NCBI RefSeq assembly: GCF_000143415.4
Contig: NW_003314342.1
Coordinates: 333,569-397,568 of the forward strand
Length of the DNA: 64,000 nucleotides
Direction of reading: 5' to 3'
Source: Selaginella moellendorffii
Taxonomy: Eukaryota; Plantae; Lycopodiophyta
This document shows, one piece after another, positions 1 through 64,000 of the stretch. The position numbers and the translations under genes were made by a program. The notes under the pieces are model-generated. The model ran no database searches. It saw nothing but the letters and a program-made list of their open reading frames with translations, and was not told the DNA's origin. Within the stretch, counting starts at the first letter, position 1; each line of letters starts with the position of its first letter.

Positions 1-533
1 TGTATCAAGCACGCAAGAACGAGAGTTGTGCAGAATGATCTCTCTTGGAAGAGACAAAAGCATGAAATAACTCTGGGACATATCTGTCGCGTCTATTTTT
101 GTCTTTTCTTTTTTCTTCTCGATGCCCACAATGGGTGATGGAGCACCCAACATGTCACAAGCACACTCATCAATCAATCAAAAAAAAAAAAAAAAAAAAC
201 GGAAGAGAAAGAAGAAATAAAAAAAACAATAATCTTGTGCTTAATGTCATAAACATGCACGTGGTTTCTAACCTCTCTACAACTTAAAGAGTATAAAAGA
301 ATTCCATGCTTGGGTGAAATATAAAGAAGAGGCATTGAATGAGCTCAGTAAGAAGCTCCTCACAAGCAGAAATAAACTTATCCTTTGGGCGAAGCTCTAG
401 CGATGGCTGTTCTAGCATATAGATAGAAGCATAGATCTTACAAGAGAGCTATAGCTCTCCCAGAATTTGGGAGGAGCTTTGATGTAGAGAGCCTGAAGAG
501 AAGTGTTGATCGCTACTACTTACAAACTATATT

Positions 534-2465
534 ATGGCTATGGAGCTCCCAGGAATTGGGAGATTGGCCAAAGGAGTAGCCACGAATCGATGGATGGTCG
601 TGGTTGCCACCTTCTTCATCATGGCGTGCTCGGGCGCCACTTACAACTTTGGAATCTACTCCGACGTCGTGAAAACCAGCATGGGATACAACCAAGAGAC
701 TCTCACCACTCTGGGCTTCTTCAAAGATCTGGGAGCAAACGTCGGGATCTTCTCGGGCCTGATCTATGATCTCACTGGCCCATGGGTCGTGCTCATGTGT
801 GGAGCGATCCTCAATCTCTTCGGCTATCTCATGATCTGGCTGGCGGTGGAGCACAAGATCAGTCCCCCCGCGATCTGGAAGATGTGCCTCTTCATCTGCA
901 TCGGCGCCAATTCGCAGGCCTTCACCAACACGGGCGTGATCGTGACGAGCGTCAAGAACTTCCCAAACAATCGCGGCCTCGTGATCGGGCTCCTCAAGGG
1001 ATACGTCGGCCTCAGCGGTGCCATGCTCACTCTCTTCTACCAGGCGCTCTACGGCAATAGCCCGGACAAATTCATCCTCCTGATCGCCTGGTTCCCGTGC
1101 TTGATCTGCCTCATGTTTCTCGCGGTGATCCGGAGGATGCCACCCACCGGGCCCGAGCTGGCCGCGTCCGAGAAGAAGATCTTCCAGGCGTTTCTCTTCA
1201 TCGCGCTCGCCCTGGCGGGGTATTTGATGATCATCATCGTCGTCCAGCACCAGGTCAAAGTTCCCCGAGCTGGATTCCAGGCGCTCGCTGCGATCATGCT
1301 CTTGATTGTCATGTCGCCGCTGGCGCTCGTTGTGAGGGATGAGCTCCGGAAGATCGAGCAAGAGAAAAATCAAGAATTGAAAGAAGGGGCTAAAACAGGG
1401 GAAGAGGCTGAATCGAATTCCAAGCTCGCATTGGCAGGAAATCCAACTGACATTGGATCGATCCAACCACATGATCAGGATTCAGAGCTGGAAACGAAGA
1501 GATTCGCACTGGATTGGAAGAGAACCGAAGGAATTCCTGGCCCAAAACAGGGGATTTTGCAAGAAGGGGCAAAAACAGGGGAGGATGATTGTTCCAATTC
1601 CACTCCCAAGGAGCTGGAACTGGCAGCCGGCAAAGAATCCACCCATCCCGAGACTCTCAATCCCGAGCCGCGCAGCAAGAAATTCACGCTGGACTGGAAG
1701 AAAATCCGGAGAATTTTGTGGGAGAGGCCTGCCAGAGGCAGCGACTACAACATCCCCGACGCCATCTTCACCATCGACATGTTCTTGATCTTCGTCGCCA
1801 CCACCTGTGGCGTGGGCGGAGGCCTCATGGCGATCGATAACCTCGGCCAGATCGGCAAGGCCCTGGATCTCAAGGTCGATACATTCGTATCGCTCATCAG
1901 CATCTGGAACTTCCTGGGGAGAGTGGGGTCGGGATTCGCGTCGGAGATCGCCCTCCAGCGCTGGGGCGTGCCAAGGACCCTATTCTTCTCGCTCGTCATC
2001 GGGGTGGCCGCGATCGGGCACTTGGTCATCGCGCTCAATCTGCCCGGCGCGCTCTTCGCTGGATCCATCCTCATCGGCCTCACGTTTGGCGCGCAGTGGG
2101 CGCTCATGTTCACGATCATCTCCGAGATCTTTGGGCTCAAGTACTATGGCACGCTCTACAATGTGGGCGGCATCGCGAGCCCCGTGGGGAGCTATCTCCT
2201 CTCCGTGCGCGTTGCCGGGGCGCTCTACGACAAGGAGGCGGCCAAGGATCGAGCAAGGAGCGCTACTGTGGGGAGAATTTTTGGGAGAATTTTGGCCGTC
2301 GCCAGTGCTACCGGGAACAATTGCAAGGGCGCCCACTGCTATCGCGTCACATTCTTCATCATGGCCGCAGTAGCAGTTCTTGGCAGCGCTACTGCGCTGA
2401 TTCTCACTGTCAGGACGCGGCGATTCTACCGCAAGATCCACCTCAAGATGAAAGAAACCACATAA
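534..2465 (+). CDS. Nodulin-like / NFD4-like MFS transporter, paralog 1 (intronless)
   Basis: 643-aa ORF with family motifs RWMVVVATFFIMACSG, LGFFKDLGANVGIFSG, SVKNFPNNRGLVIGLLKGYVGLSGA, IDNLGQIG, SEIFGLKYYGTLYN and many hydrophobic helices. Confidence 0.95.
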   Translation: MAMELPGIGRLAKGVATNRWMVVVATFFIMACSGATYNFGIYSDVVKTSMGYNQETLTTLGFFKDLGANVGIFSGLIYDLTGPWVVLMCGAILNLFGYLMIWLAVEHKISPPAIWKMCLFICIGANSQAFTNTGVIVTSVKNFPNNRGLVIGLLKGYVGLSGAMLTLFYQALYGNSPDKFILLIAWFPCLICLMFLAVIRRMPPTGPELAASEKKIFQAFLFIALALAGYLMIIIVVQHQVKVPRAGFQALAAIMLLIVMSPLALVVRDELRKIEQEKNQELKEGAKTGEEAESNSKLALAGNPTDIGSIQPHDQDSELETKRFALDWKRTEGIPGPKQGILQEGAKTGEDDCSNSTPKELELAAGKESTHPETLNPEPRSKKFTLDWKKIRRILWERPARGSDYNIPDAIFTIDMFLIFVATTCGVGGGLMAIDNLGQIGKALDLKVDTFVSLISIWNFLGRVGSGFASEIALQRWGVPRTLFFSLVIGVAAIGHLVIALNLPGALFAGSILIGLTFGAQWALMFTIISEIFGLKYYGTLYNVGGIASPVGSYLLSVRVAGALYDKEAAKDRARSATVGRIFGRILAVASATGNNCKGAHCYRVTFFIMAAVAVLGSATALILTVRTRRFYRKIHLKMKETT

Positions 2466-2556
2466 ACCCTAAATTTTCGAAAAACTTGTAATAGCAATAG
2501 CGGAGAACCCTAAAATCAAAAAGAGATTATAGGGCATTTATTTTCTTCCTTCCGCC

Positions 2557-4826
2557 ATGGCGGCGAGTCTCTTCGGCATGTTCTTGCATCTCGTCGGTAA
2601 GCGCCTGATGTCTCTGCTGGATCTCCTCTATCGCGATCGCCGCAGCGTCGCAAATCGCGACTCGGATAATCTCCTTCGTCTTCAATGTTTTGGTCACGCG
2701 CCGCCTCTCCCCGGGCGACTATGGAGTAAGAATCGCGATTTCTTGTGGCTTTTTCGTGATATTTTCCTTGTCTGTGTAGTATTCTCTGCAATTCCAGCTC
2801 TTGATCACCACGATTTTATTCCTGAGCCGGGAAGGATTCCGGAGAGGTTGTCTTCGAAGCAATAACGAAGGAGAGAATGACAAGGACGGGGGAACCGCGT
2901 AAGCTCGAGTTTCTTTTGTTTGTAGCTTGTCTTCTCACTGTGATTGCTTCGACAGTGAATTCGCAAAGGTTGCCAGCGTTGCCTGGCTCACTGTCCCGGC
3001 AGGCATTGCGACATCAATCGCTTCATGTGCCATTGTTGTTCTGTGGAAAAGAGTGGAGGTCTCCAGAGCTTACGAAAGAGCTGTCATAATCTACGGTAAC
3101 CCCGAAAGCATTTTTAATCTTATGCCATCGTTTGTGATTGATCAGGTTGTGCCGCTGTGTTTGAGATCTTGAGCGAGCCATTCTATATAATCGCGCAGAA
3201 TCTGTGCCTTGTAAGGTTGCGTGTTGTCATTGAGACATCAGCTTCACTCGTTCGGTGCTTTACATCGTATGGTCTGCTCGTCAGAGGAATAGGAAAAGTA
3301 TGGCCTGCTCTTTGCTCTTGGGATTTCCTTGCTAACAAAAACTCCAGGAGGGAGGACTCGTCTTTGCGTATGGTCAAGTGGCATATGGTTTGTGCCTCTT
3401 CCTTGGGTATTGGGGATATTTTCTCGTTTTCCACCAAAGTACCAAGCGACTTCTAAACAGGTTTGCAAGCAGTATAAAGGCTAAACTCTTACTTATGGAT
3501 GATGTTCATGTCGTGCAGGAGGGTTCTCTGTCATCCTGATAAAAAGCTGCTATCAATGTGTGGACTGTTCACACTTCAATCGATTCAGAAGCTGGTTCTC
3601 CAAGAAGGGGAGAAATTTGTCCTGGTTTTCTTCGAAACAACGTATAATCAAGGAGTCTACGGTTTAGTCGAGAACCTTGGTAAGTTTCTGACTCTTTTGA
3701 ACTCAAACCCTAGACGATTTTCAACGCAGGAAGTTTAGTAGTTCGTACTCTTTTGCAACCTCTCGAGGAAAGCGTTTTCACCATGTTCTCGAAGGCTTTC
3801 CAAGGTAAAAGACAATAATGGTATGGGATCTTACATTGTCCTGTTCAGAAAAGTCCACGAAACAACAGCAGAACTTGGAGAACAGCTTTGTACTGGCCAC
3901 GAAACTCGTCAGCATTTTAGGTAAGCTTCACGTTTTTTAGCTTGTTTTCACCTTTCCAAGGCCTCACGTTCGCGGCGTTCGGTCCGAGCTATTCGTATGT
4001 TCTGCTAAAGCTACTGTACGGTGAACGATGGAGCGATGGGGAGGCTCCTATTGCTCTTGGTGTTTACTCCATTTACGTCATGGTTCTCGCGGTAAATGGT
4101 ACGCTTCTCTTTATTCTTCGGCGCCTCAATCGTGTTAATATGATTCCTGACAGGTGTTACGGAAGCCTTCCTGCACGCTGTTCTCACCAAGGAGCAGCTT
4201 GTCTCAGCAAACAGTTGGCTCCTCATGTTTTCTGTCATTCACATCGGTGTCAGCCTTGTTTCCGTCCGAATGTGGGGCTGCATTGGACTAATACTTGCAA
4301 GCGCCTTCAGTATCCTTCTTTCACTATCTTGTTTTCTTTCGCTCCTTTACGTGACTTTGCTAGATATGATCCTCCGTATTGTGTACTCGACAGTTCACAT
4401 TCAACGACTTTTGAAGGTAGAAAAAAGTCGTGAATCATTCAGTGGAGTTTCTTCGTTTTGTCAAACACTCAAGATAGTGACAACTTTTGGCAGGGAGCAC
4501 TGTGGAGGGCATTGCCCGCAAGACAAGTCTTCCTCGCACTGGCTGGAGGAGCTCTTGTGGCTCGTTTAACTGAGGGTCTGATTCTAGAAAAGAACGAGCG
4601 ATTCAACAAAACAGTTGGCCTACACGTCGCAGCGGGAGTCTTTTCCGTATCTGTTCTCGCCACTTCAATGTAATGTATATCTTTCCATCTGTAGGTAGTT
4701 TTTGTTTTTAAAATGTTGACTCAGACTTGGACTTTGTCTTTGTTCACCAGTTACAAACACGAGTCTTCCGCTATCCAGGAACTTCGAAACAACTTTCTTC
4801 CACGCAAGGACCGCAAAGACGAATAA
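2557..4826 (+). CDS. RFT1: RFT1 homolog (ER Man5GlcNAc2-PP-dolichol translocation protein), multi-exon
   Basis: Exon peptides [69 protein letters not shown] and [14 protein letters not shown], separated by GT-AG introns. Last exon ends ...PRKDRKDE* at 4826. Internal boundaries are approximate. Confidence 0.88.
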
Positions 4827-5298
4827 ACATTAGGGGGAGGATTCAAACACGCAACCCTTTGAGGTGAAAGTTCGGGCTCCGCCGCGAGGTTTGTTTTTCG
4901 TTTATCATCATCAGGGAGAAATTTCAACGAGAAAAAGGTTGAAGCTTCTAACTGTAAAACAGCGGATCATTAAGGAAAAATTCGCTCAGGTAGATACATC
5001 ACACCGATTACCTTCTTAAGAAACAGTTCAAGGGGAATATGCGGACTATTGCGTATAGAAAGCCGAGAGGAACTCCAAGCTGCGAGCCAAAGCAGCATTT
5101 CGGCAACTGTTTGTGAAACAGATCTGAATCTCAAGCCGTAGCAACTCCAGCACATCAGCAGCAATAGCAACAGCAGCAGCAGTAATTCTGGATTTAAGCA
5201 GCAGCAGTAAAGTTCCCATGGTTTTGGATCTCTCGAGGAGCAGCAGGGAAGCTTGAAACGAAGTTTGAGACACTACAGCAGGATTCTGGTTCTGGAAG

Positions 5299-7107
5299 AT
5301 GAGGTCCGTGGCACTAGCTCTTGGTAACAGCTTGAGGTCCCGATGGATGGTGGTGGTGGCAGGCGTCTTCATCATGTCCGTCTCAGGTTCCATCTACGCG
5401 TTTGGAGTTTACTCCGCCGCTCTCAAGCGAGCTCTCAACTATAACCAGAAGACTCTCACCACCATTGGCTTCTTCAAGGACTTCGGCAACATTGGGATCT
5501 TTGCTGGGATCATAGCGGACCTCTGCCCGGCCTGGGTGGTGCTCTCCATCGGCGTGGCTTTCAACTCTGTTGGCTATCTCATGATCTGGCTGGCCATGAC
5601 TCACCGCACCCGGGCTCCGGCTCTCTGGCAAATGTTCGTCTACATCACCATTGGAGGGAACTCCGTGGCCTTCACTCACTCCGGAGCTCTCGTCACTTGC
5701 GTCAAGAACTTCCCACTCCACCGGGGGATGATAGTCGGGCTTCTCAAAGGATTCCTGGGCCTCAGCACCGCCATCCTCTCGCTCTTCTACCGGGCCATCT
5801 ATGGCGACCACCCGAGCTCGTTCGTGCTGCTCATCGTCTATCTCCCGCTCGCAGTGATCCTGAGCTTCATGTTCTTCATCCGCCCCCTCCCAGTCCCCTC
5901 GGGCGGAAAGATAGAGGACGAGGCCCGGGTGTTTTACCGGCTGCTGGCCTTCGAGCTCCTGGTGGCCGGATACTTGATGCTGGTGATCCTCGTGCAACAC
6001 TCAGTGAAGCTTGACAAGGCCGTCAACGGGGGGCTCGCTGGGCTCCTCGCGCTACTCTTGTGTATCCCGTTCGCGATGGTGGTGGCGATGGAGCTGCGGA
6101 AGCTCCGAGCCGAGAAGCCTGTGGTAGACGTGGAGTCGAGCAAAGACGAAGGTGGGGACAAGGCTGGTGGTCCGATACTCGACGGTGCATACGGAGGTGG
6201 CAGCAAAGACAGGGACAAAGCACTGGCAAAGGTGGAGCCCCGAGAGTCCTCGGAAGAAGACGAGACCGTCACTGTTCCGCTGGAGGCTCCACCGCCAGCG
6301 GCAGTGCCAGAGGCAGCGCCAGTACTCCGCCGCCGCAGCATTGTCCAGAGAGCCGGCGAGCTCTTCAAGACGCCACCCATCGGCAGCGACTTCACAGTGT
6401 GGCAGGCTCTCGTCCACCTCGACTTTTGGCTGCTGTCCGCGGCGTCCACCGCGGGGCTGGGAGCCGGGCTCATGCTCATCGACAACCTCGGCCAGATTGG
6501 AAGCTCCTACGGCTACGACGCCGAGAGAACCAACACCTTCGTGTCCCTCACCAGCATCTGGAACTGCCTGGGCCGAGTTGGATCCGGCTTCGTGTCCGAG
6601 TACTTCGTCCAGCGCTATGGCCTCGCCCGGCCCTTCTTCTTCGCGCTCGCGCTGGGACTGTCCGCTATCGGCTACCTCACCATCGCCCTCGATCTTCCTG
6701 GAGCTCTCTTCGTCGGCTCCATCCTCATCGGCCTGTGCTTTGGCGCGCAGTGGGCGCTTCTCCACATCATCATCTCGGAGATATACGGGCTCAAGTACTA
6801 CGGGACGCTGCAAAGCATCATCGCCATGGCCAGTCCGCTGGGGACGTATCTCCTGTCCGTGCGGGTGGCGGGGTATATGTATGATAGGGAGGCCGCGCGG
6901 CAGCTGCCGCGCGGTACTGCGGAGTCGTGCCATGGTACCGTGTGCTACCGGACAAGCTTGTTGATTATGTGCGGGGTGTGCTGCGCGGGGTGCTTGTTGA
7001 CGCTGGTGATAACGCTGAGGACGAGGAGGTTTTACAAGAGGGAGGTTTTCGAGACGCTCAAGGCCAAGAAGATTGAGCTGGTTAATGCCAAAAAAGCATC
7101 TAGGTGA
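5299..7107 (+). CDS. Nodulin-like / NFD4-like MFS transporter, paralog 2 (intronless)
   Basis: 602-aa ORF with the same motifs as 534..2465 (CVKNFPLHRGMIVGLLKGFLGLS, IDNLGQIG, SEIYGLKYYGTL). Confidence 0.95.
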   Translation: MRSVALALGNSLRSRWMVVVAGVFIMSVSGSIYAFGVYSAALKRALNYNQKTLTTIGFFKDFGNIGIFAGIIADLCPAWVVLSIGVAFNSVGYLMIWLAMTHRTRAPALWQMFVYITIGGNSVAFTHSGALVTCVKNFPLHRGMIVGLLKGFLGLSTAILSLFYRAIYGDHPSSFVLLIVYLPLAVILSFMFFIRPLPVPSGGKIEDEARVFYRLLAFELLVAGYLMLVILVQHSVKLDKAVNGGLAGLLALLLCIPFAMVVAMELRKLRAEKPVVDVESSKDEGGDKAGGPILDGAYGGGSKDRDKALAKVEPRESSEEDETVTVPLEAPPPAAVPEAAPVLRRRSIVQRAGELFKTPPIGSDFTVWQALVHLDFWLLSAASTAGLGAGLMLIDNLGQIGSSYGYDAERTNTFVSLTSIWNCLGRVGSGFVSEYFVQRYGLARPFFFALALGLSAIGYLTIALDLPGALFVGSILIGLCFGAQWALLHIIISEIYGLKYYGTLQSIIAMASPLGTYLLSVRVAGYMYDREAARQLPRGTAESCHGTVCYRTSLLIMCGVCCAGCLLTLVITLRTRRFYKREVFETLKAKKIELVNAKKASR

Positions 7108-7323
7108 GAAATTTGTATAGAATTCACACATTATATAAAAAATACATTAGTTTTAAGACAAAATAATTAGCCAATTATTTTTTTATGGAATTGCCATTTT
7201 GCTTGGAATAATACCACATACGAATCCAATCTAAGATTGCCAATAACAAGCAGTTATGTTTAGGTTGCAAATGTTTGGGTGGAAAAAAATGCATCAAGCA
7301 CGCTGCTTAGTTGCAAAACTCTC

Positions 7324-7659
7324 AATCTTCAGCAACTACATACACCTCTAAATGTCAATCTAGAGCATTCACAAATATTGCCATATCCTCATTTAGGGGA
7401 GTAAAATCTCGCAGCAGCAATAAGTGTTAGATTGAAATTATCAGTGGATTGATAGAGATTATAGCATTGTGTGGTGTGCTAGATAAGTCGGGTTCTACTA
7501 TCTACTGTCTGCTGCACCAATTCAGCAATAGCATTGCCATGTTAGAGTGCTCAATTAGGGCTTTTGGGTGGCAATCCTAAACAAGCGGTCAATCGTTATT
7601 ATTTAAAGAAAAATATGTAGGCTCTAGATTGACACTTATGCATGTAGCTGTTGAAGATT
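7324..7659. repeat. Degenerate inverted repeat (about 40-nt arms) in an AT-rich spacer
   Basis: aatcttcagcaactacatacacctctaaatgtcaatctagagc (7324-7366) is an imperfect reverse complement of gctctagattgacacttatgcatgtagctgttgaagatt (7621-7659). Confidence 0.6.
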
Positions 7660-9087
7660 ATGGAGGTTCATGGCCAACACTCTTTAGCATGGTGTTTGTT
7701 TTAGTTGGTTGTCAATAGATAAATCATCTCATCATGGGTTCTTCCCAAATTTAAAAACGAAGAAGAAGATGCTGATGTAGCAAGAAACCCATATGGATTA
7801 AGAATTAACACGTGCCATGCATGCCAATATATATATGTTTTGAAAAAAAGTTCTATCAAAAAGATTGTTTTGTGAGTCAAAGAATATGTCTATAACAAAT
7901 TCAAGCAACACATGTGATTGCACATGCCTATATTATATGTGTATGTATACATTATCTACTTTAAAACATGTAGATAAGTTGTATGTAAAAATATTAACTT
8001 TTTGATTGCTATATAAGCAATTGAAACATAATTGTATGTATAATACTTTTGTGCATAGGGCATGTCATATTATCTTAGACAACATTAAGTCATTGCAAAT
8101 CTAACAAAGTTCTCTTTTTTTTTTTCTCATTTTTGTATCATTGAGTGTAAATTTATGATCTCCTATTGTGATCATCTCTCTTTTATTATTTTGCTTGGTT
8201 ATGCCTCATTTATCATAACTTCGAAGTGTATTTTGATTTCTTATGGTTTAGAAGTGTATTTATGATTAAACATGTGTTGCAAATCAATAGCATAAACCTT
8301 TCTTTTTTAAGTTTTTGTTTGTTGGCTTGAGTTTAATGGTTGTTACAATGATTATATTGTGGTAAACAAAAAACATTACAATGCAACATTTGCACATAGG
8401 TAAGTAGCTAATTTATATCCATTCCTATTTAATGCAAGCACTAATGTGTGTGGTTTCCATTCTAAATTTTTTCTATAGTCAAGGAGTTCAAAGTTTTATA
8501 CTAATATGAATGATACACACTTGAGTATATGGCTATAGTATAACAATTTGCTAGCTTACTGAGTCAAAAGCTCATATTGTCTTGTTGATATGAACACATT
8601 TCTGAGCAAGCCCTCTACTAGTATGCTTTGAATTTTGAAGTGCATATGAAATTATTCACCTATTTCTTTTACAGAGCATAAAAAATTGAGGCATTATTAT
8701 GCTAGGTGAGGATACTAGGATGGTAGAGTTTGCATGCAGGGATATTATATACCTCCTATGCCTTTGATGGCTTTTTCTTTAATTCAAACCCTGCTAACAT
8801 GGTAAATAAACTGAGCTGATATATATGACACTGAGGTGTAAAATGGTTTTCATACAAAATGCATAACAACAAAATGACATAAAAAAAAAAAAACATGTCC
8901 ATGTTAAAACACATAGTCACACCACCATGTTTTTCAAATTGCTTACATTCTGTAGGCCACCCATCCCAACTAGATAACCACATGTAATCACGTTAATAAT
9001 ACTTGAATTTTCTTAATTTACCTTTATGGGATAGAATTCTTGACTAAAATAGAATATTCTAATTTTCCAGAGAAATTTTTGAGAGCA

Positions 9088-10299
9088 TTGTTTCTTCTTA
9101 TTCATCGTTTAGTTTGACCCGATTTGATCATACCTTTAAGGCCTTCAGTGAGCGACTTGGATTGAAAACTGAATGCCTTGCCTGCCTGGCCAGTTAGATC
9201 CACCTAGCATCATTAGTCGTAGGCCCAAGGCTGTCTGGACCTGGAACTATTCCACCACTTGTTCGTTGGATACGGGCGGACGGGGATATGATCCAGCAAT
9301 AAACCTGGCAAAAGAAAAAGCAAGATTGTCCGGCAGAAGTGCTTGAAGATAACCGATACTGGAAAATCTCATATAGCTCTAGAGAGTGCCGTATCTAAGG
9401 ACAAAGTTGGAATCAGTGGACAGCAAAGGAGGTAGAGCTCCGTGATCAATGAGCCATTCATTTCACATTTATACATTGTTTTCATATATTTGCTTCTTAT
9501 CATATATTATTATTTCATTCATATGTAAACAGTATATGAATTGGGCCATGAATGAGGCCAATATAATCTTATTATATAGACAGTAATCTTACAAGTAACT
9601 ATTAATCAGTTAGATTGTGTAAAATTATTTTAAAACCAGAAACATTTCTCAAAAGAAAATGAAACGAGAAAAAGATGGCGAAACCTAAAACCTCAGACAT
9701 GTGACAGAATGCACATTCCCCCCCAATTGCACGCCGTACCATTCATCGGAATGCTTACAAGTTGTTGCAAAAGGTTTGTCCTGGATGTGAGGACTTTGCC
9801 ATATTCGTGTTCCTCTCGAAACAGTTTCTTCACATGCGGCAAGCTAGTATCAAAGAATATGCTTAAACATTTGAGACATTTTTTAGAAACTATTTTTATT
9901 TGACAGCGAAGCCCAGCGAGGCAAACCAGTGCCGTACATAAAATATCTTAAATTATCTTTTAAAATATTCTAAAATCCATTTTTCTTCGTCGTTCTTTCG
10001 ATGGTCATCGTCGTGCGCTGGTCCCATATGCAATCTCAAGCTTCCTTGTTTCTTCTTATTCGTCGTGTAGTTGAATCGATCATATACTTTTAGTACCTGA
10101 CTTGGATTGGAAACCGAATTGCTCACCTAGCATCATCAATGACCGGCCCAAGCGCAACCAACACCACCACCAGGAAGTGGACCACGCTCTTTAAAATCTC
10201 TCAGAGAACTACTCCAGCTAGCTGCCTCTCGACCTGTTCATTGGATACTGGCGGACGGGGATATGATCCAGCAATAAAACCTGGCAAAAGAGAACATTG

Positions 10300-10318
<19 letters not shown>
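9088..10318. repeat. Diverged direct duplication (about 260-270 bp; copies 9088-9347 and 10046-10318) of the YAK1 3' end
   Basis: Shared blocks ttgtttcttcttattc, gacttggattg, cacctagcatcat and ggcggacggggatatgatccagcaataaa occur in the same order in both copies. Confidence 0.85.
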
Positions 10319-13742
<3,424 letters not shown>

Positions 13743-14281
13743 GCCTCAAATACCGAAATTCCTGCCGTGATCCTCCAGGAGCCTCATTTTGCCCAGCCGA
13801 TCCTTCCACAGCAGCCTGCCCTGCTCGATCGTCACGGCCACGCAGCGCAATCCCCCCAAAACCCTAGGCGCTCCCCCCATATTTCCTCAAACCCTGAGCA
13901 TGGCGCTGCGGCAAAATCCCTCTCATCCCAGCGTCGCGGGCCTCACCCTAGCGCGATCGATCCAGCCGCCGCCGCCGCTGCCGCCACTCCAGCTCGCCGC
14001 AGCTCCGGCCGCCATAGCTCCTCCACGCATCCCATTGACATTGCTTCTCGACATCATCTTTGTATTTTGTTTTTTTATCCCAGGGCTAAATGAGGACGCA
14101 AAACCCGCTTGTGAACTGCCACGCCGGACGCCACGCCACCCAAAGCATCTAGACACGTCGCCGGATTGTGCGGCCGCGCCGGCGCCACGTCACACACAGA
14201 GCATATTCCACGAACAATCCGCCAAACTTTAAAATCCCGCGAACTCTCACGCTCTCTGTTCCTTCAAGTGTTTCTCTCAAC

Positions 14282-16806
14282 CTAGTCAAACAAAACCTTC
14301 TTTAATCGCTTCACTGCATCGAGGGCCGTCCTGTTTGTAGGCTCCAAGACGAGAGCTTGCCGAAAATCTATCAAGAAAAACCATAGTAAATGGAAGCATG
14401 AGCACCGACGAGCTAAAAAAATCGCGGGAAAACAAAGATACCGTCGTGCGCTTCGTGGTAAGAGCCCAGAGCTTCCCTTGCAGTGCCTCTTCTAAGATAC
14501 GCTTTAACATTCTGTAACACACGTACACGCAAATGCCATGAGTGCTTATAGATAAGAACACACAAACTTTGACAAATGCGTACCTTCTTGTCCAGATCAA
14601 TGGCCTTGCTGCAATCCTCCTCAACTTGTAGGAAGCTGCAGCCAATAAAAAATAAACAGATTACACGTCCTCAGCTTGCCGGCCAAATGTTGAAAAAGAA
14701 AAACGTAAAAAAGAGACTTTTTCTCTCTTTTACCTGCACATCGAGAGATGAGCAACAGCCCTGTTGTTGTAGTACGTGCTGTTCAAAGGATCTAAGCGAA
14801 TAGCTTCCGAGTAATGGCTGACAGCCTTGTGGTAGTCCTTGTTCTTGAAAGCGAGATTTCCCTGCAATGCAACGCAAAGGTCAGTTGAGACTATCTATAC
14901 TATAGAGAGGTGGCGTACGAAAGTACCTTCTCTTTCGCGGCTTCCGCGGCGTTTGTTTTCGCGTTAACTAGCGGCAGCGCACTGTTTTTGAGGTCCTCTT
15001 TCACCATGACATGCAGTGCAAGGACCGCATCAAGTAAAAAGCGATCACCACCTTGTCTTGCCATTACCGAGAATGCAAGAGGCGCATCGTCAAAAGTCCC
15101 TACGGGCATCGACACCTAGGAAGGAAAACGAAGTTTAAGTCTGCATAAACGGAGGACCACACAGCCTCACCTGACAGCAGCCGGACATCCCAGCAATCGC
15201 AAGCAACGCAAATGCTTTTTCACGATAGTCATCCAGCGCTTTTCCCTTCGTGTTTAGCTTTGGTGGTGGACCAGGAGTTGTGGGAAGCACAAGTAGAACA
15301 TCGTCCTGCAAAGCCACCTTGGCGTCAACAAATGCGATAAACAACATGATATACTTGCCTTCATAAGCTCGCTCATTGCAGCGAACACTTCAGCCTTCAC
15401 ACTCATAGCAAGAACAATTTCCTCTGCAGTGGTCTTCAATGCGGCTCTTACTCTTTCGAGAATACCAGGTCCCAGATCTGGGTTCACTCCGCTCAGCCAA
15501 GCTTCATGATTTGTCTTGAATTCAAACCTGAGATGGCAAGCAATAAATGAAGCAGTTGCAAGAAAACAGTACCTCTGTATCAAACTGAGAGCTTTCGATA
15601 ATCCTACAAGTGGAGAAGACGCTGTTTCATCGCAAAAGGCCTGCAGGCTGGGTGACTTGCTTAGGAGATATGGGCCAATATCCATGTTAGACATTGTTTT
15701 TTCTGCAAAACGCGCCGAAGTCGGTTCTCTAATATGAGTAAACACAACCACTTACTACCAAGCACCCGTTCAAAGCATCGGGCAACGACCGCCTTGGTTC
15801 GCTCCGGAGGAGCAGAGCTGAGGCTAAAGCAGTCATCTGCCATGATCACCCTTTGTGGCTGTCTGGGTTCCATGAATGGTTGCTGCAGCAAAGCGTAGCC
15901 AACTTGTCGAAGAACATTCGGCTCCTTTGCAAACCATCCTGACATTACAGAATCAAGACATATAACATGAACTTAGAAAAAAAGGCCTACCAACGGTATC
16001 AAAGCTCTGAGCCATCGGAATAACTCCAGACGTCGAGATCGTTCCATGCGAAGGTCGGAACCCGATGATGCCACAGAAGGCAGCAGGAACTCTCACACTT
16101 CCGCCAGTATCAGTTCCTAGACAAACATACCTGCTTAAGCTAAGACGATTTAAACATCTTTAACTCACCTAGAGCAAAATCAACTAGGCCAGCAGCCACG
16201 GCCACAGCAGAACCGCTAGAAGACCCACCCGGGACTCTGTTCGGTGATGCAGGATTGATAGGTGTTCCATAATGCTTGTTCTCGCCATTGATACTGCGAA
16301 TTGAAACTGTGTAAGCACCTAGTTCTCATGAAAAAGAATCACCTGTAAGCTAGCTCATCCATATGCGTCTTTCCAATGCACGCCGCTCCAGCACGAACAA
16401 GGAGCTGAACAACGAAAGCGGTTTGTGTCGCGGGTCCATGGGTCTTGAGCCAGTCGGGGTTTCCAAAACCCGTGATAAACCCCTCGATATCAAAACTGGA
16501 AAGAACACACGCACAAGAAAGCTTTGTGAGGAACTAGTTTCGCAGCACAACTAAGAGAAGAACATACATGTCCTTGACGGCGAAAGTGAGCCCGGCGAGC
16601 GGCGGCGGAGCTCTGGGAGGCGGCGGGGCTGGCGGCGGATTGAGCTCCAGGTACTGGATGAATGCCCCGTTGCCGGCGCGGACGCCCTTTCGCTGGCGCC
16701 GGGAGAAGATGAGCAATCCGGCAATGCCAATTCCCACAAGCACCAGCAGGTTTGTGGAAGTGGACATCGCCCGCGGCGAAAAGGATTTCCAGCTCTCCGC
16801 GCTCAT
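14282..16806 (-). CDS. TOC64: TOC64/OM64-type protein: N-terminal membrane anchor, amidase-signature domain, C-terminal TPR
   Basis: [16 protein letters not shown] anchor, [59 protein letters not shown] exons ending [28 protein letters not shown]. Start is ATG 16806 or 16767. Confidence 0.92.
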
Positions 16807-16980
16807 ACAGGCATGCTTTTCTCGTCAATCGCCAAGAGACCTCCCCTCTCACCTGGAGAATCGTCTTTCCCCTAAAACCCTAGCAATCTCTCACTGCCGC
16901 CATACCTAAGAACCAGGAGAGTGAAAATATCTCTCGCCAGACAAATTTCCCTTCATTACATGCCCTATAGAAAAACGGGA

Positions 16981-17056
16981 AATATTCCTTGATACCCTCA
17001 AGAACCCTAAGTCGCTCGCCCGGAGAATATTCTTTGATACCCCTCAAGAGCCCTAA
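16981..17056. repeat. Two-copy direct repeat of about 30 bp with a telo-box-like end
   Basis: aatattccttgataccctcaagaaccctaa (16981-17010) and aatattctttgatacccctcaagagccctaa (17026-17056). Confidence 0.8.
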
Positions 17057-17129
17057 CTCTAGAAAACCAAGAAAGACAAATATTTACAGCGTCTCACTTG
17101 CGCCGATCGATCGATCGATCGATTCACGA

Positions 17130-17741
17130 TCAGACCTGCGCAGCGGCGGGAGGATTATCAGCCGCGGCATCGCCATCCTCGCTCTTGGTCCCCGTCGGAG
17201 CATCGTTGCTCTTGATCAAGCCGCCGCCGCCGCCAGCGCCATCGCTCTCCTCTGGATATCTCACCACCACCACCGGGCAGACGCAGTGCTGGACGCAGTA
17301 ATCGCTGACGCTGCCCAGCCGCCCCTTCCTGGCGGGCGGCTTGGAAGCCCCAAATCCCCGGCTGCCCAAGATGAGGGCATTCACGCCCAGGCGCTCCACC
17401 TCGAGGCACAGCCGCTCCTTCATGTCGTGGTCCTTGACAATGTGGATTTTGTGTGGGAGCTTGGATTCCAGCAGCGGCCGCGCCAGATCCAGGCTCTTGG
17501 ACGACGTGAATGCGTCGAAATCGTCTTCCATCTTCTGCTGGGATTCCTCGTCGTCGAAGGACACGGCGTGGTCGACCACGCCCCAATCGGCGCCATAGAG
17601 AACGCTGGTGGGGCGGACATGAAGGAGGATCACGCTATCGCCCGGGCGGAGATAGTTCTCCACCGCCCACCGCACGGCATACGCACTCTCATCGCTCAAA
17701 TCCACCGCGATTGCGATCTTCCTCTGCCCGGTGCTCGCCAT
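17130..17741 (-). CDS. Universal stress protein (UspA domain, PHOS32/PHOS34-like)
   Basis: RKIAIAVDLSDESAYAVRWAVENYLRPGD...HIVKDHDMKERLCLEVERLG..ILGSRGFGA..LGSVSDYCVQHCVCPVVVVR. Confidence 0.95.
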   Translation of the reverse strand: MASTGQRKIAIAVDLSDESAYAVRWAVENYLRPGDSVILLHVRPTSVLYGADWGVVDHAVSFDDEESQQKMEDDFDAFTSSKSLDLARPLLESKLPHKIHIVKDHDMKERLCLEVERLGVNALILGSRGFGASKPPARKGRLGSVSDYCVQHCVCPVVVVRYPEESDGAGGGGGLIKSNDAPTGTKSEDGDAAADNPPAAAQV

Positions 17742-17871
17742 ACTCCCTCCAATCCAACCCTAGCTCTAGAGAATTCCTAGATCTTGCTCACACTTCCATG
17801 AATGCCATATCCAAATCCCTAGGTTTAGGGTTCTAGGGAAAGCGCAATATATTTTGCTCGTTTGCTCGGCT

Positions 17872-18351
17872 ATGGCGGAGGAGGGGAGCGGCGGCAGCAG
17901 GGGCAGGATGGTCGATTCCGTCGGGAGGCCAATCGCAAAGCCTCGCCCTCACCGCTGCGACGATCGGCTCGAGGACTTCATCAATGTGCGTAAGCTGCTG
18001 CCCGCATTCTCGCTTGTCAGGGTTTTCTTCTGCTTCTTCTTTCACGATTTTAGCTCTTCTTTGTTGCATTGTGGTGATCAGTCGCTTTTTGAGGGCTGGA
18101 GCTGTGTGCCTGGGCGTGCAAAACTTTGGTGGCGATGCATGCGCTCTGAGCCTGGGTATTTTCTCGATCTCTAGTGCTGTCTTTTTTTCTCTGTTTTTTC
18201 TTCTGTGATGAATGTGATAAGCTTGCAGTCAAGAGCCAGATGATCCTTACGTTTACCACGAACCGAAGCAGCGTAAATTTTTTCTTTCTTCATTTTCTTT
18301 TGAACCGTCTTGACATTGTTGCTTTCTTCTTATGGTTTTGCAGGTAAATAG
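17872..18351 (+). CDS. Small 79-aa plant protein resembling the At3g52230 family; exons 17872-17985, 18082-18155, 18229-18272, 18344-18351
   Basis: Manual GT-AG splicing with consistent phases gives MAEEGSGGSRGRMVDSVGRPIAKPRPHRCDDRLEDFINSLFEGWSCVPGRAKLWWRCMRSEPGQEPDDPYVYHEPKQRK*. The SLFEG..VPG..KL..RCMRS.PG.EP pattern matches that family from memory; no search was run. Confidence 0.7.
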
Positions 18352-18379
18352 TAGATCACAATGTCAGCTTTAGTAGAAG

Positions 18380-21300
18380 ATGACGCAAATGATAGAAGTT
18401 TGGCCAACAAAGACGATTCTACGAGCTTGTAGCTACAAGAATCGGCGCTGCATGAGCTCGGTGTCGTTAGTCGCACACCGCAGGTCTCTACTCTTTAGTG
18501 GTTTTGGAGAGTTTAGATGTAGTTCCCCAAAATTGTGGTGGCTATCTGCGACGCTTGCTGGTTAGTACATCATTTTTACTTTGACAGGTCATAACCAGTT
18601 CTTTATCCAGGGCGTAGCTGCCGGTTTTGTACTTCGTCAGGTGATTCATCGAATGCATTCGTAAGTCCTATTATTTTTTCTTTTTTTTTGTAAGAGAATT
18701 TCTTTCACAGAAGATCGACGATTCGAAGCTTGTGAAAGCTATTGTCTACGAGGCTACAAAGGGCTTTTGCAATTCCGCTGGGAGTACAAGAAAGTAAATT
18801 GTTCTTTCTTTGTTTTTCTGATCTCTTACTTACTTCCAGGTTTAGCGACTTTCTACGATCGCAGCTTTCAATACATGCTGAGAGAGGAGAAAGAGACTTG
18901 AAAAGTTTTGAAGTCATTCAAAATTTGGCCCAAGATGCTCAGTCTTACGGTCAAATGGACTGTGAGCAGAGAATTCAACTCCTTGACAGGGTATTTCACT
19001 TGAAAACTATGATGTTTTGAGTGAATGTGAATGTACAGGTCGCGCAGATCCAGGGGTTTTCTTGCGCCAGAGATATTGTTGATCACGAGATTGCAGTGGT
19101 CGAAGCTTCTCAAGATCTTACTCATGAGAACTGCGTGAAAAGGGATGAAGGTATTTCATCTTCCCAAGCTTTAACTGAGAACCCTTCGATTGTGTATGGA
19201 AGCAGTGAGCCAGTTGATCTTTTTAGCTCAAAAAAGATCGTGGTTCGCCCAGCGAAGCAAAAGCCGGATGTTAACAAAGCTATACAAAGTTCAAGCAAAT
19301 CACTACTGGATGTCGAGTTACCTCCAAGCAAAGAACAAAGCCAGCCATCGCCATCCCAACGTACTAAGGGCGTGTCCAGTTTGCTATATCAGGCCTCAGA
19401 GACCAGAAGTATTGATACAGAGAACGAGAGATGGAAACTGGACACGCTAATAAGCGACATGAAATGCTTCACGCCATATCAACGATCGCAGCTACAAGAA
19501 AACGGCTTTTACACGGTAAACGTCGCATTCTCCTCGAAAGTGTCTTACATGTTTTTTTTTAGGCTCGTAGTCTACTCAACCATTTTCCTCGTGCTCATGT
19601 GAGCTTTGAAAGCCCCACCGACACTTTGGAGGATGGACAATCTGTGGCATTGTTTGGGACAATTGTTATGACCAGGTAAAACTATTGTGACACGTCTTCA
19701 AAAACTTACTACCGGACACATTTCTGCAGGGCCTCGAAAATCAAAGACACTCTGGCTATGCTTGAAGTCATTGTGAACTGTAAGATTGCCCAGGAATGCC
19801 TAAGGCCTTGTGATGACGAAGTTGATGAAAATACCGTATTCCTGCACATCAAGAGGTTCTTTCAAGGCCCACGTTTTACATCGAGCTGGTTTTTGAACAA
19901 AACGGCCTCGGGTTACCCTGAAGGTTCCAAAGCAGCAGTTAGTGGCAAGGTATTGCATCGCACACTTTGATATTGCTTAACAGTTTCTTCTCACCTTACA
20001 GGTGAAAGCGATGAATAGAAAATCTCACTTTTTGCTAAAAGAGTATGCGGTTAAAGTTATTGAGGGCGAGGATTTTGACCAGCTTCGAAACGACGGAGAA
20101 GCATATCCTGTGTACTCATCGAAGGGTCTTTTAAATCCGAAGAAGATACAAGCGTTTATACAGAGGTAATTAACGCAAACCAGTGCAGCTGATTTTTGAA
20201 AGCTACATAGGTTGCTGAAAGGATTACCGACGGATATAGATCCTCTTCCCACTGAAATGCGAGACAAGTACGATCTTCTGAGTATAGAACAGGTTTTTCT
20301 TTATTAACTTTGTTGTTTCTACTTACATGCCTCCATTTCAGGCCTATTCCACCCTTCATCAGCCTACTAATCTCCAAGGGGCAAATGTAGCTAGGCGAAG
20401 AATCGTGTTTGACGACTACTTCTATCTTCAGGTCTAGTAAGATTCTAGTGAACCATGAGGCTGATGATCATATATATCTTACAGTTGGCGTTTCTTCTTC
20501 AAAGAAACTGCTTGAGAGGAAGTACCGTAAACAATGAGCTGGAAATGGATAAGTGGTCATCTCTAAGTCTGAAAGTCTTGAATGCGCTTCCTTTCAAGTT
20601 GACTGCTGGGCAGATCAAGGCTGCCTCTGAGATCATGTGGGATTTGCGTCAGCAAGCTCCAATGAGCCGTCTCTTACAGGTGCATATTTTGTTCCTTGCT
20701 TTGGTATGCTTCTGACTTCACGTTCATTGCAGGGAGATGTTGGCTGTGGGAAGACTATAGTGGCATTTCTCGCACTTCTTGACGTGGTCAGTTCAGGATA
20801 CCAGGTATGTTTCATGAAATTCGTCACCTTTCTATACTAATACCGTATCGCGCAGGCAGCTCTTATGGCACCCACGGATTTTGTAGTCTCGCAACATTAC
20901 AAACAGTTCCTGTCCTGGCTTGAAGTGCTGGATGAGAAGGATAGACCAAAGATAGCGCTTCTTTCCGGGTCTTTAAGTGCGGGTGAAGCTCGTCTAGTCC
21001 GAGAAGTGAGATTTACTCAAAGCGTTTATTTTTCTGCTTATTACATTTCTTTTCCTTCCAGGGTATCGCCAACAGAGAAATCTCTCTAATTCTCGGTACG
21101 CACGCTCTTATATCCAATTCGACTAATTTCCCGGCGCTGGGACTGGCTGTTATTGACGAGCAGCATAGGTTTGGTGTTGGACAGAGAGATCGTTTGAAAA
21201 CGGTACGCATTTTCTTAAATGAAGGCTGATCTTCTGAGATAGCGTTGTTGACAGGCACACGCTTCTGAGGCCGTCGAGCCGGACCTGGACGATGCTGATC

Positions 21301-22309
21301 TGGAAAGAGCGAGACTGGCGAGCACTACGCATGTTTTGCTCATGTCTGCTACGCCGATTCCTCGTTCACTTGCCTTAACGTGTCATGGAGACATGAGTTT
21401 GAGCCAGGTCTGTGCTCGTTTCCTTCTCACGCTTTTGCTTACTTCCATTCGTGTAGATTAATGAGATACCCCCGGGAAGGCAGCCTGTAGACACTTATGT
21501 TCTTCCAGATGACGAAGGAGGACGCAGGAGAGCTTACGAGGTAATAGTAGGAGCACTGCGATGAATCTGTCTGACAAGTGTTTTGCAGCTGGTGAGGGCA
21601 GAGCTCGAGAATGGAGGCAGGGCCTTTTTCGTTTATCCTCTCATCAACGAATCAAGCTCTTTCGAGCACCAGCGAGCCGCCGTCACCGAGTTCGACAAGG
21701 TTGTGAAGGAATTCAAAGACTACAAGTGCGCGCTCGCGCACGGCCGGATGAAGCCAGACCTGCGCAACCAAGAACTGAAACGGTTTCGGGAGGGAGAATG
21801 CCAGATCCTGGTGGCGACCAAGGTGGTGGAGGTTGGCATCGACGTTCCAGAGGCGACCGTGATGCTGATAGAGTCGGCAGAGGGCTATGGCCTGGCGCAG
21901 CTCCACCAGCTAAGAGGCCGGGTGGGACGAGGGACGAGGAAATCCTTTTGCATACTTCTTACGTGCTGCGATACGGCCGTGGAGCGACTCAAGCTACTTG
22001 AGAGCACCACCGATGGGTTCCGGCTGGCGGAAGAGGACTTGAAGATGCGAGGGCCGGGTGATTTGCTCGGGAAAAGGCAGTCAGGAACACACTTGGAGTT
22101 CGTGCTGGCTCGCCTGGGCGAAGACAACGATATATTGCTGCAAGCCAGGGCCGCTGCCGAGGTATGTAGTTATGTGCTTTTGAGAGACTCTCCATGCCTT
22201 TTTTGCTCGTGGTTGGCAGGAATTACTGGAAACTGATAAGAATCTGGAGAGCCATTCCAAGGTCAAGCATGAGATCAACATCAGGCAGCTGCCCAAGTCT
22301 TGGAGCTAG
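18380..22309 (+). CDS. RECG1: Organellar ATP-dependent DNA helicase RecG homolog, multi-exon
   Basis: Arg/Ser-rich transit-like N-terminus, LVKAIVYEATKGFCN..FSDFL (cyanobacterial-type RecG N-terminal segment), LPFKLTAGQ, MSRLLQGDVGCGKT, VIDEQHRFGVGQR, MSATPIPRSL, GLAQLHQLRGRVGRG, DGFRLAEEDLKMRGPGDLLGKRQSG. Stop at 22307-22309. Start could be ATG 18380, 18389 or 18452. Confidence 0.93.
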
Positions 22310-23065
22310 AAAAACGAATCGATTTATATTATATAGAAAACACTTTTGTCCAATAAAGATTACGTTCCATTGTTTGGAGATTAAGCTTTCAGGCTCGTAT
22401 GTTATACCCTGCAAGGTATCGAGGCATTATTTTCTGATGTCCTACGGTTTTATGTTTCTCGATAATGAGGATATAAAAGAGAAGATGGTAGCTTGTTTTG
22501 GTTGGCTTCTCACGTTTCGGTTGAGGTAAAAGAAGCTGCTGCAAAAGTTTCTCAATTCATGAAACGGAGCGTGAGAACAATGCTTTCTAATGTTTTTATT
22601 GTTTCAAGAAAAGATATTCCCCAGCGACTGCTTTTATATGTTAGGCATAGAAAAGGGGAAAATCGTCTTTCATCCTACCTACGTGATGCTGAGAGCGTGC
22701 GTTGTTCAGAAACCTGTCCCAACAAGGTTCTCATCAACAACGAACCGGGTCGTGGAAGTACCAGGATGAAGGGGTTTTCAATATTTTATGCTACGTTATC
22801 TGCTGGTACCTGATCAGGACGACTTGTATGGTCTATCCACTGTCCCTGTAGTAAAAGTTCCTTTCTTTCGCTACAAGGTGGAAGCTCAGGCCCGAGACAT
22901 ATGCACAGGAGCCGGAGATTCCTCACAAACTTGATCGTCAAATGTTTTTCTTGGCTGGCAGAGGCTCACTCTCCAGGGTAACGATTTCCGGGGGCGAAAG
23001 AGAGCTTTCCACGAGCTCACTTCCCTCGTCTATCCTCTACTTAGAATTAAGACACTGTAGACTTA

Positions 23066-23448
23066 GTAGAACCGAGGGAATATTCCATTTGCCGCCACAT
23101 CAGTATTAAAGCACTAGCGCGTAAAAAACATAAGGAAGTGAAGTGAAGAAGAATAAAGGATGCCTCGACGAAGAATTCCTTGACGAAGTGCTCTAGATCG
23201 TGTGAACGAGCAGCTTCGAGTACGAAGGGAAGCAAGGGAGCATCATCAAGCAACCATGGGTATTCCATGTCCCCACTGTGGGCAGCGGTTTTACTCGTTC
23301 ACACGATCCTAGAGGAATTCTTTGTCAAGGCATCCTTTATTCTTGTTCACTCCACTTCCTTACATACGATGATCGACCGTAGTGCTAGTGGTTGGGTCGT
23401 GACCCTAATACTGATGTGGCGGCAAATGGAATATTCCCTCGGTTCTAC
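23066..23448. repeat. Long inverted repeat / foldback (arms about 23066-23180 and 23313-23448)
   Basis: The outer 43 nt are a perfect reverse complement (gtagaaccgagggaatattccatttgccgccacatcagtatta). Similarity continues inward through aagaataaaggatgcct..aagaattcct. Spacer is about 130 nt. Confidence 0.92.
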
Positions 23449-23722
23449 ACTACTCGAGCCCGATGTCCGAACGTAACTTAACGCAACATCAGCTAGGATC
23501 GAAGCACTCGTCTGACTTGCTCACATAAATCACTCTGCATTAACTTCCTAAGATTGGAAGATTGAACCTTCTTGTTTTGATTTGATAAAATTCCTTTAAT
23601 GTTTTGAGCCGCTCGCCAATCGCCCACGTCCGCCCTGAAATGCTGCACAAAAAATCTCGTGTTGATCAAAGGGAATAACCCAACGTTAACATCGCTCTCG
23701 TTCTCGTAATTTGTGTAAGGGG

Positions 23723-25860
23723 ATGGAGGAGGAGGATGAGCGCAATGCGGGTGGCGCCGGTGCCAGCCGGATGGTAGCTAGCACAACCGAACGAAGAGGA
23801 GCTGGCGGGAGAGGAGGCCCAGGTGATCAGCTCAGGAGGCCAAAGATCGAGCTGATGCCTCCCGATTTCCTCGATTTTTTTCCCATCAGGAACGAGGCGC
23901 TGGAGATTACGACGGTTCCAGCGTGCAAACGTTTCTTCATTCCAATGCAACAAGCCACAAATGGGCTTTGGGCGGTACTTCACAAAAACATCTTGTTATA
24001 TGAGATCTTGCTCCTTTCTCAGTGATAGCGGAGCTGCTTGACAATGCGCTTGACGAGGCACCAAATGGAGCAACGTAAATGTTCTCAAGAATCCGGTTGA
24101 TGGCTCGCCGATGCTTCTATTTGAAGGTTTGGAAGATTGTGTTTTTTCTTTTCTTTTTTTTGTTTCCTTTCTTGCGAGCAACACTCCATTTATCAATTCA
24201 GATAATGGTGGACGAATCACCCAGGATCGTATGCATGTCTTTTGGGTATTCTTCAAAGGATAAAGATGACTGCATGATTGGACAATGTATGTCATGCTCT
24301 CTTTCTTGTTTCTTCTTTCTTATTTACTTTGGAAATCTGTTATTAGATGGAAACGGTTTTAAGACGAGCACTACGCGCCTTGGTGCAGATGTCATTGTTT
24401 TTTCAAAATCAAAAGCTAAAAGAGGCAAGAGGTATAAGACTTGGTTGTTAGAATTTTGCAAGAGCCTATTTTATGTTACATCTCTTATAGCTTCCTCTGT
24501 GATACAATGCAACAAGATGTCATAGTTCCTACGGTACACAACAGAGAAAATTCCATATATTCTATGTATTGTGAATTCACTTTGTTCCTAATTTCTGCTA
24601 GATTATGAAGAGCATGGCGGTGAGTTGAGAGAGGTCCAAAGAGGTACACATCAGGATTGGAAATGTCACATGAACACAATCACGAAATGGAGTCCTTATC
24701 AATCTGAAGAATCCATTCGCACTCCAGACTAGCAATCTTAAGTTATGTGTCTATATGATTCCAGTTCAAGAAAATCAAAGACCAAGGCACTAGAATTATC
24801 ATCTACAATCTCTGGGAGGATGAGCAGCAGCGGCTAGAGTTGGACTTTGAATCAGATCCTCTCAAGTATGCTTTGAATTTTTTTCAATGGTTTACTTTGC
24901 TCAAGGATATTCAAATTAGGGGTGGCGGAGAACTGCTTATATGGCGGAAAAATATCCCAGTGCAAAACATGTCTTTCTGTACCAATATTCTCTAATGGTG
25001 AGAATGAATATTTCCACTTACTGACATTTATTCATTCATTTTAATTTGCAGATATATGCGTCAATTTTGTACCTACATCTGCCAAATAATTTCAAGATCA
25101 CCCTTTGGAACCAAGAGATTTTACACCATAATACTTTGAATGATTTAACACATATTGAAGAGGTGGTTTACAAGCCAAAGGATGGACAATATGTAAGTGC
25201 TTCCTTTTTTTTTGTTCTTTGAAAATTTATGTCTTTTTGGGGTGTAGATGTCTGCAATAGTACACCTTTGGTTTTTGAAGGATGCTATCCAGCACCTAAA
25301 TGTGCAAGGATTCAATGTTTATCACAAAAATTGGCTTATAAAGGTAGTCAATGGTTCTAAACATTCTTTTTCTCATTTAATCTGTAACAGCGTTTCTGGA
25401 GAATATGGAATTCATCAGGCAGCCAAGGACAAGGTGTCATTGGCAAGTTTTACTACTGTCATTTTAGTCTTAGTCTTTTTTACATTCTTTTGCTGGTTTA
25501 GGAGATTTGGAAGCAAAATTTTGTAGAACCTGCTCATGATAAACAAGGATTTGAATGGACACCTGTCCTTCAACAACTAGAGCATCGTCTACAACAAATG
25601 CAAAGAAAGTTTTGGTTAGTGTTCTCCTTTTCTGCATATTTACTATTGTAATGGTTTTCTACACAGGATAATAACTGTCAAAAAGTGGGATATCTAGGAC
25701 CACTTGCTACGGCTGCCTCTAGGAAAAGGAAGATGATGCATGAAGTACAGCAACCTCAGAATGCAGAGCGAGGTGATGGCCTGCAAGGTCATCCACTCAA
25801 CTAAGATGACACTTGGGTGCTGGAGGAGAAGAGGGGAGAAATTCAGTGAGAATGGAAGGA
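23723..25860 (+). pseudogene. MORC: MICRORCHIDIA (MORC, GHKL ATPase + S5 domain) pseudogene with introns retained
   Basis: Collinear exon peptides FLHSNATSHKWALG, IAELLDNALDE, CMSFGYSSK..IGQYGNGFKTSTTRLGADVIVFS, GTRIIIYNLWEDEQQRLELDF, YASILYL, VQGFNVYHKN, FWRIWNSSGS, FVEPAHDKQGFE. In-frame TAA at 24076-24078 and frameshifts near 25135 and 25515. Confidence 0.9.
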
Positions 25861-26289
25861 TGCTAAAACGTTCTTCTTTTGTTTGAATACACTCTAGATG
25901 AGACAAAGATTTGCATTGTGGCACATCTCATTCCACCCTGAGATGGTATTGTCAAATGCATGGCAGAAGGACATACTCAGTCTCAGTAGTTGCCATATAG
26001 GATTCATGTTAAAGAAGAGACACCAATTCCATATTAGAATGATGTTTTTCATTCCAGAGAACTATCAAGACTCCAAAAGTCAAGGATCATAAGCTGAGGG
26101 ACTTAGAGCAAGAGACAGTTATAGTTACCTGGAGAGGCGGGAGGAAGCCGGAAGTGCACAGCTAGAAGGGGTCACTCAAGCCCAGGAGCTGGTACTAGCA
26201 TATTCCAAGCTTTTTCAACGAGCAACTTCCATCCTTGAACCTGTGACAAATATGCCCCTGAAGCTGAGTTGACGGCTATAGCCATGGTT

Positions 26290-27126
26290 GGTGTCATGAC
26301 GCTGTCAGAGCTTGCTCGTCCGAAGCTCAAGCTCGCGGGGCTTCGCATTGATCCGGAATGTCGTTGCATTCCTCCATTCTTGCATTCCTCCAAGAACGAG
26401 GAATGCAACGTTGCTTTTCCTTGTTCTTGGAGTTCTAACGTGTTCTTTGATCTCTCTCTCACGCACAGGTCGTCCTACGTCGGCCTCGTCCTTGTCCGAC
26501 GACGGGCTTGTGGGAGTGGAGCGTCTCGTTTCCGGGTTGCCACCCGGTGCTAGGATCAACTTTGTCAGCTGGTCCTTCGTTTTCTTGAGTGGCTTGTGTG
26601 TATCTCCATCCCAGGTCGCCTTCCAGCCTACGTACGTGATATTCTTTTCTAACTCACTCTCGCGTTAGATACCAGTGGCTGGATCCCTCGACTCTGATCG
26701 CCTGCGTTGTTACAAGCGCTCGGGGTCCTCCACCCAAGAAACCACTCACCCCACCATGTCCCAAGGTTCTCATGACCGAGGAAAAGCGGGACGTGCAGAA
26801 CCGAACGTAAGACGTCTTCGATTACTATGCTACCAGCGAGCTCCTTCTCGTGTCCACATCCGGAGATGTCGATCCGCTGGTGCTTGGCGAGGCTGCGGTG
26901 TACACTTTCGTGATCCATCTCCTGATGGAAACTACTTGCTGGTGTCGACCATGCACCGGCCTTATTCTTTTTCGGTCCCCTGGGGCCGAGAGGACAGAGG
27001 TGTGGACGAGATCAGGACGACTTGTTCTTGCCACTCGCAGAAGATATACCAATAGCTCATGACAGTGTTCGGCAAGGTCGAAGGTCCATCCACTGGTGCT
27101 CGGACAAGCCTTCATCCCTGTATTGG
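26290..27126 (+). pseudogene. Degraded internal fragment of chloroplast glutamyl endopeptidase (CGEP, S9 peptidase family)
   Basis: LSELARPKLKLAGLRID, GLVGVERLVSGLPPGARINFVSWS, DPSPDGNYLLVSTMHRPYSFSVPWGR and LPLAEDIPIAHDSVRQGRRSIHWCSDKPSSLYW lie in shifting frames. The catalytic C-terminal domain is absent. Confidence 0.85.
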
Positions 27127-27869
27127 TAATAAATGAATGTTTTTTTTTCTGCTCCTCCTGCGTTCGTGCTGGGAGATTGGAACGCTAGAGCATTCCCTTT
27201 TTTTTTTCCAAAAGCACAGTGAATTGCCACCACGATCAGTCAGAGAACCTCTTCTTTCTCACATACAGGAACATTTTTCTCTTGCAAAAGTTCTCCAGGA
27301 AAGATAAAACACTTGGAGCTTTCTTTTGCCGCTCAGGAGGTAGGAAAATTCGCGGCTGCAGCGGCAGAGGAGGAGCTGTGGTAGAAGTATAGCAAGGTAC
27401 TATGCTTTCTTCTACAACTATTTGAACTATATTTTCTTCTACAAAGTGATTGAAAGAACTTACTGCAAATGCCAAAGCTGGCATTTTTGTATGCACCATT
27501 GTCTACATCCAGTCATTCTCATTGCCATCATCTTCTTCCACTTGTATCCCAGCTTGATTCTTCATTGTGTTCTTCTTCTTTTCTTTGTATTTCCTCAGTA
27601 CTTCTCGATCGTATCTTGTAGTATATTCTGGGATCTATGCCTCTTAGTGTACCTTTTCCTACAAGGATAAAGCCACCAAACTGCCGCCCTAGCAACAATC
27701 CCTTCGCCATGCCGCAAGTTAAAGTGGTCTTCGACTACGACAGACGAAGAGAAACACTCAAAGTCCGCATCTCATCAGGTTCATCGCAAGATCCTCTCAC
27801 TCGCAGCCAGCTGCGAGAACTCGCATCGGAACTCCAACAGAATGCGTCAGCCTCCTGGACGCTGCTCGG

Positions 27870-27995
27870 CCAAAAGCCAACCGCCAGCGGAGTCATCCTC
27901 AGGTACCAAAAGTCAACCGCCAGCAGAGGCATCCTCACGTATCGCGGGAAAAGTCAACGCCCAGCAAGACGAAGAAAGTCAACCAGGCGCATCTT
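27870..27995. repeat. Degenerate tandem repeat, about 36-bp unit, 3-4 copies
   Basis: caaaagccaaccgccagcggagtcatcctc / caaaagtcaaccgccagcagaggcatcctc / aaaagtcaacgcccagcaaga / aaagtcaaccaggcgcatct. Confidence 0.7.
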
Positions 27996-28110
27996 ACCAT
28001 AGAATCTATCTAGCTACTTGTTGTAGCGAACAAAGAAAAGAACCACTATAATCTTCGTAAACAATTTATATACATAGTATTACAGCCATGATAGAATCGC
28101 TGGATTTTTC

Positions 28111-28776
28111 TTAGAATCTCGCCCAGCATCTGGTACATTCCGCCATGCAATCCCCCTTGCAGTCCACATTGTAGCCCAAAACTTGTGGCTTGCGAAGCAC
28201 CAGGCTTTTCAGCGTCCTCCCGCTGATCCCCCACGTAACATCCAACACCCCGACGTTGCCCTGGATCTCCTCCTCGAGCTTGCATCCCAGGATCTCGGGG
28301 AACTTCTTCATCAAACCCGAGACCTCCGCGTCCGACAGCCCCAGGCTCATGAGATACTCCACTTTCCCGGCCACCTCCTCCACAGCCGGGACGGATTTCT
28401 CCTTCCCCTCCCCCCAGTATGGCGATTTGAGGTGCCCCGACGACTTCCCGATCACTCTATCCGCGTCTTCGATCGAGAGGCCCAGCTCCATGAGCTTGCC
28501 GCGAGAGGCCTCCCATCTCTCGCGGAGCTCTGGAGGTAACGATCCCTGGAGATGGTCTTGATCTTGATCGCTGCCGCTGGCTTTGATGGTCACTAGTCGT
28601 CGTCTTCTTCTCGACGAACTACCTTGGAGTAGAACTCTACCTCTTTCCGGAGCGCCCACGATCCTGGGCTGCGCAATTGTCGATCCAAAACCGTGGTGGA
28701 GCTGCAGAGCAAGATCCGTGAGCTCATCCAGGAGAGAAGTAAAGCTTACCGGCAGAGCGCGCAAGAGCTCTCCCAT
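28111..28776 (-). CDS. Short mTERF-family protein with transit-like N-terminus; probable 48-nt in-frame intron 28749-28702
   Basis: VEYLMSLGLSDAEVSGLMKKFPEILGCKLEEEI..LVLRKPQVLGYNVDCKGDCMAECTRCWARF. Intron reads gtaagc...ctctgcag. Confidence 0.9.
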   Translation of the reverse strand: MGELLRALPVSFTSLLDELTDLALQLHHGFGSTIAQPRIVGAPERGRVLLQGSSSRRRRRLVTIKASGSDQDQDHLQGSLPPELRERWEASRGKLMELGLSIEDADRVIGKSSGHLKSPYWGEGKEKSVPAVEEVAGKVEYLMSLGLSDAEVSGLMKKFPEILGCKLEEEIQGNVGVLDVTWGISGRTLKSLVLRKPQVLGYNVDCKGDCMAECTRCWARF

Positions 28777-28785
28777 CCCGGCGCA

Positions 28786-31700
28786 CTAAAGCCCTATAGC
28801 GGTAAATTAGACCCAAGATCGATCGTTAGAGCTCGAGAAGAAGAAAAGTTTGATCTTACCGTGCGATGCTCCGAAGTAATTGGACTGGCTATGGATGAGC
28901 TCCAGCCGCCGCAAGATCAGCCCGGCGGCTCTCCGCGTCTTTGGATCGGCCGTTTGAGCAGCGTAGATGACGTGCATTTGAGCGGATGGGCCATACTGCG
29001 CGCAGTAGTCGGGGTGACTGAACAGCCGCTCCACGATGGCCAGCGCGTACCGCTGGGCGTCACGCCCGCCGCTACTCACCGCCGCTATCACGGCGCTCAG
29101 CCCCTTGGCTTTGTCGATGGCGTGGCAGCCCTCGACTGTACCAGCCGGATAAGCCTCCGAGGTGCCGTCGGCGGTATCCTCGTCCAGTACGCCCGTCAGC
29201 GTCGCCAGTGCCGCCAGTGCCGCTGCGGCGCCGCCGGCGGTATCGGCGGCGTCCGCCTTGACCGCGTCCTTGAGCAGCGCCACCAGCGGCACCACCGCGT
29301 CGGCTTCCACGAGGCAGAAGGTGTGCCGCGCGGTACACTCGCCGCCGTGGACCCGGCAGCACCGGCTCGGTCCGCGCGGCGCCAGCCACGGCAGGCACAG
29401 GTACACGACGCTCCTGCACGACTCGTCCTGTTTTCGCCGCTTTTGCTTGCTGCGGCTCTCGCTCAAGCTCCAGCTGCTCGACGAGAACTCTGCCAGGCAC
29501 CGCGCGGCACGCCGCCGCGTGAGCATGCTCCTCCCGGGCTCCAGCAGCTGCACCAGCCGCTCGATCATCCCCGCCTCGGCCAGCTTCTTCTGCGTCTCCA
29601 CCCCAAGCTTCGCGAACTTTAGAACGATGCCCACCGCCGCCTCGGTCGTCGCAGCGTCCTGGGAGGCGTCCATCACCAGCGCCGCCACTACGTGAAGTAG
29701 CCCCTTGTCTCCATCTTGGTGGTGATGATCCAGAGCGCTCCTCACGACTCCATTCCCCTCCATGCTCGCGATGATCCCCAGCATGGACGTTCTCTCCGGG
29801 TCCTCGGACAGGTTCTTCACGAGCTCGGCTATGATCCCGGGCTCCTCTCGCATCGCCGCGGACGCTTCCTGGCTGGATTCCTTGCTCAGCAGGCAAAACA
29901 GCTCCATTGCGTGCCGCCTTACTTCCACCACCATAGCTGGAGTTTTCGAAGCCGCGCTGCCCGGAGTCGACGTAGCCGGGTTCTTGAGGAGCGGAAGAAG
30001 TGTTTGCAGCGCCCTGTGCTCGCAGAGCTTTGCTCTCGTAAAGCCTCCGATGTTCTTCCCGTTGGCCAAGCCGAGGAGAGTGCTCAAGACGTGACTTTGG
30101 ACGCCAGCAGCCGTGGGCGAGCCCATGAATTGCAAGAACTCGTAGATGTAGATCTCGAGCTGGTTCATTGTGGCTTCGTCTTCGTCGCTCCAGGCATCAC
30201 CAGCGATCTTAGAGAGATCGGCCAGTATCCGGGCAGCGCCAACTTTTATCTCCTCCACGGACTTGACAGAGGTGAGTTTGTGTTCCATCAGCCTGAAGCC
30301 GTGCAAAGTGAGGACTGTCTCGGCGATGCCAGGCACGGATGTGAGGTTTTGGAGAGCACCTAGAGCTGCTTCGTTTTCTTCTCGCCGGAAGCTTTCGATC
30401 ATTTTCAGCAGCGACACCAGCACGTCCTCCGTTGCAAGTGACGTTTTGCTCGAGTCTGGCAAGTGCATGGCAGCGAGCGCGTTTGCCATGAGAATTCTCG
30501 ATTCCATGGATCCTGCAAGAGCATTTTCATCAAAGATGTGAAAGAACATCAAAACGAAGTGAATTACCTTCAACGAGCCTGTTTGCCAAAGGCCGCATGA
30601 GATTGGCCTCGGCCATTATCACAACATTTTCATCGCTGCTTGGGACATTCTCCAGGATGGCCGTCACGTTCGAGTTCACGTCCTCGTCCTCGCAGCCGAG
30701 TAAAGTTACCAGAAACACCACCGCACCTTGTGCGTGGCTGATCAGCTCCGCGGTGCTGGGATTCTCCGACAAGATCTTCATCACCAACACAGCTTCTCCC
30801 AAGTCTTCCTTTTGCCGAGTGAGGCTAAAAACCAGCTGCTCAACTATACCGGCCTTCACCATTGATTCCTAAAAGAAGCAAAATGATCAGTAGCTTATAA
30901 TTGGCAGACTACTTAGAACAAGGAAGAACCAGGCAAAACTGTCGATCAAAATATGCAAAGCCGCTCAAGAGAAAATCCTTGAAAGCACAAGCAAAGAAGT
31001 GAAAAGAAAAAGCAAGAGTGAAAGATCACAAGCTGCATGATCATGTCGCAAGCAAAGAAAGTGGAAGTTTGCAAAACGGTGATCATGTGCAAATCTCATT
31101 AAAAAAAAGCCTTCACAAGCACAAGCAACGCGATGAGAAAAGCAAAAGCAAGAGTGAAAAATCACAAGCTGTCTCAAAAGGTAGATTTTTCTCGCAAGCA
31201 AGGAACGTGAAAGTTGAAAGCTATCTTACCTGGTTTTCCACGTTGTCCCGAGCAAGCACCGCGAGCGCCGCCAGGGCCTCCTTGCGTAGAATCACGGCAT
31301 CCCGCGCGTCATGCAGAAGCTTCACCATCGGTCCAATCAGCCCAATGGTGCCAACTTTGTATTTGTTGAGCGGCTCCTCCTCACACACCGCGCGGACGTC
31401 CCGCATGGTCCGCACGTCTGTGTCGGAACAGCGCGGCTCTCCGAGAAGGCACCGCGCGGCACAGTGGAGCCGGGCCTCGAAGTTCCTCTCCCTCCACTCG
31501 GCAATGGACTGCTTTAGCGCGAAGTTGGATTTCATCTGCGTGGTGGGGAGCTCCTCGCCCATCACCGGGCATCGCGTGTTCCCCTCGGCAAACCATCGCT
31601 CGATCGCCTCGCGCTCGTACGTCTGCCCCGAGGCGATCTGGACGGGGTCGCGCATCACGTCGCGAGTGATCGGGCAGATGAATGGCTGCAAGGGCAGCAT

Positions 31701-32468
31701 TGGCGCGTCCCTGCCGCTGATCGAGAGCGACGCCATGAGCTGCTTCATCCGCTTGGCCTGTTCTCGCTCGCAATCCTCGTCGCCCTCGATGGCATCCCCC
31801 CTGGAAGATCGAAGAGCCCGGTCGAGAACCAGCAAGAACTGCTCCAGATAGAGAGCGTGGACCTTCCCGCCGCGCGCCTCCGCGGCCGATCGCTCGCACC
31901 ACAGCTTCTCCACCTCGTCGACGAATCCCTGGCTAGTCATCTCCATCCCCACGCCCTCGGCGATCTGCCGCGCCAGCCTCCGGCACAGCGCCGTGTCGAT
32001 CACGATTGTGTCGAGCATGCCCTCCTCGAGCGAATCGATGAGCGCTTCGTCGTCGCCGGTGGGGCGAAATCCCTCGCTAAGCAGCTCCAACAGCGAGCTA
32101 TCCACCTTCGCCGTCCCGCCCAGTGCCTCGATTCCCCGCCGCAGCCTCTTCCCCGATTCTTGAAGCTCCGCCATGATCTTGGGGCTACACATGAGGAGAT
32201 AGAGCGATGATCGGCCCTTGTAACCCTGGAGGAGATTCTCCTCACTGCTCAGCTCCTCCTCGAGCTGCTGTGCCTGGATTTCGCCACTGTCGGCAAGCCG
32301 CGACAGGAACAGCGCCAGGCCCTCGAGGCAATCCGCGAGCTGTGCGAATGCCCGCTGCGCTGGATTGGGGCGCTTGCCGGGCGACGGCTGCTGCACGGCA
32401 GTGCTGCCGCTGCTGAGATCTCGCGCCGCCACGGCCAGCGCCATGACCCTCTTGCGCATCCCTTCCAT
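28786..32468 (-). CDS. U-box/ARM-repeat E3 ligase, SAUL1/PUB43-44-like; exons about 32468-31230, 30868-30568, 30513-28860, 28793-28786
   Basis: U-box LPLQPFICPITRDVMRDPVQIASGQTYEREAIERWF, ENVVIMAEANLMRPL, CRVHGGECTARHTFCLVEADAVVPLV, LIHSQSNYF. The unspliced stop is at 28807; with the 66-nt intron 28859-28794 the stop is 28788-28786. Confidence 0.92.
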
Positions 32469-32595
32469 CGCGCATCCGCGATTTCCTAGCTAGCCCTAGC
32501 TTACGCACAGCTCTCCCACTGCTTGACCTAGGTCCTGTACTTTCACCCAGTGTTCCACTCCAATCAAAACACTTTCGCGCGGGTCAATGCACGGC

Positions 32596-32694
32596 GAATA
32601 TTCCAATGGCATAAAAACGATCCGAATATTCTAATGACATAAAGGGTTAGAATATTCTAATCGCTTGAAAGGATCTTTTTGAAACGGAATATAC
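32596..32694. promoter_or_regulatory. Cluster of four GNATATNC (P1BS-type) motifs, three also matching the GAAnnTTC heat-shock-element core
   Basis: gaatattc at 32596, 32624 and 32650; gaatatac at 32687. Confidence 0.55.
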
Positions 32695-32741
32695 TGAGGA
32701 ACAATAACGCTTGTCACCGCCAAGTCAGCATCCGTGAAGCC

Positions 32742-32993
32742 ATGGCAGCGCGGGCTCACGAGTGCCCATTCACAGACTCGAAGTGCTCGAGGTATGACGA
32801 TTGCCTCCAATGTGGATTCCGGAGCTGCGCGAAATCGGGGAGGATTTGCGCTCCGGGCCAGCGCTGCTCGACTTGCTTGTACAAGAAAGCGGTGCTCAGG
32901 CTGCAAGACGAGCTTGGCGTGAGCGAGAGCGAGGCGACTGTGGAGGCGCACCAGAGGGGGATCCTGTCTGGGGCCCCGGGCGAGCAGCGATGA
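32742..32993 (+). CDS. Hypothetical 83-aa cysteine-rich protein (8 Cys)
   Basis: ATG in good context (gccATGg) and GC-rich coding-like sequence: MAARAHECPFTDSKCSRYDDCLQCGFRSCAKSGRICAPGQRCSTCLYKKAVLRLQDELGVSESEA... No family recognised. Confidence 0.45.
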   Translation: MAARAHECPFTDSKCSRYDDCLQCGFRSCAKSGRICAPGQRCSTCLYKKAVLRLQDELGVSESEATVEAHQRGILSGAPGEQR

Positions 32994-33333
32994 CGATCAT
33001 CTGGCCGGGAGGAGCACAGCCGCGAGCGATTCAGCTTTGGATGGAGAATGCCGCCTCGAATCACATAGTTTCTTCTTTGATTCTGTCTAGATTTGATGGC
33101 TAGATCGAGATGATCTTCACGTGAATGATCGATCGACCTCATCACCGTGATCCGGCTGAAAGAATTTTGAAATCCTCGAGTAGAGGCAAGAAACAGAGAA
33201 GGAGAAGCGGTTATTCTGCGGTGAATGGCTCGTCAAAGCTCGATCTACGTGCGCGAATCGAGAGAGAATGAGCCAAGAACACGAGAGAAAAGAAGGGGGC
33301 CTAGGACTAGGGTTAAAGTTTTAGGGTTTTGCG

Positions 33334-33795
33334 ATGACAACGAGCACGCAGCCACAATCGCCGGCGCTTCTTCGTCTCGCTCATGTCGAGCGGGTAAGGC
33401 TCAGCAAATCCGTGAGAATGATCTTGTTTCTTTCGTTAGAAAATCGTCCAGGCCGTGGAGTTTGCTGGATCGGTGATGGAGGAGCTCGCCAATGCGGGAG
33501 GGCCAAGAATGGAGTTTGCGACCACACAATGCCACGAGTTTATGAAATCTATGAAGGTACTCGGAGTGGTGGTGTATGCCTGGTTTCATTTTTTTTCTCC
33601 TCTTTTGTCCAGGACATTCAAACGGTCCTGCACGAAGAGATCAAAAGTATGTGCGAGTACCGCCCTTATGAGAACTGTGACTACATTCCTCGGATGGGTG
33701 GAGAAATCAGTCTAAAAAAGATCGACTGCGTTCTGGATGAGCTCCAAAAGCTCGAGGACACGATCAACAATTATCAGAGCTCGGGACCATCCTGA
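33334..33795 (+). CDS. MED11: Mediator subunit 11; exons 33334-33393, 33440-33556, 33613-33795
   Basis: Spliced product ..LLRLAHVERKIVQAVEFAGSVMEELANAGGPR..CHEFMKSMKDIQTVLHEEIKSMCEYRPYENCDY..EISLKKIDCVL matches the plant MED11 pattern. Confidence 0.9.
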   Translation: MTTSTQPQSPALLRLAHVERVRLSKSVRMILFLSLENRPGRGVCWIGDGGARQCGRAKNGVCDHTMPRVYEIYEGTRSGGVCLVSFFFSSFVQDIQTVLHEEIKSMCEYRPYENCDYIPRMGGEISLKKIDCVLDELQKLEDTINNYQSSGPS

Positions 33796-34531
33796 CTCCA
33801 ATGTGGTTTTTCTCCATCTCAAAGGTAAGCTTCTTTCTCTCCTTTGGACTTTGGAGAGTCTCAAGTTTTAGAACAAGGATGAAAGTGATGAAGCATACAG
33901 GTACTGCTGATTGGCATTCCTGGAACAAGGTTAGAAACTTTTTGGTATGGTCTTTTGAGGATTGTGCCAAGGATTTTAGCCTGTAGCCACGTGTTGAGCC
34001 TGAGTTTCTGATTCCTCTTTCGTTGTTTCTTGCATAGTGTGGCATTCTTTTGTATCTATCTGATGACACACTAGTGCCAGGGGTCAATGAGAGAGACTCC
34101 ACGCAACCAAAGTTTTCCAAAGTCTTTGCGTGCTATGACAGCTACGACATAGCGACGAGAGAAGATCAATCAAAAATTTTCAGCTGATTTAGACAGGTAG
34201 AGTTTTTCTTTCTTTTCTTTTTTCACTTTGGTCGTTTTGTCTTTGTTTTTATCTGTACTCACGAGGAAAAGTATTGTAACGCTTGTCGATAAGCTTCCAA
34301 GCTAGGATCATCCTGTTCTCTGTTCCTCGATTGCGAAACTGGATTTTACGTTGCAGGATATGAAGTCAAATGAATTTCAGAATGGAAAATGCTACGAACA
34401 TGCCAGGTAGTTCCCACTCGTCCTTTTTTTTTGTCCAAACGAACACGACTAAGCTGGATGAATTGCAGACGTCTCAATGCCCGGCTTGAAATACATGAGC
34501 TCAATCTCCTCCAAACCTTACCAGGGGCCGA

Positions 34532-36256
34532 ATGGAACCGTTTCGTGGATTGAAGCTACTCAGGAACATCGCCAGGAACAAATGGATGGCCGTGGTAGCA
34601 ACTTTCTTCATCATGGCTACCGCTGGAGCAACTTACAGCTTTGGGCTCTATTCCCAGAAAATGAAGACTACACTCGGTTACAGCCAGAAAACCATCAGCA
34701 CGATTGCTCTCTTCAAAGATCTTGGTGCCAAGGTTGGTCTCGTCTCCGGACTGATATATGATGTTACGGGGCCGTGGGTCGTACTGGGAATGGGTGCTGT
34801 GCTCAACACTCTCGGCTTCCTCATGATCTGGCTAGCTCTCACTCGAAGGATATCGGCTCCACAGATCTGGCAAATGTGCCTCTACATCTTCCTCGGGACA
34901 AACTCTCAGTCGTTCACCAACACCGGAGTGGTGGTCACCTGCGTCAAGAACTTCCCAAACAACAGAGGCTTTCTCATCGGGCTGCTCAAAGGTTTCGTGG
35001 GACTGAGTGGAGCGATCCTCACCATGGCATACGAAGCCATCTACGGGACAAAGGATCCAGCAAACTTCGTCCTCCTGCTTACATGGCTTCCTCCCAGCGT
35101 CTGCCTCCTCTTTATGTTCTTCGTGAGGAGAACGACACCCAGCGGCGAAGACCAGGCACGGGTCGAGAAGAGAATCGCGTACGTGTTCTTCGTCATTTCC
35201 GTGTCGCTGGCGATGTACCTTATGGTGATCATCATCGTCAAGAACCTGGACGGGGTGGTCATTCCTCGCTGGGTGATCCAGCTGCTGGCCGTAGTTATGC
35301 TGGTCATCATTCTTTTGCCACTGGGAGTGGTGCTCAAGCAGGAGCTCCAAGGGTGGAAAGGAGGTACAGTCGCTCAAGAACAGCATCCAGATTACGTCCG
35401 AACAGATGAACAGCAAGAGCAACAACAGGGCAAAGAACTGGAAGAAGTTCCTGCAAAAGGACTGGAAGGTCCCTCAGAAGTGGAAAATCTAGTCGACAAG
35501 AGGAAGAATTGGAGTTTGCGGAGAATTGTTCATGCCATCTTGACCAGGCCTCCCAGGGGTGAAGACTACACCATACCCGAGGGGATTTTCAGCATCGACA
35601 TGCTTCTCATCTTCGTCTGCACGACCTGTGGCTTTGGAACGGGCTTAGCAGTCTATGACAACCTCGGACAGATTGGTGACTCTCTTCGTTACTCCCACGA
35701 ACAAGTCGGGACTTTCGTCCAGCTCCTAAGCATCTGGAACTTCCTCGGCCGTGTGACCATCGGCCTCGTCTCGGACATTTTCCTCCAAAAGTTCCAGGTA
35801 CCTCGTCCGTTCTTCTTCGCTCTGACTCTCGGCCTCTCAGCGCTCGGCCAGCTCTTCCTGGCTCTCAACTTCAAGTCGGCCCTGTTCATGTCCTCGATCC
35901 TGATTGGCTTCGGCTACGGAGCCCAGCTTGTGCTCATGTACATCCTCACCTCGGAGTTTTTCGGGCTCAAGTACTACGGGACTCTCTACAACGTTTGCAA
36001 CATGGCCAGCCCTCTCGGGAGCTACGTGTTCTCGGTGAAGATCGCGGGGGAGCTGTACGACAAGGAGGCTCTCAAGCAGCAAAACTCTGGAGGAGACCAC
36101 CATGGCCTCCTCTGCTATGGAGCTCGCTGCTACAGGCGCTCCTTCATCATCTCCACCGCTACGTGTGTTTTTGGCGTGCTCGTAGCGCTCGTTCTCACGC
36201 TGCGGACTCGGAAGTTTTACAAGGAACTGGCTCTCAAACTCGGGAAAAGAAGATAG
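34532..36256 (+). CDS. Nodulin-like / NFD4-like MFS transporter, paralog 3 (intronless)
   Basis: 574-aa ORF, closest to paralog 1 (KWMAVVATFFIMA, CVKNFPNNRGFLIGLLKGFVGLSGA, SEFFGLKYYGTLYN). Confidence 0.95.
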   Translation: MEPFRGLKLLRNIARNKWMAVVATFFIMATAGATYSFGLYSQKMKTTLGYSQKTISTIALFKDLGAKVGLVSGLIYDVTGPWVVLGMGAVLNTLGFLMIWLALTRRISAPQIWQMCLYIFLGTNSQSFTNTGVVVTCVKNFPNNRGFLIGLLKGFVGLSGAILTMAYEAIYGTKDPANFVLLLTWLPPSVCLLFMFFVRRTTPSGEDQARVEKRIAYVFFVISVSLAMYLMVIIIVKNLDGVVIPRWVIQLLAVVMLVIILLPLGVVLKQELQGWKGGTVAQEQHPDYVRTDEQQEQQQGKELEEVPAKGLEGPSEVENLVDKRKNWSLRRIVHAILTRPPRGEDYTIPEGIFSIDMLLIFVCTTCGFGTGLAVYDNLGQIGDSLRYSHEQVGTFVQLLSIWNFLGRVTIGLVSDIFLQKFQVPRPFFFALTLGLSALGQLFLALNFKSALFMSSILIGFGYGAQLVLMYILTSEFFGLKYYGTLYNVCNMASPLGSYVFSVKIAGELYDKEALKQQNSGGDHHGLLCYGARCYRRSFIISTATCVFGVLVALVLTLRTRKFYKELALKLGKRR

Positions 36257-36468
36257 TACGTGTACGAAGGAATTCTCCGTATGACTCTGTACGGATGTAA
36301 CATACGGAAAGCGATATTTTATTTGTCGTACGGCTATATACAAGTGTCAACATGAACAGGGTTCGAATCCGGTGGTGGGAACTAATATTTCTTTCCCTAG
36401 ATTTTTTAGTGAGAAAGCGCGGGAGCGAGAGCGCGCCTTGGATCTAGGCTAGTGGCGGCGGCAGCGGG

Positions 36469-37899
36469 ATGGAGGAGGAAAGCGAGGTCATGACGATCGA
36501 GGAGTTTCTGGAGAACCAGGAAGCGGAGGAAGAGGTATGGCTGTTAGATTGGGGTTTGAGGACTGAAGGAATAGCTCATTCCAGAGCGCCGATCTTGTTT
36601 TTGGTGGCGATGAGGGCAAGGAATGCACGTACAACGAGGGATACATGCCTCGGCAGGCCGTGTTCTCGTGCTTGAGTTGCGCGCCCCAGGGGAATGCCGG
36701 GATTTGCACGGCTTGTTCTTTGGCTTGTCACGATGGACATGAGGTGAAAATGAAGGATTTATGCGCTTTCTCTTGCTGATCTCCGTTTTTGTTTTTCTGT
36801 TCGCTTTCTTCTGGTACTTAGATTGTGGAGCTTTGGACAAAAAGGAACTTTCGATGCGACTGTGGCAACTCCAAGTTCGGTGGGAAAGACTGCAAGCTTT
36901 GGAAGGAGAAAGACGCCGAGAACAAAGAGAATGCTTACAACCAGAACTTTGTGGGGCTTTACTGCATTTGCCACCGCCAGCATCCAAACCCCGAGGACGA
37001 ACACCTCGGTGAAATGCTGCAGTGCTGCATTTGCGAGGACTGGTTTCATGAAGCTCACCTTGGTCTGCTATCCTCGGAGAAGGTCAGCTTTGTGTTTCCT
37101 TTTGAAGTCTAAGCTTTCTGGTCCATTTCAATAGGTGCCAAGGGACGAGGATAATGAGCCCTTGTTTGACGAACTGATCTGCCAAAATTGTGTTGGACGG
37201 TGTAGTTTTCTCTTTCGGTACCAGGAGCTTCTTATTCCGCCTGGTATACCAGACGAAACCCATCCAGTTGAGCAGTCTGGAACAAGCACGGAGGCTCCTG
37301 CCAACGTTGCAGTCGAACAAACAATGGGAAGCAAGGCCGAGAAATCCGATGCTTTAACTTCCGGAAAGAAAGAAGAAGGCTCCGTGAGGAATGGAGTTTC
37401 GGATGTGGCTGGCTGCTCTCAATCCAGCAATTCCATTTGCAAGCTCAAGCCAGTCAACGTGAACGAGGAGACTGGAAACTGCTTCGGAAAGGCTCTGTTT
37501 TTGGAGAGAAGCTGGAGGACCAGTCTCTGCCAGTGTGATTCCTGCGTGGAGCTGTACAAGACCAGAGGATTGAGCTTTCTTCTGGACAAGCTGGACACAC
37601 TTCAGTCCTACGAAGCATTGGCGAAGGAGAGGCGAAAGACACGGATGGAACAAGCCGAAGGTGCCAGCATGAAGCTTCTAAATAACTTGGACCACGTCGC
37701 GAAGGTGGAGTTCCTTCATGGTCTCAACGACATGACATCTGAGCTGAGCAGCTTCCTTGTAAGTGTTTTTATGCTTCGTTTCTTCTATGATTCATTTTTG
37801 CATTCTTGGCAGGGCGATTTCCGCGACACGGGAAAGACTGTGACGAGTGCGGACGTCTACGAGTTCTTCGACCGGCTGAAAAAGAGACGCAAGCTGTAG
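36469..37899 (+). CDS. UBR7: UBR7-like E3 ligase (UBR-box zinc finger + PHD), multi-exon
   Basis: ECTYNEGYMPRQAVFSCLSC..AGICTACSLACHDGHE, ELWTKRNFRCDCGN, YNQNFVGLYCICHRQHP..MLQCCICEDWFHEAH, KTVTSADVYEFF. Confidence 0.92.
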
Positions 37900-38040
37900 C
37901 TCCTGTCCGAAGTTAAAAACTTGTTTTTTATTTGATAGGTACTTTGGGAAAACCCTAGGAGCGAAGATCGCCCTTGCAAGGTCAGTGAATTCTCACTTCT
38001 GACTCGACTGATGACGAGAGTTTCCAGGTTCTCGAAAAGA

Positions 38041-38706
38041 ATGTCGACCACAGTGGCTGGAACAATGAGCATTGTGGAGCACGTCGTCTTCTTCAAAGTG
38101 AAGGAAGAGACTCCCGAAGAGAAGAAAGTGGCTATGGTGAGAGAACTCAACGCTCTCAAGTCACTGGAGGGAGTCCTCCATCTCAAAGCCGGGCCAGCTT
38201 TGCGACTCTGGCCGTCGCACCACAAACTCAGTGGAGGATTTACCCACGTCCTCCACAGCAGGTACTCGGACAAGGCAGGCTTGTCCGCTTACTCGGCTCA
38301 TCCTTCTCACGTCAGCGTGGTGGAGAAGTTTGTGAAGCCGATCGCGGAGGACATTCTGGCCATGGACTGGGAAGCTCGGGTCGCTGCTCCTCTAGAGACT
38401 GGATTTGGAGCAAAGAGAGTGGTGGCTTGCAAACTTAAGGATGATCCGGAGAAGAACAGGGGGAAGCTTGTGGATCGGCTAACAGGGAAAACTCCAGCAA
38501 GCGCAGGTGTTAACTTCTCTCCAGGGCGAGCTAAAGGTTTCAACTTTGGAATTTTGTCACTGGTGGGAAGTGTTGACGAGCTTGAGAACCCGGAGATCCT
38601 GGAGGGCAGTCTTGGTAGCAATCCCCAAGTTGAGAGTTTGATCGTCCTGGATTACGCGAGTGGCGACGAGCGAGCTGAGAGCAGCGAGAGCTCAGCGAAA
38701 ATGTGA
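38041..38706 (+). CDS. Stress-response A/B barrel (Dabb) domain protein, UP3-like
   Basis: VEHVVFFKVKE..LKSLEGVLHLKAGP..FTHVLHSRY..YSAHPSHVSVV..DILAMDW, NFSPGRAKGF. Start is ATG 38011, 38041 or 38065. Confidence 0.9.
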   Translation: MSTTVAGTMSIVEHVVFFKVKEETPEEKKVAMVRELNALKSLEGVLHLKAGPALRLWPSHHKLSGGFTHVLHSRYSDKAGLSAYSAHPSHVSVVEKFVKPIAEDILAMDWEARVAAPLETGFGAKRVVACKLKDDPEKNRGKLVDRLTGKTPASAGVNFSPGRAKGFNFGILSLVGSVDELENPEILEGSLGSNPQVESLIVLDYASGDERAESSESSAKM

Positions 38707-39201
38707 CAAGAAGACAAGAAGAAGAATCTCTTCAAGTTCAACTTTAAACAGTTGGAAATCTAAGATGATAAATCCCAAAGACATTTCCTTTCTTTTAACG
38801 CGTCCTCTACCTAGAAAAGCATCTTCATTGAGAAATCCAGGAGATTTTCAAGGCGATAAGCCGGACAGCATCTAAACATTTTGGCTCTTTACACCACGAT
38901 AGAGATTCCAGGGAATAATTGTTTTTTCTCATTCTGCAATGGCCATCGATGGACCCATTCATCCTGGCTTAAAATGTGAGAGTTTATTCCAGTGTATCAC
39001 CATGGGTTGAATGTATACGTAGCCATTCATGGGACATGGCATGGCCTATATAAAGGAAAGATTCTGGACATGTGGACAATCACGCTATATTCCAAAGCTT
39101 AGAAGAATTTATTTTTAAGAAATGGCACCAAATCTGCCACGTAGGCCCAAACTATAGCACGGATGAAATTTTTTTCCATTTAAATGCGAGGTTTGAAAGC
39201 T

Positions 39202-41618
<2,417 letters not shown>

Positions 41619-41689
41619 CAGGCTTGTTCCTTTGTTTATTTAACCGAGAAATATGACTTGAGGTTTCTACTTCGCTTGTTTCAGAGTTC

Positions 41690-43766
<2,077 letters not shown>

Positions 43767-44307
43767 TGGATTTCGCGAGCCAATGCGCTTTGTCGGTGTG
43801 TCACGAGAACGAATATGCCTCTAGGGTTTGTTATGTCTTAACCCTACCCTAAACCGTAAATCGGGTTTGCGAAGAGAATATTCGCAGCCAGGTCCCCGCT
43901 GATCTTCTAAATGTTTTTTTCTCGTTAGTTTGCGAGTCTCGCGGAAGCTCCAAGAAAATCGAATTCTTTTTTGTTGCTATGCACGATGTCTGTTAGAAAA
44001 TAAACTGAAAGAGCTGACATTGGGATTTCGACACAAGGCCCACTGCCAGCATTGCTTTGAAATGCATGCTCCTTGTAAGAAAAGCTTTTCGAGATCAGTC
44101 ACTTTAGCATTCTTGTACGAGCAAAATTCTTGTACTACTCGGCCACTTCTCTTTGTGGAGAGTTGCCATTGATTGATCTCGTCAAAGCTCCATAAAACCT
44201 TGCTGTGCTATATAAACTCCATCACAAGAGAACCCTTTCAAGATCTCTCCAGTCCCCATAGATCCATCCAAATCCCTTGTGATCTAGCTCTCATCATCCC
44301 GTAGACA

Positions 44308-44952
44308 ATGAAGATCTCAGCTCTCATGGTTACCATCCTCGCCTTGGCATTCACCGCAAGCGCCTCCGATCCAGATCCACTCCAAGACCTCTGCGTCGCC
44401 GATACCAACAGCACCATCCGGGTCAATGGCTTCCCCTGCAAAGCCGTCCCGGTTGCCGCGGATTTCAAGTCGGCGCTCATCAAGAACCCGGGCAACACCA
44501 GCAATCCGCTGGGATCCATCGTCACCGCCGCCAACGTTCTTCGCTTCCAGGGCCTCAACACCCAGGGAGTATCATTCGCTCGCGTGGATTTCGCTCCAGG
44601 GGGCACCAATCCCCCTCACATCCATCCCCGGGGCACCGAGCTCCTCTTCTTGGTCCACGGGAGGCTCCTGGTGGGATTCGTCACGACCGGGGACAATAAG
44701 CTCTTTCTGGAGACTGTGGAGGAAGGAGAGCTCTTCGTGTTTCCCAGGGGATTGATCCACTTCCAGCTCAACATTGCTGACACCCCGGCTTTCGCCGTGG
44801 CGGGATTCAACAGCCAGAACCCCGGGGCCAGTCAGGTGGCAAAGGCGGTGTTTGCGTCGGTTCCTCCGATTGATGATCGTGTCTTGGCGAGGGCGTTCCA
44901 GATCTCTCCGGCAACCATCCAGACCCTGAGGAGTCTTATCGGCCGAACTTAA
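44308..44952 (+). CDS. Germin-like protein (cupin), copy 1
   Basis: Signal peptide, SDPDPLQDLCVAD, germin boxes NPPHIHPRGTELL and FPRGLIHFQ. TATA-like ctatataaact near 44208. Confidence 0.96.
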   Translation: MKISALMVTILALAFTASASDPDPLQDLCVADTNSTIRVNGFPCKAVPVAADFKSALIKNPGNTSNPLGSIVTAANVLRFQGLNTQGVSFARVDFAPGGTNPPHIHPRGTELLFLVHGRLLVGFVTTGDNKLFLETVEEGELFVFPRGLIHFQLNIADTPAFAVAGFNSQNPGASQVAKAVFASVPPIDDRVLARAFQISPATIQTLRSLIGRT

Positions 44953-45210
44953 TTCACAAGAGTCGGTATTGTCATAAGAATAATTATACATGTGTTTAGG
45001 CGCCAACAACTGGAGGCGGTATTCAATTTCAACAGAATAAAAGACTTTGCATATTGTCAACATTGTTATTTAAATATTGCAATAATAAGAGCCCGTTTCT
45101 ACAAAGAAAGATGTTGATGAGCCTACCTTTGATGTACATTACCCATTTCAACATTCCGCTCCAATGTTCAGCACATGACAGAAGTAGCAATGACTACGGC
45201 AATGCATCTG

Positions 45211-46130
45211 TCATAGCAAGAACTTGGGGAACTCTGGTGGCACATTCTTTCCTGTAGTGATCCATTCCCCGTCATCCTTCATGACCCAAGCTTCCTCATC
45301 CAGAAAATTCACGTACCAGCAAGTGATGCCGGCAAAACTCTTCTCAACAGTCGACACTTCGGAAGCTGGAGAGGAATTACGTTTCAGCTCCTCTATGTCT
45401 AAGTAGCTCATTTCACTGGTGAAACTTCGTATAGTAGGCACATAATTCCAAGTGGTTTTTCACTGTATTCCTTGTCTCCCAGAAACTGGTTCCAGGAGCG
45501 CATTCCCTCCTTGGGAGACTCAGACGTTTCCATAAAAACCGTCCATCCTGTCCCTCCTCGTTCCATTCTTGTCCCTTTCCTCCACCTCTACAAAACCGGT
45601 GAGGAGTATAGAGGCCCTTCTCCATCACAAACATGATGCCACGGAAGAACAGCGACTGCATCAGGTACTCGGACGCCTGGCCAGACGCGTTCACAACCTT
45701 GAAAACCTCTGGATTCATCAAGACTATAGCAGTCTCACAAGTGACTGCGTCGAGGCTGGCAGAACTTGTAACCGAGCGAACATGCAAGTCTCCTTGAGCA
45801 GAGCCATCGAAGTGAAATGAACTTTGAGAATGCCACCCATCTCCGTGACACCACCGTCAATAGCTTCCATAACCGTGTCAGAGTCATCCACAACCGCAGA
45901 TCCGTCGGCGCTACTGATGCACTCCAGTATCACATTCTTGATGCAGTCTACTCTGCAAGCCATTGTCTCAAAAGCGGTACCGTTGAATGCATGAGATCTC
46001 ACACGGCCAACTGAAGCCAATGCTCGAGTGAGCGCACTTCCGCCAGTATGTCCGGACGTGAGACTGATTATGCTCTCGGAAATGAGATCGCTTGCCGATG
46101 GTGTTCTTCATCTTCGCCACCATCGGAAAG
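45211..46130 (-). pseudogene. Unidentified, apparently frameshifted coding remnant
   Basis: Three consecutive overlapping minus-strand ORFs (46020-45724, 45787-45413, 45441-45211) with globular-protein-like composition in different frames. No family recognised. Confidence 0.35.
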
Positions 46131-46745
46131 TAGTCATCTTCTCAACCTGCTACTGACCCAGCCGCCAGTTTTTTTCTGTGAACTTGCGTTGTACAGAGGG
46201 GGGCGACGAGCCGGAAAGATGATGCGGCCGAAGTGGATAACAATTGCAATGAGGACGGCTCAATGACGCGTAAGGATCCTCATTCTGAGCAACGCAATGT
46301 CTTGCTTTCCTTTTTGGTATGCATTGGCTATAGATATATGTCATAATGCTATGATACTTTCTTTGCAAACACTGGAAAATCTGGCAGAAGGAAATAAGTG
46401 ATTTATGGTCCTGGGACATGGAAGAACAATAAACCATTTAGAGATACTATGCTGAGGGTAGTTCCATGGCTCTATGATTTTACAATTTACAATTACAAGG
46501 AGCTAAGGACTGGGGCAAATTGGTAGCTAATGCAAGAAGAAAAAAATTTTGCAAATAAGGAAACGAGAATTTTCTACCGTTGACACTCGTTATGCGAATT
46601 TCCGTCAATCAAATAAGTAGGTGTTAAAGGACTTGTAATAAAAAAAAGTAGATAAATACCAGATTCCCCAGAATTTGCCACCTGTTCGTCCCGATTCAGA
46701 ATACTTAAACGCAAGAAGATCCATGGAAGATACTCCTCCCTTGTG

Positions 46746-47902
46746 ATGCCTCAACAAGGAGAAGAGAAGCGGAGGGCCTTCGTCACCTTCCTCGCCGGCG
46801 ATGGTGATTACATCAAAGGAGTGATCGGCCTCTCCAAGAGCCTCCGCCTCGTCGACTCGAGATACAAGCTCATCGTCAGTGTTCTTCCGGATGTTCCGCG
46901 CCGCCACACCGATCTCCTCCTCGCCCACGGCTGCAATGTGCGATCCATCCAGCCGGTTCTTCCGCCCCCGGGAGTTTGCGCCTTCGCGTGGCCCCGCTAT
47001 GCCATCAATTACTCCAAGCTCCGGATGTGGGAGGTGAGAGCTTCTCTCTTTTCCGCCAGGACTCGCTACTGGGTTCCTCAAAGCGGTGGTCTTTCGATCG
47101 GATTTGTGTCGAGATTGCGTCTTCTTTCTTCTCGGGCTCTAATGTGACTTGGGCTTTCTTCTCCAGTTCGAGGACTACGATCAGCTCTTGTATCTCGACG
47201 CGGACATGATGGTGTTTGAGAACATCGACGAGCTCTTCGATCTGTCGCCCCCCGGATTCTTGACCGCCGTCAAGGACTGCTTCTGCGACTGGAGCCACAC
47301 TCCCCAGTTCACGCTCGGCTACTGCCAACAGTGCCCCGGCCGAGTCCCCTGGAACTTCGCCCTCGGCGAGCCCCCGAAGCCTTACTTCAATGCCGGGATG
47401 TTCGTCTTCGAGCCGAGCAGCAAGACCTTCGGCCGGATGATGCAAGCCCTGGCCGAGAATCATCCCACACCATTCGCAGAACAGGTGAAAGCTCTGGTCT
47501 CGGGAAATTACAGTGTGTCCAGTGAATGTTAATCTTTGCTCCATGGCAGGATTTCCTCAACTTGTTCTTCCAGGACGCCTTCCGGCCGGTTCCAAACGCC
47601 TATAACTTGGAGATGGCGATGCTGTGGAGGCACCCCGAGAACGTCAACCTGGACAAGACCAAAGTCATCCACTATTGCGCTGCTGTAAGTTTCTAAGTTC
47701 TTCTTCTAGCTCGAAATCCTTTGGAGAAACTCGATCACAGGGATCCAAGCCTTGGGCTTACACCGGAGAAGGCGCAAACATGGATCGAGAGGACGTGAAA
47801 GAGCTCGTGCGCAAATGGTGGGGCGTGTATAATACACCACTGTCGCTCATGGATGGCTGTGGCCCCAAGGATCATCCAGCGTCTGTGCAAGTTCTCGGGT
47901 AA
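46746..47902 (+). CDS. GolS: Galactinol synthase (GT8); exons 46746-47033, 47167-47484, 47550-47684, 47741-47902
   Basis: AFVTFLAGDGDYIKGVIGL, YAINYSKLRMWEF, YLDADM, YCQQCP, YFNAGMFVFEPS, TPFAEQDFLN, MLWRHPENV, HYCAAGSKPW. Confidence 0.93.
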
Positions 47903-49639
47903 ACGTGGCATCCTCTCCAAAGGTAAGATTCGCCGATCGATGTCTTGTAAGCGTAGAGTGATCCATGGAGAACTTTGACGAGCTAACCTTGTAGCGCCAA
48001 AGTGAAATTCGCAGAAGGTGGCCTGGAAAATGGGAAAACCAAGTTAAGTCTCGTGGCGGGTGCCGAGGGAGAAGGACGTGATGCTCACAAACTTGTTGTC
48101 AAAGAACCTCGAATCTCACTTGTATTTCTTCGAAGAGCAAAGTTCTTGTAAACTTATGATTTCTCCTACTCTGTAATTGCACTCTGGTTTGCTATTAAAG
48201 GCTACGCAATATAATTTCTTTTTTTTCGGTGATTACAATCAAGGTTGATAGCCATTTGGATTTTAATTCTTGATTGATAGTACTTACAGGGGATTTGGAT
48301 ACTTCTTGTTCGTGAATAGGTCATAGTGTGGCTGTTATGTGCACACTGCTGGTGGCATTGGGCGTGGTGGACGATTGGAAGGAAGCTGATAAAGGGACAC
48401 ACCGCATTAAGAGGATAAACTAAGCCATTCTTGAAGAGATATTTAATGAGCGTTGTTTAAATTCCAGGTGGATCACGTTCTTAAAGAGATTTGTGTATGC
48501 TCATAGATGGTCTTCTTGATTTGTTGAAATTAATAGTGGATCTCACCATGATCAGCAGGAGTAGCAATAAAATTCTGCTTACCACCCTTAAAGTATAAAG
48601 AAATTGATTTAGTTTATTTTATTTTAATCTTTTTTAATAAAAAATAACACTATTTTGAGATAGTTGTAATTATCACAAAACTAATTTACGTTTAAAAAAT
48701 ATTTTTATATAAAAAGTTATGAGGTTGTTTCAGCTACTTTTTTTAATCACTTTGTTATACATTGTATATTTTTTGTCCATTTATACTAAAAATAATAAAA
48801 AATCTTATTAGCAAAGAACTAATTGATATTTATGTTAGTTATTATAAAACCTATATTGATTGATAACCAATCTAAAATTGGTGTGAAACTTTTTATTTAA
48901 TGCAAAACATGAAAATATTAATAAAATAAATTATTATAAAGATGTAGTTGTGTGATAATGTTATATTTTATAGTCTAAAGAATGCCAAAGAAAGAAAATA
49001 TAGCATTTTATACTTAGTTGTGATGAAAATTTTCAAATGAATATTAAGTGGATTTATTTATAACAAAATTAATGTTATATATTTAATTTGTTTTGAGATA
49101 TTTGACATTTTTAAAGAATTATATTCAAATTAGATATAGATGTTAAATACACCATCACTATTCCATGCACTTGTGGAAAGAAATAATTGAAGTATCAAAT
49201 TAAATGCTATAGTGATGATGTTAAAAGCTCATAAAATTATATAAATACTATCATAAGACTTATTTATATTATTTATAATTTTAACAGTTATATATAACAA
49301 ATTTAAATAGTATGTTATATAGAAAAGAAAAAACTTATAGGACTAGGGCCAAAGTCACTGGTTGGCAAGACAATTAGGTGCTGCAAAAATTAAAAAACTA
49401 CTCAATAACATATAAGAACTCACGTATAGATAATTTCCTAGATGTTGAGCCTGTTAAATAAATTTAGAGAATTAAAAATCTAAAATTCAAAAACCACACA
49501 ATGCAAAAAAACTTTTTTTACAAGATTAGGGCTAAATAAATGAGTTTGTTAAACAACCAATTATAAATGTATGTGCTATTCTTAAAACACATTAAAATGA
49601 GGACTTATAAGTAATGGAAATAAAAAAACTTACAATGTT

Positions 49640-49745
<106 letters not shown>

Positions 49746-50768
49746 TTAACTCACCACTTTACTTTAGTACTCCATCTAAAAAATGATAGTTTATTGATCT
49801 TATTAAATATTTTATTCAATTGTTTTAAATTAAATTATTATTAAATTTTAATAAAATTATTTTTTAGAAATATAATACATTAACAAAATATTTTAAAGAG
49901 ATAAAATATATCTATTAAAAATTTAATTTATAGTTCATTCGTCCAAAATTGTGAAGGATTTAATTGTAAATTATATTCGAACTGCATTATACTTAACAAA
50001 TTATTAAGCCCAATTGTTTACTGCATGGGCAGTGGAACTGCTTCTTTCTATATTTTTTGGGATAATACAATAAGTAATTTAAGCAAATACATTCATTCTA
50101 ACAACCATAAAACTCAAACCAAAAAATAAAAACTTAAGAAAAAAAGTTTATATTGTAATTTGCAATACATTCAAGTGTAACAAACCACGTAATGTAAAAA
50201 ACTTATTCATGTGATTATGAATGCAAAAAATTAATAAAGCTACCAAAGCTATAATAATATCCACTTATTTATGGAAAACTGCTGCACTCAACATCCCAAA
50301 CAATTAAATAAATATTTTACCTTCACTTCATAGAATAGTGTTCTATAACAATTCTTGTGATATTTAAATTTAAAATGAATATTAAATTTCTTTATTTTTG
50401 ATAAAAATAATAATAAAAGTATTTAGTACAGATATATAATTTTAAAGATACTAAAGAACTCAATTTACCTTTAGTACTATAGAAATTTCACTTATATATA
50501 ACTTTTTTACTTATATTTAAATATTTAACTTTATATAATAAGCTATAGTACCTCATTGTGCACTGAAATCTAATAAGATCAGCTTATAAACTCCACTACC
50601 AAGAAGTCCCCAATTCCACACTCATTAGTAGGCAATTGAAAATCTATATGGAGTTCTTAACTGGGTTGTGTGATAAGAGTCTCTTTGCTTCTAAAGAGTA
50701 GTGTGATGGATTTAACAGAAGCAAACTTCTGCCAGCAAACGAGGTGGCATCAAAAGCATACGTGGAGA

Positions 50769-50868
50769 NNNNNNNNNNNNNNNNNNNNNNNNNNNNNNNN
50801 NNNNNNNNNNNNNNNNNNNNNNNNNNNNNNNNNNNNNNNNNNNNNNNNNNNNNNNNNNNNNNNNNNNN
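50769..50868. other. Assembly gap (100 N)
   Basis: Run of N. Confidence 1.
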
Positions 50869-51108
50869 ACTTAGCAATAACAGTAAAATCACTAATGTGA
50901 AAAACTCTTTCAAGCTCCCAATCTTCCTAGTCCCACCGCAGCAGCTAGCGCGGTAGTCTAGGTTCCCCAAACATCCTCACAAGCTCCAAAGCCCTGGGAG
51001 AGTTTAAAGGAGTTAACTTCGGCACTCGATTTTTCTTACATATCTTTTGCAAGCATGATTTGTGATTATTTACTTCATTTTGAAAATAGCAACCTTTTGT
51101 CTTGTGAA

Positions 51109-51753
51109 TTAAGTCTTGCTGATAAGATTCCTCAGGTTCTGGATGTTTGCCGGAGTGATCTGGAACGCCCTCGCCAAGACACGATCATCAATCGGAGGAA
51201 CCGACGCAAACACCGCCTTTGCCACCTGACTAGTCCCGGGGTTCTGGCTGTTGAATCCCGCCACGGCAAAAGCCGGGGTGGCAGCAATGTTGAGCTGGAA
51301 GTGGATCAATCCCCTGGGAAACACGAAGAGCTCTCCTTCCTCCACAGTCTCCAGAAAGAGCTTATTGTCCCCGGTCGTGACGAATCCCACCAGGAGCCTC
51401 CCGTGGACCAAGAAGAGGAGCTCGGTGCCCCGGGGATGGATGTGAGGGGGATTCGTGCCCCCTGGAGCGAAATCCACGCGAGCGAATGATACTCCCTGGG
51501 TGTTGAGGCCCTGGAAGCGAAGAACGTTGGCGGCGGTGACGATGGATCCCAGGGAATTGCTGGTGTTGCCCGGGTTCTTGATGAGCGCCGACTTGAAATC
51601 CGCGGCAACCGGGATGGCTTTGCAGGGGAAGCCATTGACTCGGATGGTGCTGTTGGTGTCGGCGACGCAGAGGTCTTGGAGTGGATCTGGATCGGAGGCG
51701 CTTGCGGTGATTGCCACGGCCAGGATGGTCACCAAGAGTGCTATGATCTTCAT
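51109..51753 (-). CDS. Germin-like protein, copy 2 (inverted near-identical paralog)
   Basis: Almost identical to 44308..44952. Differences are mostly in the signal peptide and C-terminus. Confidence 0.96.
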   Translation of the reverse strand: MKIIALLVTILAVAITASASDPDPLQDLCVADTNSTIRVNGFPCKAIPVAADFKSALIKNPGNTSNSLGSIVTAANVLRFQGLNTQGVSFARVDFAPGGTNPPHIHPRGTELLFLVHGRLLVGFVTTGDNKLFLETVEEGELFVFPRGLIHFQLNIAATPAFAVAGFNSQNPGTSQVAKAVFASVPPIDDRVLARAFQITPANIQNLRNLISKT

Positions 51754-52263
51754 TGTCTCCGGGGCAGGCGAGCTGATCAAACGCTTTTGTGATGGATTGA
51801 TTAGCTCGATGGTGATTTGAGAGATCTTGTGAGGTTCTCTTGTGATGGAGTTTATATAGCAAAGAAATTCTCACGAGCTTTGACAAGATCAATCATCGTG
51901 TACTCCATAAGGGAATTGGTCCGAGTACAAGCATGTTGCGTGAATGTCTCGCTAAACTCTCGTTAAGAGCATGCATTTGAAAGCAATAAGAATAAGAAAA
52001 ATTGAAATCTTTCAATACAGAAATCGTGCACAGCAACACAAAAGTATTGATTTTCTTACAAGTTGGTTCTGCGAGACTCGCAAGGAAAGAAGCCCTATAA
52101 TTTGAATAGAGGCATATGCCGAGGGCTGCGAATATGAAACTTCGCTTTCACAGAGGTTGGAAAAGATAAGCATGACGAGCACATCGCTGCTTGTTCTATT
52201 CAGTGATTCGTCGTAGTTTTAGATGAGTTTACTAAGATAATTTCCTTGCCTGGTATTCTCTCT

Positions 52264-52392
52264 GGTGTCCACGAAGACAATATCCGGGTTTTCCTTTCCA
52301 ATCTTCGGAATTGATATATTGATGTTGTCACCGATGTTTCCTCCATGACAACCTTGTCAAATTCATCATATATAACTTGTTCTTTGTTTTTC
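52264..52392 (-). pseudogene. Degenerate copy of a beta-amylase exon/intron junction
   Basis: atatccgggttttcctttccaatct..ggaattgatatattgatgttgtcaccgatgtttcctcca..ttcatcatatataacttgttctt aligns by eye with 42999-43144, with deletions. Confidence 0.8.
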
Positions 52393-53922
52393 TTAGGTTT
52401 TGACCAGGGAAAGATTGAGTGGTGTGATTGCCTTTGTGACTAAGGCTTGCTCAAGCAGGGACGGAATTGCTGAAGCACAAAAAAAGGTTATATAAATTTT
52501 TGTGTGTCATGTTCTAGCAGCAACACCAGTCATGCAGATACAACCATCTAGGAGCAGCAAGGTTATAAAACTTTATTACTTTCTTGTGTGCTAAGACAAG
52601 AGAGATGGGTTTTCCTTTGTTTTGGACTAACATGAATTTCAAAACAAATCACCCTGAAAGAGTTCAGTACAAAGAAAAAATAATGGACATATTTTAAATC
52701 AGTGTTTAAAAACCAAATAAATTTAAATCCATAGAAATAAATAAATAAATAATAATTGATTTATGTTTTAATTTCTAACATACTTATTAATGAATTCATG
52801 ATATTATAATGATAGTAATACAAGAGAATGCTTGATTTTTTTTTAAATGGTGTAATAAAAATTTCATTCAATTTAAAATTATAATAACTTCAAAGTTGTT
52901 GAGGTATGTATTTCTTTTTGTGTGATTTTTGTGTGAGTGATCAAATTTTGCAGATGTCTAATGCAACTTAGCAAGTGTTAGAGCTTGTTTTTTTCAAGCT
53001 CAAGCCCAAAAAGATCATCAATTGACTTATTTTTAGCAAATTTATAAATCACTTATACTTTAAATATTTTTTTTTTAAAATTAACTTAAAAAAACATTAG
53101 TGCCAGAGGAAATAGAATGCAAAACAATTTCTTTTAACATTTATTGCAAAAGTTAAAAAATGTTTAAGGAATATTTATCCCTTAGAATTTATTATTTTTT
53201 ATAATTTTAATTTGTATTAAAATTAAACCTAGAATGATAATTACAATAAAATATTTTAATAAAAGTAAAATTAAAGTTGGAATAATAAAAAAATAAAAAT
53301 ATAATATACTCACTACATAAATATATAGTAACTCATTAAAACTAATCACAACAATGCTAAATATATTTTTTATTATTTTCAAAGAAATTTTATTTCATAT
53401 TATATAAAAAATTACAATTTAAAGAGTCATATATTTAAACTAAAATAAATCATTAAAAAGTAAAAAATAAATAATTTGCTATGCATTGCATGTAGCAATG
53501 CTTGATTTGCTTAATAGTAATATTATTCGTACTTATTAATCCAATTGATCAAATAAAAATTTATAATTATAAACATGTTTATAATTTATAAATACAAGAT
53601 TAATTTTATGGCATATTAACCTATAGATGGTAGAATAAAAAAGAATATACTAGAAAGTGTTTAAGAAAGTTTATAAATTATAAATACACGATTAATTTAA
53701 ATGAATAACAACCGTTAGATAGTAGAATATTCTAGAATATCCAAGCATATTCTTGGTATATTCACTACCATCCCATCAAACCAAAAAATATCTATATATT
53801 TTAGCAAAATTCTTATCATTTTAAATCTATTTATTTATTTACTAACTTTATCCAAAATTTAGATGGATTAATTTCAAGAGTTTAATATTGTAAAGAGTTT
53901 AATCTTGTTCAAGTTTGGGGCT

Positions 53923-56600
53923 TTAGGGTCGTACGAGAAGTCGGAGGGAATGCTGCTCGTTTCCGGCGGTAAGGACGTGCGTGCCGCTGCGCAGGAGCTT
54001 CTTTCCATCGCGATCGGCGTGGACGAAGTGGCGGCAGGGGTCCAAATCGAAGATCACGGGGTTGCTAATGGAATCCCCCGCGATCTGGATCTTATTGAAG
54101 CCGACGAGCTGCCTCTGAGGTACGCCATCGCTCCCTGCGCTAGGAGGAGTAGAGAAGAGCATCAGTGTGTGGCTGATCGCCATGGCGCCCTTGTTCCGGA
54201 CGGAAATCGCGACCTGGCTCTTGAGAGACTCGCACGATTTCTCGTCCGTGGCGTCGAGGTGGAAGCAAGAGGATGATTTCTTGAGGCCAGTGCACGGTTG
54301 CATTGGCGCTGTGGAGGGGATTGAGAGGAATGAGGGTGCCTTGATGAATTTGGCCGAGAGTGAAGTGTAGCTCAGTCCATCGCCAAACTTGAAGATTGTT
54401 GGTCCCGTGTAGAATCGATACGTTCTTCCTGGATAGCCTGTGGAAGCATTTGGTCGCATGTTCATGTCTAGCATGGAAATGCTGGTGAAGTTTTGTGGAT
54501 ACCAAGTTGCTGGTAGCTTTCCACCTGAGAGTGATTCGTGCGAGAGTTAGTGGTGAGTTTTGGACTGGAAGTGACTTACTTGGATTATGATCTCCAAAGA
54601 TAACTTCGGCTATTGCAGCTCCTCCAGCTTGTCCGGGATAACCAGCCCAGAGAATTCCTGCGATCCGGCTGTCACTCAACGCAAAAGGTATGTCGATTGC
54701 TCCGGCACTCAAGATGACGATCACAACTGGTCCTTTTGCAGCTTGCATCACCTGGGAGACGAGCTCTTGCTGCTTTCCCGGCAGAAGCAAGCTTGTTCTA
54801 TCCAGTGACTCGGCTTCTATGGTGAGATCTAGTCCGACTGCTACTACAACAGCGTCTGCTGCTGCCGCTGCTGAGACGGCGCCACTGATCAAGCTGTCTG
54901 AGCTGCATGCAACGTTTGCGCAGCCGGGAGCGTAGGAGACTTGGGCGTACTTTTGGAAAGCTTGGAGAGGCGATGTGTATTTGCAAGGTATGCCTGTGAG
55001 ATAGAGTGTTAGCTCCTCAAAGTTTTCGTGATGTCTAACAAGTTTCGTACCTGCGTAGTTGCCAATCATAGCGCGAGTTGCGTTTGCGTGTGGACCAACG
55101 ACTGCTAAGCTTTTGATCTTGCTCGTAGATAAAGGAAGAGCTCCCAGGTTCTTCAGGAGCACCATTCCTTGTCTTGCGGCTTCAAGAGCAAGTGTCTGAT
55201 GTTCGCTTGTGCAGACATCGCTCGCTCCAAGTGAGCCATATGTTTGGGATTTTGGATCGCCATCATATAGGCCCAGCCTCATTTGTACCGTAACAAGGTA
55301 CGTGAGAGCTTGGTTTATGGTTGCTTCAGTGACTTTCTTTTGCTGAATTGCGGACAATGTGTGCTTGGCCAGGAAGGTTCCGCAATTCAGGTTCAAGCCT
55401 GGAAAGCTGTTTAGTTCGTGAAAAAGCTTTGGTAGAGGAAAATTCTTACCGGCTAACAATGCGTCTGCGGCTGCATCCTCTGCCGTGGCTGCATAGTTGG
55501 TGTTGTCAAAGAATACTTGCAACGAATCGCAGTCAGATACTATATATCTGAAGAGCGGAAACAATCAAGTAAGGGTGAGCTGCTGAATTTGCACTATCGT
55601 TCTCACCCATTGAGTTTCCAGGTCTCTCTGACTGTTGTTGTCAAGAGCTCGTGATCAGCACACGTCGGGACTCCGTTGAGACGATTGTAAGAGCACATAA
55701 CGCTGCTTACTCCTCCATCCTCGACGCAGCTCTTGAAAGGAGCATTATAAGTATCTTCAAGGTCCTGCTCGGTCACCTGAAGGTACAATGTTCTCGTTTA
55801 GCTCTCAGACAAGAAGATCACTTACAATTGCATTGAAGTGGTACCGATCAGTTCCAAGCCAGTTATCCACGTCGTAAGCCGTCATATGCTTGCAGCAAGC
55901 TGACACTTTCAGTTTATCACTCCCGGCTTGCGACTCCTGGAGTCCTCGCACATAATAAGTTGCAAAGTTACTCGAGAGCAGTGGATCTTCTCCTGGCGTC
56001 TCCTGGCCTCGTCCCCACCTCGGATCTCGATATATGTTGATGTTGGGGCTCCAGAAAGTGAGGCCTGACTGGCCGAGATTGTGCATTGCTCTGGCTTCCG
56101 TGGACACAGCCTGTTCAAGAGGTACGAAACAACAATGTGAACAACGCTCCGGAGATGTAACTAAGTTCGCAACGTTTTGCAGGGAGGAGGAGAATCACCT
56201 GGCCAATTCCGTAGAAGAGACTGGTGTTGAAGGACGCAGCTGTGGTGATTGGCATAGGAAAGCTCGTAGCCGCTGGAACAGAGCCTCCGAATTGTACTCC
56301 GGGACTGGAAGCGACTCCATGGAGAGCCTCTTGCCACCACTGGTATTTTGGAACACCGAGACGGGGGATCCCGGTTGCAGTGTTGATCAGCTGAGATATC
56401 TTTTCCTCGAGCGTCAAGCGAGCAACATAGTCTTCAACTCGGTCGGTGATTGGCAAGGAGGTGTTGCAAAAGGGGAATGCTGCGAGTGTAGCATTGCTTT
56501 GATCACATGCATATGGTGCCTGGCCAGCCAGCACGTCGATGACTCCCAACAGCAGCACTAAAGACAGCAACGCGTCTTTGCAGGTCGAAGCTTTTCCCAT
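53923..56600 (-). CDS. GH3 beta-D-xylosidase/alpha-L-arabinofuranosidase (BXL-like), copy A
   Basis: Signal peptide, [48 protein letters not shown] (nucleophile Asp), [22 protein letters not shown]. Confidence 0.95.
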
Positions 56601-57564
56601 CTTGCTCTCTCTCTCTTTTCAGTTTTGCGTCACTAATCTTTTTATGCGCAGATCTGGGTGCACCACTCAAGAAGAAATCTGTAGCCACTCATTGGTTGAA
56701 GGAGAATCTCCACTGAGGCATGATATATCGCTTCTGCGAGCTGACTGAGACGAGCGTGAGCTCCGCGAGCTCTGATATACGAGATAAGATTGCTGAATCA
56801 TTTATCATATCCGTTGCTTGCTCGGCTCACTCCATCCCAGGATAAGAAGAGCAGGAAGAGAAGAAGAGGACGCCTCAATTCTCCTCTCTACAAGCACCGG
56901 CCACGGAGAGCGAGCAAAAAGAATACGACGAGGATTGAAACAAAACAGTGCACACAAAGTTCCACGCCAAAACGATCAAGCTCTGTAGAAGTAAGCTCCT
57001 CCTTGTCTCGCTCCCGCTCCTTTCAGCATTGCATTTATAACCAAGTTCTCACTTTCTCTTCACAGGCTCTCTCTCTCTCTCTCTCACTTCACGCTCTCGC
57101 GACTCGACTCGGCTGATCTACGTCCCAATCCCGATTTATTCTCGCGCTCGCTCGATGCCAAAGGCCAGTCTGCCAAGTTTATATTTTCATTCTCTCACTT
57201 TTTTGCTCAGTGCTCTGATCGTTCTTACAAGAAGTGGTAATAAGCACACGATCCGTGACACCCTATACAGACTAGGCTCGCGCCAGATAGGCCGACGTGG
57301 CGCAATCTAGAGCCGTCGATTGGCTTTCGCGGCGGATTCTGTATCTTTGAATTCCGGCCGTCGATTCTTTTAAATTCCAGCCGTTGGATGCTCTGTCGCG
57401 GTCTAGGGCGCTGGTCTTGACGCCTTTCTTTTGTTGCACTCCCAATGCTGGCTAAACAGGGAGAAAAATCTCTTCTTGGTCTTGTATCGTATGTATGTAT
57501 CGATCAATGGATCGTTGGGCCAGCGCCAAAGAATGTAGGGTTTTGGAGCAAATATTTTAGGGTT

Positions 57565-60463
57565 CTAGGACTGGAGGAGGATGGGGAGAGGATGCCGCGC
57601 GTTGCCGACCGCGAGCGTGTGGATGCCGCCGTGCAAGATCCTCACGCCATTGGCGCCCGCGTGGGACAGGTGCTTGCAGGGATCGATCTCGATCTCCACG
57701 TTCTCCACGGCGCCTGGCGCAACGCTCACTTTCCCGAATCCAGCGAGCTGCCGGATCGGCGCGCCGTCCCGGCCAGCGTTTGGGGGCGACGAGTAGAGCA
57801 GCACTGCGCGGTTGGACGGGCGATCTCCCTTGTTGTGGACAAGAATTCTCACCTTGGAGGTAAGCGTGCTACAAGTAATCTCATCGTGTGCATTTAGATG
57901 GAAGCATGTTAGATTGCCATCGCAAGATCGCTTGACCGCTGCTGCCTCCGGGAACCCGAGTGAGAGCGGTGCTTCCTTGAATTTGTGCGAGAGTTTAGAG
58001 TACGTCTTGCCATAGCCAAAGTTATAGACCGACTGTCCTGTGTAAAACCTGTATGTTCTTCCTGGGTAGCCTCTGGAAGCGTCCGGCCGCATATTCATGT
58101 CGAGCATTGTGATTCCTGTGAAGCTTTCCGGGTACCATGTCACAGGAAGCCTTCCACCTGTATAGGATTGTTAGCAAGAACTCATAGAAAGTCCTTTTTC
58201 TTTCTTTCACTAACCTGGATTGTGATCTCCAAACAGGACTTGGGCGATGGCTGCTCCACCAGCTTCTCCGGGATATCCAGCCCAGAGTATGCCTTGCACC
58301 TTGTTATTATACTTTGCAAAGCTCACGTCGACCGAGCCGCCGGAGAAGATGACTAGAACAGCAGGTCCTTTTGCTGCTTTCGTGACTTCGGTGACGAGCT
58401 CTTGCTGTTTTCCAGGGAGGAGAAGGCTTGTTCTATCCTTGCCTTCGGCTTCCTGGTTTAAATCCAGACCGACAAACAGTACCACCGCATCTGCTTGGGA
58501 CGCTGTTGAAACCGCGGAGCCGATCAAGCTGTCCGAATAGCACGCCACATCTGAACAGCCGGCAGAGTATACTACTCTGGCATAGGCACTGAGTCCGTCG
58601 TGAGGCGTGGTATACTTGCAAGGTATTCCTGTGGTTTCAGCCTCAAACAAGTGAGCAATATGTATTTCGAGCTACTAACGCACTTGTTCTTACCTTGATA
58701 GTTTCCGATCATGGCCCGTGTTGCCTTTGCATGAGGCCCAATTGCTGCTACGGTCCTGATATTGGACTTCGAGAAAGGGAGGACGTTACCGTTGTTTTTC
58801 AAGAGCACGATCCCCTCTTTGGCTGCATCTAGAGCCAATTGTTGGTTCTCTCCGGTGCACACGCTCTGTGGTCCAAGATTTCCGTAAGGTTGGGATCGTG
58901 GATTTCCATCGTAGAGTCCCAGCCGCATCTGCACGTTGTAAAGGTATCGAAGTGCTTGGTTCACATTGGCCTCGGTAATTTTTCCATTGGTGATTGCAGA
59001 CTGCGTGTGGATGGCCAGGAAGGGACCACAATCGAGATTCAATCCTGACAGGAGAAAGGAATGGAAAAAGAACGCGGTGGTTAGCACAGCCCTTGTCGGA
59101 AGGTTCTTTTGTCATACCGGCTAGCAGAGCATCCGCTACGACATCTTCAGCAGTCTTGGCATAGTTGGTGTTGTCGAAGAAAGTTTGGAGCGAGTCACAG
59201 TCAGACACGATGTAGCTGCAAGGGAGATAAAGGAGAAGCACTTCACAGGTGAGCAAGATCTGTCGTCAAGCTGGCCAGACTAAAGCAAAAAAAAAATTTA
59301 CCGACCCGTTCAGGTTCCAGCTGCTCCTCACTGTGGCACTAAGGAGATTATAGTCAGCGCATGTCGGCACCCCGTTCACCCGGTTGTACGAGCACATCAC
59401 ACTACTGACTTTGGCATCCTCGACGCAGCTTTGGAAGGGCGGGTTGTACGTGTCTGATAAGTCCTGCTGGGTCACCTGGAACGAGAAAACGGACATTACA
59501 GTCAAGAATCAGTTATGAGCAAGAAAAGCAGTGGCATTTCGGAGGCGAGGGGGGACTTATGACACAGGGTACAGATCATGGACAGGGTGTGGAAGTTAGG
59601 TGCCAGGAATTATCAGAGAGGAAAAGGTGCAAGCAAAACGCAGGAGCATTACAATGGCATTGAATTTGAAGCGGGTGGTGCCCTTCCAGTTGTCAACGTC
59701 GTAAGCTGTCATATGCTTGCAGCAAGCCGAGACTTTGAGCTTGTCACCGCCGAGGTTTGTATCCTGGAGGCCTCGCACGTAGAACGTGGCATACTTGCTC
59801 GACAGGAGAGGGTCCTCGCCTGGCGTCTCCTGGCCTCGGCCCCATCTCGGGTCGCGGTAGATGTTTACATTCGGGCTCCAGTACGTGAGGCCGGCTCGCT
59901 GATAGTTGTGCATCGCTCGGGCTTCGGTGGACACGGCCTGGAAAAAGGAAACGATATCTCGGTCAGCATGGAGAATTCAGCACACTATGGGTGTGGACAG
60001 GACGTCCAGCTACAGCGTCGGAATAAAAGAAAACAGAGGAAGGAGAAGAACTTGCCTGGCCGATTTTGAGGAAGAGACTGACATCAAAGGAGGCTGCGGT
60101 GAGAATTGGCATCGGAAAGCTGGTAGCTCCAGGGAATTTGCCTCCAAACTTGACGCCGGGGCTGACTGCAACTCCGTGGAGCGCCTCTTGCCACCACTCG
60201 TATCGGGGGAGTCCCAGCCTGGGAATTCCGGCGGCATTGTTGACGAGCTGAATTATCTTCTCCTGGAGCGTCATGCGCGAGATGAGGTCCTCGACGCGCG
60301 TGCTCGTCGGCAGCCTGGTGTTGCAGAATCCAAACTGGAGCAGCGTCGCATTGCGCTGGTCGCATGCATACGGTGCTTGTCCCGCCACAACTTGGTGCGT
60401 CAAGAGCGCCACCTCGAGCAGCAGCAGCAGGATCCAGTGGCTGCAAAAGCTCGCCTTGGCCAT
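57565..60463 (-). CDS. GH3 beta-D-xylosidase (BXL-like), copy B (tandem paralog)
   Basis: Same motifs and exon layout as copy A. Confidence 0.95.
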
Positions 60464-60931
60464 CGTGAAAGCAGCAGGAAGAAACGAAGCAATCGATCCT
60501 TTAAATCAGGAACGCAACAAAAAAAATAAAAAAATAGGAGGTATGTGCGAGCTTTTCTCGTTTCTCTCTTTCTTTGCTAACACGAATCAAACTATGGAAA
60601 ATGCAACACGCTAGCTATCTTCGATCCGACTGGACTGACTGAGCTCTACTGGAGAAATGCGGACTGTGGTATCTCATCTCGAAACTCATGCTCTCTCTTT
60701 CTTTTCTTCCTTCGCTTTCTTCCTCGTAGCTGGTGCCTTTGAATCTTCCTTTGTGCGCTCTTTTTGCAGTTGTGGAGCTGCTAGGCCCAGAGCCAAAGAA
60801 AAAAGAGCTACTTGGAACAAAGAATGGCTTGACGGGTTGATAACAGAGCGTGACGGGCGGCCGGCTTGTATGGTGCCTATCGTCCTACCGGAAACGAGCT
60901 GCCCTTATAAAGACTTTGGTCCGGGCGTGCC

Positions 60932-61017
60932 CACGTGGCAGACTGACACTGGGTAAAGCTGAACTGACGTGGACTAGATCTTGACCCTGACGTGGATGGC
61001 CGGGAAGCTGACGTGTC
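60932..61017. promoter_or_regulatory. Cluster of ACGT-core bZIP sites (G-box plus three CTGACGTG, ABRE-like)
   Basis: ccacgtggc near 60931; ctgacgtgg at 60964 and 60987; ctgacgtgtc at 61008. Confidence 0.55.
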
Positions 61018-61395
61018 GTGGAGAGTCGGTCGCTACTAACCTTTGGTGGAGCCGGCGATGGCGAAAGCCCAAGAGGAGCACCACATGGTGTGGCGTGATC
61101 GATTTGATTTTTCCAAAAGGCGGAAAATGGATGGGAATTTATTGAAAATATACATGTTAGGTCCACCAAACATTGATCAAAAGAATGTAAAAAAGTGAAA
61201 ATATTCGGAGCTCAATCAATTAATTCTAGTATTGTACTTGGCGCTGATTGATGGCTATGGTTACAAACTTTTATTGGGAGGCAATCGCAGGAGTCGTCTC
61301 TATGATTGTGGACCTTTCTTTCGTCACGCATTGGGAGAGAGTGGCAGCAGCAACCTGACAAGAAGAAGATTGGAGCGATTGGATGGTTCTCTAGA

Positions 61396-62100
61396 TATAT
61401 AAAAAAGGCTGGTTACCAGAGGAGGATTCGATGGCACGCACACTCTCGCTCGCTTGCTCGCTCGTCAACTTTGCGTGAAGAAGAAGAGTGCCACAGTTTT
61501 GGTGTGATTCTTCCTCCTGGCCGGGAAAGGCAAAGAAAACTCAAAAGGGGAAAGAAAAGTGTGAGCGGGCTTACAAAGTCAGCAGCATTATCCTCTCCCT
61601 GATTCCATCAGCAAAATTTGTTTGGATTCGAGACTACCTGTTCTTCGTGCGCAAGAAAAGCCGACAAGAGAAAAGAATTATAAAACTAAGCAAGGAAATC
61701 AATCAAGCTTACCTGTTGTCCGGAGAGCTCTCTCTCTTTTTTCCTGTGATCTTTTCTCGCACAGAGTAACTGTAGCTGTCCATCACTGCCCAGTGAATAC
61801 GTCTCGCTCGCGAGCGTTGCCGATAAAAGGAACTCTTCCAAATGCGATGCACTAACGAACGCGAAATAAGTTGGAGTGTCCAATTCTTAGCTCTTGGAGG
61901 ATTGGCAGACGAACGATCAAAAGAAGACCAGCCAGCTTCTTCGTTTGGCGCGGCCTTTAACAGCTCTTGCGGGTGTCGTTTGTCGCATCCTCCCAGCCAC
62001 ATATTCTTCTCCTAGCTCATCCATCCGAGAGTTCTATCCAATAATGCTGGCTGGCTGAAGATGGATCGAGTGATGAATGAATGAATGGAAGAAGAAGCTT
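61396..62100 (+). ncRNA. Candidate spliced non-coding transcript / pri-miRNA with a hairpin at about 61890-61998
   Basis: TATATAAA at 61396, donor gtgag at 61561, pyrimidine tract and acceptor at 61764, no convincing ORF, and a stem pairing ggaggattggcagacga with tcgtttgtcgcatcctcc. Confidence 0.4.
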
Positions 62101-63362
62101 CTTACGAAAACTATAAGAGGACGTGTGTAAGAAAAGAAGGAGAGATCAAGCGAACCTCTGGAAAATTCCAAACATGATTGATCCTTGCTGCGTTTGAGTT
62201 GGCGTGCCTATCCATCACCTCGACAAAAATTTAAGTGAGGACAACAAGGAAAGAAGAATTGACGAATAGAACGTACGGTTGAATGTCTTGAGAGTTTTGC
62301 TCCAACGATGAAAGCTGCCGCTCAACAAACAGGGAATAAAGCTGCGTGCTGCGTGCTCAAATCGTCAGAGTTTGTCTGATGGGAAGAAGCTCGCGAATTC
62401 TGTTCATGCATGCCGAATGCTCTAGATAGATGCGGAATCCAAGGCTGAGAAGACGAAAGTTCGAAAGGTGATCTTGTAAAAGAATCTGTGGAAGAAGAGG
62501 TATGAGTAAATATCCAAGACCACGACAACGTACGTACGTATCACCGAAGATGGTCGATGTTTTGCCGTCGCTTTCCCAGTCAGAAGACGCTGTTAAAACA
62601 AACCAAAGAGAATATTTTATGCACCAATCAGTCCTGTCCTGATCACCAAACCCACGCTTGAGCATCGAAGAAGATTAAAAAATGTCCTACAACACACAGC
62701 AAACAAAAAACAAAGAAATGAGAATTTCGGTAGCTAACAAGACTCGAAAGCAACAACCAAAACCGACCTTGATTCTTCATCGTCAACATCTTGACTCGAA
62801 AAACAAAACTCTAGAACTTTCGAACTTGGACAAGCATCGCTAGGCCCATACCTGTGGATTCCACAAAACCAGCTTAGACCCGGTGCTTCTCAACTTAATA
62901 TCACCTTACCAATGCCAGAACTCCACCTCCCAGAGCAGCTTCATCGCCATCCCAAACTACGTTAAAGGCTTTCCTGAATCCGACAATTATAAAGCTAATC
63001 TAAGGCTAGACCTCTGGTGGTCGAGTTTTTCCACTTTGTTCCACTTGCCGCAAACGTGAAGCAATTGGATCCACAGGAATTCCAATTCTTCCATTTCCTT
63101 CTGCGAAAAAGAAATACGTCAAGCAAAGATCAAACGTAAAATCAATGGACGTACCTTCACTAGTGCGCGAAGGCTCGAGAAGTCAAGAGATTGTTTCCTG
63201 GACAAAGAAAACTGGAGAAACACAATATACATATATAAGCCGACACGATTCACAGATATCATCTTTATACGCCTCAAAAAATGGTGTGAAGTGTTAGCAT
63301 ACTTAGCTACATAGAAACGCCGCATGGTCGATAAGACAGCTGAAGAGCTCACTGCTGCTTCT

Positions 63363-64000
63363 TCAGTGTCCAAAGTTGCACATCTGAACTAATTCCATGT
63401 CGTAATCCACGTACCTCGTCCAAAACTCCCGGTACTGGTTCATGGCTAGATCCAGCCACGGCTTCATATTCCCGTTGAAGTGAATCACCGCTGCGCTCCT
63501 GATCTTCTCCAAGCTGATGCTCGGGTTGTATCCCAGGCCCAGGACGTGCCACGATTTGTCCAGAGGCTTGGTCGTCTTGTAGAAGGTGATGAGCCCCGGC
63601 GGCAGGGTTCCAAGCTTCCAAAGACTGCGGTTCTCATTCTGCAAAGAACAAGCTGGGTACATTCAACGATATTTTTTTTTTTACCTTGGATTGCCAGTAA
63701 TGATACTCTTCGGTGCACTTCTCTCGCCTCCAAGCATTCAAGTCGAAGAAATTCATCCCGTATGCCCAGCCACAAGCCTTGGGATTGAATCGGGACGCGA
63801 TGAGAGGGTGCGAGAAGTTCATGTACTTGTCATATCTGTGGAAGGAACCAAAGCACGTCTCCACCGCTCCATTCACCTTCCCGTCCATGTCGATCTCCCA
63901 CAGCCCTGTCAGATCCTTCTGCACCACCACGTCGTCGTCGAGGAAGAGTATCCTGTCCAGCTTGGGATACATCTCCGGCAAGTAGAAGCGGAGATGGTTG
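63363..64000 (-). CDS. GAUT8: Galacturonosyltransferase GAUT8/QUASIMODO1-like (GT8), 3' part; exons >64000-63685 and 63638-63363
   Basis: NHLRFYLPEMYPKLDRILFLDDDVVVQKDL, CGWAYGMNFFDL, LWKLGTLPPGLITFY, HFNGNMKPWL..VDYDMELVQMCNFGH*. Confidence 0.93.

Follow-up and report, generated by a model that had tools for sequence, protein, structure and literature searches.

In a 64,000-nt stretch of the Selaginella moellendorffii genome (hereafter the window, whose positions are used throughout), a spliced 79-codon open reading frame (ORF) terminates within the same exon in which the annotated reading frame of RECG begins. Is this small ORF a gene of its own, an upstream ORF (uORF) in the RECG leader, or the N-terminal part of RECG itself? 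Both ORFs may share a single mRNA, RECG may start internally, or the two may form a fused protein, and sequence alone cannot choose among these possibilities. We slightly favor a long uORF that is specific to the lineage and lies in the leader of RECG, to which we assign a probability of roughly 0.35, with an in-frame fusion of the small ORF to RECG close behind.

The small ORF and its surroundings

Direct reading and translation bear out the structure that the initial annotation had assigned to the small ORF, namely 79 codons in four exons (Table 1), and its introns of 96, 73, and 71 nt are all of the GT..AG type. Other parts of that description hold as well: the coding content of the last exon, which starts at 18344, is GT AAA TAG only (8 nt); the stop codon (18349–18351) is followed, after a 28-nt gap, by ATG 18380; and the out-of-frame ATG 18361 opens a 23-codon ORF. 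The context of the first start codon, AUG1 (17872), is tcGgctATGG, with a G at both −3 and +4, which is strong by a criterion taken from PMC11892635 rather than from a Selaginella-specific start consensus. Five further AUGs lie between AUG1 and ATG 18380, where shuffled sequences give an expectation of 4.0, so AUGs are not depleted. The small ORF stays open across three junctions (probability of being open by chance 0.07–0.08 in shuffles). Among its exons, the codon-usage score is positive for exon 1 only, and its product, with 13 acidic residues in 79, is unlike an organelle presequence.

Table 1. Features of the USP–RECG region, in window positions.
Feature	Position	Strand	Description
Universal stress protein (USP, PHOS32-like) gene	17130–17741	−	Intronless; head-to-head with the small ORF, 130 nt apart
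Shared bidirectional promoter region	17742–17871	.	Telo-box cores 17756–17762 (+) and 17826–17832 (reverse complement); TATA-like TATATT 17848
Small ORF	17872–17985, 18082–18155, 18229–18272, 18344–18351	+	79 aa
Small-ORF exon 1	17872–17985	+	38 codons; in-frame AUG 17908; GC 0.66, GC3 0.82
Small-ORF exon 2	18082–18155	+	74 nt; flanking introns T-rich
Small-ORF exon 3	18229–18272	+	44 nt; ends in phase 1; donor AGC/GTAAAT
Intron 3	18273–18343	+	71 nt; acceptor TTTTGCAG, 13.1 bits, the strongest of the region
Juxtaposed acceptor and donor	18342–18351	+	AG/GTAAATAG; same bases as the last 8 coding nt of the small ORF, including TAG
Bridge exon	18344–18560	+	217 nt; small-ORF stop, 28-nt spacer with ATG 18361, ATG-18380 frame
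27-nt GT..AG element	18561–18587	+	GTTAGT...ACAG; in-frame TAG 18563–18565; GC 0.30, intron-like
Coding exon	18588–18640	+	53 nt; common to both candidate RECG N-termini
RECG body	18711–22309	+	16 exons, 945 codons, 15 introns of 45–58 nt (splice model)

Composition alternates along the region, the exons having a GC content of 0.46–0.66 and the introns one of 0.29–0.47 with 0.43–0.55 T. Between the two haplotypes, the small-ORF exons differ by a single synonymous change in 240 nt (GCA to GCG in exon 1, exons 2 and 3 being identical) and have diverged less than any other part of the region, whereas their introns differ by five substitutions and one indel in 240 nt, with two substitutions and a 1-nt indel in intron 3. 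Neutral intron divergence between the haplotypes is about 2%. By composition and haplotype pattern, the upstream exons appear genuine.

The product of the divergent USP gene (203 aa) matches an NCBI S. moellendorffii protein exactly and carries the Pfam Usp domain. A motif scan of 17600–18720 located telo-box and TATA-like motifs solely upstream of 17872, in agreement with the earlier claim that promoter-like motifs occur only ahead of the small ORF, and neither motif is present in 17873–18720. The promoter region itself has an 8-nt insertion in haplotype B. No AATAAA-like signal was found after the small-ORF stop. Scans of the 64-kb window for tRNAs and Rfam families were empty, and a synteny check of three USP loci of another lycophyte, Diphasiastrum, by local tblastn found neither RECG nor the small ORF there.

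The initial annotation had labeled the small ORF At3g52230-like, At3g52230 being listed as an OMP24 homologue (PMC4415399), but neither Pfam, nor a word search, nor HMMER against 1.84 billion representatives returned a relative. The HMMER query consisted of exons 1–2, read via the stop-free intron 1, and left out exon 3, which is too short (14 aa); its only three matches among the representatives were spurious tandem-repeat proteins, and the ESM Atlas gave no usable match. The idea of a conserved-peptide uORF fares no better: these searches found no cross-species relative, and conservation is confined to the plant's own two haplotypes. The 79-codon ORF is an apparent orphan; it is not At3g52230-like, and it is no conserved-peptide uORF. 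A KLWW motif common to exon 2 and the end of the bridge exon hinted at an internal duplication, but the two align locally at the level of chance, with 144 of 2000 shuffles reaching their score.

The 5′ end of RECG

The annotated RECG product (1022 aa, 18380–22309) contains the DEAD (PF00270), Helicase_C (PF00271), and RecG_dom3_C (PF19833) domains, and the exon model translates as a continuous RecG-like protein. RECG is under purifying selection, as its body displays 18 synonymous versus 7 nonsynonymous changes between the haplotypes. Because the conserved exon 18711–18793 has no in-frame ATG, some upstream start must be used; plant RECG is organellar via an N-terminal extension (PMC4358946). 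A merged annotation of the two genes had been forecast, but GenBank and RefSeq leave the small ORF unannotated, with no gene between USP and RECG, and begin RECG at 18380. The public RECG model of haplotype B uses donor 18344 and starts from ATG 18331, within intron 3, and both public annotations begin RECG at or after 18331. Because the start codon differs between the models of the two haplotypes, their 5′ ends are not based on evidence. ATG 18331 can be discarded as a RECG start, since a 1-nt haplotype indel in its 12/13-nt 'exon' shifts the phase, and this stretch is thus not coding.

The bridge exon is exon-like in composition (GC 0.46, T 0.28). When the adjoining 27 nt are retained, the frame of ATG 18380 runs for 61 codons to TAG 18563 (probability of being open by chance about 0.04 in shuffles), and its first 60 residues are presequence-like, with 9 K/R, 2 D/E, and 13 S/T. 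Excision of 18561–18587 keeps the frame and drops the TAG, which is present in both haplotypes; without this excision the ATG-18380 frame does not reach RECG. The stated phase match at the junctions 18560/18588 and 18640/18711 is confirmed. This putative intron is 18 nt below the shortest of the 16 other RECG introns (45–70 nt), and its donor, at 1.9 bits, scores below all real donors (2.9–10.7 bits, leave-one-out), while its acceptor reaches 9.5 bits. To our knowledge, a spliceosomal intron of 27 nt would rank with the shortest of land plants. The initial annotation was silent on this length. Alternative in-phase donors of the bridge exon (18498, 18501, 18519, and 18522) score at most 1.0 bit each. 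The public RECG models of both haplotypes depend on this doubtful intron, and their 5′ end calls for RNA-based revision. No RNA assembly of the locus was found: look-ups of the exact 61-aa product in either haplotype version gave no match, nor did word searches, within their length ranges, that used the small ORF or the RECG N-terminal exon as the query. Between the haplotypes, the bridge exon carries three substitutions, one synonymous and two nonsynonymous, a near-neutral divergence of 1.44%, and exon 18588–18640 has one nonsynonymous difference.

Position 18344 is both the first base of the bridge exon and the first base of a donor (CAG/GTAAAT) that, at 9.9 bits, is the region's top one on the same leave-one-out scale. 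Together with the preceding acceptor it takes the form of a recursive splice site, TTTTGCAG/GTAAATAG (acceptor 13.1 bits, donor 9.9 bits), which is a predicted one here, and joining exon 3, which ends in AGC, to 18344 regenerates a donor, AGC/GTAAAT. Exon 18588–18640 continues the reading frame of exon 3, the junction codon being C+GT (Arg), as well as that of ATG 18380, where it is G+GT (Gly). An in-frame fusion of the two ORFs, which the initial annotation had regarded as incompatible with its own interpretation, is possible in silico, either via 18344 or from exon 3 to 18588. That skipping of 18344–18587 creates such a fusion had been overlooked. The ORF geometry and splice-site arithmetic, like the lack of relatives and the haplotype pattern, are established.

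Competing readings of the locus

In the model that we tentatively favor, the 79-codon ORF would not be a separate conserved gene and would be carried by the RECG transcription unit, in three short spliced exons at its 5′ end; this unit would be driven by the telo-box promoter common to the divergent USP gene. Exon 3 would be joined to 18344, the small ORF would terminate at 18351, and translation of RECG would begin at AUG 18380, or at one of two in-frame AUGs, 18389 and 18452, and yield an organellar protein with a presequence, for which the 27-nt mini-intron would have to be removed. The small ORF would keep RECG translation low by poor reinitiation rather than serve as a functional cistron of its own; the mRNA would probably be sensitive to nonsense-mediated decay (NMD). 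We infer the shared transcript, the 27-nt splicing, and the translation from the sequence.

This model is consistent with (i) the exact exon/intron structure, the alternating composition, and the exon-like and intron-like character of the bridge exon and the 27 nt, respectively, (ii) the lower divergence of the small-ORF exons compared to their introns and the strength of acceptor 18343, the highest in the region, (iii) the restriction of promoter motifs to the sequence upstream of 17872 and the lack of an AATAAA-like signal past the small-ORF stop, (iv) the public annotation, which has no gene between USP and RECG and places the RECG start at 18380, (v) the open 61-codon ATG-18380 frame (P ~0.04) with its presequence-like product, and the organellar nature of plant RECG (PMC4358946), and (vi) the purifying selection on RECG, for which some start upstream of 18711–18793 is required. 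It is weakened by the mini-intron, which is shorter than the other introns of 45–70 nt and has a donor below all real ones, by the near-neutral divergence of the bridge exon (two-thirds of its changes are nonsynonymous), by the missing RNA assembly, and by the disagreement of the public models on the RECG start. Furthermore, a strong AUG1, five more AUGs, and a 79-codon uORF would together render RECG translation from such an mRNA very inefficient (compare PMC11892635 and PMC9768141).

The foremost rival, which is possible but doubtful, is an in-frame fusion in which 18344–18587 is removed and translation from AUG 17872 through exons 1–3 gives RECG 77 additional N-terminal residues specific to Selaginella. 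It could arise from donor 18344 and acceptor 18587 (a zero-length exon of the recursive type) or by splicing from 18273 directly to 18587. The resulting mRNA would have neither the uORF nor the mini-intron, and all introns would then be at least 45 nt long. The junction 18272/18588 is in frame (Arg, then HNQFF...LRQ/KIDDSK), the sites are strong (9.9 bits for donor 18344, which the haplotype-B public model uses, and 9.5 bits for acceptor 18587), and the ORF is open over its three junctions at P 0.07–0.08. AUG1, with its strong context and short leader, has the properties expected of a main start codon, and no other part of the region has diverged as little as the small-ORF exons (one synonymous change in 240 nt). 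On the other hand, an N-terminus with 13 acidic residues in 79 is unlike a presequence, yet plant RECG is organellar (PMC4358946); exons 1–2 have no match in the set of 1.84 billion representatives, where plant RECGs should be present; and the 315-nt intron would be 4–6 times as long as all others here and would enclose 217 nt of exon-like sequence. The open, in-phase, presequence-like frame of ATG 18380 would also have to be a coincidence (P ~0.04 × 1/3).

Less probable again are separate starts, with RECG having its own transcription start site in the pyrimidine-rich 18273–18379, being read from AUG 18380, and still requiring removal of the 27 nt, so that the upstream exons would form a promoter-proximal non-coding or orphan transcript that merely abuts RECG. 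The T/C-rich stretch before 18344 could presumably equally well be a plant Y-patch core promoter. In the public annotations of both haplotypes, RECG starts at 18331 or later with nothing annotated upstream, and no ribosome would need to translate past the 79-codon uORF. Against separate starts, 17873–18720 is devoid of telo-box and TATA-like motifs, there is no AATAAA-like signal for the 3′ end of the upstream transcript, the acceptor at 18343 scores very highly (13.1 bits), and the upstream exons have an exon-like haplotype and composition pattern.

It seems rather unlikely that a spliced two-ORF mRNA has both an orphan 79-aa protein and RECG translated from it, the RECG frame needing the 27-nt intron, or, as a variant, that the AG/GT at 18343/18344 switches RECG between a uORF-repressed presequence form and an N-terminally extended form. 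Least likely is the true dicistronic mRNA of the initial annotation, with a functional orphan 79-aa protein and RECG as the second cistron: its geometry and 28-nt spacer hold and the ORF's sole haplotype change is synonymous, but Pfam, word search, and HMMER found no homologue of the 79-aa product, the codon-usage score is positive in exon 1 alone, the strong ORF1 context and undepleted AUGs (5 observed, 4 expected) are the opposite of algal bicistrons (PMC11892635), and the readthrough bicistrons of Arabidopsis are NMD targets whose second ORF is seldom translated (PMC9768141). What stands of the earlier two-cistron or uORF interpretation is the layout and the real-looking exons; the At3g52230 identity and the conserved peptide do not, and the locus lacks the weak ORF1 context and the AUG depletion known from translated bicistrons.

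If the upstream exons are part of the RECG mRNA, an organelle-genome repair enzyme would be placed behind an unusually long, spliced uORF; alternatively, the choice made at a back-to-back splice site would give RECG an N-terminal extension specific to the lineage. Both possibilities are relevant to the control of dosage or targeting in organelle DNA-maintenance proteins.

Relation to known systems

Long uORFs in plant 5′ leaders repress the main ORF and trigger NMD. The Selaginella ORF resembles them in that it has a strong upstream AUG and ends shortly before the main AUG, and repression and NMD would be expected (PMC9768141); it differs in its length, as 79 codons over four exons are far more than is typical, and its location on the same mRNA is putative. 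With conserved-peptide uORFs (Hayden and Jorgensen 2007, PMC2075485) it shares the peptide size and the position upstream of a main ORF, but their defining cross-species conservation is missing here among the 1.84 billion representatives searched.

Green-algal bicistrons (PMC7896298, PMC11892635) and Arabidopsis CDC26-TTM3 likewise combine a small ORF1, a short spacer (28 nt here), and an organelle-related ORF2. Their ORF1, however, is a conserved protein, whereas that of Selaginella is an orphan. Furthermore, the algal ORF2 is translated by leaky scanning, ORF1 having a weak Kozak-like context and few AUGs preceding ORF2 (PMC11892635), in contrast to the strong Selaginella AUG1 (G at −3, G at +4) and undepleted AUGs. 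In Arabidopsis intergenic-splicing readthrough (PMC9768141), two ORFs are spliced into one RNA and the first stop acts as a premature one, as would putatively be the case here; such readthrough joins independently annotated genes with their own poly(A) sites, none of which is evident upstream here.

At 18343/18344, a strong 3′ site abuts a strong 5′ site and the donor is regenerated, as in recursive splice sites (AG/GTAAGT). Known recursive splice sites serve very long animal introns, whereas the total length here is 315 nt and the site is a candidate. The RECG of P. patens, for which alternative N-termini have been discussed as a means of dual organelle targeting (PMC4358946), belongs to the same gene family and, like the Selaginella gene, has two candidate in-frame N-termini, which could be selected by splicing or start choice. 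The moss has two in-frame AUGs in one cDNA, whereas the N-termini of S. moellendorffii RECG would belong to mutually exclusive splice forms, one of which is not presequence-like.

Exon structure upstream of RECG

Translation of the region upstream of RECG, the plant RecG helicase gene, reproduced the geometry proposed in the initial annotation: a 79-codon frame (here, the small ORF) spread over four exons, in-phase junctions in the following RECG frame, and a spacer of 28 nt between the small-ORF stop, which ends at 18351, and ATG 18380. The three small-ORF introns, of 96, 73 and 71 nt, are of the GT..AG type; all that the last exon adds to the frame is GT AAA TAG. Within the spacer, an ATG at 18361 starts an out-of-frame ORF of 23 codons. 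The locus was matched through the protein of the divergent universal stress protein (USP) gene to its public record, Selaginella moellendorffii scaffold GL377646.1 (GCA_000143415.2), and the allelic USP protein led to the haplotype B sequence (GL377608.1, locus L002).

Features of the USP/RECG locus in window coordinates (haplotype A)
Feature	Position	Strand	Product	Basis
USP gene, intronless	17130-17741	-	203 aa	exact match to NCBI protein
Small-ORF exons	17872-17985, 18082-18155, 18229-18272, 18344-18351	+	79 aa	translation
RECG, annotated	18380-22309	+	1022 aa	GL377646.1 record

Composition and haplotype divergence suggest that the upstream exons are probably genuine. They have a GC content of 0.50-0.66 and a T content of 0.14-0.28, their introns 0.31-0.47 and 0.43-0.55, respectively, an alternation resembling that of the RECG body. 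Between the haplotypes, the small-ORF exons (240 nt) show a single, synonymous difference, versus five substitutions and one indel in their introns (also 240 nt). The baseline in RECG is 1.97% for introns and 0.88% for exons (18 synonymous and 7 nonsynonymous changes), and the Poisson probability of at most one change in 240 nt at the intron rate is about 0.05. No other 3′ splice site of the region scores as high as the acceptor at 18343 (13.1 bits). The three small-ORF donors are weak (2.4-3.0 bits versus 2.9-10.7 for real donors, leave-one-out), and codon usage supports the proposed frame in exon 1 only.

Relatives of the small ORF were sought with a query running from exon 1 to exon 2 across intron 1, which contains no stop; exon 3 (14 aa) was too short to search. 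Neither Pfam nor a word search limited to proteins with lengths of 52-165 aa gave a match, and HMMER against 1.84 billion representative proteins returned only three tandem-repeat proteins, with scores summed from many weak repeats. These searches thus give no link to At3g52230, an OMP24-homologue outer-envelope protein (PMC4415399), after which the initial annotation had named the gene, and lend no support to its description as a conserved peptide. The expectation that automated annotation would merge the small ORF with RECG also failed: the 638-nt RECG-USP gap carries no annotated feature in the GL377646.1 record. The other observations were confirmed, and the interpretation of the locus in the initial annotation, with RECG as a second cistron or the small gene as a uORF, is partly supported. 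The Diphasiastrum (lycophyte) loci that we compared are not syntenic. At the other proposed bridge ("bridge exon 1", 28740-28790, minus strand), a 44-nt exon contains GG CTT TAG, with an ATG 9 nt further on; as the start of this exon is not donor-like, the eight coding nucleotides common to both cases are a coincidence.

The RECG start and the 27-nt element

On sequence grounds we tentatively favor a uORF-bearing leader with RECG read from ATG 18380, at a probability of about 0.35, the four readings considered here not being strictly exclusive. Read from ATG 18380, the sequence stays open as far as 18562 and then meets a TAG at 18563-18565. This frame continues into that of the RECG exons downstream only after loss of 18561-18587; the later junction 18640/18711 preserves the phase. 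This 27-nt element has an intron-like composition and a good acceptor (9.5 bits), and its donor (1.9 bits) scores below every real donor. The TAG lies within it in both haplotypes and is therefore not a sequencing error. The intron lengths of S. moellendorffii are reported to be fungal-like, unlike those of other land plants (PMC6157073), which would account for very short RECG introns, but even so a length of 27 nt stands out: in the exon model, the 15 RECG-body introns (18711-22309) all measure 45-58 nt, an extremely narrow range agreeing with that profile, and the preceding one 70 nt. RECG is under purifying selection, and its conserved exon 18711-18793 lacks an ATG in frame; only an mRNA from which the 27 nt are spliced out, or in which 18344-18587 is skipped, can therefore be functional.

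The public RECG models, of 1022 aa (haplotype A, with Pfam DEAD, Helicase_C and RecG_dom3_C domains) and 1020 aa (haplotype B), match in length, to within one residue, models that use the 27-nt intron once haplotype B's loss of 6 nt in frame is counted. This two-codon deletion lies in a poorly conserved N-terminal exon (window 19039-19515 versus L002). The nearly identical alleles have inconsistent 5′ models, starting at 18380 in haplotype A and, in haplotype B, at an ATG within the polypyrimidine tract of small-ORF intron 3 (L002:9390-9402, window 18331-18343). Since the start codons differ and a 1-nt indel separates the haplotypes at the latter, the public 5′ ends are ad hoc predictions and not evidence. 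Exact look-ups of the 61-aa ATG-18380 frame from both haplotypes gave no match, and word searches with the small ORF and the RECG N-terminal exon found no RNA-derived fragments. In the same frame, AUG 18452 (codon 25) begins the stretch MSSVSLVAHRRSLL, which is typical of the start of a presequence. At 100 nt past the small-ORF stop, this codon is more plausibly placed for reinitiation than one only 28 nt away.

A back-to-back splice site and a possible in-frame fusion

At 18343/18344 (TTTTGCAG/GTAAATAG), the best acceptor of the region (13.1 bits) abuts its best donor (9.9 bits). In form, the pair (18342-18349) corresponds to a recursive splice site with a zero-length exon, and its GTAAAT hexamer is also the donor of the introns at 18273 and 18794. 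If acceptor 18587 is paired with the donor at 18344, or with that of exon 3 at 18273, exon 3 runs on in frame at 18588 (C+GT, Arg), and the 79-codon frame enters RECG without a stop. Frame arithmetic thus permits, at the level of sequence, the in-frame fusion that the initial annotation held to be incompatible with its proposal. Such a fusion, in which 18344-18587 is skipped and the small ORF becomes the RECG N-terminus, would need neither mini-intron nor reinitiation, yet we consider it slightly less likely than the uORF-bearing leader: with 13 acidic residues in 79, the N-terminus is not presequence-like, whereas in plants an N-terminal extension lets RECG act in both plastids and mitochondria (PMC4358946); the 217 nt removed look exonic; and the extension is shared by no other protein in the HMMER library, which should include plant RECGs. 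By chance, the small ORF would be open with a probability of 0.07-0.08 and the ATG-18380 frame with one of 0.04, and either would also have to be in phase, for which the chance is 1/3. As each frame is thus individually unlikely, both splice forms may coexist.

Transcription start and translation of a possible shared mRNA

An internal transcription start site would free RECG from the small ORF; judged from sequence motifs it is unlikely. Two telo-box cores, at 17756 and 17826, and one TATA-like element, at 17848, were found only upstream of 17872, and the motif scan found no AATAAA-like signal after the small-ORF stop. Beside the second telo-box core of the shared USP/RECG promoter, 8 nt (TTATAATT) are inserted in haplotype B (window 17823-17824 versus L002). 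The TATA-like element (17848-17853) lies only 19-24 nt upstream of AUG1 (17872). Were transcription to start about 30 nt past it, AUG1 would be left out of the mRNA, and the first available start codon would be AUG 17908, which is in frame and has A at −3 and G at +4.

A functional two-protein mRNA, a special case of the uORF-bearing leader, is improbable. AUG1 is flanked by G at both −3 and +4, its ORF is 79 codons long, and five AUGs (4 expected) lie between it and AUG 18380. This pattern is opposite to that of green-algal bicistrons with a translated second ORF, in which weak ORF1 contexts and few upstream AUGs are consistent with leaky scanning (PMC11892635). Translation of the second ORF is rare in Arabidopsis readthrough bicistrons joined via intergenic splicing, whose RNAs are targeted by NMD (PMC9768141). 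Considering these features and precedents, the small ORF on a shared mRNA would mainly repress RECG.

What the first reader, a model, noticed from the sequence alone, without database searches (positions are those of the whole stretch)
28702..28860. Bridge exon 1: PUB44-like ligase stop and mTERF start lie 9 nt apart in one 44-nt exon (candidate spliced dicistronic mRNA)
Seen on the minus strand: after ...GASH comes a strong donor (G|GTAAGA, 28859), a 66-nt intron with ctaac/ctaat branch-like sites and an acceptor (ctatag, 28794). The next exon (28793-28750) reads GG CTT TAG tgcgccggg ATG GGA GAG..., then a second canonical 48-nt intron whose removal gives mTERF a transit-like N-terminus. Even without splicing, the stop-to-ATG gap is only 30 nt, with no room for a poly(A) site and a promoter. 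Established: nuclear polycistronic mRNAs are reported in green algae but regarded as rare in land plants. Inference: one transcript encodes both an E3 ligase and an organellar gene-expression factor, and the second ORF would need reinitiation.
Basis: partly seen in the sequence, partly recalled or inferred. Interest (0 to 1): 0.8.

Follow-up and report, generated by a model that had tools for sequence, protein, structure and literature searches.

The report
Spikemoss ligase and mTERF share mRNA
In the spikemoss Selaginella moellendorffii, a large U-box ubiquitin-ligase gene and a small chloroplast-type mTERF gene are spliced into one RNA, with the first gene's stop 9 bases before the second's start inside a shared 44-base exon; this probably builds in a two-gene mRNA, which is unusual for a land plant, but single molecules and translation of the second gene are not yet shown.

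Summary
On the minus strand the U-box/ARM (PUB) frame runs ...GASH, donor G|GTAAGA (28859), 66-nt intron, acceptor AG (28794). The 44-nt exon (28793-28750) reads GG CTT TAG, 9 nt, ATG. A 48-nt intron (28749-28702) follows, then the rest of a 205-aa mTERF ORF.

Spliced RNA contigs from four runs in four studies remove both introns. No laid contig covers either intron. In all four runs a contig runs from PUB exon 3 into the mTERF ORF, and one 3,919-nt contig covers both ORFs. PUB has no stop before the shared exon. There is no poly(A)-like motif before the mTERF stop. Contig depths are alike across both genes.

The dominant PUB mRNA therefore carries the whole mTERF ORF. Leaky scanning is excluded: ORF1 is 3,201 nt and 49 AUGs precede ORF2.

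Not shown:
- single molecules covering both ORFs;
- absence of a minor mTERF start site inside PUB exon 3 or the shared exon;
- translation of ORF2.

The closest known case is the intergenic-splicing read-through transcripts of Arabidopsis. There they are rare by-products degraded by nonsense-mediated mRNA decay (NMD); here the form looks constitutive. The pairing is not ancestral, since Marchantia and Arabidopsis orthologues stand alone.

This scan has already noted the same kind of locus elsewhere in this genome, so this is one more instance.

The parts
32469..32522 (-). 5' UTR of the unit (minimum extent); the only 5' end region seen
   Evidence: Contigs end at 32488, 32511 and 32522 in three runs (table 8). 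One out-of-frame ATG lies before the PUB ATG.
31230..32468 (-). PUB exon 1 coding part (ATG 32468); holds the U-box
   Evidence: Pfam U-box PF04564, 62.6 bits against a cut-off of 21.4. ATG context GCGCGATGG.
30869..31229 (-). PUB intron 1 (361 nt, GT..AG)
   Evidence: Skipped in 4 of 4 runs. Ends checked. Partly retained in run X1: a contig covers 30841-31258 at depth 7.8.
30568..30868 (-). PUB exon 2 (Arm repeat region)
30513..30567 (-). PUB intron 2 (55 nt, GT..AG)
   Evidence: Skipped in 4 of 4 runs. Ends checked.
28860..30512 (-). PUB exon 3 (Arm repeats; the conserved C-terminus ...SNYF is followed by 4 extra codons, GASH, and one base of the next codon)
   Evidence: Arm PF00514. Homologue P0081 ends ...SSYF*, aligned to ...SNYF. 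There is no stop in frame before the donor. The last 684 nt hold only 3 ATGs.
28794..28859 (-). Intron A (66 nt, GT..AG): joins the PUB coding exon to the shared exon; if retained, PUB would end at TAA 28809-28807
   Evidence: Skipped in 4 of 4 runs, and no laid contig covers it. There are 3 haplotype differences in 66 nt, the highest density in the locus. It holds no AATAAA-like motif.
28750..28793 (-). Shared 44-nt exon: last two PUB codons plus TAG (28788-28786), a 9-nt spacer (28785-28777), and the mTERF ATG (28776) with 8 further codons
   Evidence: It is identical in both haplotypes and in 4 RNA runs. ATG context GCCGGGATGG. TAG and ATG are in one frame.
28702..28749 (-). Intron B (48 nt, GT..AG, phase 0 after mTERF codon 9)
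   Evidence: Skipped in 4 of 4 runs. The Arabidopsis orthologue model also has a phase-0 intron after codon 9.
28111..28701 (-). mTERF exon 2: 196 codons plus TAA (28113-28111); mTERF12-like protein ending ...CTRCWARF
   Evidence: Pfam mTERF PF02536, 34.6-35 bits against a cut-off of 23.1. 79 orthologues across land plants at 41-59% identity.
28040..28110 (-). 3' UTR and the only poly(A)-signal-like region of the unit (TATAAA at 28070; GC falls to 0.30)
   Evidence: Contigs end at 28040 and 28056. Motif and GC scan.

Best explanation
The locus is a built-in, spliced read-through (structurally dicistronic) transcription unit.

How the RNA is made:
- Transcription starts about 50 nt or more upstream of the PUB ATG (near 32500).
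- Four GT-AG introns are removed.
- The RNA is polyadenylated only about 70 nt after the mTERF stop (near 28040).

The mature mRNA is about 3.95 kb. It carries ORF1 (a 1066-aa U-box/ARM E3 ligase), the TAG, a 9-nt spacer, and ORF2 (205 aa). ORF2 is the orthologue of the small, conserved, chloroplast-nucleoid mTERF12-type protein.

The PUB ORF has outgrown its conserved ...YF end by six codons. It can only terminate in the exon that also holds the mTERF start, so every complete PUB mRNA carries the mTERF ORF. These steps are shown at contig level.

The following steps are inferred. PUB is translated by ordinary scanning. mTERF is made at low efficiency by post-termination reinitiation at the good-context AUG 9 nt after the stop. 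It may be supplemented by a minor shorter RNA. I put the structural part at about 0.7 and reinitiation as the main source of mTERF protein at about 0.35.
For: - Both bridging introns are spliced in 4 of 4 RNA runs from 4 studies. No contig covers either intron, because the bin depths equal contig depth times the exonic fraction.
- Contigs cross from PUB exon 3 into the mTERF ORF in all four runs: 28157-29218, 28056-29682, 28176-29228, and one of 3,919 nt covering 28040-32488.
- Contig depths change smoothly across the two genes: 15.2, 20.6, 24.1 in X1; 281, 387, 403, 434 in X14; 27.5, 37.8, 26.8 in X2.
- The PUB frame has no stop before the shared exon. The GenBank PUB model ends at the same TAG.
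- No AATAAA-like motif, TATA box or exact telo-box lies between 29400 and the mTERF stop. The AT-rich 3' region begins only after 28100.
- The ATG at 28776 is the only start that gives the full conserved protein plus a 71-residue, Arg/Ser-rich presequence like those of the orthologues.
- It is the only Selaginella hit for this family, so the ORF must be expressed.
- Precedent for reinitiation 6-10 nt after a normal-length ORF in the green lineage: PMC5144980.
Against: - Contigs do not prove single molecules and cannot show 5' ends, as the tool itself warns.
- An mTERF-only RNA starting in PUB exon 3 or in the shared exon would add no new words. One starting in intron A would make a short tip that assemblers clip.
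- The 532-nt ATG-free stretch, with only 3 ATGs in the last 684 nt before ORF2, is what a private mTERF leader would look like (P = 0.004 by whole-CDS codon shuffle, 0.06 by local shuffle).
- Reinitiation after a 1066-codon ORF is expected to be very inefficient.
- In Arabidopsis, second ORFs of read-through RNAs were rarely translated and the RNAs are NMD targets.
- No TURBS-like UGGGA motif and no unusual RNA structure lie near the junction.
Confidence: 0.5

Rival explanations
1. These are overlapping but separate transcription units. mTERF keeps its own compact promoter inside the 3' part of the PUB coding exon, with its start site in exon 3 or in the shared exon. That gives a monocistronic mRNA whose 5' UTR contains intron A, and this mRNA is the translated one. 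The PUB mRNA merely reads through mTERF because it lacks its own terminator, so the mTERF ORF serves as its 3' UTR.
For: - The last 684 nt before the mTERF ATG hold only 3 ATGs, with a 532-nt ATG-free run.
- From a start site in that run, the first AUG opens a 25-codon uORF that ends 74 nt before the mTERF AUG. That layout is friendly to reinitiation.
- In two runs the contig that holds mTERF is 8-17% deeper than the next PUB contig, which leaves room for a minor extra RNA.
- Most Arabidopsis read-through loci also have monocistronic RNAs and start sites for the second gene.
- Another follow-up in this scan (s1-349007) read tightly packed Selaginella genes as separate promoters.
Against: - No step in contig depth appears at the gene boundary in any of four studies. 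In X2 the mTERF-containing contig is lower than the PUB contig.
- There is no TATA box and no exact telo-box. The only near match is TAGGGCTT, which lies across the acceptor.
- The upstream DNA is real coding sequence, homologous to P0081 up to ...YF.
- Intron A's donor lies 11 nt after the conserved PUB end, so the mTERF first exon would have to overlap PUB codons.
Confidence: 0.37
2. The read-through RNA is a non-productive by-product, as in Arabidopsis. ORF2 on it is silent and the RNA is an NMD target. On this reading the mTERF ORF is either dispensable or decaying in this species.
For: Arabidopsis read-through RNAs are degraded by NMD and their ORF2 is rarely translated. After the PUB stop, the RNA would have a 3' UTR of about 700 nt.
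Against: - The spliced joint form is the only form seen, at depths up to about 430.
- The PUB gene has no other way to end.
- The mTERF ORF is intact, 54-59% identical to orthologues over the conserved part, keeps the invariant C-terminal motif, and is the only Selaginella hit.
- The exon junction after the PUB stop lies only 36 nt downstream, under the roughly 50-nt rule for junction-triggered NMD (the rule is from my own knowledge).
Confidence: 0.05
3. Stop-codon read-through of the in-frame TAG makes a PUB-mTERF fusion protein of about 1275 aa.
For: TAG and ATG are in one frame, separated by three sense codons.
Against: - Being in frame is expected by chance in one case out of three.
- The context UAG-UGC-GCC is not the known plant read-through motif UAG-CAR-YYA (my own knowledge).
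- A transit-like presequence placed internally would be useless.
- TAG is kept in both haplotypes and in all RNA runs.
Confidence: 0.03
4. The result is an assembly artefact: the contigs are chimeras of two unrelated RNAs, or derive from a processed DNA copy.
For: De Bruijn contigs can join overlapping transcripts. The runs are only guessed to be RNA.
Against: - The same four introns are removed in four runs from four studies.
- The joints have GT..AG ends.
- A 44-nt exon flanked by two used splice sites cannot be reached from either side except by splicing.
- The genomic haplotypes both keep the introns.
Confidence: 0.03

Closest known systems
Intergenic-splicing read-through (polycistronic) transcripts of Arabidopsis (Kurihara et al. 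2022, PMC9768141)
   Same: Two same-strand protein-coding genes lie on one RNA. [quoted passage not shown] Organelle-targeted proteins are common among the partners. ORF2 lies far behind many AUGs.
   Different: - In Arabidopsis such RNAs are about 0.06% of transcripts, are NMD targets, mostly coexist with monocistronic RNAs, and ORF2 is rarely translated.
- Here the joined form is the only one seen in four RNA data sets.
- Here the first gene's stop codon exists only in the shared exon.
- Here the intron is too small (66 nt) and too plain to have held a poly(A) site.
Exclusively polycistronic nuclear loci of green algae (Gallaher et al. 2021, PMC7896298; Duenas et al. 2025, PMC11892635)
   Same: The arrangement looks constitutive rather than occasional. 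The inter-ORF distance is very short. Partners often act in organelles.
   Different: - Algal ORF1 is short (median about 290-360 nt), has a weak Kozak-like context and few AUGs before ORF2, and translation is by leaky scanning.
- Here ORF1 is 3,201 nt, has a purine at -3 and G at +4, and 49 AUGs precede ORF2.
- The algal loci were shown by full-length Iso-Seq and proteomics; this one was not.
Synthetic stop-6-to-10-nt-start bicistronic constructs in Chlamydomonas (Onishi and Pringle 2016, PMC5144980)
   Same: A normal-length ORF1 is followed within 6-10 nt by the ORF2 AUG, with no IRES. ORF2 is expressed, presumably by post-termination reinitiation.
   Different: Those constructs are engineered, in an alga, with an ORF1 of a few hundred codons and selection for ORF2 activity. 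This locus is natural, in a vascular plant, and has a 1066-codon ORF1.
CDC26-TTM3 bicistronic transcript of land plants (Lorenzo-Orts et al. 2019; known to me, cited in papers found, not read here)
   Same: It is a conserved natural plant mRNA with two protein-coding ORFs.
   Different: There ORF1 is a small uORF-like gene. Here ORF1 is the large one, and the pairing is not conserved outside Selaginella.

Membership tests
Dicistronic nuclear mRNA (general definition) | Two complete, non-overlapping protein ORFs on one mature mRNA molecule, shown by full-length reads | tested here: inconclusive
   One 3,919-nt contig covers both ORFs, and three more contigs cross the boundary. Contigs are not molecules, and no raw or long reads were available.
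Dicistronic nuclear mRNA (general definition) | Both ORFs translated into separate proteins | not testable with these tools
   No Ribo-seq or proteome data. Only the ORF's integrity and conservation were shown.
Green-algal leaky-scanning bicistrons | Short ORF1, weak ORF1 Kozak-like context, and AUG depletion before ORF2 | tested here: not met
   ORF1 is 3,201 nt, its context is GCGCGATGG, and 49 ATGs precede ORF2.
Green-algal leaky-scanning bicistrons | Very short inter-ORF distance compared with colinear monocistronic genes | tested here: met
   9 nt after splicing, 30 nt unspliced.
Arabidopsis-type intergenic-splicing read-through transcripts | An intron spliced between the 3' region of gene 1 and the 5' region of gene 2 on a transcript overlapping both | tested here: met
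   Intron A (28794-28859) is spliced in 4 of 4 runs.
Arabidopsis-type intergenic-splicing read-through transcripts | A rare isoform beside monocistronic mRNAs of both genes; NMD-sensitive | tested here: inconclusive
   No unspliced or alternative-end contig was seen even at about 430-fold depth. However, contigs drop rare forms and cannot show start sites. NMD is not testable here.
Viral-type termination-reinitiation (TURBS-dependent) | A UGGGA-type motif complementary to 18S rRNA, some tens of nt upstream of a closely spaced stop and start | tested here: not met
   The stop and start are 9 nt apart, but there is no TGGGA in the 150 nt of spliced RNA before the ATG. The fold is no different from shuffled sequences.
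mTERF family (Pfam PF02536), mTERF12-type subgroup | An mTERF domain above the Pfam cut-off, and the subgroup's conserved C-terminal end GYNVDCKGDC.A.CTRCW.RF | tested here: met
   34.6-35 bits against a cut-off of 23.1. The C-terminal motif is shared with orthologues from Marchantia, Adiantum, Diphasiastrum and Arabidopsis. Equating the Arabidopsis protein with At4g09620 rests on its two GASA neighbours and on my memory.
Plant U-box/ARM E3 ligases (PUB-ARM) | A U-box domain plus Armadillo repeats | tested here: met
   U-box 62.6 bits against a cut-off of 21.4; Arm 30.7 bits against 20.6.
PUB44/SAUL1 subgroup | Orthology to AtPUB42-44 | not tested
   Word searches with exon 3 returned only a Selaginella paralogue and one unnamed 303-aa fragment. 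Full-length relatives fall outside the length filter, and the joined protein was not searched.

The most novel reading that the evidence does not exclude
Selaginella moellendorffii expresses a conserved chloroplast gene-expression factor only from a constitutive dicistronic mRNA, behind a 3.2-kb E3-ligase ORF. Ribosomes would reinitiate 9 nt after terminating a 1066-codon ORF. That would be a cellular use of post-termination reinitiation after a long ORF. It would also be one member of a genome-wide class of intron-bridged gene pairs in this vascular plant.
Probability: 0.3. Interest if true: 0.85.

Novelty: new variant of a known kind. Interest (0 to 1): 0.6.

Why it matters
Eukaryotic nuclear mRNAs are taken to encode one protein. 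The known plant exceptions are either a tiny first ORF or rare, degraded read-through by-products.

In this locus the first gene cannot even terminate without the exon that starts the second gene, and no other RNA form is detectable. If the mTERF protein is really made from this RNA, ribosomes must reinitiate after a very long ORF. That would be a new mode of gene expression in a land plant, and a natural design for two-gene constructs.

If instead a hidden promoter sits inside the ligase coding sequence, the locus shows how far promoter and terminator loss can go in a compact plant genome. It would also show that gene annotation there systematically truncates second genes: the GenBank mTERF model is a 134-aa fragment without a start.

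Either way, the locus couples a cytosolic ubiquitin ligase with a plastid nucleoid factor at the transcriptional level.

Tried and rejected
- **Synteny.** The mTERF orthologues of Marchantia (L002) and Arabidopsis (L003) have no U-box gene upstream and have kilobases of spacer. RNA contigs of two other plants (L004-L006) carry the mTERF alone, with 58-125 nt leaders. The Diphasiastrum protein was not on record. The pairing is therefore not ancient, and no other Selaginella species could be reached with these tools.
- **PUB relatives.** Two word searches with exon 3 were swamped by low-complexity words. They gave only a paralogue (P0080) and one distant fragment (P0081). The paralogue locus L007 matches only the first 315 of 550 exon-3 residues and has no mTERF. 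The 51-aa ORF behind P0081 is not an mTERF.
- **Promoter and terminator motifs.** There is no exact telo-box, TATA box or AATAAA-like motif between 29400 and 28113. The telo-box test was prompted by scan note s1-349007.
- **RNA structure and TURBS motif at the junction.** Nothing was found.
- **Haplotype comparison (98.8% identity).** There are too few differences to measure selection on ORF2: 3 synonymous and 2 non-synonymous.
- **Literature.** Searches found no report of nuclear polycistronic mRNAs in Selaginella.
- **Joined proteins.** The spliced 1066-aa and 205-aa proteins were built only inside scripts, for lengths and ends.
- **Large protein search.** It was not used, because the claim does not rest on it.
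Full report
**Source.** The window is Selaginella moellendorffii. The mTERF exon is 99% identical to SELMODRAFT_58739. The stretch 27900-32565 aligns at 98.8% to GenBank scaffold GL377608.1, so it is probably the other haplotype.

**Observation.** Reading the minus strand confirms every base of the finding.
- The U-box/ARM frame ends ...TTC GGA GCA TCG CAC G, followed by GTAAGA (donor GT at 28859-28858).
- The 66-nt intron has CTAAC and CTAAT motifs and ends in TATAG (AG at 28795-28794).
- The next 44 nt (28793-28750) read GG CTT TAG TGCGCCGGG ATG GGA GAG CTC TTG CGC GCT CTG CCG.
- A 48-nt GT..AG intron follows (28749-28702).
- Unspliced, the ligase frame would stop at TAA 28809-28807, 30 nt before the ATG.

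**RNA evidence.** The single reads call laid Logan contigs of four runs from four studies on 27700-32900.
- All four runs skip exactly the two small introns. They also skip the two other PUB introns (55 nt and 361 nt), all with GT..AG ends. This shows the runs are RNA.
- In the bins that contain the small introns, the depth equals contig depth times the exonic fraction in every run. No laid contig therefore covers either intron.
- Contigs cross the gene boundary in all four runs: 28157-29218 (X1), 28056-29682 (X2), 28176-29228 (X14) and 28040-32488 (X3). The X3 contig is 3,919 nt and holds both complete ORFs.
- Breaks between contigs coincide with allelic differences.
- Contig 5' ends lie at 32488-32522 and 3' ends at 28040-28056.
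- Mean contig depths run smoothly from the PUB 5' part to the mTERF-containing contig: 15.2, 20.6, 24.1 in X1; 281, 387.5, 403, 434 in X14; 27.5, 37.8, 26.8 in X2. The tool warns that such depths are a poor measure. I use them only to say there is no large step.

**Gene model.** Joining the exons in a script (boundaries rechecked) gives a 3,953-nt RNA.
- It has a 54-nt leader, then ORF1 of 1066 aa (MEGMRK...NYFGASHGL), TAG, 9 nt, ORF2 of 205 aa, and 71 nt of 3' UTR.
- The GenBank PUB model has the same length and the same end point (L001 4048-7730).
- The GenBank mTERF model is only a 134-aa fragment without a start.
- Pfam finds a U-box (62.6 bits) and Arm repeats in ORF1, and an mTERF domain (34.6 bits, cut-off 23.1) in ORF2.

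**What ORF2 is.**
- It has 79 relatives across land plants at 41-59% identity. They are 200-240 aa long and all end in GYNVDCKGDC.A.CTRCW.RF.
- The Arabidopsis member lies next to two GASA genes. From memory that makes it At4g09620, mTERF12, a chloroplast-nucleoid protein (PMC5509804; PMC3471360).
- The Selaginella protein has 71 residues before the conserved WEASRG motif, against about 80 in the others. These residues are rich in Arg, Ser, Gly and Leu.
- There is no other in-frame ATG before the conserved part, so 28776 is the start.
- The Arabidopsis model also has a phase-0 intron after codon 9. The shared exon is therefore probably the ancestral first coding exon of the mTERF gene.
- This is the only Selaginella hit for the family.

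**What happened to ORF1.** The one distant homologue found for the PUB C-terminal third (P0081, 32% identity over 284 residues) ends ...LHDQSSYF-stop. That aligns to ...IHSQSNYF of Selaginella.
- The Selaginella ORF continues GGA GCA TCG CAC G where the homologue has TGA. It crosses intron A and ends two codons into the mTERF exon.
- The ligase has thus lost its own stop, and it has no terminator.
- No AATAAA-like motif occurs between the PUB stop and the mTERF stop. GC drops to 0.30 only after 28100, where TATAAA sits 15-30 nt before the contig ends.

**Inference on RNA structure.**
- The PUB frame is open until the shared exon.
- That exon is reached only by splicing intron A.
- The only continuation seen from that exon is splicing of intron B into the mTERF ORF.
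- The dominant complete PUB mRNA therefore carries the whole mTERF ORF. This follows from the contigs and the sequence, with the reservation that assemblers drop rare forms.
- Not excluded is an additional mTERF-only RNA whose 5' end lies in PUB exon 3 or inside the shared exon (no new words), or in intron A (a tip shorter than 66 nt, which assemblers clip).
- A 532-nt ATG-free stretch, and only three ATGs in the last 684 nt before ORF2, fit such a private leader. The evidence is weak: P = 0.004 by whole-CDS codon shuffle but 0.06 by local shuffle, and the region is GC-rich.
- I found no TATA box and no exact telo-box. The only near match is TAGGGCTT, which lies over the acceptor.

**Translation.**
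- Leaky scanning is excluded for the long RNA. 49 ATGs precede ORF2, and the PUB AUG has G at -3 and +4.
- The ORF2 AUG also has a good context (GGGATGG).
- Read-through of the in-frame TAG would give a fusion with an internal presequence, and the context is not a known read-through motif.
- No TURBS-like motif or special fold is present.
- What remains is post-termination reinitiation 9 nt downstream, or a minor monocistronic RNA.
- In Chlamydomonas, an AUG placed 6-10 nt after a normal ORF is expressed without an IRES (PMC5144980). In Arabidopsis read-through RNAs tested in Nicotiana, seven of eight second ORFs were hardly translated (PMC9768141).
- The exon junction after the PUB stop is only 36 nt downstream. 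By my own knowledge of the roughly 50-nt rule, that should not trigger junction-dependent NMD.

**Comparison with known systems.**
- The anatomy matches Arabidopsis intergenic-splicing read-through transcripts: 271 loci, 158 with such introns. The status does not match. Those are about 0.06% of transcripts, are NMD targets, and mostly accompany monocistronic mRNAs.
- It differs from green-algal polycistrons in the defining features of short ORF1, weak start context and AUG depletion.
- The pairing is lineage-specific. Marchantia and Arabidopsis orthologues and RNA contigs from other plants are stand-alone.

**Earlier notes of this scan (leads, not evidence).**
- The same window holds a second 'bridge exon' note at 18229-18720.
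- Other pieces of this genome hold over twenty 'dicistronic' notes.
- Several follow-ups reached the same state: spliced contigs run through both genes, and single molecules are unproven.
- One follow-up argued for separate promoters marked by telo-boxes. I tested the telo-box idea here and it is not met.

**Verdict.** The structural reading, a constitutive spliced two-gene RNA, is likely (about 0.7). Translation of mTERF from that RNA is open (about 0.35). The main rival is a hidden internal start site. I class it as a new variant of a known kind, of moderately high interest, and as one instance of a pattern that seems to recur in this genome.

Noticed in passing
There a small At3g52230-like gene ends 28 nt before the RECG start, inside a shared exon. 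That would be the same architecture 10 kb away.
   Followed up: no
window 28860-29543 (minus strand): A 532-nt stretch without any ATG lies in the last part of the PUB coding exon, and only 3 ATGs occur in the 684 nt before the mTERF ATG. The whole-CDS codon shuffle gives P = 0.004 and the local shuffle P = 0.06. This could mark a private mTERF leader or simply reflect GC-rich, Ala/Gly-rich insertions.
   Followed up: partly
window 28870-28872: GGA stands where the one homologue found (P0081, locus L008 1598-1600) has its TGA stop, directly after the conserved ...YF end. The Selaginella ligase ORF is extended by six codons into the shared exon.
   Followed up: partly
window 30841-31258: Run X1 has a contig that retains PUB intron 1 (361 nt) at depth 7.8, against 20.6 for the spliced form. 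This indicates partial intron retention or pre-mRNA.
   Followed up: no
window 27700-28155: Run X14 has a separate contig at about 6% of the main depth. It continues at least 340 nt beyond the main 3' end and carries the other haplotype's letters, including a 5-nt insertion also present in L001. This may be weak read-through past the mTERF poly(A) site, or allele-specific 3' end use.
   Followed up: no
L007 8001-11667 (GL377633.1): The paralogue SELMODRAFT_424553 matches only the first 315 of the 550 exon-3 residues (76-86% identity). It has no Pfam hit on record and no mTERF downstream, so it is probably a truncated or decaying copy of the ligase gene.
   Followed up: partly
window 28786-32468: Between the two haplotypes, the ligase ORF has 18 non-synonymous and 12 synonymous codon differences. 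This suggests relaxed constraint on this fast-evolving PUB.
   Followed up: no
L001 8001-8402: The GenBank mTERF model is a 134-aa fragment without a start codon. Presumably gene callers cannot place a start 9 nt behind another gene's stop. Second genes of such pairs may be systematically truncated or missing in the annotation.
   Followed up: no
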